Below are positions 1 to 64,000 of a stretch of DNA of 64,000 nt, in pieces (positions within the stretch are counted from its first letter, which is position 1; the number at the start of each line of letters is the position of its first letter). The position numbers were made by a program, and so were the translations under genes. Under the pieces are notes generated by a model. That model had not been told where the DNA came from. It did not search any database and saw only the letters and a program-made list of their open reading frames with translations. This DNA comes from Ascidiella aspersa (Eukaryota), in the NCBI GenBank assembly GCA_963924565.1, contig OZ004611.1:22692001-22756000 (forward strand), written 5' to 3'.

Positions 1-510
1 GTGACTGTTTAACGAAAAGAAAAGTAATGAGACTCTGCTATAAGGATCCACGTCATAAGTACTGTGGATTTACCGTTTCAAAAAGGAAACGTTTTTTTCA
101 AACCTCTGCTATGGTCTTTATTCCCGGCGATCGTACCAACATATTGCATACAATATTTTAGAAATTTACAAGATTAACAGAGCAAACTCAAGATACAGGC
201 TGAACTTCACAGGAACAAACTCTCCCAAAAGGCTTACTGCTAGACAAGATATATATAAACATTATTTTTTTGATTGAATAATTTTGAGAAAAGTTTGCAA
301 GAAAAGCAACAACATTCAACCCAATTTGCGCTAAAATAGAACAGCTATTTATATAGAAAGACACCAAAGCGCAAAAATTAAACAACGAAAAAGCATTACC
401 AAAATCTCCTCTTATCAAAAGATACCATGCGTAAACTCGTTTCAAACTATAACAGGAGAGTTCACATTTCACACAGCTATCCAGTCCTCAAACCACCTAA
501 CAGCAGGCCA

Positions 511-660
511 GGTATGCGGAATCGGACTTGAATGACACCCCTGCAAGTGGATTGTCGAATATCCACGGTATTTACTTACGTAAACCAGAGGAATACAGAC
601 GGTAGAGTCAGAGCCGGACTCGGGACTCGACGAAATCGCACATTTGGCCGGAGTCTGACA
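511..660. mobile_element. Fragment of GGAGTCGG/GACTCGG-repeat non-autonomous DNA transposon family
   Basis: Shares gacacccc...gtggattg..gaatatccac...aatacag...tagagtc...ccggactc...gactcgacgaaatcgcacattt with copies at ~37130-37365 and 38849-39679. Boundaries are approximate. Confidence 0.65.
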
Positions 661-1207
661 CGTGTGTTTGTCAACCCAGGACCGACACCTAACCAGCAAA
701 AATAGCAGAATTTGCAATCGACCCAGGTCAGTTTCGGAAAACGTGATATAGCGTCCTGAATGTGGCCTACATTGGAGCAAAAGCAAAGACGGATAAGGTA
801 TACCGTTCAGCAAATTCTTATAGGCACAACTTTTGTTTAGGGAGCCCCCCAAGGTTCCAGTGTGGAAAACAAAAAGGTATTAATTATTTCAAGGTTCACC
901 GAAAGCCTTCGACAGACTTGGCGAACCAGTCAATCAATGATGCAAGCAAGGAAGGACAGAAAAACAACTAGTCGTCGACACTTTAATGCGTGACTCAAAA
1001 ATCTGATAAGCGTAGGTCGCAAAGTTCGTCTTACCAGGAAAACTTAGCGCGAAAATAGAGCATATACTTATCTAATATCGTTAAGCGAGCACTGGTCTAA
1101 CAGTTGAACTGCTTGTCTCGGCTTATGTATCATTTCTGTGCGACGAAGAAAGCTGAAATAACGCGGTAAAACTAACATAGGCAAAAACGCTTTGTTTTCT
1201 ATTAGAT

Positions 1208-4200
1208 TCAGGCAAGAGGCATCGTGCTGTCACGGCTGATAGGGGCTCCCGTGCGACTGCTGTTAGATCCAGGACTTTGCTTCGTTCCTCTTCTGACCCG
1301 ACTTCTTCGACAAGTGATGAAGACGCCGCATGCGACGCCCAGCATTATGACAGCCACAACCAGCACAACGCCGACCGCTATCAGAATGGTGGTGTCCCGC
1401 TTTTCTGAAACAAAAGAGATGTCATCATTTTTTTTTTTTTTTTTGGGATGAGAGATGTCATCATACCGCTGATACGCGCGTGCGTTATAGGCGTACGCTT
1501 CACGTGGCCACAGTTTAACAAGAACTCTCCCCAAATTCGCTCCGAAAGGTTAGACTTAACTTTGGAGTTGATCAAAAACAACTTTTGGAGTTGATCAAAA
1601 ACAAAATTCCGCATATAATATGGTAGGTCGGAATAGAATTATAAGGCACGTAAAGAGACTTTAGAAGTATCTACAGGACTAACTTTTTCCCCCTAAATGT
1701 CTTAGTTTACGATTAAGCTGTAGAAACTATAATAGGCCTATTCTTAGTATTTTCGATGCTTTTGTAGAAAATTACAAATGTAGGGTTTGCGGCCCCGTAG
1801 ATACAAACGGTGCCCGAACGCAAAACCATACTATAACACTTTTAGCAATACCCGAAAGTTACTGTCGTGGTTACAAGTCTGGCATTGAATAAAATACAAT
1901 TTAAAAACGTGCTGGTATTCTTATTTAAAGCAATTTGCTATTGCTGGCCAAAGCTAAATTTTTAAACAATGTCAATATTTCGAGTTGGCCAACTGGTCTA
2001 GTAAACACGTTTGTTGAATGTTTGGGTATTTTAAACCACAAGATTATTCTGCCATAGTTAGCATATAACTTACTGAATGAATATAATGTTGCTGCGTCAG
2101 GCATTATTTCAATTGTACAATTATTTTTCCGGCAAAATTTTATGAAACAGCAACGTTTCGACCACCTATTCGGGTAATCTTCTTATTGCCCTGAAAGAAA
2201 ATTGCCAGAATACGTGGTCGAAACGTTTGGATTTTACCAAAATTTTGCCGGAAGAACAATTGTACAATTGATTTAACTTACTGTTTTTTTTAATGATTTC
2301 TTGGTTCTTCTTCAAGTCGTCGCCGTCAACGTCAAAATATTGTAGGTCGTTCGTGTTTTCTCCTTGTCGTAGAAAACTGTCCCAGTCTTCGACGATCGAA
2401 GGGTCGACCACCCGAATGACGCCCGAGCTTATTAAGGTGCTGTCCTCTTCCGATTCAGGCTTGTTTACTACTTCCACGCTCCTACAAATGCAGCATGGAT
2501 TTTTTTTATTAGTGAGGTTCGATGGTAGCTAATAATGTTGAGAGACTAGCCGGCGTTTCGCAATCAAGTGACGACCTTTTTGATTTCAGTGCTATCAAAC
2601 AGTAGTTCTTAACAGCCTGTCTGCGATAATTTTTTTTTTGCCGTTTTATATTAACCATATCAACGTCAAATGCGTAAATGCGTAATTTTTCGCGTTTCGC
2701 ATGTTAAACCTTTTTTCAGAAGAGTCTGCTGGACACAAAACACGAATTTTTAGTTACCGGTCCGCAAATGTAAAAAGGTATGGAACCACTGATCTAAAAG
2801 TCGATTCTAAATTTCGTAATCAATTTACACAATCCTATTCTAATATAGTAAAGATGATAAAACCTTTGTTTTCGTTGTTTTTAAAAATCCGTTTGCATTT
2901 CAGGCTATAGGTGTTTATTGCGGTTGTACTTATTTTACTCCAGGTCAAATATTTTTTTAATTTTTACATACCTCAACTGAACTATAGCAGTTTTAGATTA
3001 CCACATGCTATTGTCAATTGTCATACTGTTTGAAAATGTTTAAATGTTAAAATTGTTGAGAAAACAATTAACTACAGAACCTCTTTTTTCGCTCTCCTTC
3101 ACAGGAGCAGGTCTCCGGGAATGCTGTCCTGTTGCACACGCTCACCCGACAGTGCACGAAAATGGCGTCCATGTTTTGTCTCCACTTGAACATGCGAAAG
3201 CAGAACTGCGCAGCACTCGCGTTGCCATTGGCGACGATAAACGTGCCGGGATCTGAAACGCACCTACACAAAGAATTTTGTAAATAATTTATGACAAAAG
3301 GGCGCACCTTTGATAAGCTATTTTTTCTATATGCCACGATTTAACTTTTATGCTTGTCTTTCAGCCAAAAGTATTTTGTTTGATCAGTTTGTCTACTTGA
3401 TACTGTAATATATATACAAATGATACTGTAATGTATATACAAAACACAAATGATGTACGAAGCATACAGTTGTTTTAAGTGCAGTATTAATGTAATACAT
3501 CCACAACGTAATTGTTTGATGTCATCCAATTTCTTTTGAATAGATCAATTGAAAATGTTTTACATTAACGTTCGGTTCATTAGCATGTCATAGGTCCAAA
3601 TATACAGCAAATAATTTGTTCAATCTACCCACTTGTTGGCAAGAAGGTTGTGTATGACTCCCTCCCCGCTTTTATTGGACGAAGCCCAGCAGTTTAACAT
3701 AGTCAGCACTAAATCTTTCGGCATTACGTTGATTAGGTTTTGTTCTGGCAAAAAAGCATATGGAGTTAATCAAACTATTGCAAAACAGGAATAGCCTGCT
3801 CAACTTTTAAAATCATTTTGTTAATACTATACAACTATAGTGTCAATGCTTTAAATATGAAGGTCAATAACTCGAGTAGGAATTGAACAAACTAAAGTTT
3901 GCTTTAATTTCAAAGACTTGGTTCGAGTTTTAAACAACAAATTACTTTAGGGTACTCTACTTGATTATCCGTGTAAGTCTAACAAATTAATTGTTTCCAA
4001 GAATTACTTTTAGCTATACGTGCGCCAACAACTCAACAAAAGAAAGCAAAAAGCAACGACGACTTAACGCTATCCATGATAGCGGCTATAAGATGTTAAA
4101 TCGAAGTGTAAATATGACCATAAGCATATAACATCTCCAGGACAGTTAGTTTAGTTTAAAATATGAACGACTTACGAACGCAGACTTCCTGGTCAATAGC

Positions 4201-7200
4201 GACAACAGGCCTGGCGTTGAACTTGGTAAAACCGTTAAATGTGCGGTTCTTGTGCAAATCCATCTGAACTGTGAAACGCCCGTAGCTGGTATCAAAGTCG
4301 ACAGTCCTGTGTTAAAAGCAATAGGGTTCAAACATTTTTTAGAATGGAAAATGCCGTCGAGCTTTTAAGAACATCAAAGGCGACGTAATTATGTGGTCAT
4401 AATGCAAACCAAACTAGAAAATATTGCGAAAACTTGAGATGGAAAATATCTGTCTGCTTTTAGGAACAGTATACACCAGGGATGTCCAACATTTTATTAT
4501 AGTGGGCCGCATTGCCATTTGAAATAATTTAATGGGCCGCAGAACCTATTAAGTATCAAGATTAAGTATTGGCCTTTAGAGTTATAACGGGAGTTATATA
4601 TATATATTTACCCATACTATACTATTAGTGCGCCCCTAAAAGCTGACTGGTACATTTTAATTAGGCTAATATTGAACGTTTAAAATACTTGGGAATAAAA
4701 ATGACTAGCGGGCCGCACAAAAATTTCAGGCGGGCCGCAATGTGGCCCGCGGGCCGCAGGTTGGACATCCCTGGTATACACTATACATGATTGTGTTATC
4801 ATATTGCAAGTCATAACGTGCCACAGTTGTGTAAAAGAAATCCAAGCGAGGTTAGAAAACCGTTGACGAGTGATTAGAGCAAGTTTGACTTCCATGAACA
4901 AAGAAAAACAAAACAATTTCCGCTTATAGATTAGTAATAATTAAAAGTAAATGCTCGGATCAAAACTGTATGATTTAAAAAAAAACGATAACAAATCAAA
5001 ACAGTTCATCTTCAGAGCAGACATACGTCACAGTGGGAATGACGGGCCCGGCCATCACCGAATATCGATCGGTGTAGTTGCATCGGAAGTCCACCAACAC
5101 TAGGGGGCGCTCAACGACGTTGTCGACCTTGTTCCAAACTATCTGTTGGCTGAAGAGGAAGCTACCGTGATCGCGCTGTGAAAGTATAACGTGTTTAGAG
5201 ATGAATGAAAGGCACACACACACATGTATGTGTATTAAGTATGTTTGTTTCTCGACTCGCTCCTCTCTGAACCTTAATAGCTCAGTTGGTAGAGCGACGG
5301 TGTGAGTAATAATTTTGGTAATTTACTGCCCCCAAAAACGGTGCTACCCAGGAAAAAAAACTGGCAGGGTGCTACTCTTAAGGGATCCGGTTAAAGAGGT
5401 AAGTATGTCCGTCTTTAATTTTTTAACCTGTTTAAACCAAAACGAACACGACCCCTTTGCTCACTTTAAGGTGCATGTCGCAGTCCACAAACGGCGCGTC
5501 GACCTTTAGGTGATATTGACCGTTCCGCATCACCGCTCGACACCCGGGGGCGCCATTGAAGTGGATATAGCGCGTGTCTCTAGGCAACCGCTGCTCCGTC
5601 ACCACCCTTTGGTCGATGAGGATTTCTATGGTTTTGTTTCCGCACTTGATGTCGGGAAAGGCTAGTTGCAAAATGTTAGTGTGTCAGTTGCAATCCGTCT
5701 AAAACTATAGGCCAGGAGTTCTTGAACTTTTTTTACCGCGGACCCTTAATTTTTTTTCTGTTAGCGTGAACCACGGTAGCCAAGAAAGGCACCAAAATTG
5801 ACGTCACAATACAAACAGAACAGGCTTTACTTTCTCTCCCGTTCTCGTATTAAAGTCGATCAGCACCCTTATTTATTTGTAGGCCTATTTGTTTTTATTT
5901 TCAAAAAAGCGTTTTTTTTATAGAATAAATTTAATCAAGCTTTTTCCGCTGGTAAGCGCAAATCAAGCCACCAAGGCAACGACTTTAACAGGGTTGGTAA
6001 TAGTTTTTTCTTTATATCAGTCAAAAACGACAATTTTTTTAAAGTTTTGCTATGTTGCAGAATACCCGGGATTAAAAAAAATTCCCGGGATTCGGGATTG
6101 TTAATTCGTGGGAAATCCCGGGAATTTCCCGTCGAAACATTCCCGGAGAGAAACCGTATTTAGGACACCACGGTAACCAAGAAATTTTAAAAAAGGAAAT
6201 TTTAAAAAAGGCACCAAAATTGGCGTCACAATACAAACAGAACAGGCTTCATAAATGTGATGATTTAGGTCCAAAAAAACATGAAAAATGGAGTCTAAAT
6301 ACAGTCACTACAAAACCGTTTTACTTTTAAATTAGGTCTCATGGACGTCCTAAATCTAGTTCACAGACCCCCAAGGGGTCCATGGACCCCAGTTCAAGAA
6401 CCCCTGCTATAGCACAAAGTCGCGTCATCCTAAGTGCCGTAATCTATCAACGTTTTTTTTTCATATTTCCACGACTTGTATTTTCTGTTGATTCGCGATA
6501 TAAATCTTTGTACATTTACAGGCAACATGTAATGATATACATTTCTTTCTAGTAAAACCATTTTGCCAATTGACTTTTTTTCCACGGTATAATTTTGCCC
6601 TTAAATTATATTAATATCAGGCCTTTTTAGGTTTGCATAATAGACTCCGACAAAAAACTTGGAAATAGATACATAGGTTTTCTTAATATTTTTATTAAAA
6701 ATATCAAAGCGAAATATGTTAATATTTTTAGGCCAAAATGATTTTTTTTGTTTGTTTTATAATACAAGTTTTATAATAAAGCAAAGTGCAAACCTATAGG
6801 CCTATCTAGATTTTGCTCGCTAAAATTTTAAACTATACTGCTTTAGGACATGAAAGGGTCTGAATGCTACTTTATTTCACTACGAGTTACAGTTTTATAC
6901 GTTTTGTAACATTTGTCGTCTAAAAGTTGGAAATACAACACAAGTGCTGGCAAAAACTCACGAAGGTCGCAGTGAATTCCCGCGAGAGATTCGGGACATA
7001 TGCAAGTGTAGCCTCTTGCCCAAGACGAACTCACAATGCATTCGCCCCCATTTAAACACGGATTCGGTTTGCACGGCGTCACACCTGGAAAACATAAAAA
7101 GGCACCGAATTAACGTTGACGCACAAAAAACGGATAAAAATTCGGCCTATAGTTTCGTTTTTAATTTCTATTTTATGCTTTTTATATACCAGTGAATTGT

Positions 7201-7466
7201 TTCTATATATATGTGATGAAGTGTTTTGGTACAAGTATGAAAATAAGCCAAAATATAAATATATAAGAACGTCCGAAAATTGTATGTATTGTCACTTTCA
7301 CAAGTTCATCAGCAAATTACTGCTGTTTGTAAATAACTACATTTAAAATAAAACGCTAATTTTACATATCTTTTTAAAGCAAATGTTGTTAAACTAATCT
7401 CATTTTCTGTTGAACTTTATTGTTATTTTTATAGAACAATAATAGTTTTTACAAGTAATAATACAC

Positions 7467-7497
<31 letters not shown>

Positions 7498-7621
7498 CTT
7501 GGGAATACAAGATACAATACAAAGGCGTGCTACTAAAAGCGATATACGTACTCTGCCCAAACACTTGAACTTGGAAAGTAAATAAATACAAAAAGCAGAG
7601 AAACTGACGAACGCCAGACAT
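1208..7621 (-). CDS. Signal peptide + single EGF + ZP-domain single-pass membrane protein (~453 aa, 9 coding exons)
   Basis: Exons in transcript order: 7621-7552 (MSGVRQFLCFLYLFTFQVQVFGQ, signal peptide), 7084-6962 (EGF: CKPNPCLNGGEC...YTCICPESLAGIHC), 5661-5465, 5175-5027 (ZP-N, 4 Cys), 4306-4176, 3744-3633 (LNCWAS), 3263-3081 (FRMFKW..IFVHCRVSVC; RKKR furin site), 2481-2282, 1404-1208 (TM ILIAVGVVLVVAVIMLGVACGVFI plus basic tail). All junctions are GT-AG, phases are compatible, and the total is 1362 nt. Confidence 0.88.
1415..1464 (-). mobile_element. Extremely 5'-truncated poly(A) retro-insertion with 14-bp TSD
   Basis: agagatgtcatcat (1415-1428) + T16 + gggatg + agagatgtcatcat (1451-1464). 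Confidence 0.6.
2109..2271. repeat. ~160-bp imperfect palindrome, probable inverted Penelope-like element (PLE) remnant with degenerate hammerhead motifs
   Basis: The left arm caattgtacaatt...ccggcaaaattt...cgtttcgaccac is the reverse complement of the right arm gtggtcgaaacg...aaattttgccgg...aattgtacaattg. One arm recurs at 9283-9372. Confidence 0.6.
4477..4773. mobile_element. hAT (Buster-type) MITE, 297 bp
   Basis: TIR cagggatgtccaac / gttggacatccctg; perfect 8-bp TSD gtatacac (4469-4476, 4774-4781); subterminal gggccgc repeats. Confidence 0.92.
5272..5399 (+). pseudogene. tRNA(Tyr)-like derived fragment / possible SINE head
   Basis: tagctcagttggtagagcg (5278-5296) is a canonical D-arm/A-box. 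atccggttaaagagg near 5385-5399 loosely resembles a tRNA 3' end. There is no anticodon arm and no GTTCRA B-box. Confidence 0.35.
5713..6406. mobile_element. hAT MITE (ggacccc family) with internal duplication and nested cccggga-repeat fragment
   Basis: TIR caggagttcttgaact / agttcaagaacccctg; degenerate TSD ctataggc/ctatagca. The segment ccacggt...ggcaccaaaattg.cgtcacaatacaaacagaacaggctt occurs twice (~5771 and ~6168). A related copy lies at ~55008-55270. Confidence 0.75.
7471..7497. repeat. (TA)n microsatellite
   Basis: Uninterrupted tata run in intron 1 of the ZP gene. Confidence 0.9.
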
Positions 7622-7728
7622 TTCTTAATATAAATATTGCACTTCTTTCATTTAGAAATTAGAGATGCCTAACCCAGTGATTGCGAATCCTGAAAAATAT
7701 AAAGCAAAAACTTGTTACATATATCTAA

Positions 7729-7858
7729 ATTTGTGTGAAAGTTGCCTATAACATTTAATTTTACTTTGCAATATTGACATTTGCTATCCTCAGATTTGTG
7801 TGAAAGTATCCTGTAACATTTTATTTTACGTTACAATATTAACATTTCGCTATCCTCT
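7729..7858. repeat. Two-copy ~65-bp tandem duplication
   Basis: tttgtgtgaaagt...taacattt...caatatt.acattt.gctatcctc occurs twice. Confidence 0.75.
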
Positions 7859-9330
7859 GTTGCAACGCAGCTTCTGAAATCTGGCGCTTAGCCCTGGCTG
7901 TGTCTGAAATCGCAGGCATAAGAAAAACATTGGCCTTTATAGCGTTTACAATTTTACAACCCTCATGGTCGTTGCCGTGAACTTAATCGCCTGGCATTTT
8001 TAAGGTCGCTTTGACAGCCGCCACCCGTTCGTTCGTATAGCCCCGGGACAAATTTGAAGGCTATTGCTCTCGTTTAGCGTGGCGCAACAGTTAACCTTGA
8101 AATTTAATATCGCCGAATAGCGCGTTCTAACCTCGTCGTAACAATTATACGGAAATCAAATGGCGCACCGCTTTTAATCGTTTCACATAGCGCCAAACGT
8201 TCATCTTTCTAAGCAGGCGTAATCAAGCAAAGGATTTTGTACAACTGTTTTGCTGCCTGAGGTAGCCGGGCTAGGTTCAAGTTTTTGACACTTCTCTAGA
8301 GTTGATCAAATATTAAAAATCACGTATTGTTGCGATACGAATACAATACTGAGTGAAAAACCGTTTTCAAAATATCCAAGTCTAGCCGTTATTTTAGGCC
8401 TAAAAGCTGGCTGTCTACTCATTTATACACAGTGCTAAATAAACAATTTATATTTAACATGAGGTCATGAATCTGATTAAAGGAACTCTGCCGTAAAATC
8501 AAACGCATCCGCGGTCACCACAAGACCACTCACCAAATCGGCAAGAAACGCGCAATCTATCCGAAATGAAAGCTTGCGACTATGAGTATCTTCTAATCTT
8601 GTGCAATATGGTATATATCCACTCATTATCCTGGCTATTCCCTGTATGCCGATCGTACACAATACATTCCGTGCCTTACTTTACACAACGTCGACTGTAA
8701 TTATAAGGGCAAATTATGTGGTGCGCGTTGCGCGTTGCGCCTTGTTCCTCATTACCGCGGAATCCTCAACCAGCACAACCGGTTTCAAGCTAGTCTACCG
8801 CAGGCGGCGCCCAAGAGCATAACTAATTGCCTTGTCTTTTGTAAGACGCGGTGTGCGCAGTTTTGGGTTGCTTGTTTTTCGTAACGTGCTTTTCACTAAT
8901 ACCAAAACAGCGTAACAACCATTGTAGATTAACAGACTGTAATAAAAAATTACATAATTTCCGTTTTTTTTACATTTAGTTCGACGTGCAGAGGTTTATT
9001 GAAATCAAACGGCCAACAACTGGCAATGTCTGAAGCCCGCAGCCAAATACAAACTTCCAATTTACTGCGTTGCAAGTAAAAAACACGCCATTTTAGTATC
9101 TTATCTATAAATTTTCTGCTCGACACTATTACTAATGTTCGTGACAGGGTTTTCTTGTAATTTTTTAGCAGGTGTGAACAAACTCTTTCACCAATCCTTT
9201 TATTTGCTGATGACGATTGCATAACGTTGAGACTTCTGAAATAAAATAGACAAACAAAAAACAATAACGAAGCGAAACGTACAAATCAATTATTGTAAAA
9301 TTGTTCTTCCGGCAAAATATTATTAAAGTA

Positions 9331-9370
9331 CCAATGTTTCGACCACCTATTCGGGCAATCTTCTTCAGGG
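9331..9370 (-). ncRNA. Minimal type-I hammerhead-ribozyme-like motif (PLE type, probably degenerate)
   Basis: The minus strand reads CC-CUGAAGA-A-GAUUGCC-cgaaua-GGUGGUC-GAAA-CAUU-GG: catalytic core, 7-bp stem II with G.U pairs, and GAAA. The stem-III palindrome ACGU is ACAU here but intact in the 2109-2271 copies. Confidence 0.45.
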
Positions 9371-9937
9371 AAACATTATTGCAACTATTGGCGAATATAT
9401 ATACCAGGCAAACAATAAAGGGAAAAAATACAATGGAGCATTCATTGAAACATACAAATGTTACAATGATTTCACCCTTCATTGCATTAGTAACATACGG
9501 TCCAAAAGCTAAAAGCATAAACTCCTGCTGCTCAGCCAAAAAAGTGTGGAAATAATAATAGTTTTATGTGATGGCCTGCCTCGTTGCACTATGGTTACTG
9601 GTGTCCAACTTTGAGCTCTAAATGAAACACTTTTGTTGATGCCCAGTTTTAAGGTTAGACAAAATCAAGCCATAAAGATAATCCGACTTTTGTGAATAAA
9701 AACTATTTTGTTACGGAAAAGGAAGATTCTAATTTATGTACACAAGACAATTTACTGATGTTTACCCTGGTTCATAACGTTTGCTGGAAAACAGTATGTC
9801 AGTGTGTCGAACGTTCGGGCTTTTATATTATAGCATAAAGGGTTACTTTAAAAAAAAATCTCTTCTAAAATAGACTGATCAGGGGCTGCAATTCAGCAAT
9901 GGTTCGGAGGGCTGGTACAAAGTTGATCTAGGCTAGG

Positions 9938-10160
9938 CCAATAACCGACAGGTCATTGCCCCCAAATTCGCCCGTCTGTCATCAGGGCGAGTCACCGTCC
10001 CGAACTTTCTCATAAGCGCGGGCCAGCGCGCCAAAAACATTAGTCTTTGTATGCTTGTAACTTGTATTGCGACCGCTTGGACAAATAACAACTCATCTGT
10101 TTGCCGTACCTAAGCCTCCAGAATGCGGCAAACATCGCTTCCAAACCTCGCTATATAAGC
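9938..10160 (+). promoter_or_regulatory. Candidate ABCB11 promoter: CCAAT + IR1 nuclear-receptor element + TATA
   Basis: CCAAT at 9938-9942, AGGTCA-T-TGCCCC at 9950-9962, TATATAA at 10152-10158, possible donor AG|GTGAAG at 10227 and acceptor tttcAG at 15446 before the ATG exon. The assignment is inference. Confidence 0.35.
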
Positions 10161-13100
10161 TTCGAGTCTGTTTAAACGCTGCAAAGTAGTAAAGAGTCGC
10201 GGCACGTGTGACAGGAGATATTATAAGGTGAAGAAAATTCAGAGGCTAATAATGTTGGGAGTGTATTTTTTGTCTTTTTACACAAAGTACTATATATTTT
10301 ATTAACCCTAAAGACGTAAAACACTTTGTAAATGGTTGCTATTTTGGTTTTATATTCGCATAAAAGTGCGAAAGGCAACTCCAAATGCTGTTTTTCTGTC
10401 GAAATTTAGGCCAATTTTAAAATAACCTTAAAATTAAGATGGCAATTTTAACCCGTGTGTTTATGTTGCAAATAATGGCTATGCTGTTTGGCCAATATAT
10501 CACTTTTAAATTTAAAAAATAGGTCCAGGTACTGTCAAGCAGAATTCTTAAACTCGAGCAGATTTTTCTGAACCGTGAACTACCATGACCACTTAATTTT
10601 GTAATATGTGAACCCCGAACATCTTAAATGCGACAAGCCATATAACCGCTGTTTTTTTCGATTGACAAGCAAATAAGTGAATAATAGTTGGTTAAATGAT
10701 GTATTTTTTCGCCTTTAAGCCAGTTTCGTAATGGTTTGTAAAATATTCTGTGTGTATCAATTCCATAGGTCATCAAGGTTGTCCCCCCCCCCCTCCCACA
10801 TACACACAAAAATATGACATTGATCGACAATAAAATCGATACGAAAGCTGCGAACGTCCGTGATAAGAAAACTCGAATATATATGTGGAAAACAAAAGCA
10901 TCCCTTTTCCACAAAGGGTAAACCGGGTTAAAGGGGTCAAAAAAGCTAACACCGACGCTTTCTATACTCGCTACTTGTAACACGGAATGAATAGTCAGAC
11001 TCATATACGAGCTATTCTACGCGGTCGGGATATTTATTCAATACACAAGCGACAAATCGCCGCCCTTCTGTTACTAACAGCAAAGACGCGACAGGTTATT
11101 AGTAAATGTTTAACGCTGAAACGCAAAGCACACGAACAGCCCGGTCATTCACCCATACCCTTTATCACACTTGCGACATATATGATAGGCATATTTCATA
11201 AGCGATCAGTTTTCAGGAAGTGAACTGAGCTATTGCTAGTGCAGGTTGAGGCGCGGTGCGATGTTACGTCATGGTTTTGATGACTTCGGTAAACTTAGGG
11301 TTCGGTCACGGCCTTATAACCGTGGAAAGTTTTAGTTTTACGGAAGTCAATAAGGCATCGGGGAGAATAACTTTTATCTCTGACGAAATTTGTTATAAGT
11401 TTGCTTGTAAATGTGGACATTAGAGATATGTAACTATAGATCCTTTGAAAGAAAAGTCTGCCTATGGCAGTGGTCGGCAAACCAACGGTAGCCGCTTAAA
11501 TGTTGGCCTTTTAGCAATTTTTAGTCGCGAGCTTTCTTTATTTTTTTGACTTTTATCATGTAGTTCAGGGATGATAATCCTTTTCATCGCCCAGGTCACA
11601 AACACGATCTTAATCCCTAATAAAATGCGCAAGTGGGTCATATATTTCATTATATGCTATCTTAATTCGAAACTTTGCTGCTGCGTCCTCTCTAAGTGTT
11701 ATTTATTGTCTTGGGTTGGTAATTTAGGGTTTTTAGACGAAGGTTCCCAAGAATATTAAAATCCTAAGCAATTCATATAAGCTGCAGCCTTTTTAATGGA
11801 AGCACAGGAATTCGGCAAACAGCTTTTTAGCATGGTTTAACAAGGGCTTTCAGTTTTCTTTAGCGAGCTATTTTAATTTCCTAAAAGAATCGCCATCCAT
11901 CACATTTTACAGCGGTAAACAAAATGCTTTCAGTTGTCCGCTTTTCTGCACGCATTAGATAAAAAGCACAGTTAGAATTGATTGAACTTTTATCCTTTCC
12001 TGAAATGTTTGATTCTGTATTTCTTGAGAGACAAGTATGTTTTTTTTTAAATCGCTGGTCGGTGGTTCGCCATCCTGATGTACTGTAGTTAATAATCGCG
12101 TGAAAGCCTTATATCATTGTGTTGTGTTGAATAGAATGATGTAGCGTTTTTATTTTATTTTAGGCTAATTGTTGCACAACAGGGCTACCAGGTCATGCCT
12201 CAACAAACTATACTTTAAACAAGTTAATCTTCGAGAAAAAATAAATTGTATTTAGCCCAAAGCGCTTTGCATATTATGGGATCACCCCCTTGGGGAGAAC
12301 GAAGTTTTACGAATCGGAAATCGTATTTTTTTTAATGCAAGTGTTTGTGATAATGGCGAAAAATGAAAGTTTTCCTAAATTATCCATTATTTTGAGAAAT
12401 GGGCTAATGTTTTTTACCCCATACGTGTAACTTTCAACTTCAATTAGTTAACTATGTATACGAAAACATACATACACCCGGAAAACACCTATGACTGAAG
12501 TGCACAGTGTATTGTTGTACGTCACAATAGGCTATGTGTTCTCTCTGTTATTTACTGCCACATCATATTTTGTTTTTATTTAAATATCATCCAGCTAAGT
12601 TTATTAGTCTAATATGTTGGTACCAATATAGAGATTCCAAAGCTTACCATTTTTTTAGAGTCAGAGTAGGACGGTTATTTGAAACCGACTCAGCAGCCTT
12701 TAATTGCTGCAAAGAGATGATTCCCCAAATGTAAAAAATGCCAAAATGGAAAAATTGTTTGGAAGCTTTTACACCAAAATTTGACATTTGTTTTGGAAGA
12801 AGTTTTTTAGTAACTATCTTTACAGTATTTTAGCGACGATCGAGTTTTTTAAACCAGTATAGTGAAGTGCGTGAGATACAAAACCTACCCTTGTTTTCAG
12901 TTCTACCAATTAGAAGTCAACTGACCTTTGCAGATTTGTGAAATAATTCGTCTTATTATAGACCCGTTGTTCGAATTCCACGCTTTAATGCTTATCAAGA
13001 AGTAATTTTTGACATTTTTACTTAGTTAAGGAGAAGCTGCCTTAAGAGGTTACAAAACTTGCAATGTCGCATGTTTTGCATATTGTTTGTGTGCGTTTAG

Positions 13101-15578
13101 TACTTTTGCTTGGAGTGCGCAACATGACGAAAGTGTATTTTTGGCTAGCAAGGTTGCCCGACGAATGTTTCAAATCAATACTAAATTACAAGCAGGTTAA
13201 AATACAATGCCATTACATCACTGACACGATATATTCTGGTTTCGCATTGTATGTGGAACATTTGTAATTATTACTACATAACGATACCAGGCGGTTAGGT
13301 AAAGTATCAGCCATCGAGTCATGTTTGTATGTAAATTAGTTATGCCGGTTACAAATTCGATGACGCAATTCACGTTCAGGCGTTCGAACCAACGCACATG
13401 AATTCTTTCGAGTTTCCAATCTTTTCAACGTGATAAAAATTGTCGACCATTAATATGCAAAGTGCAACTTATATTTAAACTTTTTTGAAGAGCATCTTTA
13501 ATACCAAGTTGCATTTTACCTTGGCGCATAGTGCAGGTATATAAACTGCGGCCTTTACAACTGCCGTGTAAATGCTTTCGCTCCACAGTGGAACGGCTTA
13601 GGACAAAATAAAAGTGCAAACTGGCACAGCAGATAAGCTCACTGCTAGCTACATCCGGTCATAACGCCACACAAAGGCTCAGCCTATTCATGCAGTTAGT
13701 TCAGGCAGCGAACGTTGCAGTTCAACCCCTTGCCAGAATGTTCACAGAAAGTTTATGCAATTTAAAGCTTTAAAATACTTTACTCAAGTCATACTATAAT
13801 CTTGAACTGTATGCAGTCACTAGCTTGCTTCGCGAATTATCATAAACTAAAAGCAAATTTGTCTTTTAAGCAAATTTTGTGTAGTCGTCAATTGTGAAAC
13901 GTTATTGCGGGTGTATATTTTTGTTGTTGTACTGTATTCTTCAACTAGGAAAGTAATTCATTTTTACAATTAAAGTCAGGTGCCATATTATAGTCTAGTT
14001 TTTCAGCAGGAAATGTTACACCGGAGCGCTGTGCTATTTGCATGTCACATAGACTGAGATTGTTGTGGTTGTTTTGCTATTTTAGGTCTACTTGAATCGT
14101 GAAATGTTTGCCAATTTGGTTACCAACGTTTATTCAGTTGCGCAAGCGTAAAGCATTGGTTTGGTGCTTTCGGTTTTTGTAGCCGCAACTGAAATAGACT
14201 TTGAAACTAACCATCACATTAAAAATTAAACGCTGCCTAAAAAAAGAAAATTAAAAACAAGAAATTAAAAAATTTCTACTAGAACACACAATGAGCCAGC
14301 TCAAGTTTTACATTTGGTTTGAAATTAAATGCAACTTTATTTTTACCCGGCAGTTGTTTTCATATATAGATGCTTAACTTCAACGCCAACCCTTGCTATA
14401 GACTGAGTCCAACTTAACGTTATAAAAACGTGCTGCGTAACAGCCCTTTTGGATAATGATGAAAATTAAAAATTATACCATAAAGGGTGTGACATCAGTT
14501 TCTTATTGAACACACATTAAGACCTACAAGGCAACAATATCTTAAGCAAAATATTCTATTATACCGTGGTAATAGGATCAACGACATAAAAAGCCAAATA
14601 CACAGTGATATCAGCCATTGCATCGGCCGTTTGGTTTGTTTAGGCGACTATTTTGACGAGCGCCGTTATGGTACTGTTTTGTTTGTCCCTGTTTGGGGTT
14701 ACTGGGGCAAGGGTTAAAAATTAGGTGAAGGTTCAAACTTCGGATTAAGGACTTATTCCACTTTACACGGGACTACGACTATTTAGGTATTAGACCTATT
14801 TTGGTCTTATTCCGAACTGTGTTTTATTCCAACGTTAAAGTCGTTTTTACTACGGTCTTATAGCTTGAGTTCTTTTCTATAGGAATGGGAATGTCATCCT
14901 GGCTTCCTAAACTTACACCATGGCATGATAATTTGAAATTAAGTCAAAAGTATCAATTTTTTTAAGAAGTCATTTACATGAGATGATGCAAAAAATATGT
15001 CGATTATTGCCGATTTTTGTACAGTCATAATTGAATTTTTTTTTATATTTTTGCATCCCTGGTTAACCACCTGTCATCGCTTTAGTTGTCTGTGGTTCGT
15101 GTTTTTCGGATTTTGATACAAAAATATCGAAGTTTAGCCGGTTACCTATTACCTATTGGGGCCTATATTATTGAAAATTACTATACGGTGTATTTATGAT
15201 TTGGCGGGTTGAATATTTCAAGAATCACGTCACACAACTCACGCATCACGTCACACAACCACCTCATAAATAAAAAAAGCTATAGATAATACAATTTAAT
15301 TGCGAAAAATATTGTGAAAAAAAAAATCAGATTGCGTTTGTGGTCATCTGTGGCCTAAAGTAATTCTTAAAGGTGAACAAAGCTAAACATAAAAAATGAC
15401 AAAATGTATATACCCTAATATTCACCTTCTATAAATTGTATTTCAGTTACCGCCAGAACTTTTTTAAAAAGTGGCGTTAATAGCATTAGTCAAATAGTTC
15501 GTCTTTAAAATTAATATATTTCCGCGCAACTGATTTATTAGCAACCGCCTGAAAGGTTGTTGACTATTTGAAACCACA

Positions 15579-18500
15579 ATGAAGTACACATTGGAAGACA
15601 ACGATAATGACGGCACTACGTTCCATTCGCAATACAACAAGAAGGAAAGCTATTCCAACGAAGCGTTCACGCACGAAACAGGTTGGAAATTTTTTTACTT
15701 GAATTTACATTCTGCGTAGAAAGCACGACGGTTTTGGGTTATTTGCAAGCTTGATAAAAGGCCTGTCAACATAAACAAACACACTTGTGAATAAATGGGT
15801 AATCAATGGTTTAGCAATGTGTTGTAATGAAATTTGCAGGGTTGTAATCACTTAAGACAATAACTCTTCTTAACGTTTTATTTTTATGACAAGGACATGG
15901 CTTGAGGTTGACTTGCTCTAATTATGACATGACTGGGACTTGACTTGCGCAACTAATGACTTGGACTTGACTTGGTATTTATTCAAAAAGACTTGACTTG
16001 GACTTAACTTGTTTTACAAATGACTTGACTGCGACTTAAGTCATTTTAAAATGACTTGTTCACGACACTGGAAATTTGCATGTGTTTCGATGTGTGTAGC
16101 CTTTGTTGGACGCAAAACTGTGGTAGGAAACGCCCCGCGGCGACTTATTGTATAATGTATTTGCAACACCTATACTCGAAATAGTAGAGAGAAGTGACTT
16201 TGCACTCTGGCCATAAACTTGTAATCAGATGACTCAGCGCGACCAGCAACGGCTGACGTAGTCCAACTATAACAGATCGCCTTGTTAATCAAACAGGACA
16301 CGTAAAGCCAATATTTTACATCAGGTCAAGTCAGAGCGTTCAAATTTCTAGACGGCTTTAGGAAAGTTATTTCTTTGTCTTACGATTGTCCGCAAATATG
16401 GGCGAACCAATGTTAAGGCCAAACAATGACCTCTCACATAGATTTATGGCACCGGAAAATGCTCAAATGCTTCAGTGTGAATTTAATGTTTTGTTTTCAT
16501 GGACGATTTCTGCCTTGTCGGCAAAACATACTAATGTAGTGTGGTTCTTTAATGTCGAAATTGTTATTATTGTGAACCTATTCTAGAAAATCTAATGAAG
16601 GTTACGAATCTTGTAATTTTCAAAATATTAATAAAATACTTAGATTTCCTAATTTAACTACTTCTCTTGCTACTACCTTACAATATAGTGTATGTCAACG
16701 GCTGACTATTTAGCGTAGGGTTACCATATACATCAGGATCTTTTCTGGCAAGTCTGGAACTTTAGTGCTACACACTTTGTATCCGTGAGGAATTTTTTAC
16801 CAATTAAGTTTATATGGTAAAAATAGGAAAAAGTCGTTTGCCTTCAATAAGTTGAAGCAATGTATACTTACGTAGCACTTTATTGGTGCTGTTAAAAGTG
16901 GTTATCCATCCTGTCATAAATATGTCCGGGACTTTGCCTGTCCAAAAATGGCAGCCCTAATACTATAGCACCTTAACTTAAATGTTTGATTTAACACATT
17001 TACCAGAGCAAATAAGCTTGTCTCTCTGCTATCCGAAATGCCCTATTTCAACATCTGGACACAACGTTTTTTTCTATGGATATTCGAAAAAAAAGTTTTT
17101 CTAACCAACGTGTTGTTTGTCAAACAGAATTCCGCGATGGGGGCATTACTGATGCTAACGGAAAGGGGTAAGAACTTTGGTTGTCACCTTTCTAAATCAG
17201 TGTGTCAGTGGTACTGCGACTTATTTAATATAGCAAAATGCCTATTTAAAAATTGAAGAATACAATCCATTAAAAAGATTGTTTCGCGTCTTTTTGAACC
17301 GTGGTTAATTTGGATTTTTTGGATTAGAAAAAACTATAGCAGAAGTCAGATAAACATAATCATATCGCACACAGTATATTTATTGGTTTACATGTTTAAA
17401 ATAAAAACAATTTGTTCGTAAAGCGCCTAGTTGTCGATCTGCTTGTTAATAACGTTCCCTCAACTAATCCGACAGAAGCAAAAACGCGGTATATTTTAGT
17501 ACACAATGCCAGTCGTAAAGGTGACTTTACAGCCGTTACGACAAGTACCGTTACGAGGAATAAACCGGTCGCAAAGCAGGCAATGCAAATTTGCTTTTCC
17601 GCGTGCTCAAACTAAGCGATGTCGCTTTGTTATTGCTTCTTATTTCTTAACTCTTTTGACGACTTGCTTCCGTTTTAGGCAGAGATCTTTGGAGGAGGTA
17701 GTTGCCAAGCAACGACGCAAGAGCAGCAAGTAAGTGTAAGACTTCACTTCGTTGCCCATCCTTTAGGCCAGAGCTTCTTAAACTTTTTTATTTTGGTGTT
17801 GTTCACCCCTAGCATATATCTCCAGATTCCATTCACCCTTGTCTCATGATAGGATAAAACTATCTCGTCTATATATAACAGCACAAAATGAACACCCGGA
17901 ATATCCGCCCTGCTCGCAAGCTATCATCCATTTCTGAGGATTCACCCTTATTCACCCCTTTTGATTGGTTCACCCCTGCAAAAATTTGTTTCACCTTGGG
18001 GTGAACCATTCACCTGATTAAGAAACACTGCTATAAACTTTCAGGACAAATTTACCTTTAACCAATTGTCTCGTCCAAACGATTTTTCAACTTTAGTAGA
18101 AGCCTTAAATTCGGTATTTCCCCAAAATACCACATGACTATAATGATTATAGTTATTATTACTTGAATCAATTCATTGACATGTTTTAGTACTGTTTCAA
18201 CTACCTTGTAGGCCTGGTCCTAAATTTATGAAAATTGTATTTGTCTGCTATAGAAAACACAAAAAGAAGAAGAAAAAGAAGAAGGGCGGAAAAAAGAAAA
18301 AAGAGGAGAAATTGAAGTTGGAACAAGTATCGTTTGGCCAACTGGTATGTTAGAATATTGTGTTACCTCGTGTTTAGTAACTTGTGTCCGTATAACCTCA
18401 TCGCTTATAAAAAAATATATATTTGATTAAATATTTTTGCGGATAATCATTTGCATAACTCGACCGACACTAGAAATTATATCATTTACACCTTTGTCTT

Positions 18501-21500
18501 TATTCGAAAAATTTCTAGGTCGTTATTTGACGTTTTAACTACAGGTTCGAAAAAGGGACAGTTAATTTCCTTTGGGTTTGTTGCAGTTTCGTTATGCCAA
18601 CTGCTACGATGTGATACTGATGGTGACTGGCACTTTAGGGGCGATGGTACACGGAGCCGCCTTCCCATATATGATGACAAGTAAGGCACTTATAAACAGG
18701 CGTTTCGTTATAAATTCACGCCCGGGTAGCACAATGTTATTATTCTAAAGTGAAAAACATGAAAGGGCAAGTTTTGTAAAACTACCAAACCCGGTTAAAA
18801 CTCACAAACACTGATTTGTTTAATATATGAAATAAGCCTTTTTTGCAACACCCAAAAAGCGTAAAATGTCATTGAATACAGCGATATCCGATAATATCGA
18901 ATCGGAGCCGATACCCGGCGCCAAGTGGTAGTATCGATACTCGTCCGATATTAGAGTGGTATCGTTGCCGATCCAATAATAAACTAATATAGGTGTTTTA
19001 GCCATGATTTGTCATCCAATGCAGCAATTACTAACTTACAAGTTATATTCATTAAAAATGATAGTAGGTTAACAACTTATAGTAATGAAATATCTACAGA
19101 AAATTTAACTTAATAACCTGGGAAAAATTATCCTTGAACGTTTTAATTTAAGCAATTCCGTTTATTATAGTTATGACGTCATTGTGATTGGGTCGAATAC
19201 TTGTTGTTTAAATATCGAGTATCGCTTTTGGGATGAAATGTCAAGTATCGGACAACCCTATCATTGACCATCTTACAGCGTTAAATAACGCTTATTGCTT
19301 TATTTACAATAAAAATCCATTTTTAAAGTTCATAGCTTCACGGTACGGTTTTCGTTGGCAGTTTTCGGCCAGATGATTGACACCTTTATCAACTACAGCG
19401 TTTGCACGCAAGCGACCAACTTTACCTGTACACAGGAGGAAATCGACAACTACTACAACACAACCGGCATTGACCCGGACAACGAGACAAACCCATTGGT
19501 GTAAGTTAGCCAAAGCGGTTTTACGAGACTAGTTAACAGTATAGGACGCACAAGAATCTTTGGTTTGCAATTCAATAAATAACTGATTTTGTAATAAAAA
19601 CGATCTTATTTGACAAGTAGGGAAGGAAACCGTTTACGAAGTTAACCAAAGCAGTAACGACGAGACTAGATAACAGTAGGACGCAAAACAATCCTTGGTT
19701 TAGGATTCAATAAAAGCCTGGTTTTGTAGTAAAAGCGATCTTATTTGGCAAGTAGGGAAGCAAACGGTTTACGATTTATATGGGAATCAATTTTAAGTTT
19801 GTTACAGGTGGTGATGATGGTAAATTTAATGTCAATCATTAAAAGATTTTGTTGGTAAACTTCCGTTCAGCTTAATTACTGATTAAATACGTTTTTCTGT
19901 TCCTTCCGTTCCAAAACAAAGTTAATTTGTTATAGTTTTCGATAATTTCGAGGTATCTCTCCATTTTTGTGTGATAATAATAAGGCAACAAAAAAAATTT
20001 GCGGTTTACAGATATCACCGATTATATAAGCCTAAGTTGAACAAAATAGATACGCTGTATATTTTCTAAAATATATATAAGTATCTCATTGTGGGACGCA
20101 CAAAATTTGCAATAAAAGTTGGTCGCGAACTCTGAAAGCTTAGAAAGCACTGTACTAGAAATTTGGTAAAACAAAAAGGATTTAACAAAGAAGTTGATTC
20201 GAATTGGCACTGAGGTAGGAAGCATACTATAGTTGGGGACTTCTAATAAGTACAATTAGCGTTCTCTAACTTTTGTACAAAATGTTGTGCTGTTGGACTT
20301 AATATTTAGGTTCCTTCCTGAATGCACTTTATGGTTTCAAAACGAAGTTATGGTAAAATTTGTGACTCTGCTGATTTTTTGTTAATGTCTATAATCGTTT
20401 AAATTTGATCAGCACGCATTTACGGTGCGTTGTTAATTGCTTGCAGGCCAATTGATGTGGAGTACGAACTGACAATTATCAGCTACTACTACGTTGGAAT
20501 TGCCTGTGCTGTAATCGTGTGTGGATATTTTCAGGTAAGAAACCTACTTCAAACATGTGAAACATGCAAAAAGTATATTTAGATCAGTGATACGACTAGT
20601 TCCAAAAGCAGAAAACTACTAGCAAGACTAATATTAGTTCTCCGTGGAAATTGAGACATTAGCCCCGGGTGGACTAGCCTAAATCGACAACGTCACACCA
20701 TTTTACACTTATGTATGCGTAGCGTAAACCTTAAGAAAGGTCTACCCACGGTGGAATTCGAACTCCCGACCTCGGCAATTCCGGGTAGCCGCAGGTGATA
20801 ACCTTTTGTACTCCTTCAGGTCGGCAACTGGGTGTTGGCTTCCACGAGGCAAACGCGAAAGATCCGCGAGCTCTTCTTTCGTTCGATCATGCGCCAGGAG
20901 ATCGGCTGGTTCGACGTGCACCACATGGGCGAGCTCAACACAAGGATGAACGAGTGAGTGCAGCAGCTATTAATGGAACCAATACGTGTTAGACGCGATA
21001 CATATTATGGGCTACGCTTGGCTCGTGCGGGTTAAAGTGCATATGACGGCTGTTTCTGACCAAGTTACTCTGTAGTGTGATTCTGCTGCAACGGACTTTT
21101 CATTCAAAACAAACAATCTTTAAATTTGTGCCAGTTTGACTACATTCGTCAAATCGGTTGAGTTACTTCCATTAACAAACTAATTAAATTTCTTCAATAT
21201 TTCCACTATACTAATAGTATTTTACCGTAGCTATTAATAAGACGCCCGAGTATTTTGTTTTTACGCCTAACATATACTGTACTTGTCTCTTTCCAAGGGT
21301 TTTTACTACAGACTTATTAAAAAGTATTAAAAAAATCGCCCAAGTTAAGAAACGGATTAAAGGTAAAATAGGTCGACTATTTAAAAACCAAAGTGTGATT
21401 TGAATAGCGTTTCAAATTATGGTTCTTAGTTAGCAACATAATAATAAAAAATGCTCTTGGATTTCTAGCGACGTGAACAAAATCAGCGACGCCATTGCCG

Positions 21501-24500
21501 ACAAGTTCAGCGTGTTCATTCAGCGCATCACCACGTTTATCGGGGGCATCATAGTGGGCTTTATTAATGGCTGGCAACTGACACTGGTCATCATGGCAAT
21601 CAGCCCTTTGCTGGGCGGAGGCGCAGCGCTCATGGGACGGGTGAGTGTAGCGCTCATGTGACTGATATTGATATCTATTAGTGTTAATAAGTCGAATTTG
21701 ATACAGGTATAAATATGCTATTGCTACCAGGCATATGGTAGGACAAGGTTGCCTGAGTATGGACTTGGGGATTACATCAACGTGCCATTAGGTAGCGCCA
21801 ATTCCTAATTATTTTTTGAAGCACCCAATGGTAGCCATCATTTTAACACAAAAACATTTCAGTAGGCTGACGGCGTTTTTACAACATATCAATCTAAAGA
21901 AAATAGGGGTGTTTTCTTGGTGGTTTTATTATTTTTATATCTGAGTTATTTCATATTTGTTGAAGTTGTATAAAATATTTGTTGAAGTTGTATAAAGTGA
22001 GGAACTATTTGTTGCAACCTACATTTTGGGTTATTGTGACAAAAAAATGGACTTACCATTACCTCTTTTTAAGAAGCTAAGATTTTGTTATAGTTTAAAA
22101 GTTTTCAACTAACAAATTTTATTATGGTTGGTTTTAAATTTTTGATGTATGACGTAAAACATTTTATACGGTTTCCCTATCCATAAAATACGTTAAGAAA
22201 TGCACCTGGTTAAAATGGATCACCGTATTAACATGTTTGTAAGAAATATTGCAAATGCAGGTAAAACTTCACTTAACGAAATCCATACCTGTTCGAATTG
22301 AAACAAAATTATTGTTTAAAATTCCACTAAAAAACAAACGAGCAAACAGACAAGATTTGGCCTAGGTCGTATGTGTTGAAAGCTATCAACACAGGCAGAA
22401 TATTTGTATAATTTACAGTGTAAAAATATAGACACAACAAAACTAAAGTTCCAAGACAGTCGCTCTTTGCGACGCACTTGTCCTGTTAAATTAAAAATAT
22501 TAATTTTCGCTTACCACAGCAAATTCGTTCTAAGATTCTGTGAAATTGTTCTAAATAGGCTAGTTTTAAACTTATGTGAGTGTAGCAGGTGGAGTTAAAG
22601 TTGTGTTTAATGCTTGTGGTACAAATTGATCTATTTAAAACAACGGATTCTTCCTGTCCCATTTTGCGAATCACACTGTCCCCTCATATGAAACTCTGGT
22701 TTCTAAAGACGGGACACAACAACGTTTTTTCTAAGACGATTTTATAAAAAAAGTTAGAACGTTAGAGGCAAAGTTATAAGAGTTTTTTAAGCGAAAAGGG
22801 CAGAGGTATCAAGTAGGCATGATATTATTCAAAATTATTGTTATAACTGAGAACTACAATCATTTGAAAAATACGTGTCCCATCATGGGCAACCTTCCCC
22901 TATACTGGTAGTAAAAATAAGATATCCGGCAATTGCTTATTTTATCCTATGTTTAAGCTACGTATATACAGGATGCCTTTATCAGGGAATGCAACAAGAC
23001 GTTAAACGTCACACAAAAAAGGAGAAAAATATGCGATGACCAACGAATTCCTTATATTTCCTGATACAGTATAGATAGCTCAAACGACGGATAAAATAAA
23101 ATAAAGTAGCGGAAGAGTTTTGATATAGGTGTATTCCATGGTGAGAAACCAAACACGGGGATTTTTATTTGAAATTTTTTGTCAGAAAATTCTGATATTT
23201 TTATTGAACTTTATCATCCACCAACGTTATATTAAAACTGCGGCTCATTGGTTACTGTGGCCACTATGTGTTAATTAGAATCTTTTTTAATAAATTTTAT
23301 TGGGCGCCAGGTAGAATAACCAAGACTCAGCTGCCTAGCGTGTTAAAGTGAGCAAACTAGAACCCCCAACTATTATTTGAAATTTACTTGTAGTTTGTGG
23401 CCAACATGACGAGCAAAGAGCTAAAGGCCTATGCTGCAGCCGGGGCCGTGGCCGAGGAAGTCTTGTCCTCCATCAGAACGGTGGCTGCCTTTAGTGGAGA
23501 GAAGAAAGAAGTCGAAAGGTGGAGCTCATAGTGATTTGGAAACTCAATTTTGGCCGCCGTTGCACATAATACATAAACTGTTTTAAACATTGTATACTAA
23601 ATATTTAACGATATGATTGTTGTTTTGCTTTAATTAAAATCCCAGGATAAAAATGACTTTTCTGGCAGATATGGCCAAACTGTTAGATGAAGGCAAATAT
23701 TTAAAGTTGATGTAGATGTACATCTAACATTTAAACCAGGGGCGTGCAACCTTTCATACTGCCGGGCCAAATATGGGTATTCGGTTTAGACCACGGACCA
23801 CTTGTATATCTCGTCGTCTACCTGTTAGTGCAGTGGTCGGCAAACTTATTGTTGCGGCCCAAAGTAGTCTTTTCAGAGCTAAATAAAGGCCCACTACGTA
23901 AAACCACTACGAAAACAGTGGCGGATTCAGGGGAATATTTGATTTTAAGGTGAAATATTCTACGGCGCTTAATGGCCCAAACACTGCCATGCTATAATAT
24001 AAAACATTATATAAAAAAATAAAATTTGCGTTTACATAGAGTTAAAGTTGGCAAAAAATATAGTTTAAAGGCTCACAAGACCACATTTGGCACGTGGGTC
24101 TGTCCAAGCTGAGCCAATTTAAAACATTATATGCCACACCAATTGTTAAAATAAAGTGCAATGAATGTACTTCTATCAATCGGCCAACAACTACGGTTCA
24201 TGACAAGACCAAGCCATTCAAAAATAACTCGCGGTCCCCAGTTGGCCTACGACTGTGTTATAACTACCGTACCACAAAAAAAATTGCTCACACACGTTCG
24301 TTGAACCGAACGAGCCACCTTAAAAGCGACGAACTTTCTCAGCTGTGGAAACTTATTTAGATCGAGATGTTCGCGGTAAAAAACTACTTTTTAGCTGCGC
24401 TGCGCAGAGAAATTTGTTTCTTTTTTATAATTCACATGAACATTGAAATTGAATATAAAACAATTACATTTTAAATGAGTGAAAAAGATCAAACGGACAT

Positions 24501-27500
24501 TTTTACTATGCTTTCTTTGCATGGCCATAAGTAGCTATTCGAAAGAATTTCAAGAACAAATAAATTGCAGCGCTCAGTGCAATTCACTTTCACACAAAGT
24601 TGTACACTTTCAGCAACAGCATCCAAAACACATTTTGTAGTTTTATTTTGTTAGCAGGTAACATTCTATTCTAATATGTTAGCAGGTCACATTCTATTCT
24701 AATTCTAATAAACTAAAAATTTACATGCTATATAAGGCGACCTAGACTAAGGAACTGTCAGAAAGTTTTAATATTTTAACAGTCACCTGAATGTTTAGTG
24801 GTGCGGGCCAAAAACCAAAGCACACCGCGGGCCACATATTTTGGTTACGCGGGCCGCAGGTTGCACGCCCCTGATTTAAACTATATGTTTCGTGTTTCGT
24901 TTATTAATGCATTTTATTGTGAGAAAACAATAATGGTCTTTCATATAACCCAGCATCAAACTAGTTTGTCTTGTGATGTTGTGTTGCTAGATATAGTACT
25001 TAAAAATAAAAAAATATCATCGTTTCCAACCCTAGTTTTACCAATTCTGTTCTGGCCTCTAAAGCAAATTCTCCCGCATGACACAAATATAAACGTTCAT
25101 CCATTTTACAAATTTTGACAATGATATGGATTCTCATGCGGCTCTTCAAACCTCTTAAATTTCATGATGCAGCCTACGTGCTGAAAACTTTACACAGTCC
25201 CGGCTAACGACAGCGACGAAAAGTATCATGTAACTTTTTTTTTTTATTCGTGCAGATACGGAGAAACGCTTCTTGAGGCCGAAAAGCAAGGAATCCGAAA
25301 GGGAATGACCCAGGGCTTTTTCGCTGGCTACATGTGGTGCCTTATCTTTCTCAGCTACGCCCTTTCCTTCTGGTACGGTTCCTCGCTGGTATTTGACGAA
25401 AGCAACGGCTTTACTGCTGGTAACTTGATGACGGTAAGCTTTTTACTATTTAAAGCGATTTGTTTAGGTTGGAAAACGATAGCTTTCACGCTAAACAGCC
25501 TCGGTTGTATTGGGTTTTGTTAAAAACTTTAGATAAACTATTGGGTGAATAGTTTTTTGTAATTTTGCTAATTGCAATCGAATATAATGGCCTGCATAAA
25601 TTTTTATTTAGATGCTCAATCAGAATTGTTTGTGTAATCCACCAATAGGTAGGATTTTTCTGTTCTTTAAACTGTTTCCAAAATTGTGTACTGTCTGTAA
25701 TCGTCATAAACAATGATCCAAAACAACGAAAACACTATGTCTTAAAGGTGTTTTTTGCCGTGTTGGTCGGAGCCATTAACCTGGGACAAGCCGCACCCAA
25801 CCTGGAGGCATTTTCAGTCGGGCGATCAGCCGCCGCCCTCGTGTTTGACATTATCGAAAGGGTATTTATACACATTTTGCTCTTAGTTTACTTTGCCCCT
25901 AAAAAATGACACACTATTTTTTCGCAACAATGATAAAACACAACTCATTTATTAACGAAATAGCAATTAAATAAAACACTCAAATTTAAAACAAAGTCAC
26001 ATTATTATTTATTGATTTAGTGGAAATTTGCGTGTAGACCTCTTTCTATTGTGGTCCTAAAGATGCGTACAGTGGTTCCATTTAAAGCTGTACTTTGTTG
26101 GTAACATATATATATTTAACCGGAATGTTATGTTAACAAGAGTGAAAGCTAGACTAACATAAGTGATACTTACGCATTGTAAACGCCACGCGTTCGTTCT
26201 TAATAAAGCCCACTATTTACTGGACGCTGTTGCAACAACTCGAATTTAGCGAATAAACCGGACAGTAGAGCAGGGCTATGGCTAAAAGGTTAAAACACTT
26301 GTCTTATCTGCTGCCGCACATGTTGCCAGAAATCGAAGATCGACCCTTTCTCCGAGTCGGGACACGTCCTGGACAAGGTGGTCGGCGATATCGAATTTCA
26401 CGACGTCGACTTCTCCTACCCGAGTAGGGACGATCAAAAGGTAAACCGCTTGTCGAGCGTTATGTTTATTATCCATGCTCGCTTTGCGGCATAACCCTTT
26501 TATCGGTTCGACTGTATACCCAATTGGTTAACCCTTTTTTCGTACAGATTATCAACAACATGAGCCTCGTATTCAAGGCGGGCGAGACCACGGCTGTCGT
26601 GGGTCCGAGTGGAATGGGCAAAAGCACTATCCTGCAACTGGTTCAACGTTTCTACGACCCCGACAAGGGCTTGGTATGTCCGGGCACCTTGTAACGCTAT
26701 CTATTTACACGGACATTACACTAAACACGACTATTTAGCGCAGCAAGAAAAAATAAAGCTGACCCGGCGGCCGCGACGCGCAGGTTAAACATTAGTGTGT
26801 TCGATTCGGTGTTTAAATGTACCTTTCGTGTACCTTCAGAGGTTAAACAAACAGACTTAACGTTTCGCGAACACTAACATGAGCGGAGTTACCGAAGTGG
26901 TCGGACTTTGATTTAACCATAGTGCCTACAGCGCCAACAAATGGAGGATTCGCTAATACGCATGAATTCACATGGCCTTCCGTTATTTTATAGAGATGAA
27001 GGAAGGCCATATGAATTTGTGCGTATTATATGCTGTTTAATTTATGTAGCTCGATTTATGATAAAAGGAAAGTAAACTTGTTTGGCAGGTTTATGTATGT
27101 GTTGCGTTCTAACTTTAGCAATTGTGTCAACTCTATAGAAGGGAAAGTTGATTAGTTGTGTACACATGTCACCATTTTTTAATTTTTAAACAAGCAGTTC
27201 GACTGTCTCTATTCTGGGAGGTTTAAACAAAGATACCTTTTCGTTGTTGTGCGTTATGTTATTCTCAGTATAGGTAAAACATATATGCATTCGCTTAGCC
27301 TGGAAATGCAGCAACCCAGCATGTCTGAAGTACATATTTTTATGCTGTTTTGAAAAATTCGACCGGCCATCTGATGTTTTGGGTATAATCTGGCAAACTT
27401 TAGGGTGGAAACAACTTTCCAAGCTCCCACTTAAAATAATCCTTCGAATTTTTTTTTTTTAAATTCAATGCCTGCCTGACGGTGGTCTTACCTGATCACT

Positions 27501-30500
27501 GCGGGTATAGTATCCTACCTTTTTTCACAGGAAAAACTTTTTTTTATGTTGTGCAGTAAATACTTAAATTACATTGACATATTGAAACTTTACAGTTTAT
27601 ACTACCACTATAACACAAAAAAGTAAAAAATGTTAACTTCTGCCGATGCGCAATTTAACTCTGGTCCTATCTCCAGTGGCGGCATCAACTCCTCAAACGG
27701 AGATTAGCTCCGAGAAATGGCTCTAAACATTACTGACATTTGAGTTATTCCCTATCTAAAATGGTTTCGTGTATGGCTGCCGATTGGTTATACGAATCCT
27801 CTATTTTCCGAATTATCAAACAGTTTGGCGGCACAATTGACAATCTCTCGAGGTACACTAGTGTGCCGCGGCAAAAAGTTTGGGAATCACTGCCTTAGTT
27901 AGTTAACAAAAACTTGATTCTAATTCAAGGTGACCTTGGATGGGCATGACCTGCGCACGCTGAAGACGATGTGGCTCCGGAAGATGATCGGCATCGTCCA
28001 GCAGGAGCCGAGTCTGTTTGCCACCAGCATCGCCGAGAACATCCGATTCGGACGCGAGGGAGTCACGGATCAGGAGATTGAGAATGCGGCGCGCGCCGCC
28101 AACGCCTACAACTTCATCATGGACCTTCCCGACGTGAGTTCGGCCTTAGATTGAAGTGCTTGTTATATGAGCCGAAAATTGACTTCTTATTTTTGTCGCT
28201 ATTCTTTTTCGGTTTGCTTTGGTTTGTGTTTGTTTTGGTTTTGTATGTTTCGAACCGATTTTTTCTAGAGCTTTATCTGAAAAAGTATACATCTTAGAGT
28301 TCCAAAATTTTTAGACATATCATATGTAGATGCGATTTAAAGTTTTAGGGGTCTGCCCCTAGTTCTTTTTTTTCTTTTTTTATAAAACGCTTCACGAGTT
28401 TGCGTGCTTATGCGATCCTCGACGCCTAATTCCTGTAGCCCGTTAGGGTTTGGCTGAAGCTTGTTGCTTGTTGTTATTTCCATTTCTGGTTATAGCATTT
28501 GACGCAACGTCGAGTGTCTGCCAAAAGTGGCTTCAACCAAAGCTCTTTTTGGAAAGTTTTGTTTTGCAAACAATCCAGATGTTTTGTTTGTTTATTCTCA
28601 ACACGCGTCCCGCTGTCCCCTTTGTCGGGTTATAGGTATAAACGTTTTCATGATTAATTTTCATTATTTATTTTTATTTTTTGCATCCCTTAATTCTTGT
28701 CCTTCAAACTAGGTATGGCTGGTGCCATTGTGGTTTACTTTTTAATTTTGAATGTGGGCACTGACTGTTACGTAACTTAGTTTCCTTCAATGCATTTTTG
28801 TGAAAAACTGGTCGCTGCGTTTGACGTCAAGAGTGTTTACAGTTGCTAATGCCGTTTGCTAACATTCGTTCGTATGGTTCTTGAATATTAGTTTATTGTT
28901 CGAATTTTGTCCAAAAACGAACCAAAATGTACAGAAATTCAACACCGACGTTGGCACCGGCGGCGGTCATTTGAGCGGCGGCCAGAAGCAGAGAATCGCC
29001 ATTGCTCGTGCCCTCATCAGAAACCCCAAGATACTTCTGCTCGATCAAGCTTGTTCGGCGCTGGACATGACAAGTGAAGCCATGGTTCTCCAAGAGTTGG
29101 ACAAGGTAAAGTTTCTTACGCTTTCTATCAGTAAAACTTACTGTATTGCCAACCCATAAAGAGCCCGAAGACGTAAACTGGACGTCTTTTGCCAGTGGTT
29201 TACAATAATTTTATTTACCTCTAAGAGCGCAAGCCGGTCACTAAACTTTTGAAAGCTTACAAAATAATTAAAATAATTATGTCTATTTTTTTTTTAATTT
29301 TCTACCTGTGGACCCAGATCCTCATTATTCATTTATCAACACCCCATGCATTGAAGTTTTGAAGGTTGACGAACGTACCGTTAGCAACATAAAAAATAAC
29401 TGAACAGAAATCAAAATTTGGAAAGCGAATTTTCCTAAATATGCACTAAATAATGCTGAACGTTACAAAATTGCTATTTTTTGGTTTTATCATTATAAGG
29501 CCCAGCATTCCATGTCAAAAAGCAATTGCCCAAAAAAATTGTATTTTTCGCCTAGCAAATATAAACCTGACCTAAAGAAATTTAATATGACGTCACGCAG
29601 GTACGTCACGGTCGAACCACGATCATCGTGGCCCACCGGCTTTCGACGATCCGTGACGCTGACGTCATAATCGGAATCGAGCATGGCAAGGCGGTGGAGA
29701 GGGGAACACACGAGCAACTGATGGACAACAATGGCGTTTACTTCACACTAGTAACGCTTCAGGTAACTATCCTACAAGCGTTGCAATGCAACAAGGATTC
29801 AACGCTAGTCTAAAGTCTACTTCGCGTAAAAATTGGTTTGGCACAAACGCCAAGGATATTGACCTATGAAACAAAATAAAAAGGCTTAATGAAAAATGCT
29901 GATGTCCTGATGGCCAAGGTTTATATAGAATTCGTGATGTCAAAGACAAAAACACTTGAACTGGTTAGGCTGGTTGGTTTAACACAAACCTTCGATGTTA
30001 TTGACCTATAAAACAAATGAAAAATCCTAATGTCCTGTTGGCCAACGTTTATAAGAAAATCAGTTACCTTTGCACCCTAAACTATCGGTTGGCTTTCACA
30101 TGCTTTCGATTGGTCGCCTTTGTATCAAAGTTGCTAGAATAGCAGCCCATGGAAATCCATTTTGGCTTTTTTTCGAAAAGCGTTTTTGTATTGATATGTT
30201 ACAGACAACGAAGACAAAGAAAATTGGAAACGGTAAAGTCTCTGGTGATGCGAGTGACAGTGACAGCAGCGATAGTGAAGGAAAGAATGGTGAGAAAGCA
30301 GATTTTACGACAAAATAAAATGTCAAGATTATAACTAGCTCTTTGCAGAAGATTTAGCGAAAACTTTCTATTTTTATGTATATCGTATTTTTCCACAGTG
30401 TATAGTCCACAGTACTAGAAAAGTTGAATTTTTAGAATTCTGACTTTCTTTCTTAAAAAATTAAAATTATAACTAGCCCCTTGTCGAAGGTTTAGGGAAT

Positions 30501-33500
30501 ACTGTCGCGATTTCTTTTCTTTTTTTTCTACAATTCTGTTTTTGTTTCTGAAAATTTTACAATTGCACGCCTCTCAACGTACTTCCAAATTATTTAGTCT
30601 TGCCGATCGACCAGGGACCGGAAGGACCGCTTGAAAAGGTTACAGACATCACTCACGGACATCGCAGAAGCTTAAGGTAATATTGTGTTTACAATACATA
30701 GAGTAATCGTTTTAAATTTTAGTCACACGTTATATTAGGAGTGCCTTCACAAGAACACTTACTTGCTACTATAGAAAAAAGTTTTTGAAATTAATCCGTG
30801 TTTGCAAAACAAACCAATGTTGTACACAAAGTTTTTGGAAATAACTTAAATGCCAGTCAAGTCATTTGTAAAACAACTTAAGTCCAAGTCCAAATCAAGT
30901 CATATTTAAATGTGAAAGTGTATCCCATTCGAAGTCACGGATATAGCAATTCAAGTCCTTAAGTTCCAAATAAATGTTAAATTTTAAAAATCGAGAAACC
31001 TTTCATATAGCCTGAGCTAAAAATACCGGTATTCGGAAAGCGTAAAATTTAGCGTGCAAGCGTTTACAAGCCAAATTTTGGTAAAATAAGCAAGTTTTAC
31101 AAACAAATACTAAAAACATAACGCCAAGTTAAGTCATTTTGTCCGAAATACTTAAAATCATTTAAAATCAGTGACCGAAATGCACTTAGGTCAGGTCATT
31201 GACTATAATCATTACAACACTGCAGATAATCGTTTGGGAAAGTTTCTAACTTTTACCAAATTTTAACTATGATATTTTTCCAATGCGTGGTTAAACCGGA
31301 ATTTTATCTTTCAGACGAAGTCTCCGAAAGCGCAACGTGTCTCAGTTGGAAGGACCCGATGATATGGCTGCAATGGGCATCACAACACCAAACCCGCCGC
31401 AGAAGTACAGCCGAAAGTCAAAGAAAGATTACGATTCGGACTCGAGCAGTGATGTAGGAAGTTAATTATTTAAAAGCGGGTGTCATTTATGGAAAATGTG
31501 GATTTAACCCCCCAATTTTGCCAATACGTTCGAGGACATAAAGATAGGTTGAAATATACGCATCCTTAAATATTATTCGCAAACAAGTTGGCATAAAATT
31601 AAACACTTATGGCTAAACAAAAAGGTTCATTTATATAAACAATAATTGTACGTATATTTGAGTTTTGTGTTCAATCAGAGCCATACACTCTGCATTTTAA
31701 GGGTATTATATTTATCACTTTTCGTTTGTTTTAAAGCAACGGCATTTTAAGAAACAAACCTAGATTTTGTAATTTAAAAAAAAACTTTTTTTGCTATACT
31801 ATATATTTCAAAAACTGAACATTATTTTCCATAGGCATTTAATAACAAAAATTGATATGACATTGTCCAAAACATATACGAGTGGCTAAAACGCTTACTT
31901 GCAGAGTCTAAATGGTTGTGTGGGTTCAAATGACCACGAGTTTAAATATTTATATATTTTGGTTGTTCTGATTTAACAGGATTCTGATTCCAGTTCAGAT
32001 GAGGAAGAAGAACTAGAACCAGCCTCACTGGGTAGGATCATGAAACTTAATGTGACCGAGTGGCCATACATTCTTGGAGGAACAATTGGCTCGGCTATTA
32101 ACGGCGCCATTCAACCTGTTTTCGCCATTCTCTTTTCTGGCCTGCTCGGGGTAAGAATCCCAGTCTTATTGAAATATAGTGCGTCGGCTATTCCACGGGC
32201 GTGAGTTCGACGCTCACGAAAGTAAAGTTGTTTTCGCAGTAAAATTTTCTTTACACATTTACTTTCACTATATATGTTCCCGTGGTGGTTGCCGATAAAA
32301 TTTGAAAAAAAATACACGTTTTTTAATCTTATGGTACCTTGATATATTGTCAAAACGTTTTTAAACAGCTAATGTCGATTTTAATGAATATTATGACTTG
32401 GATAGTTTTGAATAGGCTATCGTTACTATTGGAGATAATGTGTGCAAAATATTTAGTCGAAAATATTTTTTAAACAATTTAATCAAAATCGTTTGCTTGG
32501 GGCATGATTACCGTCTTTGTTTTCGTCATTTGGCACATTTTTATCACAAGTTCGAAACTATCTTGATTTAGGTATTTTCCGATCATATGTTTCTGTAGTG
32601 TAGGTTTACTTTTTTATACAAAAACTCGAAACAAAAATTGTACGGAAAAAACGAGAATGACTAAAATAAAACCATGTTCTATAGTTATATAAAAGGGCGT
32701 ATCTTTATGGAATCCCAAGCCATTGACAAGCAGGTTTCTGCTTGTCGATTACTGTTCCGTTGACGCATATATAAACAAAAACTTGTTTAAAAACCCGAGT
32801 GATTCATTAGAACTGACAATTCTAGAATGGGCGAAATTTATATCCCTTTAAAAAACGTCTGATCCTGTTTATACTTGGCTTTTTCAACTTTGAGTTCTAT
32901 TGTATTTTCTAAAGTTAAAAACGTTCAACAAATTTTACAGGTTTTTGCCTTGCCAACAGTAGAACAACAGCAACAAGGAGTTAACCTCTACTCAATTATC
33001 TTTGTCGGAATCGCCATACTTTCATTCATCTGCTACTTCCTTCAGGTTAGCAAATTGCATTTTTTTTGGCAGTTTCGTGTAAATCAACAATGCTTGTGAA
33101 TATCGAAGTTGCCTTGTGTTCAACTATAGCATTTACTCTGCAAAACGTAAAACACGCTTAAATATCAAAACAAATTTAGAAAAAAGCCAAAAACAGTTCC
33201 GGGTTACATACATTTAGAATAGTGTAGTTATGGCAGCTACAGAAAACTGTAGCGATTTGAAACGTTTGTTTAAAGGGTTCTCTAAATATGCATGTGTTTA
33301 GAATTACATGTTCGCCAAATCTGGAGAAATCCTAACACGCCGTCTAAGAAAGATGGGATTCGAATGCATGTTAAGGCAAGACATCGGCTGGTACGACGAC
33401 AACCGTAACAACCCTGGAGCACTTTCGGCGAGACTGGCTACTGACGCTGCTATGGTGAAAGGGGTAAGTTGGCATTAAGTTAAATGAGAGGCTGTATACT

Positions 33501-36500
33501 ATGTGCATACGACCGGGTCGATAGGCAGGTAAACTTAAGACGTTTTTATTGTAACAACGTACAATGCACTTAAACGAATGTTTGTCTATAATTATGATAT
33601 GTGTCAGAACGTGGTGGGATTTTAATATCAGAGCAAAAAAAAAATGTCCGTTTTGAATCACTCCCACTGCAGCATGAATATATTTTTTGAATGAAACTGC
33701 ATCCTTAGATATACATACCGATTTACAGCACGCAGCGTTCCACATTTCGTTCTATTCATTACCTCATCCTTGGTGAGCATGTAAACTTGAAAATATAATC
33801 AAATCTGGAGACAGGATAGATTTCTATAGATAAAAATTTGGATTCGAAATTTCCAATCACTTCGTTGCATAGCACATCGGTTCTATTCCACTGAACGCGC
33901 GTCAGGTTTTACCGCTTAAAAACCTCTTCAGCAATTTTCCAACTGTATTGATAAAGTCTATGCCCCGTTAACATCACGCACACAACAAAATTATATTCCG
34001 TTTCCAATGCCAACGATTCAATTTGAAGCCGTGATTTAGAGACAGCTATTTCACCGCGAAATGAACATTTTTGCATGAACGCGCGGCGGTCATAACCATC
34101 TACAGGCCTATTCAGTAACTTGACCGTTTCACTGACAGGCTCTATACCTCGATAAAATTACGCACACAACAAAATTATTTTCCATTTTCAACGCCGACGA
34201 TTCAATTTCGTGATTCAGAGAAACTTGCTATATCATTACATTGTTCTATTACAGGCCACTGGTGGACAAATCGGTATAATTGTGTCGGCGATCGCCAGCA
34301 TCGGCAGCGCTCTCATCATCGCCTTCTACTTTGGCTGGAAACTTGCCCTGGTCGTGGTCGCCTTTCTCCCCATGATCGTCATGTCGGGACTCATCCAGGC
34401 AAGGCTGCTTACGGGAAGCGCTAGAAGGGACAAGGATTCGCTAGAAGAAGCTTCCAAGGTTTGGGCGTTAGGGAAGATTTCTCCATTTATCCATATTTGG
34501 CCTTTATTTAATGTGTAATTGAGGTTGGGTGACTTGACATAGACTGAAATGCGTATGCTGAATAACATTTGTTTCGTTTCTAATATATTTCCATCTGACC
34601 ATTCTCATTAGGTCTTGTGTTATTAAGTAAAAACTGTGAACTATTGTTGTAAATTGCCACGAAAATCTGCCATTCGATAAAAGCCCTAAACACACGAAAA
34701 AGTATTACGCCGCACAACGTTCAATAAAAAAAAACATTGCTATCAGTCCTTTTAGTTCCCGCCATGAGAAATTTTTTTCTTACTCATACGAATATTGTTG
34801 CGCCATATAGTCGCAAACAAATTAGTCTATTGTAAACTCTGTATGCTTCCCATCTGTTTCTGGCGATTTAATATTTCGGTGGGCTCGCGCCCCAATTCCT
34901 GAGAATATTCTTGACCCGAGCCAATTAAACAAAATTCTTCGAGTTTACTGCGGAGGCCAAAAAAGCAATTTCATTGTAGTTAACTTGTCTTAAAACATAT
35001 CACAAGTATAACAGACTAAAGCTTATTTAAGGAACGATAATGAACGTTCCTCATTGTGAACTGTTAATAGTAAAATCTAATTTTTTTGTTGTGTTTATTT
35101 TAAAGTATACATTTTCAAAATGTCTGCTTTAAATAATGTCGATGCTATTCAAGTATTTCCCCTCTGACACAATTTTATTTTTCGTTTTCCATGAAGGTTG
35201 TGTCGGAAGCGATCGAAAACATACGCACCGTGGCTTCTCTGAACAAAGAGGAATACTTTACTTTCGAGTACAACAGCGTTCTGGCGAAGCCTTACAGGTA
35301 CAGCGAGTGATATGTTACATCGGCCAATGTACCGCCCACTTTTTTTTAGCTTTTTCTTAGTTTAATTCACCAAGTTGCATTTCGCTTTGAACACAAAAAA
35401 TACTCCTGAAACAACGTAAAGCAAAATCCATACTGTAATAGTCAGTTTGTACGTTCTGTTATTCTATAAAAAATGATTCACTCTTGCGGTTGTAGAAATA
35501 CTCCGTCTAAATGTGTCGATTCAAAAACTGTCTCCCTATAAGAGTTTATTTTTTTTTGTAATCCTTGAGTTTACAACCAAACAATAAACTGTATTGTCAG
35601 TTTACAACCAAACAATAAAGAATGTATGCGTTTAGAACGCGACCACCATTTCTGAGATTTAAGTTTTTGTTGTTTTTTATTCATTTTTGATATTTTTTTA
35701 CAGCGAAGGCAAGTACAACTCCCGCGTGTACGGAGTTACTTTTGGAATCGCGAACTGCATCATATTTTTCGCCTACGCCGCCTCGTTTCGATTTGGAGGT
35801 TATTTGGTGGCACGGGGCGAAATGGAATTCCAATATGTCTTCAGGTGAGCGTAACCTATACCCTGGCACTAAATACCGAATGAAATGAAACCATAAAAAG
35901 TATAAATTGGGTTATTTAGTGGTTAGATTTTATATAAAGGAAGTAAGTATGTTGAATAGTGACGAATGGCCGTCATCTTCAGAATTTTTCAAACAAAAGA
36001 AATGTTGCAAAGATGTCAAACTATTCTCTTATCGGGTGAATTGGACGCGTGAAGTTTAAGTCAGATTTTCAGACCATTTTGTTCATTGGTTCAAGTAAAC
36101 AAACGACTTAGCCCTTTTTTGAAAGATCACTTTTTTACAGCATAACCACGAGAAACACATAATTAATCTCAAGTCGTCAACATATTTGGAACCAATGCAA
36201 ATATTATTGCCCGTGAGAATTTTTTTTCGGTTTAATATATATCTCTTTGTTTCTTCAGGGTGTTTTCTGCCATTGTGTTTGGTGGAACGGCGCTCGGAAG
36301 GGCTTCCAACTACGCTCCCGATTACGCTAAAGCCAAAACGTCGGCCGCCCGCATTTTCAAACTCTTAGACCGCGAACCTCCCATCGACAGCTACAGCGAA
36401 AAAGGAGATAAATGGGTAAGGCTGCGAACTGTGGCGAACGTTCGAACAAGTTGTTTGGGGACGATTTTGATGGAAATATGCAATCATGCTAAATATACTT

Positions 36501-39500
36501 GAAGTTGATTTTTCCGAAAATCTTGAAAATGCAAAGTTTGCATTGTCTAATAAAAATGCCAAAAGCTAATAAAAGAGAGAAAAATAAAACGAGAACAAAA
36601 GCGTATTTTGGCACAATACTCAATATATTATCAACATTGCAATACTCAATTTGAAACATTGGACAATAGTAATGACGTCATTTGGAATTTTGCCAAAAAT
36701 ATTGCGTTTCTTTATTGGAATGGCATACCAGGTTTCGGACAACCCTTGCAATAAACACGAATGTGGTGCAACCACAACTTTCGAATACGTGTTTCATGTC
36801 CTTTTAACTTCTATAGCCTTTGAACCGCTTAAAATTGGTTGTACTGCGTACCTAAAAGCGGTTAAATCCTCAACGTTACGGACCTCCCTCGCTTACAGAG
36901 CGACTTCAAGGGTGAGATCGTCTTCAAGGATTGCCTATTCACCTACCCTACCCGGCCCGACATCACGGTACTTCGCGGCCTCAACGTTTCCATCGGAGCC
37001 GGCGAGACACTGGCCCTTGTCGGCCAAAGCGGATGTGGCAAGAGCACAAGTGTTCAGTTGCTGGAACGCTTTTACGATCCCGACGGTGGTGTAGTGGTGA
37101 GTGACAGCAGTTAGTAGCAAGTAGCGCTGCGCAGTCGGACTCGGGACTCGAGTAAAACTACATAATACTACCCGAGTCTCGAAAGTGATGAGGCAGTAAA
37201 CCGTAAAATGTAAAAGTGTAATAGCAAATGGTGGAATAAATTCCAACCTTGTACAGTATATTGTGGGTAGATGAATTACATGACACCCCTAAGAGTCGAT
37301 TGCTGAATATCCACCTTATTTTAGTTGCGTAAATGGGTGAAATACAGGAAATAGAGTCAAAGCCATGCTGTAATGATGACGCGTGAACCAGGTCGGCAAG
37401 ATTTTTCCAATAAGACTTTATTAGTTCTAAAACAAAAATACTTTTCTGAAAACCTGCTGATTTTGGTCCAACAAATGTGAAACTATAATACAGTATAAAT
37501 ACATACGAGAGAAAGGCGCCAAAAAGTTTTATTTTTTTGTACTTTGTACTTTGGAAAAAGTTATTCTTTTTTAATTACATAGTAAGAATCAATTACCCAA
37601 ATGGATTCCATGGACCTCATAGTTTAAGATCCCCTAACTTAGTCATCATTTTTATGCATTGATTTAGGTTTCTTTATATCTTGCAAAGTATAAACTCTTC
37701 CATTAAAAAACTCCCTTCTCTGGTAATATCGCACAACACCGATCCGACAGTTTCGCATTCACTTCGCAGTTGGTCGACGGACACGAAACCTCCAAGACCA
37801 ACGTTGGTTTCCTGAGGGGCAAGATCGGCATCGTGTCTCAGGAGCCGGTGCTGTTCGGTGGATCGGTGCGCGACAACATTGTGTACGGCGACCAGTCGCG
37901 GGTCGTGCCTCAGGCTGACGTGGAGAGGGCGGCCAAGCTGGCCAACATGCACGAGTTCATCTTGGCGCTAAGAGACGTAAGTTTTGCCCTTTTGCAGTGT
38001 TGTAAACAAGCCATTTTGACATTTTTTGAAAGTCCCAGTCAAGTCATTTGTAAAACTGACTCAAGTCCAAGTCGAGTATTTTTGAATATATAACAAGTCA
38101 AGTCCTATTACAGCAAGTCAATTTCAAGTCAAGTCCTTAATTGCCATAAACATTAAAAGCTACCAAAATTGGTAAATTCATTCGATTTTATGAGCAATTA
38201 ACTCAAGTAAAAATATGTTAAAATTTTTCTTAGGATAAACCTCAGTAAATATAACTTTATAAAACTATACTGCTGTCGGTGACCTAACCAAATCTAACGG
38301 CGACACATTTTGGGTCGCGCCACACGGGTTAAGAAACACTTAAACGGACATGGTATGCTTACTATCATACGCGATGTATACGTAGTGATGAGTTCATGTT
38401 TGTTTCTGTGCGTTTGCAGGGTTACGAGACCAGCGTTGGAGACAAGGGTGACCAGCTGTCTCGTGGTCAAAAGCAACGAGTGGCAATCGCCCGTGCTCTG
38501 GTCAGAAGCCCGAAGATTCTTTTGCTGGACGAAGCAACATCTGCACTGGACACTGGTGATTACAGATATTCGATTTTTTTAAACTACAAAGATTACATGT
38601 TAACAACAGTGTCAGTTGTTCCTGCAAAGTTTATTCGTCAGGATAACGTTGATTTATATATTGTTTATGGTTCCCAAAACATATCTTGTAAATATATTAA
38701 TAAATGTATTTATACATTGATTTAACAATCTTGACATTCTCATAAGGCTTATATAAGGACTATATTTCCAGTTTTTAATTGATATAGTTGCGGTTTACCT
38801 TACACGGACTTTAAATTGTACTTTAGGGCAGCAATGTTTACTTTAAATCACGGCCACCGGGTCGGAGTCGGAACTCGGGACTCGTGTAGTCTGTTTGTTT
38901 TGCTGGAGTCAGACTCGGGACGCGAGTAAGGCCAGGTAAAATTACCCGAGTCCCGAGTCCGACATGCGCATGCGCACTACTAAATTTTAAAACTGATATG
39001 CCTACCAACTGGAAAATTGTTAAGGTGGTATAGCATATGGTGGAATATTTTCCAACTATGTTCTGTGAGTGAATGAATTATTCGACACCCCTTTAGGTGG
39101 ATTGCTGAAAAAGCCACGTTATTTTAGTAACGCAAATTGGCGGAATACAGGCTGTAGAGCAGTGATTCTCAACCTTTTTTAGAGCAAGAGCCGCATTTCA
39201 AACCTAAGGTTTGCAAGGAGCCGCATAAAAAACAACAGTAGGCATATAATCAAAAAACATTAAGAAAGCAACAAGAAAACAACAAATATACATTACGCTA
39301 GCCTAGGCTAACTAATTAACAGTGTTTGCCATAGCTTATCGATCAGGACTAAATATATTGTGACGTAACAAACCACAAAATTGTTTTAAAGAGCTGGATG
39401 GAAGTACCCGGTAACATTAGTGCTTCGTAATCGGGATCCTTGCTGATGCAACTCATTAATTCTTGATTTCTCTTACTTACTTTGTTGCAATTCTGCTACT

Positions 39501-40326
39501 TCTAACTAATTTTTCACTCGGTTAGAGAGCCGCAAAATGTTCAGCTGAGCCGCATGCGGCTCTGAGAGCCGCGGTTGAGAATCACTGCTGTAGAGTCAGG
39601 ACCGGACTCAAGACTCGACGAAATCGCACATTTGACCGGAGTCGGACTCGGGTTATTTTTAACCGACTCCGCAGCCCTGCTTTAGATTATCAGAAACCCA
39701 GGGCTCATTTGTTTTTGTGCTTTTCAGAAAGCGAAAAGATTGTACAAGAAGCGTTGGACCGTGCCAGAGAAGGTAGAACTTGTGTGGTAATCGCACATCG
39801 ATTGTCGACGATACGTAATGCCAACAAGATCGCCGTCATCTCACAAGGTAATGTTGCTTTTCTCAACAGATTTTAAAATAATGCAATGTAGACTAAATTA
39901 CCAAATTGTCTACCAAGGGCGAAATTAAATCATACATGCTTTCCTGTACCCTACCTACTGTACCTCGCACCCGTGTCAAATAAATCGTACCGTTATAGGA
40001 GGCGTGTATCTCAACTTTGAACAAACGTTTCGTTATATAACTAAACCTATTTTATTTAGTTTTTTTTCATTTGTTGAACCTTGATTAATTATATTTACTA
40101 ATATTGTTATAGGCTAACCGACAATCTTACGTACACACATTAAACTATATCAATACACAATGTAGGCCTGCTTGTTTTTCCACAACCAATCCGCATATCT
40201 TACAATTATAAAACAGTGTTTTCCTCCTTTTTAGGTCAAGTCATTGAGCAAGGGACGCACGATGAACTTATGGACTTAGAGGGCGCATATTACAAGCTCA
40301 TCACCACGAATGCTTCCCTCAGTTGA
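15579..40326 (+). CDS. ABCB11: ABCB11 (bile salt export pump)-like full ABC transporter, ~1399 aa, 32 coding exons
   Basis: Exons: 15579-15681, 17128-17167, 17679-17729, 18254-18344, 18587-18680, 19362-19500, 20447-20534, 20820-20953, 21469-21640, 23394-23518, 25256-25433, 25748-25861, 26330-26440, 26548-26673, 27930-28133, 28935-29105, 29601-29762, 30205-30289, 30598-30676, 31315-31453, 31980-32150, 32941-33045, 33302-33463, 34255-34458, 35197-35297, 35704-35844, 36259-36415, 36899-37096, 37770-37976, 38420-38555, 39728-39847, 40235-40326. These total 4200 nt with consistent phases; the first three exons are less certain. Walker A motifs are GPSGMGKST and GQSGCGKST. Segments closer to ABCB11 than ABCB1: [69 protein letters not shown]. 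Confidence 0.9.
15837..16070. mobile_element. MITE with internal (GACTT/AAGTC)n arrays
   Basis: Termini cagggttgta / cacgacactg with perfect 8-bp TSD gaaatttg (15829-15836, 16071-16078). Further family members lie at ~30815-31222, 37995-38210, 53085-53472, 54440-54554, 61190-61380, 62175-62481 and 63353-63530. Confidence 0.8.
16716..16959. mobile_element. TAGGG-terminal MITE
   Basis: Inverted termini tagggttaccat / atggcagcccta. Confidence 0.55.
17769..18030. mobile_element. hAT MITE (ttcaccc family)
   Basis: Termini cagagcttcttaa / ttaagaaacactg; repeated ttcaccc motifs; degenerate TSD ctttaggc/ctataaac. Confidence 0.65.
18880..19260. mobile_element. Partial MITE with CGATAC/GTATCG repeats
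   Basis: Clustered ccgata/gtatcg motifs ending in tatcggacaacccta. A similar end (cggacaaccct) occurs at ~36736. Confidence 0.45.
19522..19774. repeat. Two-copy ~120-bp intronic tandem duplication
   Basis: acgagactag.taacagta...ggacgca...ttcaataaa...cgatcttattt..caagtagggaag.aaac.gtttacga occurs twice. Confidence 0.8.
23737..24873. mobile_element. Non-autonomous hAT element, 1137 bp
   Basis: Perfect TIR caggggcgtgcaacct / aggttgcacgcccctg; perfect TSD atttaaac (23729-23736, 24874-24881). Contains a further hAT-like end cagtggtcggcaaact at 23831. Confidence 0.92.
26954..27028 (+). other. 75-nt intronic stem-loop
   Basis: taatacgcatgaattcacatggccttcc pairs with ggaaggccatatgaatttgtgcgtatta, plus an inner G.U-rich helix. 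Confidence 0.6.
38849..39679. mobile_element. GGAGTCGG-repeat hAT-like MITE hosting a nested MITE
   Basis: Right end ccgactccgcagccctg; TSD ctttaaat/ctttagat (7/8). Homologous to the ~511-660 and ~37130-37365 copies. Confidence 0.7.
39160..39587. mobile_element. hAT MITE (gagccgc family), 428 bp, nested
   Basis: Perfect TIR cagtgattctcaacc / ggttgagaatcactg; perfect TSD ctgtagag (39152-39159, 39588-39595). Confidence 0.92.
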
Positions 40327-40504
40327 GCATGGAAATTCGTTATAATTGCAAAGCAACTGACTTGTATGTGCCCATCTTTTGTGGTGCTACAGCAGAGTAG
40401 CCAACACAATTTTGACTTTCGTGTGTATGGAGAGATCTACCTTAAAGTATTATTTTGTTAAAGCAATTTATTTAAGATTTGAAGCGTGTCACCTAATATA
40501 GGAA

Positions 40505-40510
40505 AATAAA
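40505..40510 (+). terminator. Candidate polyadenylation signal of ABCB11-like gene
   Basis: AATAAA ~180 nt after the stop codon. An alternative lies at 40837-40842. Confidence 0.35.
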
Positions 40511-41877
40511 CATTGCTTGCAATTGACTATAAGGCCTACTTCTGTTACCAATATTTTTTCACTTAAAGGCATTTTAACAGCTTCAACCATTAGCTAATGT
40601 AAGATAGACCACTTTGTAAAATTACACTTGTATATGGTCCGCTTAATGGTGTTATATTATAAATACATTTTAATGTGCTTTTCCAATGTGCCAATTAAGT
40701 TGTAACGTGGTGTTTGTTTTTAATTTGCATTTTTTATTGAACGCTTACAATCTTCAACAATTGCATGATTCTTTTAATTGTTTGTAGTCGCTTTGCGCAG
40801 TTCATTATAATTTATGTGTTAATTTATTTGTGTCCTAATAAACTTGCCAAAAGAAGTTTAGCTTTGTATCAATAATGGCTTTGTGCTGAACTGTACTAGG
40901 ACAACTAGAAAGCCATTTAAATTAAATTAGAATTGCAATTAGTCAAACACGTAGAATTGAAATTCTTCGCAAACTTGAGTCAGCTAAGGCTCAATACTTT
41001 CCACTGTTTGGTGGTAATTAATCTTCAGTCGCGAAAATTCAGAAGTAACCTTATTGCAGACGCTCAGTTAGTAGTGTTAATACAGAAATTGTGAAAAGTC
41101 CAATACTACTCAGCTAGGACCAAAGAAAAACTTTAAAGAGTCGTTTTTTAAAAACGTTTTACGCCAACGCTAGACGCGTCTAGTGTAAACCAGTTGAGTA
41201 TTCAAAAAGTACCATACGGTAGTTACCCTAAATTGAAGTGTTATATAACAAAAATATTTGTTCACTTATATAAGTTAAACCTTGACTAAAACAATATTTA
41301 AACAAGATCTGCCTCCAAATTAAGACAGTAAAAATAATCAAGGTGTAAAGCAGGCGCATATATTTAATATTGCCGTGCAACAAAAACGTTAAGTTTCTTA
41401 ACAACTTCCCAAACCAGTGATTACTGCGTTCTGTGTAGTCATGGATTCAGGATATTTGCACATGACGTTGCATCCTGCCGCAGAATGACGCTGCATTTGA
41501 AAAGTAGTCTGTCTTGATTTGTTGTTTAAAAGTACACAGACAGCAGAATATGTGTTCAACGTCTGTTTGCTTAACACGAGTTTTTACCTTCTATTTAATC
41601 TTTTTTACCGGCCCGCTTTTGCTAATCCGGTCAGCAACTGACCAGCGCTATATCAATTCAAGCAATGCGAAATATGTCAGTACTGGTTAGAAAGTTAGGC
41701 TTGCTCAGGGGATTCAGTTTGTAATCTGGGAGTCCCGTCAGTCAACTAGTACGGTGGTCAGTAGTCGCCCCCTTAAAAAAAATATGTGTACCACTAACCA
41801 GGCTGTTGTTTTATTTACTACGTATCTTAAGGATAAGAACAATTAGCTCTTACTAATAACCGACAATATTCTGAAAA

Positions 41878-43062
41878 ATGTTGAAAAGGTTTACTGACGG
41901 ATTTTCAAAGCACACTATTAGCTACGTGAAAGCTAATAACAGTGTTGTGGCTTCAAGTTGCTGTTACAGCAGTTCATCCAACAAGCCAAAAACAGGGGTT
42001 TTGCTGCTAAACATGGGAGGTCCCGAAACGGTAGATGGCGTGTATAGTTTTCTCCTCAATTTATTTTCAGATCCTGACCTGTTACCGTTGCCAGCAAGGA
42101 ATCGGCTGGCACCTTTTATTGCCGGCAGGCGAACCCCCAAAATTCAGGAACAGTACAAAGAGATAGGTGGCGGCTCACCAATTAAGTATTGGACTGATCT
42201 GCAAGGAAGCGAAATGGCCAAGATCCTTGATCAGATTTCGCCCAAAACTGCACCCCACAAACACTATATTGGCTTTAGGTATGTGCCCACGCTAACGGAA
42301 GATGCCATTGATCAAATGCTCAAAGATGGAGTTGAGAGGGCCATTGCGTTCACCCAATATCCGCAGTACAGTTGCTCCACCACTGGAAGCAGCCTTAATG
42401 CTATTTCGAGACACTACAGAAAGCAGAAGTTGAGCCTTGCCGAAATGAAGTGGAGTGTTATCGACAGATGGCCGACCCACCCAGGATTGGTTGACGCATT
42501 TGCCGAACGTACGCAATCGGGCCTGCTAAAGTTCCCTGAAGAGGTCAGAAAAGATGTGGTCATCCTGTTTTCTGCCCACTCACTTCCAATGAAAGTGGTC
42601 AACCGGGGTGACCCCTACCCTGCTGAGGTAGCGGCCACTGTAAGCCGGGTGATGAACAAACTCGGCCATAGCCACCCTTACCGATTAGTATGGCAATCTA
42701 AGGTGGGACCCCTACCTTGGCTCGGAGCTCAAACCGATGAAGCCATCACAGGACTAAGCTCAAAGGGTTTTAAAAACCTTCTCCTGGTGCCAATTGCCTT
42801 CACTAGCGATCACATAGAAACCTTGTTCGAACTCGACAAAGAATACATGGGAGAGCTTGCTGAAAAATGCAAAGTTGAAAACATCCACAGGGCTGACTCG
42901 CTGAATGACAGCCCCATTTTTATCAAGGCAATGGCTGATTGTGTGAAAGAACACATTGATTCAAATGATGTCTGCACCAAACAGCTTTCTCTGAGATGCC
43001 CGCTTTGTACAAATGAATCCTGTGCCCACATGAGAAAATTCTTTATAAAGGGTCAAATCTAA
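41878..43062 (+). CDS. FECH: Mitochondrial ferrochelatase (protoporphyrin IX iron chelatase), single-exon CDS, 394 aa
   Basis: [67 protein letters not shown]-terminal CPLCTNESC plus YSCS gives the animal [2Fe-2S] ligands. The N-terminus is a Ser/basic presequence. Confidence 0.97.
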
Positions 43063-43959
43063 GCTTTTTAACTGCTCAACAGAAATTGTATTGTATATGG
43101 GAAAACTTTCATACTTTGTTATCAAAACTGCATTTGGGGTATTTGACAATCATATCTATATTTACGTATTTTTTTTTAAATGTTGTTTTGCATATTATGG
43201 CCTTTGTCTACACAACATGCAAAAATTAATGCTATGCAAAACAAATATGTAGCAATCAGAAGGGCTTTATGTAGTAGTTTTCTAAACATTTTTTGCCTTC
43301 ATGAACACTGTTTAGAATTAACATGTAAAACTATGTTCTGAAATTGGGTTTACCATTTGTTAACATGGAATGCATTACTGTAAATATATACCCAACTTAT
43401 TTTGTACATGTACATGTCTGTTATTAGAAATATATCAGCCTAGTGTGAGTGAAACAAAAGTGGTACTTTGATTGCACACCTTTTTATTTAAAATATTTGG
43501 AATTTATTTTATCCTGTAAATATGTGTTCCAGTATTTCTACTCAACATCTGGCTTATTCCATGGAATGTAAATATCCTTATATATCACTTGCAAATTATG
43601 CTGTTCACTGAAAGCCATCGCAGACTTAACCGAATTAGTCGAACAGTACTTGCAAGCATTAGCATATGTTTGTTTCTTGACTTCTCCTCTGTGGGCATGT
43701 GTGGCTCCGTTGGTGGAGCGACGGTCCCCGGTTGGCCTGCCTTGCTTGCATTATTGATTGGCAGATTCGGTTAGTCTGCAATGGTTTTCAGTGTACTAAT
43801 GATATGTAAGCCGTCATTGTTGGTCAAGAAGCAGCTTTAGAAGGCCTAGATCACATGTTAAACACATATGTTTCTGAATCTTTTGTTGCATTATGCTTTT
43901 TATAAACTGCAAATACTAAATAATGATTACCAAACTTTCACTTCGGTGAATTTTGTGCA

Positions 43960-45870
43960 ATGTTTAGTAACACTGCTAGTTGTAATTGTTAATAGCTGTG
44001 ATGGACCTGCACTCCTGCAAGTGCCGCTTGTTGTTAATACCTAGCCACGGCCAAAAGCAGTTGATGGAGGTAGGGATTTGGTTGCTTAGTATTTAGAGTT
44101 ATGCTTTACCAATTCATATGTTTGAAAATTAAATGAATGAAATAAAAACCTGAAAAAAAAATAATTTGTACTATACAAAAAAAATCAAGCAAAAATTCAC
44201 CTTATTTTATACAAAACATACAAAAAAGACAGTCTGCAGTTAATGTTAACAGTTTATGTATACCAAGGGTAAAATATAAATGCAACAAATATATCTTAAG
44301 TAATTTAGGCTCAATTTCCCTTTTCCTAACAAAACTATTCTAAACATACAGCCCTGTTTGCTGAAAAGCGTGTCACAAGCATTTTTATACAAATTAAAAT
44401 ACAATTGCAGCATGGAGTGCCCTCCAATCCAGCCTATCAGTCCTGATGCAGTAGTGGCAGGCTGCACACAATGTGAGGTGGACCAGTGTGATGGCACAGT
44501 GGGCTTTGGAGGTTCCCCCGATGAAAATGGGGAAACCACATTTGATGCTATGATCATGGATAGGTATAATGAATTGTTTTTTTATTTGTACGTGCATTTT
44601 GTCATTCATATCCCAACTAATAAATAAAACTGATCATTTTCTACATATTTTATGTCATCTAATGCAGTGGTTCTTAACCATTTCACGGCTTTATCTTTAG
44701 GGGTGTTTTACGCTATCTGAGTACCACCGGTTCAAAAAATTTATTAATCGTCATTGAAGGCTGTATGCAATAGAATTTACATTATAGATTGAAAAATGTG
44801 GCAAAGATGAAATATAAACAACTGTGTACAATATTACACTTGCATAATTTTTTTTAACTCTGCATACAACTAGAAAGCTGTTCCACAAGAAAAGTTAATC
44901 ACTGATTGAGAACCATTGAACCAATGTATATTTCCTAAACTGAAAAATAAACTAGGTCAATTTTATTTTGTCTTATTCTTCATACACGTTTTAACATTTT
45001 CTGTAACTTATCTGGTGTTCTAATAAAGTTAAACTTTGAAAAGCTTGGCAAGTTTTTGGGATGTCGCAATACTTAATAATGTCTGGTTCTAAACATCTTT
45101 ATATTGTTTGTAGCACAACAATGGATGTTGGAAGTGTAGGATGTCTGTGAAAAGTAAAGAATGCCATTGTAGTTGCAAGAAGGGTTTTGGAGACCACAGA
45201 GCACACCTTGTTTGTTGTAGATCTGGCCACACAAATTGCAATGGAAATGGAATTTAAAGAGGAATCATTAAGTACAAATAGCTCTCAGAATGTAATGGCA
45301 AAACTTTTTTGAATTGTTTCATACCAAGCGTTTTTTTTTAATATTTAAAAAAAAATATATAATTTTTGGTTAGAACTTAAAAGCGTTCCCTAAATCAACA
45401 TTTTTTTGTTACATTACCTTTAAACCATTTGACACTGAGTCTAAAACTTGTGTGTAATAGATTTGCAATTATTCAAAATTAAGTTAAGAATATACAATAA
45501 AGCTTTTAAAAATAATTAATAACTATAATTTTTCCAACGTTAGAATACACCTATTCCTAATATATGTGTAAACACATTTAGTTGTGAGTTGTCAAATCTA
45601 TACGAAAAAAATAGCAGGTAAACATTGCAATTTCTGTTTGTCGTGTGTTTACAGACGTGGAAGACCTGGCAAGCAAACGACTACCAGCCTAATTTCCGCG
45701 CAAACGCAAAGTCGGGGGAGCTAAAGATCTCATGCGGAACCTACTTCCCTAAATATGCTCGTCAGGTGAATCACACCCCTTCAACTTCGCTGGACATCAA
45801 CCACAACAGCCACGACACAGTCGGGATGATTGCTAATAATAGCGATAGCAATCGCAATGTCAGGGCCGGC
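43960..45870 (+). pseudogene. AGA: Unprocessed partial AGA pseudogene (exons 1-4 of 7)
   Basis: Exon remnants 43960-44069, 44411-44563, 45114-45291 and 45655-~45870 align to the intact copy. Lesions: TGG->TAG (44042-44044), a 1-nt deletion in exon 2 (~44440), CGA->TGA (45148-45150), and truncation after HDTVGMIA..VRAG. Confidence 0.9.
44665..44918. mobile_element. Degenerate hAT MITE in pseudogene intron 2
   Basis: Termini cagtggttcttaacc / gattgagaaccattg; TSD atctaatg/aaccaatg (6/8). Confidence 0.6.
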
Positions 45871-48141
45871 AGACTGCATCGTCATTTATTTGCAGCAACT
45901 GCGGCTAGCGTGGTACATCCGTTACATTGAACAGTTGGTTTCAGTTTTTACTAGCGTATACTTCTTGATTTCTTTTGTTTTATGTTTTTAGATACTGATG
46001 GTACTTTTACGAGCGAAATATATATATATATCATAAAACATTCAAACAAACTGATTTTCGTTTTACTAAGTGCTGTATTTAGTTTAATTCGTTAGTTGCA
46101 CGATTTTCTTTCGTTGTTCGCCGTTAACTGTACTCGTTTACTTTGTTTGAGTCGAAAAGCTTACCTATTTTGTGCAACAACCGTCTAGGTGGGCACTTTT
46201 ATAGTTTAGAATTTATTTGCACCGCAGAAAAATGTCCAGGTGATACACAAAGTCAGTTTTTGTTGTTTTTTTATATCGAAAATGAGTGATTATTATGTAC
46301 AAAGTCGCAACAAGCTCTAGCATTTTGCATGCTTTTTTCTCTTTTGCATAATTTTTTTATATTTTGCAGTATCTCATATTAATGAATGTGTAGCAAGAAA
46401 AAGTTATAAACTATTGCTTTTTGTTATTACACGAAATGTTGTAAACTTTTTTATCAAAAATGTGTGTCTATTATGTGCAAAGTCAGCTTGGCAACAAGCA
46501 ACGAAAGTTCACATGTCTAAAAAATGTGTATTTTGCAGACTCCAAATTTAACGACTGTGTGAAAAAAATTGTTTGAAACCACTGCCTAATATTATTACAC
46601 GAAGTGTGTTTATTCGTTTATCTTCAAAAAACGTGAACCACTGTATATATTTAATATTCATCACCATATTATTACACGAATGTACTTTACCTTCCTCACA
46701 ACAACCATATTTTTTTGTTTTTAGTGCTATATTGTTTGTGCCTGCCTAATGCGCTTATCTCACCGCTTCATAGCACTTTGCACTTTTTATAGTCTATGCA
46801 CCCATAAACCAACGATTGAACTTTGTCTGTAGCGCTTGCATCGCTGAAAAAAATGTATACATGTTTTGTGCTTTGTACTGTTTAATTTTTTAAAAAGACG
46901 AAAACTGTCGGGTGATATTTTACATTTTTAATAAAGTAACAGCAAAAAGCCTCCTTTTTGTCAATTAGGTTGCCACAGTCGTTGAAACTGTTTTAAAATC
47001 ACGATTTTCGACCAGACTATATAATCATAAGGTTTACGTCAATTTCGCCCAGCGGAGGGTTTTGCCTTTGCCCTAAACTAAAGCAACCGCCCTTTTTGTT
47101 AATGCAGTAAAATAAACTAACCCTCAGTTTCATTTCATCTTTGCCCAGCAAGGATAGAAGATAAAATAACCAATATGAGAAAGTTTGCTCTTTGTGCGAA
47201 ATATTTTCCTACACTCGAAATCTTTGTTTTCAACTTGCGCTCAAGGGACTATTCGAAAAAAAGATGCTACTTCGAAAGAGTTGCACGATTTAAAGAATAG
47301 GAAATAAAATGTGGTTTATACCGGGAAGAGATGTACTGTAATTTTGCAGACATAATACCTAATGAAGCACAATATTTCAACCCGTGGGAATATAAGGTAA
47401 ACGGTCAGGATACGGAATAAAAACCTTTTTTAATAGTTTTTTTAGGTTTGGCGAGATTTTTCAAAGTTTTTTAGGTGCGGTAAGATGTTTTTTTAATTCT
47501 TTTCGAGTGCCGCAAGCTAAAAATGTTTCAGAGTTACTGGCATAAATCTCCCCCGAACTTAATGATTTTTTACAGAGCCGGTTCAAACTTTCGGCTTTTT
47601 TATCATATTTTTTTTAGGACGACACCATGTTACGCCTTAACCTGACGTCATAATAAGTAAATTTAGGAAATTGCCGTTCTCGGTCAAACTTCTGCGCAAG
47701 TGTGGAAAAGACGACGCGAAAAACTGCGTTTATCAGGTGAAATTTCCAAACTTTGTATTTAAAGGATTCATCAGGGCCTCCTTGGGCATCAGGGCCGCTA
47801 CTACGTCAGATGGGACCCCTTTTCAGTGAGAATAACGAGCACAGCATGTTGACAGTCGGTTCGTTGCTTCGCGAGCAGAACACACGAGCTAATATTAACA
47901 AATCGCGTATTGGATATATTGCTACCGCTAGGTAGGACCAAATTGCCATAAAGAAGCAAAACGATGACGCCACACTACTTTGTTTTTTGGACACCAATTA
48001 GAGCAGTGGTTCCCAACCTTTTTGTCTTGGTGACCCCCTTTAAAATTTTTCTTAGATACCGCGAGCCCCACTTATATCCTTTCCTAAATGCATAATTAGA
48101 AAGGCAGCACTAAAAATGTTTTTCTTGCATTTATTGACAAA

Positions 48142-49915
48142 TCAATGCGATGGTTGACCTTGTAGGTCTGCAGCTAACCGTGAAAATCGAGGTTGGGTGC
48201 TAGACAGAGCCAGTCTCATGTCGTCTTCCACATTCATTCTATTTCTTTCCTTCGTTTTCATATGTAGAAGAGCTGAAAAACCACTCTCGCATAGATACGT
48301 CGCAGCGAAGGGCAGTAACACTTGAAAAGCCAGCTTAGAAATTTGTGGCTATGAATCATACATTTCACACCAAAATTGAGAGAGTGACTTTTCATGGTAG
48401 CGAATTCGAGCAGATGAGTCATTCTTAAGATCAAAATATTGATCTTGGATTTCATCAGGAATGCCACTTGCATCCAAAGAAACGGAAAACGGATTTTGAA
48501 CAAGTGTAGCTTCTTGCTCTTGGAGTTCTGGAAAGTAACGTTGGAACTCGGACTCCATGGTCTGCAGGTGTGCCACAATCAATTTTTTTAAATCTTCGAA
48601 CTCTTCACCCGTTTCTTCGATGCAAGAAACACTGGACATTCTGTCAAACATAGCAATGTTCCCAATATGCACTTTTCGCTGCCAGTTTTTCAATTTTGAG
48701 ACAAACATTATCATTGAGTTGTATAATATTTGTGTCTTTCCCTTGAAGTTTCAGATTTAGGCAGTTCAATTTTTCAAATATGTCCGCCAAATAAGCCAGG
48801 CAGTTCATCCACTTATCATCATTGAAGTATGACAAAAATTCCCTTTTATTTTTAAATTCTAAAAATGCCTGAAACTCAACCTTCATCTCATAAACGCGAT
48901 TAAGAACGTTCCCTTTGGAGAACCAACGAACAGCTGTGTAGAAAAGCAACGTTTCGTGTGTTGAGTTCATATCCTTGAAAAGTTCTTTAAACTGACGTAA
49001 GCTGAGACCTCCTGCTTTGATAAAATTTACGATTTTCACCACAGAATTCAATACATCTTTTAGTTGAGCTGGTAATGTTTTGCTGGCAAGCGCATATCTA
49101 TGGATGAAACAGTGCGTTCCCTTTGCTTCAGGTGCAAGCCCCTTAACTTGTGTTTGAAAGCCAGACTGCGATCCCAACATAGAAGGGGCGCCATCGGTAC
49201 AAACTCCACAAACATTTGTCCAATCAAGTTGGACAGATTCAAAAAAAGTTGTCATCTTCTTCATAACATCTGCACTTTTTGTAGTAGTTTCCAGCTCACT
49301 GCAGAAAAGAAATTCCTCTTTGAAGTCACCGGAATTGATATACTTGACAAAAACGAGAAGCTGAGCACATGAGCTAACATCTGTTGTCTCGTCTACCTGA
49401 ATTGAAAACATCGGAGAAGCCTTGATCTCCTGTATCACTTGCACTGTTACATCTTTGGACATATCCGATATGCGTCTCTTGATGGTATTGTTAGAAAGAG
49501 AGACTTGTTTAACTTTCGCCGCACTTGCATTCCCGAGAACCAGCTTTACTGTTTTTAAAAAGCATGGCTTCACAAGTGTTTCCCCAATAGTGTGAGGTTT
49601 CTTTCCTTTGGCAATTTCCAGTGCGACTTCATAGGACGCCCGAAGTACAGCCACATTTACCTGATGAAAGTTTCCAGTAGCATCAAGCCGTTGCCGCTTG
49701 AGACCAGCTTCATGGCGCTTAAAGAATGCTGCATCCTTTTTAGCATGTTGAGGGTGCTTGGTTTCCAAATGGCGTTTCAATTTTGATGGTTTCAATGATT
49801 CTGCGCTAAGAACAACGTTGCAGAGAACACACTGTGGCTTCTCAACACCATTGGTCAATAAAGAAGTAAAGCCGAGGTTAATGTACTCTTCAATGTATTT
49901 TCGTTTTTTCTCCAT
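48142..49915 (-). pseudogene. Disabled hAT (Buster/ZBED8/FAM200-like) transposase
   Basis: BED finger CVLC..HLETKH, IQVDETTD, VCTDGAP, HCFIH, VRW and YLCESGFS (DDE plus hATC). There is a frameshift near 48715 and an in-frame TAG at 48349-48351 (DS*PQ). The natural end GQPSH* is at 48142, followed by AATAAA on the minus strand (48130-48135). Confidence 0.9.
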
Positions 49916-50039
49916 CGAACGATGCTCCCTTAACTATTTTTTAGCAATCTCGAGTCTTGGCTGATCTCTGTTGTCTAATATACAAGGCTACTTTGTTAAG
50001 AAAGTTTCAATTTACAGTGACTGAACGCTTAGTCCTACA

Positions 50040-50120
50040 CAGTATGCGTTCACTGTGATGTAATAAACGTTACTGTAGGACCTACAGTCATATTTATTAC
50101 ATCACAGTGGACGCATACTG
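50040..50120. repeat. 81-bp near-perfect palindrome in the transposon 5' region
   Basis: cagtatgcgttcactgtgatgtaataaacgttactgtagg-a-cctacagtcatatttattacatcacagtggacgcatactg: 40-bp arms, 36 Watson-Crick pairs. Confidence 0.85.
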
Positions 50121-50933
50121 GATGAGTGACACACAACAAGGCACATTCTACTAGCGGACCGGTACCTCGCCCTACTTACATTCACTTTTGTTGTTGCATG
50201 AGCAACAGCTTCGCGACCCCCTATGAAATGCTCTGCGACCCCCAGGTTGGGAACCACTGAATTAGAGGCTGCTAGGGGAACATACTATTTAAACCTGCAA
50301 ATCGCACCTACATACCATCTACGTCATGTTTGGAAATTAAAAAATTATACGATGTCTACTTTTATAGCGGCAAAAACAAGATATGTCCCGAAAATATTTT
50401 TTCGGCTTATATAACTTTGAAAAATAAAAATGTACTCGAAAGTGTAATGATTGTTTGCAATTCGTGCAAACATTTTACGCAACTTCATTCAACCATGTAT
50501 GTGATGGCAAGCTGAATTATGTTCTTTATTTAGCTGAGATGCCTTTAAACTGGCGCAGCCAGAAAACACAAAGCTGTAACCAAATTCTGTTTACTGCCGC
50601 GTACGGATTGCCGTGATTGAAGCGCTTAAAAATATTCAAAGTTTAAAACTAATTCGCAATCACGTTTCTAGACTTGCATGTGCTACTACAAAACCAATAA
50701 ACGATTTTTTTGCGCTTTACATAATTGCATAGCAGCTTGTTAGAACGGCACGCCTTAACTTAAGATTACTTGTATAATGACGTAACTTGTGAAGTCATAC
50801 TCATTGCTGATTTTTTTATGACATCCCCAAATAAAAATCTTAGCTTAGTCCCTGTGATTATCATACAGACACTCTGTTTAAAATTGTGATGCAACTTGCT
50901 TGCATGACAATCAAGGTTTTCAATACTGTGCAA

Positions 50934-51130
50934 CAGTGCTTTTCAACCTTTTTGCTGGAGTGGAACCCTATGGAAACATTTTACTGGCTCGAGGAACCCC
51001 AGTGCAATAATTCCACTGGCTCGAGGAACCCCAGTGCAATCAATTAGCTACACAATTTAGAAGTGGCAGAACCCCTGGCCTGTACTAGCGGAACCCTTAG
51101 GTTCCGCGGAACCCTGGTTGAAAACCACTG
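50934..51130. mobile_element. hAT MITE (ggaaccc family) just upstream of AGA
   Basis: TIR cagtgcttttcaacc / ggttgaaaaccactg; TSD ctgtgcaa/ctgtacag (6/8); internal repeat actggctcgaggaaccccagtgcaat x2. Confidence 0.8.
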
Positions 51131-51243
51131 CTGTACAGTATGACATATGAATGTATATACCATTTGAGTTTTGTTGTTTTGAAAATGCAGATACTAACAA
51201 GTCAAAACACATTCAAAACCAGTGCTTTGGTGCTTTTTCCACA

Positions 51244-54200
51244 ATGTTTAGTAAACACGTACTAGCTGCCATTGTTATAACAATGATGGACCTTTACACC
51301 TGCAAGGCAACTATACCTCTTGTTGTTAATACTTGGCCGTGGCCACAAGCAAGTGATGCAGGTGAGCATTTAATAGCTGGACACCAATTCAAAATCATGT
51401 TACAGGAAAGAGATGCCAAACCATTTAGATATGTTTAAAGTTTGATTTAGTACTAATTTTTAACAATTTAAAAAAAAAAAAACTTTCTACAGCTTGCAAA
51501 GCCACTTAAAAATAATTGGTTCATCAAAAAGTAAAAACAAAAATTAAAGAATTAGTCACAAATAAGCAAAACTTCTGTTTTTTAGCAAATAAAATGTGTT
51601 GCTGGGTTATTGCTTTTCAAAATAATTATTCATTAAATAATAGTAAATGTCTTGCCCAGTTTGGTTAGTAGAAAAAGGTCCTCTTAAAAATAGGATTTTA
51701 CATTTTTTGAAATTCATACAATTGCAGCATGGAGTGCACTTCAATCCAGCTCATCAGCCACTGATGCAGTAGAGGCAGGTTGCACACAATGTGAGGTGGA
51801 CCAGTGTGATGGCACAGTGGGCTTTGGAGGTTCCCCTGACGAAAATGGGGAAACCACACTTGATGCTATGATAATGGATGGGTATACTGAATTGCTTTTG
51901 GTTAAAAATGCACCATGTTCTAGCCCTAGACAGCCTGGTTACATATCATAAAGAAGTGGTTAATTCCTACTTTTCTTTTTCTTTTAACCATGCTTAATTA
52001 AGCTCTTATCTACCAGATGTACATTTGTACACACATAATCATGACTTAAGTATATTCTCTGTTTTCAAATAAACCATATTTACGGGAGCTTTGTTTTATG
52101 TTATAGTGAACTTTTCACATATGATTGTTTAAATACCCTATAAATTTGTAAAATCAACATGCTAAAAAATCCTGGTTTAATGCTAAAAAATAAGTAGTTG
52201 CTTCTATTTGAGAAACTGTTTATGATGCATAGAAAGTGTTTCTAGATTTCTGTCATTAAGCATGATGAATAATGCAGATAGTATATTTGTTGAAATAAAA
52301 TTCCATTAATTTAATATAATTTAGGTAGTTTTTATATTACATTTTAGCAGTTGCAAATGCATTTATTGTAGCACAACAATGGATGTTGGAAGTGTCGGGT
52401 GTCTGCGAAGAGTGAAGAATGCCATTGGAGTTGCAAGAAGGGTTTTAGAAAACACAGAGCACACCCTGCTAGTTGGGGAATTGGCCACACAATTTGCAAA
52501 GGAAATGGGATTCAAAGAGGAATCGTTGGGCACAAACAGCTCTCAAAATGTAATAGTAAAGTTTTAGATTTAATTATAAAAATGAAAAAAGTCGACTTAG
52601 TAACCTGTTGTTTTCGGTCGAACTCACCTGCAAATATCAAACCAAAATCGAGTCTAAATACATTCAGGGAGATGGCATCAGAGTTTTTTTTTAAATTAAT
52701 CTCTTTTCTTTTAAAAATTAAATTCAAGTGATAAATTATTCACAAAGATTTTGATTTTACCTTCTTGGACCCCACATCACTTATCAACGTATCCCCAAGG
52801 CATTCGTGGACCCTAGTTAAACAAATGCCTACTTTAGCATGATGACTAACCATAGTCAGTCAAGCACATTTTTCTAACCTGACCTTGCTTGTACTAAAAT
52901 CCATAATAACTGATATTGGTTAGCCGCTAAGCCTAAGGCTTCCAGCATGCTACGATATTTAACATTTTAAAAATCGGATAATTAAATACATTGCAATATA
53001 TACTGTATATCAGCATTCCGAGTGTAAAAAATGTCCCAGTCGAGCCATTTAAAAAAAAAAACTCCAAACCAAGCCATTTTTGAAAGAACTTAAGTCCAAG
53101 TTTAATTATTTTGAATAAATAACAAGTCAAGTTTTTCTCATAAAAATGAATCGTAAAACTATAAAAATGGGTAAATTAGTCTAATTATGAGCAATATCCT
53201 CTATTAAAAAGTAACAAAAACTCAACATACTTCAAGCAAAATGCTTTTCGTGCAAAACTTGAGATAAATAACTCAATTTCATATCATTTCAACCGAAGTC
53301 ATTTGTCGAAAAAAGACTTAAGTCAAGGCAAGTCATTTGTTGAAAGGAGACTTTAGTCATTTCAAGTCATTTGTCCAAAAGACTGAAGTCAAGTGAAGTC
53401 ATTTGCCCAAAAGGCCTATGTGTAGTCAAATCATTTAAAAACTTTGACTTAATTGCACTTAAGTCAAGTCATTAACATTTTTCGATATTTGTGTTTACAG
53501 ACATGGAAGACCTGGCAGGGGAACAACTGCCAGCCCAACTACCGGTTAAACGTGAAGCCGGACCCTAAGACCTCATGCGGACCATACGTCCCTGTGAACA
53601 CCCGTCGGTTCAACTTAAGTTCCTCGAGCGCACTTGGAATCACTCAAAAGAACCACGACACTATAGGCATGGTCGCCATCAACAGCAACGGCAGTGTTGT
53701 GGCCGGTACTTCAACCAACGGACTTGGGCACAAAGTACCAGGGTATTAAGAGTCTGTAACCTATTTAAGTCGGTGAAACTAAAAACGCACCAACATTATG
53801 ACGAACTGCCTAATGTTAAATACCTCGGTTAAAAGGCCGACCAATGTAATTTCGAGTATTGGTTGCATTAACATTTTGACAATTGGTATTCAATCACTAT
53901 CTGGGACAAATCGGCAGTCCTTCTTAGGTCCACATTAATTCACTAACATTTTAAATATCGGGTTGGTTACGCGAATAAAAACCCAAATAAAATTTTCTTT
54001 AACATTTAAAAATCACATTTGAATATAAATATCTATGTAAAAAATGCAGACGTATAAAATTGTGACCTTTACATCGACAGCTTAAATTTACGTTAGTAAG
54101 TTTAAACTAGCTATAAAAAAAAAAAACTCGGTGTGAACCCAATTCATATAAACTTCTGTTTAACTTAATATAAAAACGTGGACATTTGTGTGAATAACAA

Positions 54201-56122
54201 AAAGTATCCCCATAAAAGTTTTTCAAAGATGGCATTTGCATTGCAGACGCGTTGGGGATTCCCCTATCGCTGGAGCGGGCGCTTATGCTGATGACAGTGT
54301 AGGAGCCGCGGTTGCCACGGGAGATGGTGACGTCATGATGAGGTTTCTGCCATCCTATCAGGTAAACTTGGTTTGTGGGTGCGCTATGACCCCGGTTTTG
54401 AGGGCATAAAGGTTTGATAATATTTTAAGCGATTATCTGGTCTTGACTGACTTGACTTGACTCAAGTCTCCGACTAATGACTTGACTTGACTTAAGTCTT
54501 TTGGACATATGACTTTGGTTAAAATCGTTTTAAAATGACTAGTTTACAACACTGCATGCGTAAGTAAGCTTAGTGTTATTCAGTTAATATACTTTTAGGA
54601 GTGCAAATATAATTTCAAACATCGTAAGGTTTCTTTCTGAAGCGTACACAGACCAGATACGTTTTTAAATCAAAGATTATGTATGCGTCGTCAAGATGGA
54701 AAATCAGTTCACCTTTTCTCCACTAAAACGCGTTGTCGCATATAGCGTTCCTGAAGTCAATTAAGAGTAAAGCGAAAATTAGGATTTGACCTGATACATT
54801 CAACACTTGTTCAGATTGTTGAATCGATGAGAAACGGCCTCACCCCTATCGTGGCTGCTCAAAACGCCTTGGATCGCATTCTCAAGCACTATCCCAAATT
54901 CAGCGGCGCCCTGATCGGTGTACGCAACGACGGACAAATAGGTGACACACGAAAGTTAATTTACGCCGCTCTGTTAATATTCGTCGTGTACATTTTATCC
55001 TCTACTGCAGGGGTTCCTAAACTTTGTTTACCACAAACCCCTAAAAAAGTTTTTTGCCTCGCGTGGACCACGTTAGACAAAAAAATTAAAAATGACGTCA
55101 TGTGAAAGTGAAATGGAGTCTTAATGCATTCAGTGCAAAACCGTTTTGTTTTTGTTCTTTGATCAATATTACTTCTTAATTATACACTAATATTTCGATT
55201 GGGCTTTCATGGACCCCTCAAAACTAGCTTACGGGCCCCCAAGTGGTCAATGGTCCCCATTTATGGACTTCAAACGTAATCAAACGTAAAACCACAGGAT
55301 TTACCAAAGGTAGAAATACAAAGTGTACCAATTTTATTTTTTTAGTATTTTTAAACAGAGTGAGTGTAACTGGACTCGAAAGCAAAATGCGATTTATTAT
55401 TCTAATGATTAGCTCGTGAGAAAATCTTCCCTTTTTCTTTTACATAAAACGTCACTTATCCTACCGCCAATTAGTTTTTTTTTCCGGAAAAAATCAACAT
55501 TTAGACGTTTTCTCTACCTCTTACCTTTTTGTTTTAAGCAGCGAGGAAGCATTGCAATTAAGACACATATTAAAAAAATGTTTTTTAAATTTTTATTCGG
55601 CATCGAAAACGCATTTTTTGAGAGGACGATTCCTATTTGTTTGTTCATTTTTAGCACAGTGCTTGTCAACCTTTTTCAGAACAGTACACACTTTTACGTT
55701 TACTGAGGAAATTGTATACTCCCTCCCGGTCCACGCAATGCACTGCAATTATAGAAGCATAAACCCCGTTTTACTGCAAAAAGAACTATTAACCGTTATG
55801 AAGAACTAGTCACCTCCCAATAACGATTATTAAGAAAAATATTTGGTTATGGTGTAACAAATTGAATATATTTCCTACAGACTACTACGCTTACATACAT
55901 GTTGTGCCATGTATTGTACATCTTGTACACCCGATCAATGTGGTACACTCTTTAACAATTCTGGTAGACCCTGGGGTGTACAAAACACCCGGTTGAAAAG
56001 TACTGTTTTAACATACTTCTCCATCCACAGGCGCGGCTTGCACAGGATTTCCCAAGTTCGAGTTTTGCGTGCGAGACAACTCGTCGACCAACACGCAAAT
56101 TCACGCTGTGACCTGTAAGTGA
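51244..56122 (+). CDS. AGA: N(4)-(beta-N-acetylglucosaminyl)-L-asparaginase (lysosomal aspartylglucosaminidase), ~341 aa, 7 exons
   Basis: Exons 51244-51361, 51728-51881, 52372-52549, 53501-53742, 54247-54361, 54815-54941, 56031-56122 (1026 nt). Motifs: signal peptide, [44 protein letters not shown] (autocleavage Thr nucleophile), [36 protein letters not shown]. Confidence 0.95.
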
Positions 56123-56663
56123 TTCGTTCGTTTAAGTTTTTGCGCCGCCACACCTACGCTCTTGCAATCCTTAACTTTTGTTACCGCTTGTTTCGAAGCC
56201 TCAATGTATTTCTTTATAACCACCACGAAAATGTGCTTTTTACAATTTTTTAAATCATTTGTGGACGTTACCCAGGTGGTCAGGACCTTCAATGTGTGCT
56301 ACAATTTTATTGCGAAAACGACAGATTAATCGTTTAGTTAACGATAAGGATGATTGACAAAATATAAAGATTGACAAATGCATTTAGGGATTTGACAAAT
56401 CTATATCTCTAATTTGAAAAAAAATAGTGAGGTCAATTGGTCATTCAGAATGGAGTTTTTAAAGTTATTTTGTAAGTATTTTTTGGAATTAAATGCAAAT
56501 TTTACCCCAAACATCTGTTTTTTAGAAATTATTTAACGCAAATAAATCTGCTTTTAGAATTTGTTAAATTAAGTCGTGGCGAATTTTACTGTTTGTTTGT
56601 TTTTGATCTTGAAAATTTGCGTAGTTTCTGATCTAGAAAATTTAATTTTTGTTTATGCTAAAG

Positions 56664-57004
56664 CAAGGCTTCCAACCATTTTTCAGTTCGCGACCCACTT
56701 TTAATGCAAGTTTTATTGTGCCACCCACAATGAAATATGACCAAAGTGTTTAGTAATAATTTTATATTTGAACAGTTAACCTGACATCTTTATTAATGGC
56801 GTACGTACTAAGACAATTAATGCGACAAAACACATCTAATTGTTACGTATTTGTTACATTGTTGCATAAATGTTACGTAATGATAATAATGCAATAATTT
56901 CCCGATCTAATAGAAAACTGTAACATTTAGAGATGCTTTGCGACTCACCTGAAATAGCTTCGCGACCTTCCAATGGGTCGCGCCCCACTGGTTGGAAAGC
57001 ACTG
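56664..57004. mobile_element. hAT MITE (cgcgaccc family)
   Basis: Termini caaggcttccaacca / tggttggaaagcactg; TSD tgctaaag/cgctaaag (7/8). The subterminal agcttcgcgacc is shared with the autonomous element (~50208). Confidence 0.75.
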
Positions 57005-58051
57005 CGCTAAAGGTGCAAAGTTAGAAATACTTACCAAATCGTAAGGCGCCCTAAAAATGTTTAAAATAATTGTTTTCGGCTATTTTGTGCAATACCTATT
57101 AATAGTGTATTTGTGTGACTTAAAAGTGAAATCCTTGCTCTACATTTTCCTCCTACAGGGTTTTGTTTTGTGATGTGATTCGTTTTACCAACTTATTTCC
57201 TGCGTGATTTTATTGATTCAACCCTTGTATTACTTAACCGTGCCGTAAGAATGTTATACAACAACCCGTTTCGCGCGGCGGCGGCAAATTTTGCCAAATC
57301 CGAGATTAATCCGCCCTTTCTTCTAGGGCGATTATTTTCTTACTTTCAATAAAGACACTGTCAAAGCCTCGTGTTTTGTGCCGAGCAGTTTGTCAGATGC
57401 AGCAGCGTAACGTCAAATAAACCGGCCCTCTTCGGGATTAGCCTGTCCTGGCCAGCTGAAAGGTTGTCATCCAACCAGGGCGAAGCGTTTTGCATTTGTC
57501 GTGAGTCTTCATCGTCATATTCTGCTCGGTATTTTCGGGACAGAAAAAGAGACTAACGTTTAGTTTCAGTTTGCCGGTGACCGCGCCAGCACGCCTTGCA
57601 AAATAACAAAGTGAGATTTAACAACGTAGGAAATTAAACCCATTGGAAACTCTAATTATTTAACTGTAGCGTAGGACAGAGTTCTATTATTTAAATACAA
57701 AGAACTGGTTTTGTACAGATAGTAGGTCTACTCATAGTTTAACAAAAGAGAATCTTAAAAGGTGTATATTTATATGACATTGTAAGTTAGTCAACACAGG
57801 AAATAGTTTTAGTAAAACTATACCTAACGTTAAAACTGGCTAAATAAAGTAACCATGCAGGTAAAACAATTTAAGGTTCAAACAAATATTAATTTGCTAA
57901 TTTTTTTACAGCACCGCGTTTAAACCACGAGTAAAGCTTTGCCTAATTTTTGCGATCTTGAGCTCACGCGAGAAGTACAAAACGTTGCCCAACTGCGTTT
58001 TGGCGCACAGACTGTTGTTTTTGCTAACCGTTCAGCAAGGAGCCTGACACC

Positions 58052-61000
58052 ATGTACGGCCTCTTACTGGAAAGCATAGTGGACTGCATACACGAAGAAT
58101 GGGGAGAAGGCGTTTGGATGCAGCTCGTACAAGAAATGGGAATTGACAGCGTCGGTTTTTCCGTGCACAACGTGAGTGTTTATTGAAAAAAATATTTAAA
58201 TCGTATTTTCAAGGTTGCATAGCTTGTCCTTTGCTGTTGAACAACTGCATCAAGAATCCGGGATAAAAATTCCCGTAGTAAAATCAAATAAAAAGTTAAT
58301 TCAAAAATCATAATATCAAGATTTTTACATAAAATCCATCTTTTGGTTTGTTTTTGCAACACGTACATGTAACTCTTAAAAACCTTTTTGTTGATTTTTC
58401 ACACATTGCAACAACTGTGCTTACCGCCGCCATCATGTAGAAAGCGCAGCGGGAAACAATGTAAAAATCATCGGAATCATGACCCTTTGCTATTAACATG
58501 TATAGTTAGACCTATTTTCAATTGCAAATTACCCAAGTTTATCATTGATTACCAGTCGTTAAGGTTATAATAAGATGCGTAAAATCTACACAGATAAAAT
58601 GTAACGGCTCGCAGCGAAACTCAGAGTTTGGTTTTGGCCCGCGAGAAATAAGGCCCATACCTGACCTAAACAATCTGGTTTGTTGCAAACGAACACTCTA
58701 ACAACCTCAGCAAATCAATCAATTATTTTTTTCTATTTGGTGCTAAATTATGTGCCAATTGTGCCCGCTAATCGTTTTGTATTGTTAAGGTTTACGAAGA
58801 AACCCTGGTGCCCTTTATTGCCCAACATTTGTCGAAAATTCTGCAGATTACCGAGGATGTTATCATGTACAAGGTAATCAAGTCGGACCTTGACGTGAAT
58901 TTGCATTAAAAATAACAATAAGATGGGATATACAAGGCTAGCAGACTTAACAAGTTAACAAATATTTATTGATGATTTTATCTGAACTATACCGCTGTTT
59001 TTTAGTATAATAGATGCACTAATTTCATACACGATAAATATTATAAATTCGGCGTAAAAAAGTGATATATAACAAAGCAGTTATATTTTAAATCTTCGTT
59101 AATATTACAGAAAATATTTGCTGGTAACAAATATAATGTCTTTTGCAGTTTGGCGGCCATTTTATGACCTTCGTGTCGAGTTATGGGTACGACCAAATCA
59201 CCAGGGTTCTAGGACGGCGACTCTGCGATTTCATCAACGGACTCGACAATTTACACGACTACATCAGCAACCTTTACAAGGATATAAAGCCGCCCAGGTT
59301 TAATAAGAACACATTTTTTAATCAGTCGATAGGACCTGGATAAATACATTTTATCGTCACACGACGCTTCGTTTTTTATTAAACCTTACACTACATTTTG
59401 TGTTACCGATGCTAAAAAACATGGGTTTACCAGGCAAAGTGTTTCACATTCATGTGGGGATCGTTCTGTTATTTTTCAAGTTGTGAAATTGCGTCGCATA
59501 AGCTTTTTTGTCTAAAAAATGGTGAAACATAAAAAAATATAGGCTACAATATCCGAAGGATAGAAATCCAAATGTCACAATATGGGGTTGTTAGAATGTA
59601 CGGCTTTTATTTTTTTATTTTTCAAGTAAAATCGGCTTTTTTAATTACATATTCATTTATTAGGAAAATTAATAAAACGTTGACACAATGTTAACAAATG
59701 CGTTGTTAAGCTGAGATTTTTGTCGTTTACCACAAACGCAACTCCAGTCATAATGTAGACCAATGGTGTTTTTTTTACTTTCGAATAGCTCCCCAACTTA
59801 AACCATTTTAACGTTTTTCTGTGAGTGATTATTACGAAAAAAACATACCGAATCCCCAACAGTTACCTTTCCTTTGTTTTCAACATACACGTTTTACTGT
59901 TTTAAAGTAGTTTTCCTTAATTTGCGTCCGAAACGGCTAAAATCGTGATTACTGTTAAAATAGAGCACATAGCTTCCAGTGGAGCGGCAAATTGAATAGT
60001 TAGTTCAAATCGCCTATTTGCAGTTAACCTACAAAAAAGGGTACCCGGCAAACGTTTTATCTAGCTAGGTCGCTAAGAAACTATGGATTGTGCTGGTAAC
60101 CTGCTTTCGTACACAGCTTTTACGTGGAAACCGAAGACAATACAGGCATCACCTTCCACTACAATACGCCACGAAAGTACGTGGGCTACATACACTACGT
60201 GCGCGGCATCGTAAAAGCGGCCGCCGTTATGTACTTCAACCTGCCAGACGCCAGCGTTGAGGTGCTGAAGCAGGAAAAAGTGGGAGAAGTCACACACGCC
60301 GTTCTCAGGTTCGCTATGATGGTGACAGACCTTATAAAACCGCGTTTCTGCGGCGGAAACATTTCGATCAACAAAGATATAGGCCGTCACGTTGATGGAG
60401 TACAAAACGAGTTGTTATTAATACGTGTTGGGATTTTGTTTTATATTAACTATATTTTTATGCATAACCGGTTCGACATGGCAAATCAGGTTTCACAGAA
60501 GTAATATATGTACAATTTCTATGATTGCAATATTTGCTTTGACCTGTATCTTACAATTTTTCCAAAGTTTGCCGAACTTTTCCAAAATTTTACTGTCTTA
60601 CCGGTACAAAACGTGTTCGCCTATATTTTAAATGATCTGTTTTGGGAGACAAAAGTATTACTTTACAATACCGAAATTGATGGGCAAAAACTGTTTTGTG
60701 AGGCAAAGAAAACTATTGCACTGTTTGCCCAGTCATCTATTTTGGGGGTCAAGGTTCGTCTTTATTTTTATAATTTTTTATAGTTCTTTATTTTTTATAA
60801 TTATAATAGTTTTATTTTTATAAAACTATTATATCAAATGACATTTTCCTACATGTTTTAAGTTGATTGTGTTGTTCCAGTTACATTTGTAGTGACATTC
60901 CTGTAAAATACTAAACGAAAAAAATCCAAAAATCTATTTATTATTTTTGAGGGGTGCCGTAAGCCATAAAAGGTTGAGAACCACTACCCTATACCCTAAA

Positions 61001-63875
61001 CTAGGCCGTTAATAATGCTTGACGTTTCGACAGATTAACGTTTCAAAACTGCTCGGTCGACCAGCAGGGCTCGTGGATGCCAGCCCTGGCCAAGCTTCGC
61101 TCAGTTACACCCGTCATCATCAACAGCGACGTCGTCTTCAACTCCTTTCCTTTCTCAATTATTTTCAGTCAGGTAATGTGTTTGATTGCCGGTATTGTAA
61201 ACAAGTGATTTTGAAATGGCTTCAGTTCCAGTAAAGTCATTTGTTAAATAACTTAAATAAAAGTAAGTATTTTTGAATAAATAACAAGTCAAGTCCTAGT
61301 CCAAGTCAAGTCATAATTTGAACAAGTCAACTTCAAGTCACGTCCTTGTCATAAAAAAAATAAACGTTAAACAATTGGAATTGTTAAACTCGGCAACGAT
61401 TATTATTCAGTCAGTAAGTATTAAATGAGTAATACTGGGATTCGCGTTTATTAACTTAGTATTGCCAATAGGCAAACGACGTTGTATTTGTTCTTTAAAT
61501 AAAAACTATAGCTTTATTTCTATCGCTTGTTTTTTTCTGTGTAGAACATGGAGGTATTGACCTGTGGAGCAGGAGTGGTTAAAACCTTTCCGACACTCAT
61601 AGGCAAGAAGATAACCGAGTTTTTTGTGCTCACGAAACCAATCGGAATGCCCCTGTCCTGGGCCTTTGTAAGTCTTTTTTTTTTCTTTTTTTCACAATCG
61701 CTAAGCAACTATAACGTATGACGATTTTATCGCTAAGGCTTTGTGCATCTAGTTAGTAATCAGACTTTTTTTTTTTTTTTTTAATGAGCTAACTAATTTT
61801 ACTTTCTTGAAATCTTGGTGGACCCAATCTATGTTTTAAACAAGAAACTTTGCAAACGTTTTTTACAATAGTTACTCTAACATTCCAATTAATACCCATA
61901 GAAAATATACTGAACACAAGCTACTCAGACATCTTGAAACATCCTCATGGATAGAGAAGCCTACACTCCCCAGTTGCAGAAACACTGTGTTAGATAATAT
62001 AAACGTTATCGGGTGGTTATTTTACAGAAGAGTTGCAATGATTTTTAACTATAACACAAATAATTTTTCGATAGATGAAAAATCGACCGGTAAATGTGCT
62101 GGTAGAACTCACATCGACGGTCGCTCTCTGGGCAGAATACGAGGAATATCTACGTTCGCAAGGTAGGCTACTGACAGTGTTATAAGTCCAAGTCAAGTCA
62201 TTCATTAATCAACTTACGTTCAAGTCCAGTCTTTTCGAATGAATAACAAGTCACGTCCTAGCTAGTTCTAGACATCGGTTGTCCAAGTCAAGTCATAATT
62301 AGAGCAAGTCACTTCAAGTCACGTCCTTGTCTTAAAAATAAAACTTTAAACTATTAAAACTGATAAACTCGTCCGATTGTTATCAAGCAATTTTGCTCAT
62401 AAGACTTAAGTCAATTAAGTCATTCGAAAACTGTGACTTTAGTGCCAGTCAAGTCTTCGACTTAGGTCGTTACAACAGTGACTGCTGGCGAAATGGGTTT
62501 ATTGGATTACTCACGGTCTTGTATCATCTAATATCGCAACATAAGGAAAAATTATCGTAACATATTCGCATAAAATTGCTTACCACTTGGTTGGTTAAAG
62601 TTCTTTGTTTTTATCGCTCAATTACCCAAGTATGGCGGCTTTTCGTTAAAAAATAACAGACACACATGCTTTCCCCTTTTTCCGTTCTATGTTTAAACTA
62701 TGAACTTAGTCACTTTAAAATAATGTGTAATAGGGTTGCATAGCTGTACCGATCGTTTGAAATAGCAGTATCACAATGCGAAACATAGCCTATAGCGGTG
62801 ATTGTCAACCTTTTATGGCTTATGGCACCCCTCAAACATAATAAATAGATTTTCGGCACCCCGACTGGCGCTTTCGTTCTGTATTTTTACTGAAATGTCA
62901 CTACAAACGGAACTGGGACAACACAGTCAACTTAAAACATGTGGGAAAGTGTCATTTGACATAATGGTCTCTTATTGTACACAAATAGTTATATCAAGAG
63001 GCTTACACATTGAGCAAAAATCAGATTCTTCAAAATTTTCAAATACCCATTGGCACCATTGTGCATTAGAAATCAAACACCAGAGCGCCACGGCACCCTG
63101 GTGTAGAACCATTTGCCTATAGTATAGGTTTCCAACTGATCGAACCAGTGCTGTTGCCTGCTTGCAGAAATTCTGGATCCTGAGCATCCGCCGCCTCCAC
63201 CCAAGCAAAGAGACAACTCCGTGTCGCTCAAACTTCGCGGCACCGCTGCCTTCCTCAAGAGCTGGAACGCCGTGATCTTCATGTGCACTCCCGTGTAAGA
63301 TGTGGTTGCTTTTAAACTAAGACCACAATGTCTGTTCTGTTATGACTGTTTCCAGTGTTGTAAACCAGAAATTTTGAAATGACTTAATTAAGTCCAAGTC
63401 AAGTCATTTTGAATAAATGACAAGTCAAGTCCCAGTCAAGTCGTAATTAAATAAGAGCAAGTCAATTTCACGTCAAGTCCCTTTCTCTGCGGCGTAGTGC
63501 ACAAGTCATTGACTTAAGTCATTACAAAACTTCTAGAAAATGTTACTCATTTACCTGTGTCTATCTACATTAACTCAAGTGTTATGCTCCTCAGTCTTGT
63601 ATTACCAATATTAGGTATCTATCGCAAAAATAACGCGATTTTGCTCACCTTTTTGCCTACAACCGCCGATTAAAAATATCTTTACCAATTTTTTTTTTAA
63701 AGCGGACCATAACTGACTTGTCTGTTTTGTGTTTGTCGCGATCAGGTTTGAAAAGATGAGCGTGATGAAAGATGTGGGACTCTACATCAGCGATCTTAGT
63801 TTCCAAGACTCGTTGCAGATGTTCCTCATGGCAGGGCCGCAGCAGTCCGCTGAGTTAAAGATGGCTTTTGACATG
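58052..63875 (+). CDS. Atypical soluble guanylate cyclase, Gyc88E-like (H-NOX + PAS/HNOBA; 5' part, continues beyond window)
   Basis: Exons 58052-58171, 58790-58873, 59149-59297, 60117-60308, 61034-61172, 61545-61667, 62075-62162, 63168-63294, 63746-63875, with consistent phases. Motifs: MYGLLLE, YGYD..RVLGR..DFINGLDNLHDY (haem His), PPSF, HYNTPR, FPFSIIF, LKLRG..FMCTP, GLYISDLS..D, AGPQQSAELK. The catalytic domain is not in the window. Confidence 0.88.
62796..63115. mobile_element. Degenerate hAT MITE (ggcaccc family)
   Basis: Left end cggtgattgtcaacct, repeated ggcaccc, flanked on both sides by cctatag. Confidence 0.5.
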
Positions 63876-64000
63876 GTAATTTAACTCTTTTCAACGTCTG
63901 GATCGGTTTGTTCGACTATTTTGCCAAACTTTGGTTAGTATTCACCGAATTTTGCCTAGCCCATGTTTTTCGTAACCTGCTTTGCTCATTTGCTAGACTT

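Follow-up and report, generated by a model that had tools for sequence, protein, structure and literature searches.

A tunicate ABCB11 orthologue with a natural Gln at the Walker B position of ATP site 1, likely the ancestral form of the bile salt pump's degenerate site

The ABCB11 gene and its two ATP sites

The window (the whole 64,000-nucleotide stretch of Ascidiella aspersa DNA that was analysed) carries a gene, intact and transcribed, that corresponds to the human bile salt pump BSEP (ABCB11) and has at one ATP site, by nature, the Glu-to-Gln exchange with which laboratories block such pumps. The gene and the residues of its two ATP sites are as follows.

15579..40326, + strand: ABCB11/BSEP orthologue, TMD1-NBD1-linker-TMD2-NBD2, 32 exons, 4200-nt CDS, 1399 aa (gene model, tblastn)
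26411..26428, + strand: NBD1 A-loop, Tyr473 retained, site 1 ATP binding (gene model, alignment)
26602..26625, + strand: NBD1 Walker A GPSGMGKS, Lys retained, Met503 (gene model, alignment)
27999..28001, + strand: Gln546 (CAG), residue preceding the Q-loop Gln, equal to human BSEP E502 and ABCB1 S474
28971..28985, + strand: NBD1 signature LSGGQ, canonical, site 2 (gene model)
29046..29048, + strand: Gln628 (CAA), at the site-1 Walker B position normally occupied by the catalytic Glu, equal to human BSEP M584 and ABCB1 E556
29052..29054, + strand: Cys630, usually Thr, two residues past Gln628 (gene model, alignment)
29634..29636, + strand: NBD1 H-loop His659, retained (gene model, alignment)
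37022..37045, + strand: NBD2 Walker A GQSGCGKS, canonical, site 2 (gene model)
38456..38470, + strand: NBD2 signature LSRGQ with Arg1299, completing site 1; the Arg equals human R1221 and ABCB1 G1178
38519..38551, + strand: NBD2 Walker B with catalytic Glu1322, canonical, site 2 (gene model)
39787..39804, + strand: NBD2 H-loop, His retained (gene model)

The spliced model codes for a full (TMD-NBD)2 transporter in one intact reading frame, in which all 31 introns are GT-AG, internal stops are absent and every site residue lies in frame within the single ORF; exons 1-4 and 18-20 were modelled chiefly from splice signals and frame continuity. The protein aligns with Clavelina P0016 over its full length at 77% identity. 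Within 27925-29800, where the listing is complete, all seven exonic differences between alleles are synonymous, as are at least three further ones among those listed for the gene. The RNA evidence, drawn from about 6% of one run, is slender, with three reads spanning the exon 14-exon 15 junction and the reads in repeat-free bins on one strand; the run index listed no RNA run for the gene, and what came from X4 and X5 was either of low depth or unrelated. Asked for signs of decay or silence, the locus thus returned an intact gene with spliced reads.

The NBD1 Walker A, Q-loop, Walker B and H-loop can be read together with the NBD2 signature as one site because they are so joined in PMC10638440 (this source, PMC7544095, PMC7756269 and PMC2886068 are cited from excerpts). 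The CAG at 27999-28001, the CAA at 29046-29048 and the LSRGQ at 38456-38470, on which the original prediction was built, all stand in the gene model as claimed, and the other site is canonical as it had stated, with LSGGQ, the NBD2 Walker B Glu1322 and the H-loop His. By alignment, the ATP-binding residues of site 1 and the whole of site 2 are conserved; the catalytic Glu is missing from site 1, where the signature contributes an Arg. This coupling of signature deviation to loss of the site-1 catalytic Glu is the mark of degenerate-site exporters, and the window protein does not have two canonical sites as P-glycoprotein-type proteins (ABCB1/4/5) do; four ABCB1-like paralogues in the same genome have both sites canonical. 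The same coupling is described in section 7 of PMC7756269, the excerpt of which names human D, M and S, not Q. Met503, which is Cys in the ABCB1-type rows and Ala or Ser in vertebrate ABCB11, is on the alignment an additional site-1 difference of the window protein, and the Cys630 substitution is confined to the ascidian branch among the alignment and tree rows.

A run X1 contig over 28933-29531, possibly from the same animal as the assembly, has 18 listed differences from the window, none of them inside the CAA codon; since this second haplotype retains it, the codon is not an assembly slip. RNA depth over 29046-29048 is two reads, under the three-read listing threshold, so that RNA alone provides no confirmation of CAA. 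The RNA reads held nothing pointing to editing of CAA back to a Glu codon and we know of no route from CAA to GAA by editing, and RNA editing to Glu was set aside on both grounds.

Orthology and the history of site 1

A tree built without the six site columns placed the window gene with vertebrate ABCB11 (support 100/100), with a tunicate branch (94/96) and a lamprey plus jawed-vertebrate grouping (100/100) inside the clade. AU tests rejected two arrangements, one joining tunicate ABCB11 to ABCB1/4/5 (p 4e-18), the other uniting all Gln-bearers in a single clade (p 3.5e-6), and a quick tree under a mixture model agreed with the main tree, so the predicted BSEP orthology is upheld. The position of ABCB11 among the ABCB1-like groups varies between trees, and the duplication therefore bears no date. 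A representative search gave 149 new rows, of which 144 were placed on the tree and 5 long ones dropped; three jawed-vertebrate rows, one from Styela and one further fell in the ABCB11 clade, and this small number is no evidence of absence in amphioxus or others, because 50% clustering conceals close members. An ESM Atlas search added nothing outside the family.

Gln at the Walker B position is present in 11/11 proteins of one retrieved homologue set and is encoded by CAG as well as CAA across related loci, which argues against chance. It stands in place of Glu in every tunicate-clade orthologue retrieved and in all nine members of the lamprey BSEP cluster (a single 90% cluster), whose four positions (residue before the Q-loop Gln, Walker B, third and fifth signature residues) read E/Q/R/E. 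Jawed-vertebrate-type ABCB11 has Met at this position; as the window gene and lamprey BSEP have Gln, Met marks the jawed-vertebrate type and not the whole family. The natural Gln contradicts the published statement that M584 of BSEP is fully conserved (PMC7544095). We found no remark on a Walker B Gln in the open-access literature; the tunicate orthologue itself is already published, with Ciona ABCB11 orthologues listed in PMC4458048. Every Gln-bearing ABCB11 with a readable NBD2 has the signature Arg, except P0006 with Lys. The pre-Q-loop residue is Glu in both lampreys and jawed vertebrates, and also in those tunicate-clade sequences that branch deepest, which are long branches on the tree. 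The extant variants are S/Q/R/Q, E/Q/R/Q, Q/Q/R/Q, E/Q/K/Q, E/Q/R/E, E/M/R/Q and E/M/R/E.

Outside the family, a 40-residue region search returned 111 new proteins, 110 canonical and one non-canonical; it was dominated by canonical ABCB1 proteins, is weak evidence of Gln rarity and gave outgroups. A pattern scan of 185,579 prokaryote genomes, in which the Gln form alone was counted, gave four loci, one of them in a long open frame.

Ancestral states were taken from change counts on the rooted tree rather than from likelihood reconstruction, and the Walker B column needs two changes there, as in two other trees. The presence of a degenerate site 1 in both tunicate and vertebrate ABCB11 on this tree bears out the claim that degeneration is older than vertebrates. 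The site had also been called non-vertebrate, which the lamprey sequences overturn; since lampreys share it, the Walker B Gln probably represents the ancestral state of the pump's presumably non-hydrolysing site and no non-vertebrate oddity. Nor is LSRGQ unusual as had been supposed, occurring in 100/100 Met-bearing, jawed-vertebrate-type BSEPs among those listed, with the Q already noted in PMC7544095. We infer that Glu-to-Gln and Gly-to-Arg probably arose on the ABCB11 stem before the tunicate/vertebrate split, giving an ancestral E/Q/R/Q, and that Gln-to-Met would have followed on the jawed-vertebrate stem. The pre-Q-loop Gln looks ascidian-derived because lampreys, jawed vertebrates and the deepest tunicate-clade rows have Glu, and together with Thr-to-Cys it would have come later, within ascidians. 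The proposal that Q/Q/R/Q as a whole is intermediate thus holds in part: an intermediate character is seen for the Walker B Gln alone, which would stand between E and M (two changes on the tree).

Predicted working of the Gln site and rival readings

The explanation that we favour, and hold to be rather probable, joins an ancestral Gln site 1 that would bind ATP without useful hydrolysis, a signature Arg that would prevent ATP trapping by acting as a spacer, both by analogy with human ABCB1 mutants, and a canonical site 2 that would power export. In ABCB1, E556M by itself locks the protein and E556Q by itself abolishes net transport, the four BSEP residues bring function back, and simulations, on which the spacer role rests, assign that role to the signature Arg (PMC7544095); ABCC1 function is little affected by a Gln in the Walker B of its degenerate site (PMC7756269). 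The ABCB1 rescue combined Met with two added acidic residues (PMC7544095), and the window protein, with Q546 and Q1301, has neither acid of the human site and hence a charge balance unlike that of the rescued ABCB1. There are sound grounds to predict that the window pump would work with its natural Gln site. Its cargo might, at a guess, be an amphipathic, possibly sulfated sterol-like anion and not a classic bile salt. ATP has been seen at site 1 of vanadate-trapped human BSEP (PMC10638440), an observation that fits a clamp equally well.

Under the same history, site 1 may instead be such a clamp, in which Gln would trap ATP as in the laboratory mutant and the NBDs would stay joined there over many cycles, with opening and closing at site 2 only. 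ATP-bound states are made more stable by Glu-to-Gln exchange, degenerate sites have been proposed to act as a lasting glue (PMC7756269), ATP is modelled at site 1 of the trapped BSEP (PMC10638440), and the window protein, without the two human acids, retains every ATP-binding motif. However, trapping at site 1 stops transport in symmetric ABCB1, the BSEP residues rescue it by weaker binding (PMC7544095), and the window protein retains the signature Arg, so that we consider the clamp unlikely, though the most serious rival. Slow but needed hydrolysis, with Gln half-dead and Met a full shutdown in jawed vertebrates, draws on the retained H-loop His and on the very low residual ATPase of ABCB1 E556Q set against none for E556M (PMC7544095); at that residual rate ABCB1 shows no net transport, the window signature is altered too, and we give this reading very little credence.

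Separate gains of Gln in tunicates and lampreys, from Glu or Met, would need one base change from Glu, and the sample covers jawless vertebrates by one 90% cluster of lampreys, with hagfish, shark and amphioxus ABCB11 outside it. Such gains are nevertheless improbable, as they cost three changes against two and the motif is rare elsewhere (110/111 new proteins canonical; 4 loci in 185,579 prokaryote genomes). The chance that the codon is a sequencing error or the gene a pseudogene is negligible: the two-read RNA depth speaks for it, and against it stand the second haplotype, the intact ORF, the spliced reads, the synonymous exonic variation and the Gln common to orthologues, which already refutes it.

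Returning to the ancestral, non-trapping Gln site, a wider scenario has in our view slightly less than an even chance: BSEP would have become asymmetric before there were bile salts, by way of a natural counterpart of the laboratory trapping mutation. Glu-to-Gln with a single signature Arg as its suppressor would be the smallest change that could start turning a symmetric, P-glycoprotein-like pump into one with a single engine; tunicates and lampreys would still stand at that step, and Met would be a jawed-vertebrate refinement. A conserved natural Gln would mean that the standard 'dead' mutation is tolerable in the right context, and would point to an older, non-bile-salt role of the pump. 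It corrects the claim of an invariant Met584, orders the steps by which the BSEP site may have formed, and singles out two single changes (Gln, Arg) directly testable in human ABCB1 and BSEP; the extant variant series could serve to test ATP release against clamping by a degenerate site.

Comparison with known systems

The engineered ABCB1 proteins E556Q, E556M and S474E/E556M/G1178R/Q1180E (PMC7544095) address the same four positions as the window site; natural Q plus R without the two acids is not among the constructs in the excerpt of that paper. Human ABCB11 (PDB 8PM6, 8PMD, 8PMJ) is an orthologue with a degenerate site 1 carrying the signature Arg and a canonical site 2, and is the best solved-structure match of the Clavelina orthologue (1578 bits vs 1446 for ABCB1). 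It differs from the window protein at site 1 (E/M/R/E vs Q/Q/R/Q), and the window protein has Met in Walker A and Cys two residues after Gln628. By-eye mapping shows three of six glibenclamide-contact residues (PMC10638440) identical to human (F83, F776, S1022), with F, M and Y in place of human Q76, L80 and N996. Invertebrates are not known as bile salt makers, and lampreys produce bile alcohols (PMC2886068).

Lamprey ABCB11 (Petromyzon, Lampetra, Lethenteron) shares with the window protein the Walker B Gln, the signature Arg and hydrophobic or aromatic residues at the Q76 and N996 positions, and differs in having E/Q/R/E, Thr after the Gln and Ala in Walker A; supplement 1 of PMC4458048 prints the Japanese lamprey protein, which shows the Gln motif. 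The ABCB11 proteins of Ciona and Clavelina, which carry a BSEP-like annotation, have the identical Q/Q/R/Q, Cys and Walker A Met at 71-78% BLASTP identity and show no substantive difference. The Gln-bearing BSEP is no new kind of system, and the window gene is another member of this group.

Gene structure, orthology and composition of site 1

The exon model of the window gene, built with Ciona orthologues, lies among the following features of the window.

15579-40326, + strand: ABCB11/BSEP orthologue, 32-exon model, 4200 nt, 1399 aa
about 1200-5320, - strand: zona pellucida domain gene (PF00100), putative transmembrane exon
41875-43062, + strand: ferrochelatase (PF00762), uninterrupted 395-aa frame
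about 44300-45930 and 51150-55100, + strand: asparaginase-2 (aspartylglucosaminidase-like), two tandem copies
48644-49933, - strand: hAT-type transposase-like ORF, weak DUF4371 and BED-finger matches
about 58030-64000, + strand: haem-NO-binding domain gene (PF07700), extending past the window end
38826-39700, 30560-31100 and 24500-25050: intronic high-copy repeats, read depth far above single-copy sequence

The ferrochelatase frame begins about 1.5 kb past the ABCB11 stop and its coding region is without introns in otherwise intron-rich surroundings. The transposase-like ORF sits between both asparaginase-2 copies, and the PF07700 gene probably encodes a soluble guanylate cyclase subunit.

The gene model contains no internal stops and GT-AG borders at 31/31 introns. 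Its closest proteins are tunicate without exception, and a Clavelina protein named BSEP shares 77% identity with the product over the whole length. The predicted BSEP/ABCB11 orthology was borne out by the same placement in four trees. In the main tree (LG+G4, 27 rows, computed after removal of six site columns), support was 100/100 for the ABCB11 clade, 94/96 for its tunicate branch and 100/100 for lampreys plus jawed vertebrates, and a constraint joining the tunicate group to vertebrate ABCB1/4/5 was rejected (p-AU 4e-18). The rows omitted from it for speed or length, which other trees contain, were orthologues that added no diversity and outgroups with long sequences or branches. The six other full-length ABCB genes of this genome all fall outside the ABCB11 clade, four of them with fully canonical sites. 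Tunicate ABCB11 is not new, as ABCB11 has been reported from sea squirt to human, with Ciona genes listed, in passages of PMC4458048. Two divergent full-length paralogues (L015 and L034 on G000:C6; L035 on G000:C3, near 18.717 Mb) retain the site-1 Walker B Glu and carry altered NBD2 signatures (LSVGQ, ISVGE), and would represent a second, independent partial site-1 degeneration in this genome.

Site 1 combines the A-loop, Walker A, Q-loop, Walker B and H-loop of NBD1 with the NBD2 signature. The pre-Q-loop Gln, Walker B CAA codon and LSRGQ signature of the original prediction were all found where it had placed them, giving Q546/Q628/R1299/Q1301 (pre-Q-loop residue, Walker B catalytic position and two signature positions), against E/M/R/E in human BSEP and S/E/G/Q in ABCB1 according to passages of PMC7544095. 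The A-loop Tyr, Walker A Lys, Q-loop Gln, Walker B Asp and H-loop His are retained, and site 2 is canonical. Two site-1 differences lie beyond the published four: a Walker A Cys (26614-26616), replaced in all ABCB11 rows with a residue in this column (by Met in most of the tunicate clade and by Ala or Ser in vertebrates), and Thr to Cys after the Walker B Gln (29052-29054) on the ascidian branch.

Authenticity and distribution of the Walker B Gln

The strongest proof that the Gln is genuine is its conservation. It occurs in 11/11 proteins of a homologue search (two Ciona genes being represented there by several models each or between them), in Clavelina, a divergent Styela copy, proteins P0017, P0168 and P0307 and loci L038 and L039, encoded among relatives by CAA and CAG. 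The Styela clava copy (P0251, named BSEP-like) has a long branch, S/Q/R/Q, a Walker A ending in GKTT and an altered H-loop context, and is either a minimal Gln plus Arg site or a diverging paralogue. A contig of read run X1 spanning 28933-29531, possibly representing this animal's other haplotype, has 18 listed differences from the window, none hitting the CAA codon. RNA depth at the codon is two reads, below the level for listing a difference. Several observations speak against an unexpressed or decaying gene: the frame is intact, three reads from RNA run X8 (about 6% read) bridge exon 15 to the end of exon 14, X8 reads in repeat-free bins lie on a single strand, and exonic differences are synonymous (7/7 in the fully listed 27925-29800, and three more picked among further differences listed).

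The site had been called non-vertebrate, which is refuted by the lamprey BSEP cluster of P0022 (E/Q/R/E), with Walker B Gln in 9/9 members and lamprey names on 8/9, and by supplement 1 of PMC4458048, where the sequence from Japanese lamprey also shows it; no remark on this Gln was found in the searched main-text passages of that paper. Nor is LSRGQ unusual: among 110 proteins newly retrieved by one homologue search, 100 read E/M/R/Q, seven were canonical ABCB1-type, two Q/Q/R/Q and one lamprey, which makes LSRGQ the usual signature of BSEP and LSRGE (human, lamprey) the departure. Met-bearing proteins among the names listed were from bony fish, amphibians and one bird, with no mammals or cartilaginous fish. 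The Gln of tunicates and lampreys is at odds with PMC7544095, which describes M584 as fully conserved in ABCB11.

At the Walker B position, 150 representatives carried Glu (132), Gln (two, both in the ABCB11 clade) or Met (two), 14 being unaligned, and 110/111 new proteins of a region search were canonical. Pattern scans counting the Gln form alone matched four loci across 185,579 prokaryote genomes, of which one lies in a long open frame, and four in metagenomes, three ABCB11-like. L044:2636 (- strand) is a bacterial ABC exporter of a Kapabacteria MAG that carries the Gln within an open stretch of 377 aa and has a changed signature; the remaining three prokaryote matches are short or seemingly frameshifted. 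L041:326 is a metagenome fragment with the motif. For human degenerate sites, passages of the review PMC7756269 name Asp, Met and Ser, not Gln; searches of an open-access library turned up no account of the natural Gln, its lamprey occurrence or the E-Q-M order. The gene family, tunicate orthologue and degenerate site are already known; the variant is real, and half of its four-residue pattern is ordinary.

Probable order of changes at site 1

The Walker B column needs two changes on the main tree, Gln-bearers as one clade are rejected (p-AU 3.5e-6) and Glu is canonical outside ABCB11, so the simplest reading is Glu to Gln on the ABCB11 stem and Gln to Met on the jawed-vertebrate stem. This would make site-1 degeneration older than vertebrates, as predicted. 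Just before the Q-loop Gln, both lampreys and jawed vertebrates have Glu, as do protein P0006 and the two deepest-branching members of the tunicate clade (P0307 and L039, perhaps appendicularian, at a guess); the window gene has Gln there, in common with Ciona, Clavelina and P0017, and the Styela copy has Ser. By change counts, as opposed to likelihood reconstruction, we infer an ancestral E/Q/R/Q; within Q/Q/R/Q the Walker B Gln alone looks intermediate, the first Gln probably being derived.

Cargo and mechanism

Bile salt synthesis is not known from invertebrates (passages of PMC2886068). Three of the six glibenclamide contacts of human BSEP, mapped by eye, are kept in the window gene, and since lamprey is likewise non-polar/aromatic at two of the changed positions, these are compatible with a sterol-type anion cargo.

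Passages of PMC7544095 report that ABCB1 E556Q alone has very low ATPase activity and no net transport, that E556M locks the pump, that the four BSEP residues bring activity back, and that in simulations the signature Arg spaces the Q-loops and weakens ATP binding. Human BSEP hydrolyses at site 2 alone with ATP present at site 1 (passages of PMC10638440), and ABCC1 tolerates Gln at the degenerate position (passages of PMC7756269). In ABCB11 sequences with a readable NBD2, the Walker B Gln is always paired with a signature Arg (Lys in P0006), the two acidic residues being variable. On these grounds we consider it reasonably probable that ATP is bound at site 1 but not usefully hydrolysed there, that the signature Arg would keep this site from occlusion and that export would be driven by site 2. 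The main rival, site 1 as a lasting ATP clamp, seems less likely. One difference from the ABCB1 system counts against the proposed non-hydrolysing site 1 with its protective Arg: the rescue of ABCB1 used acidic residues, and the window protein is without them.
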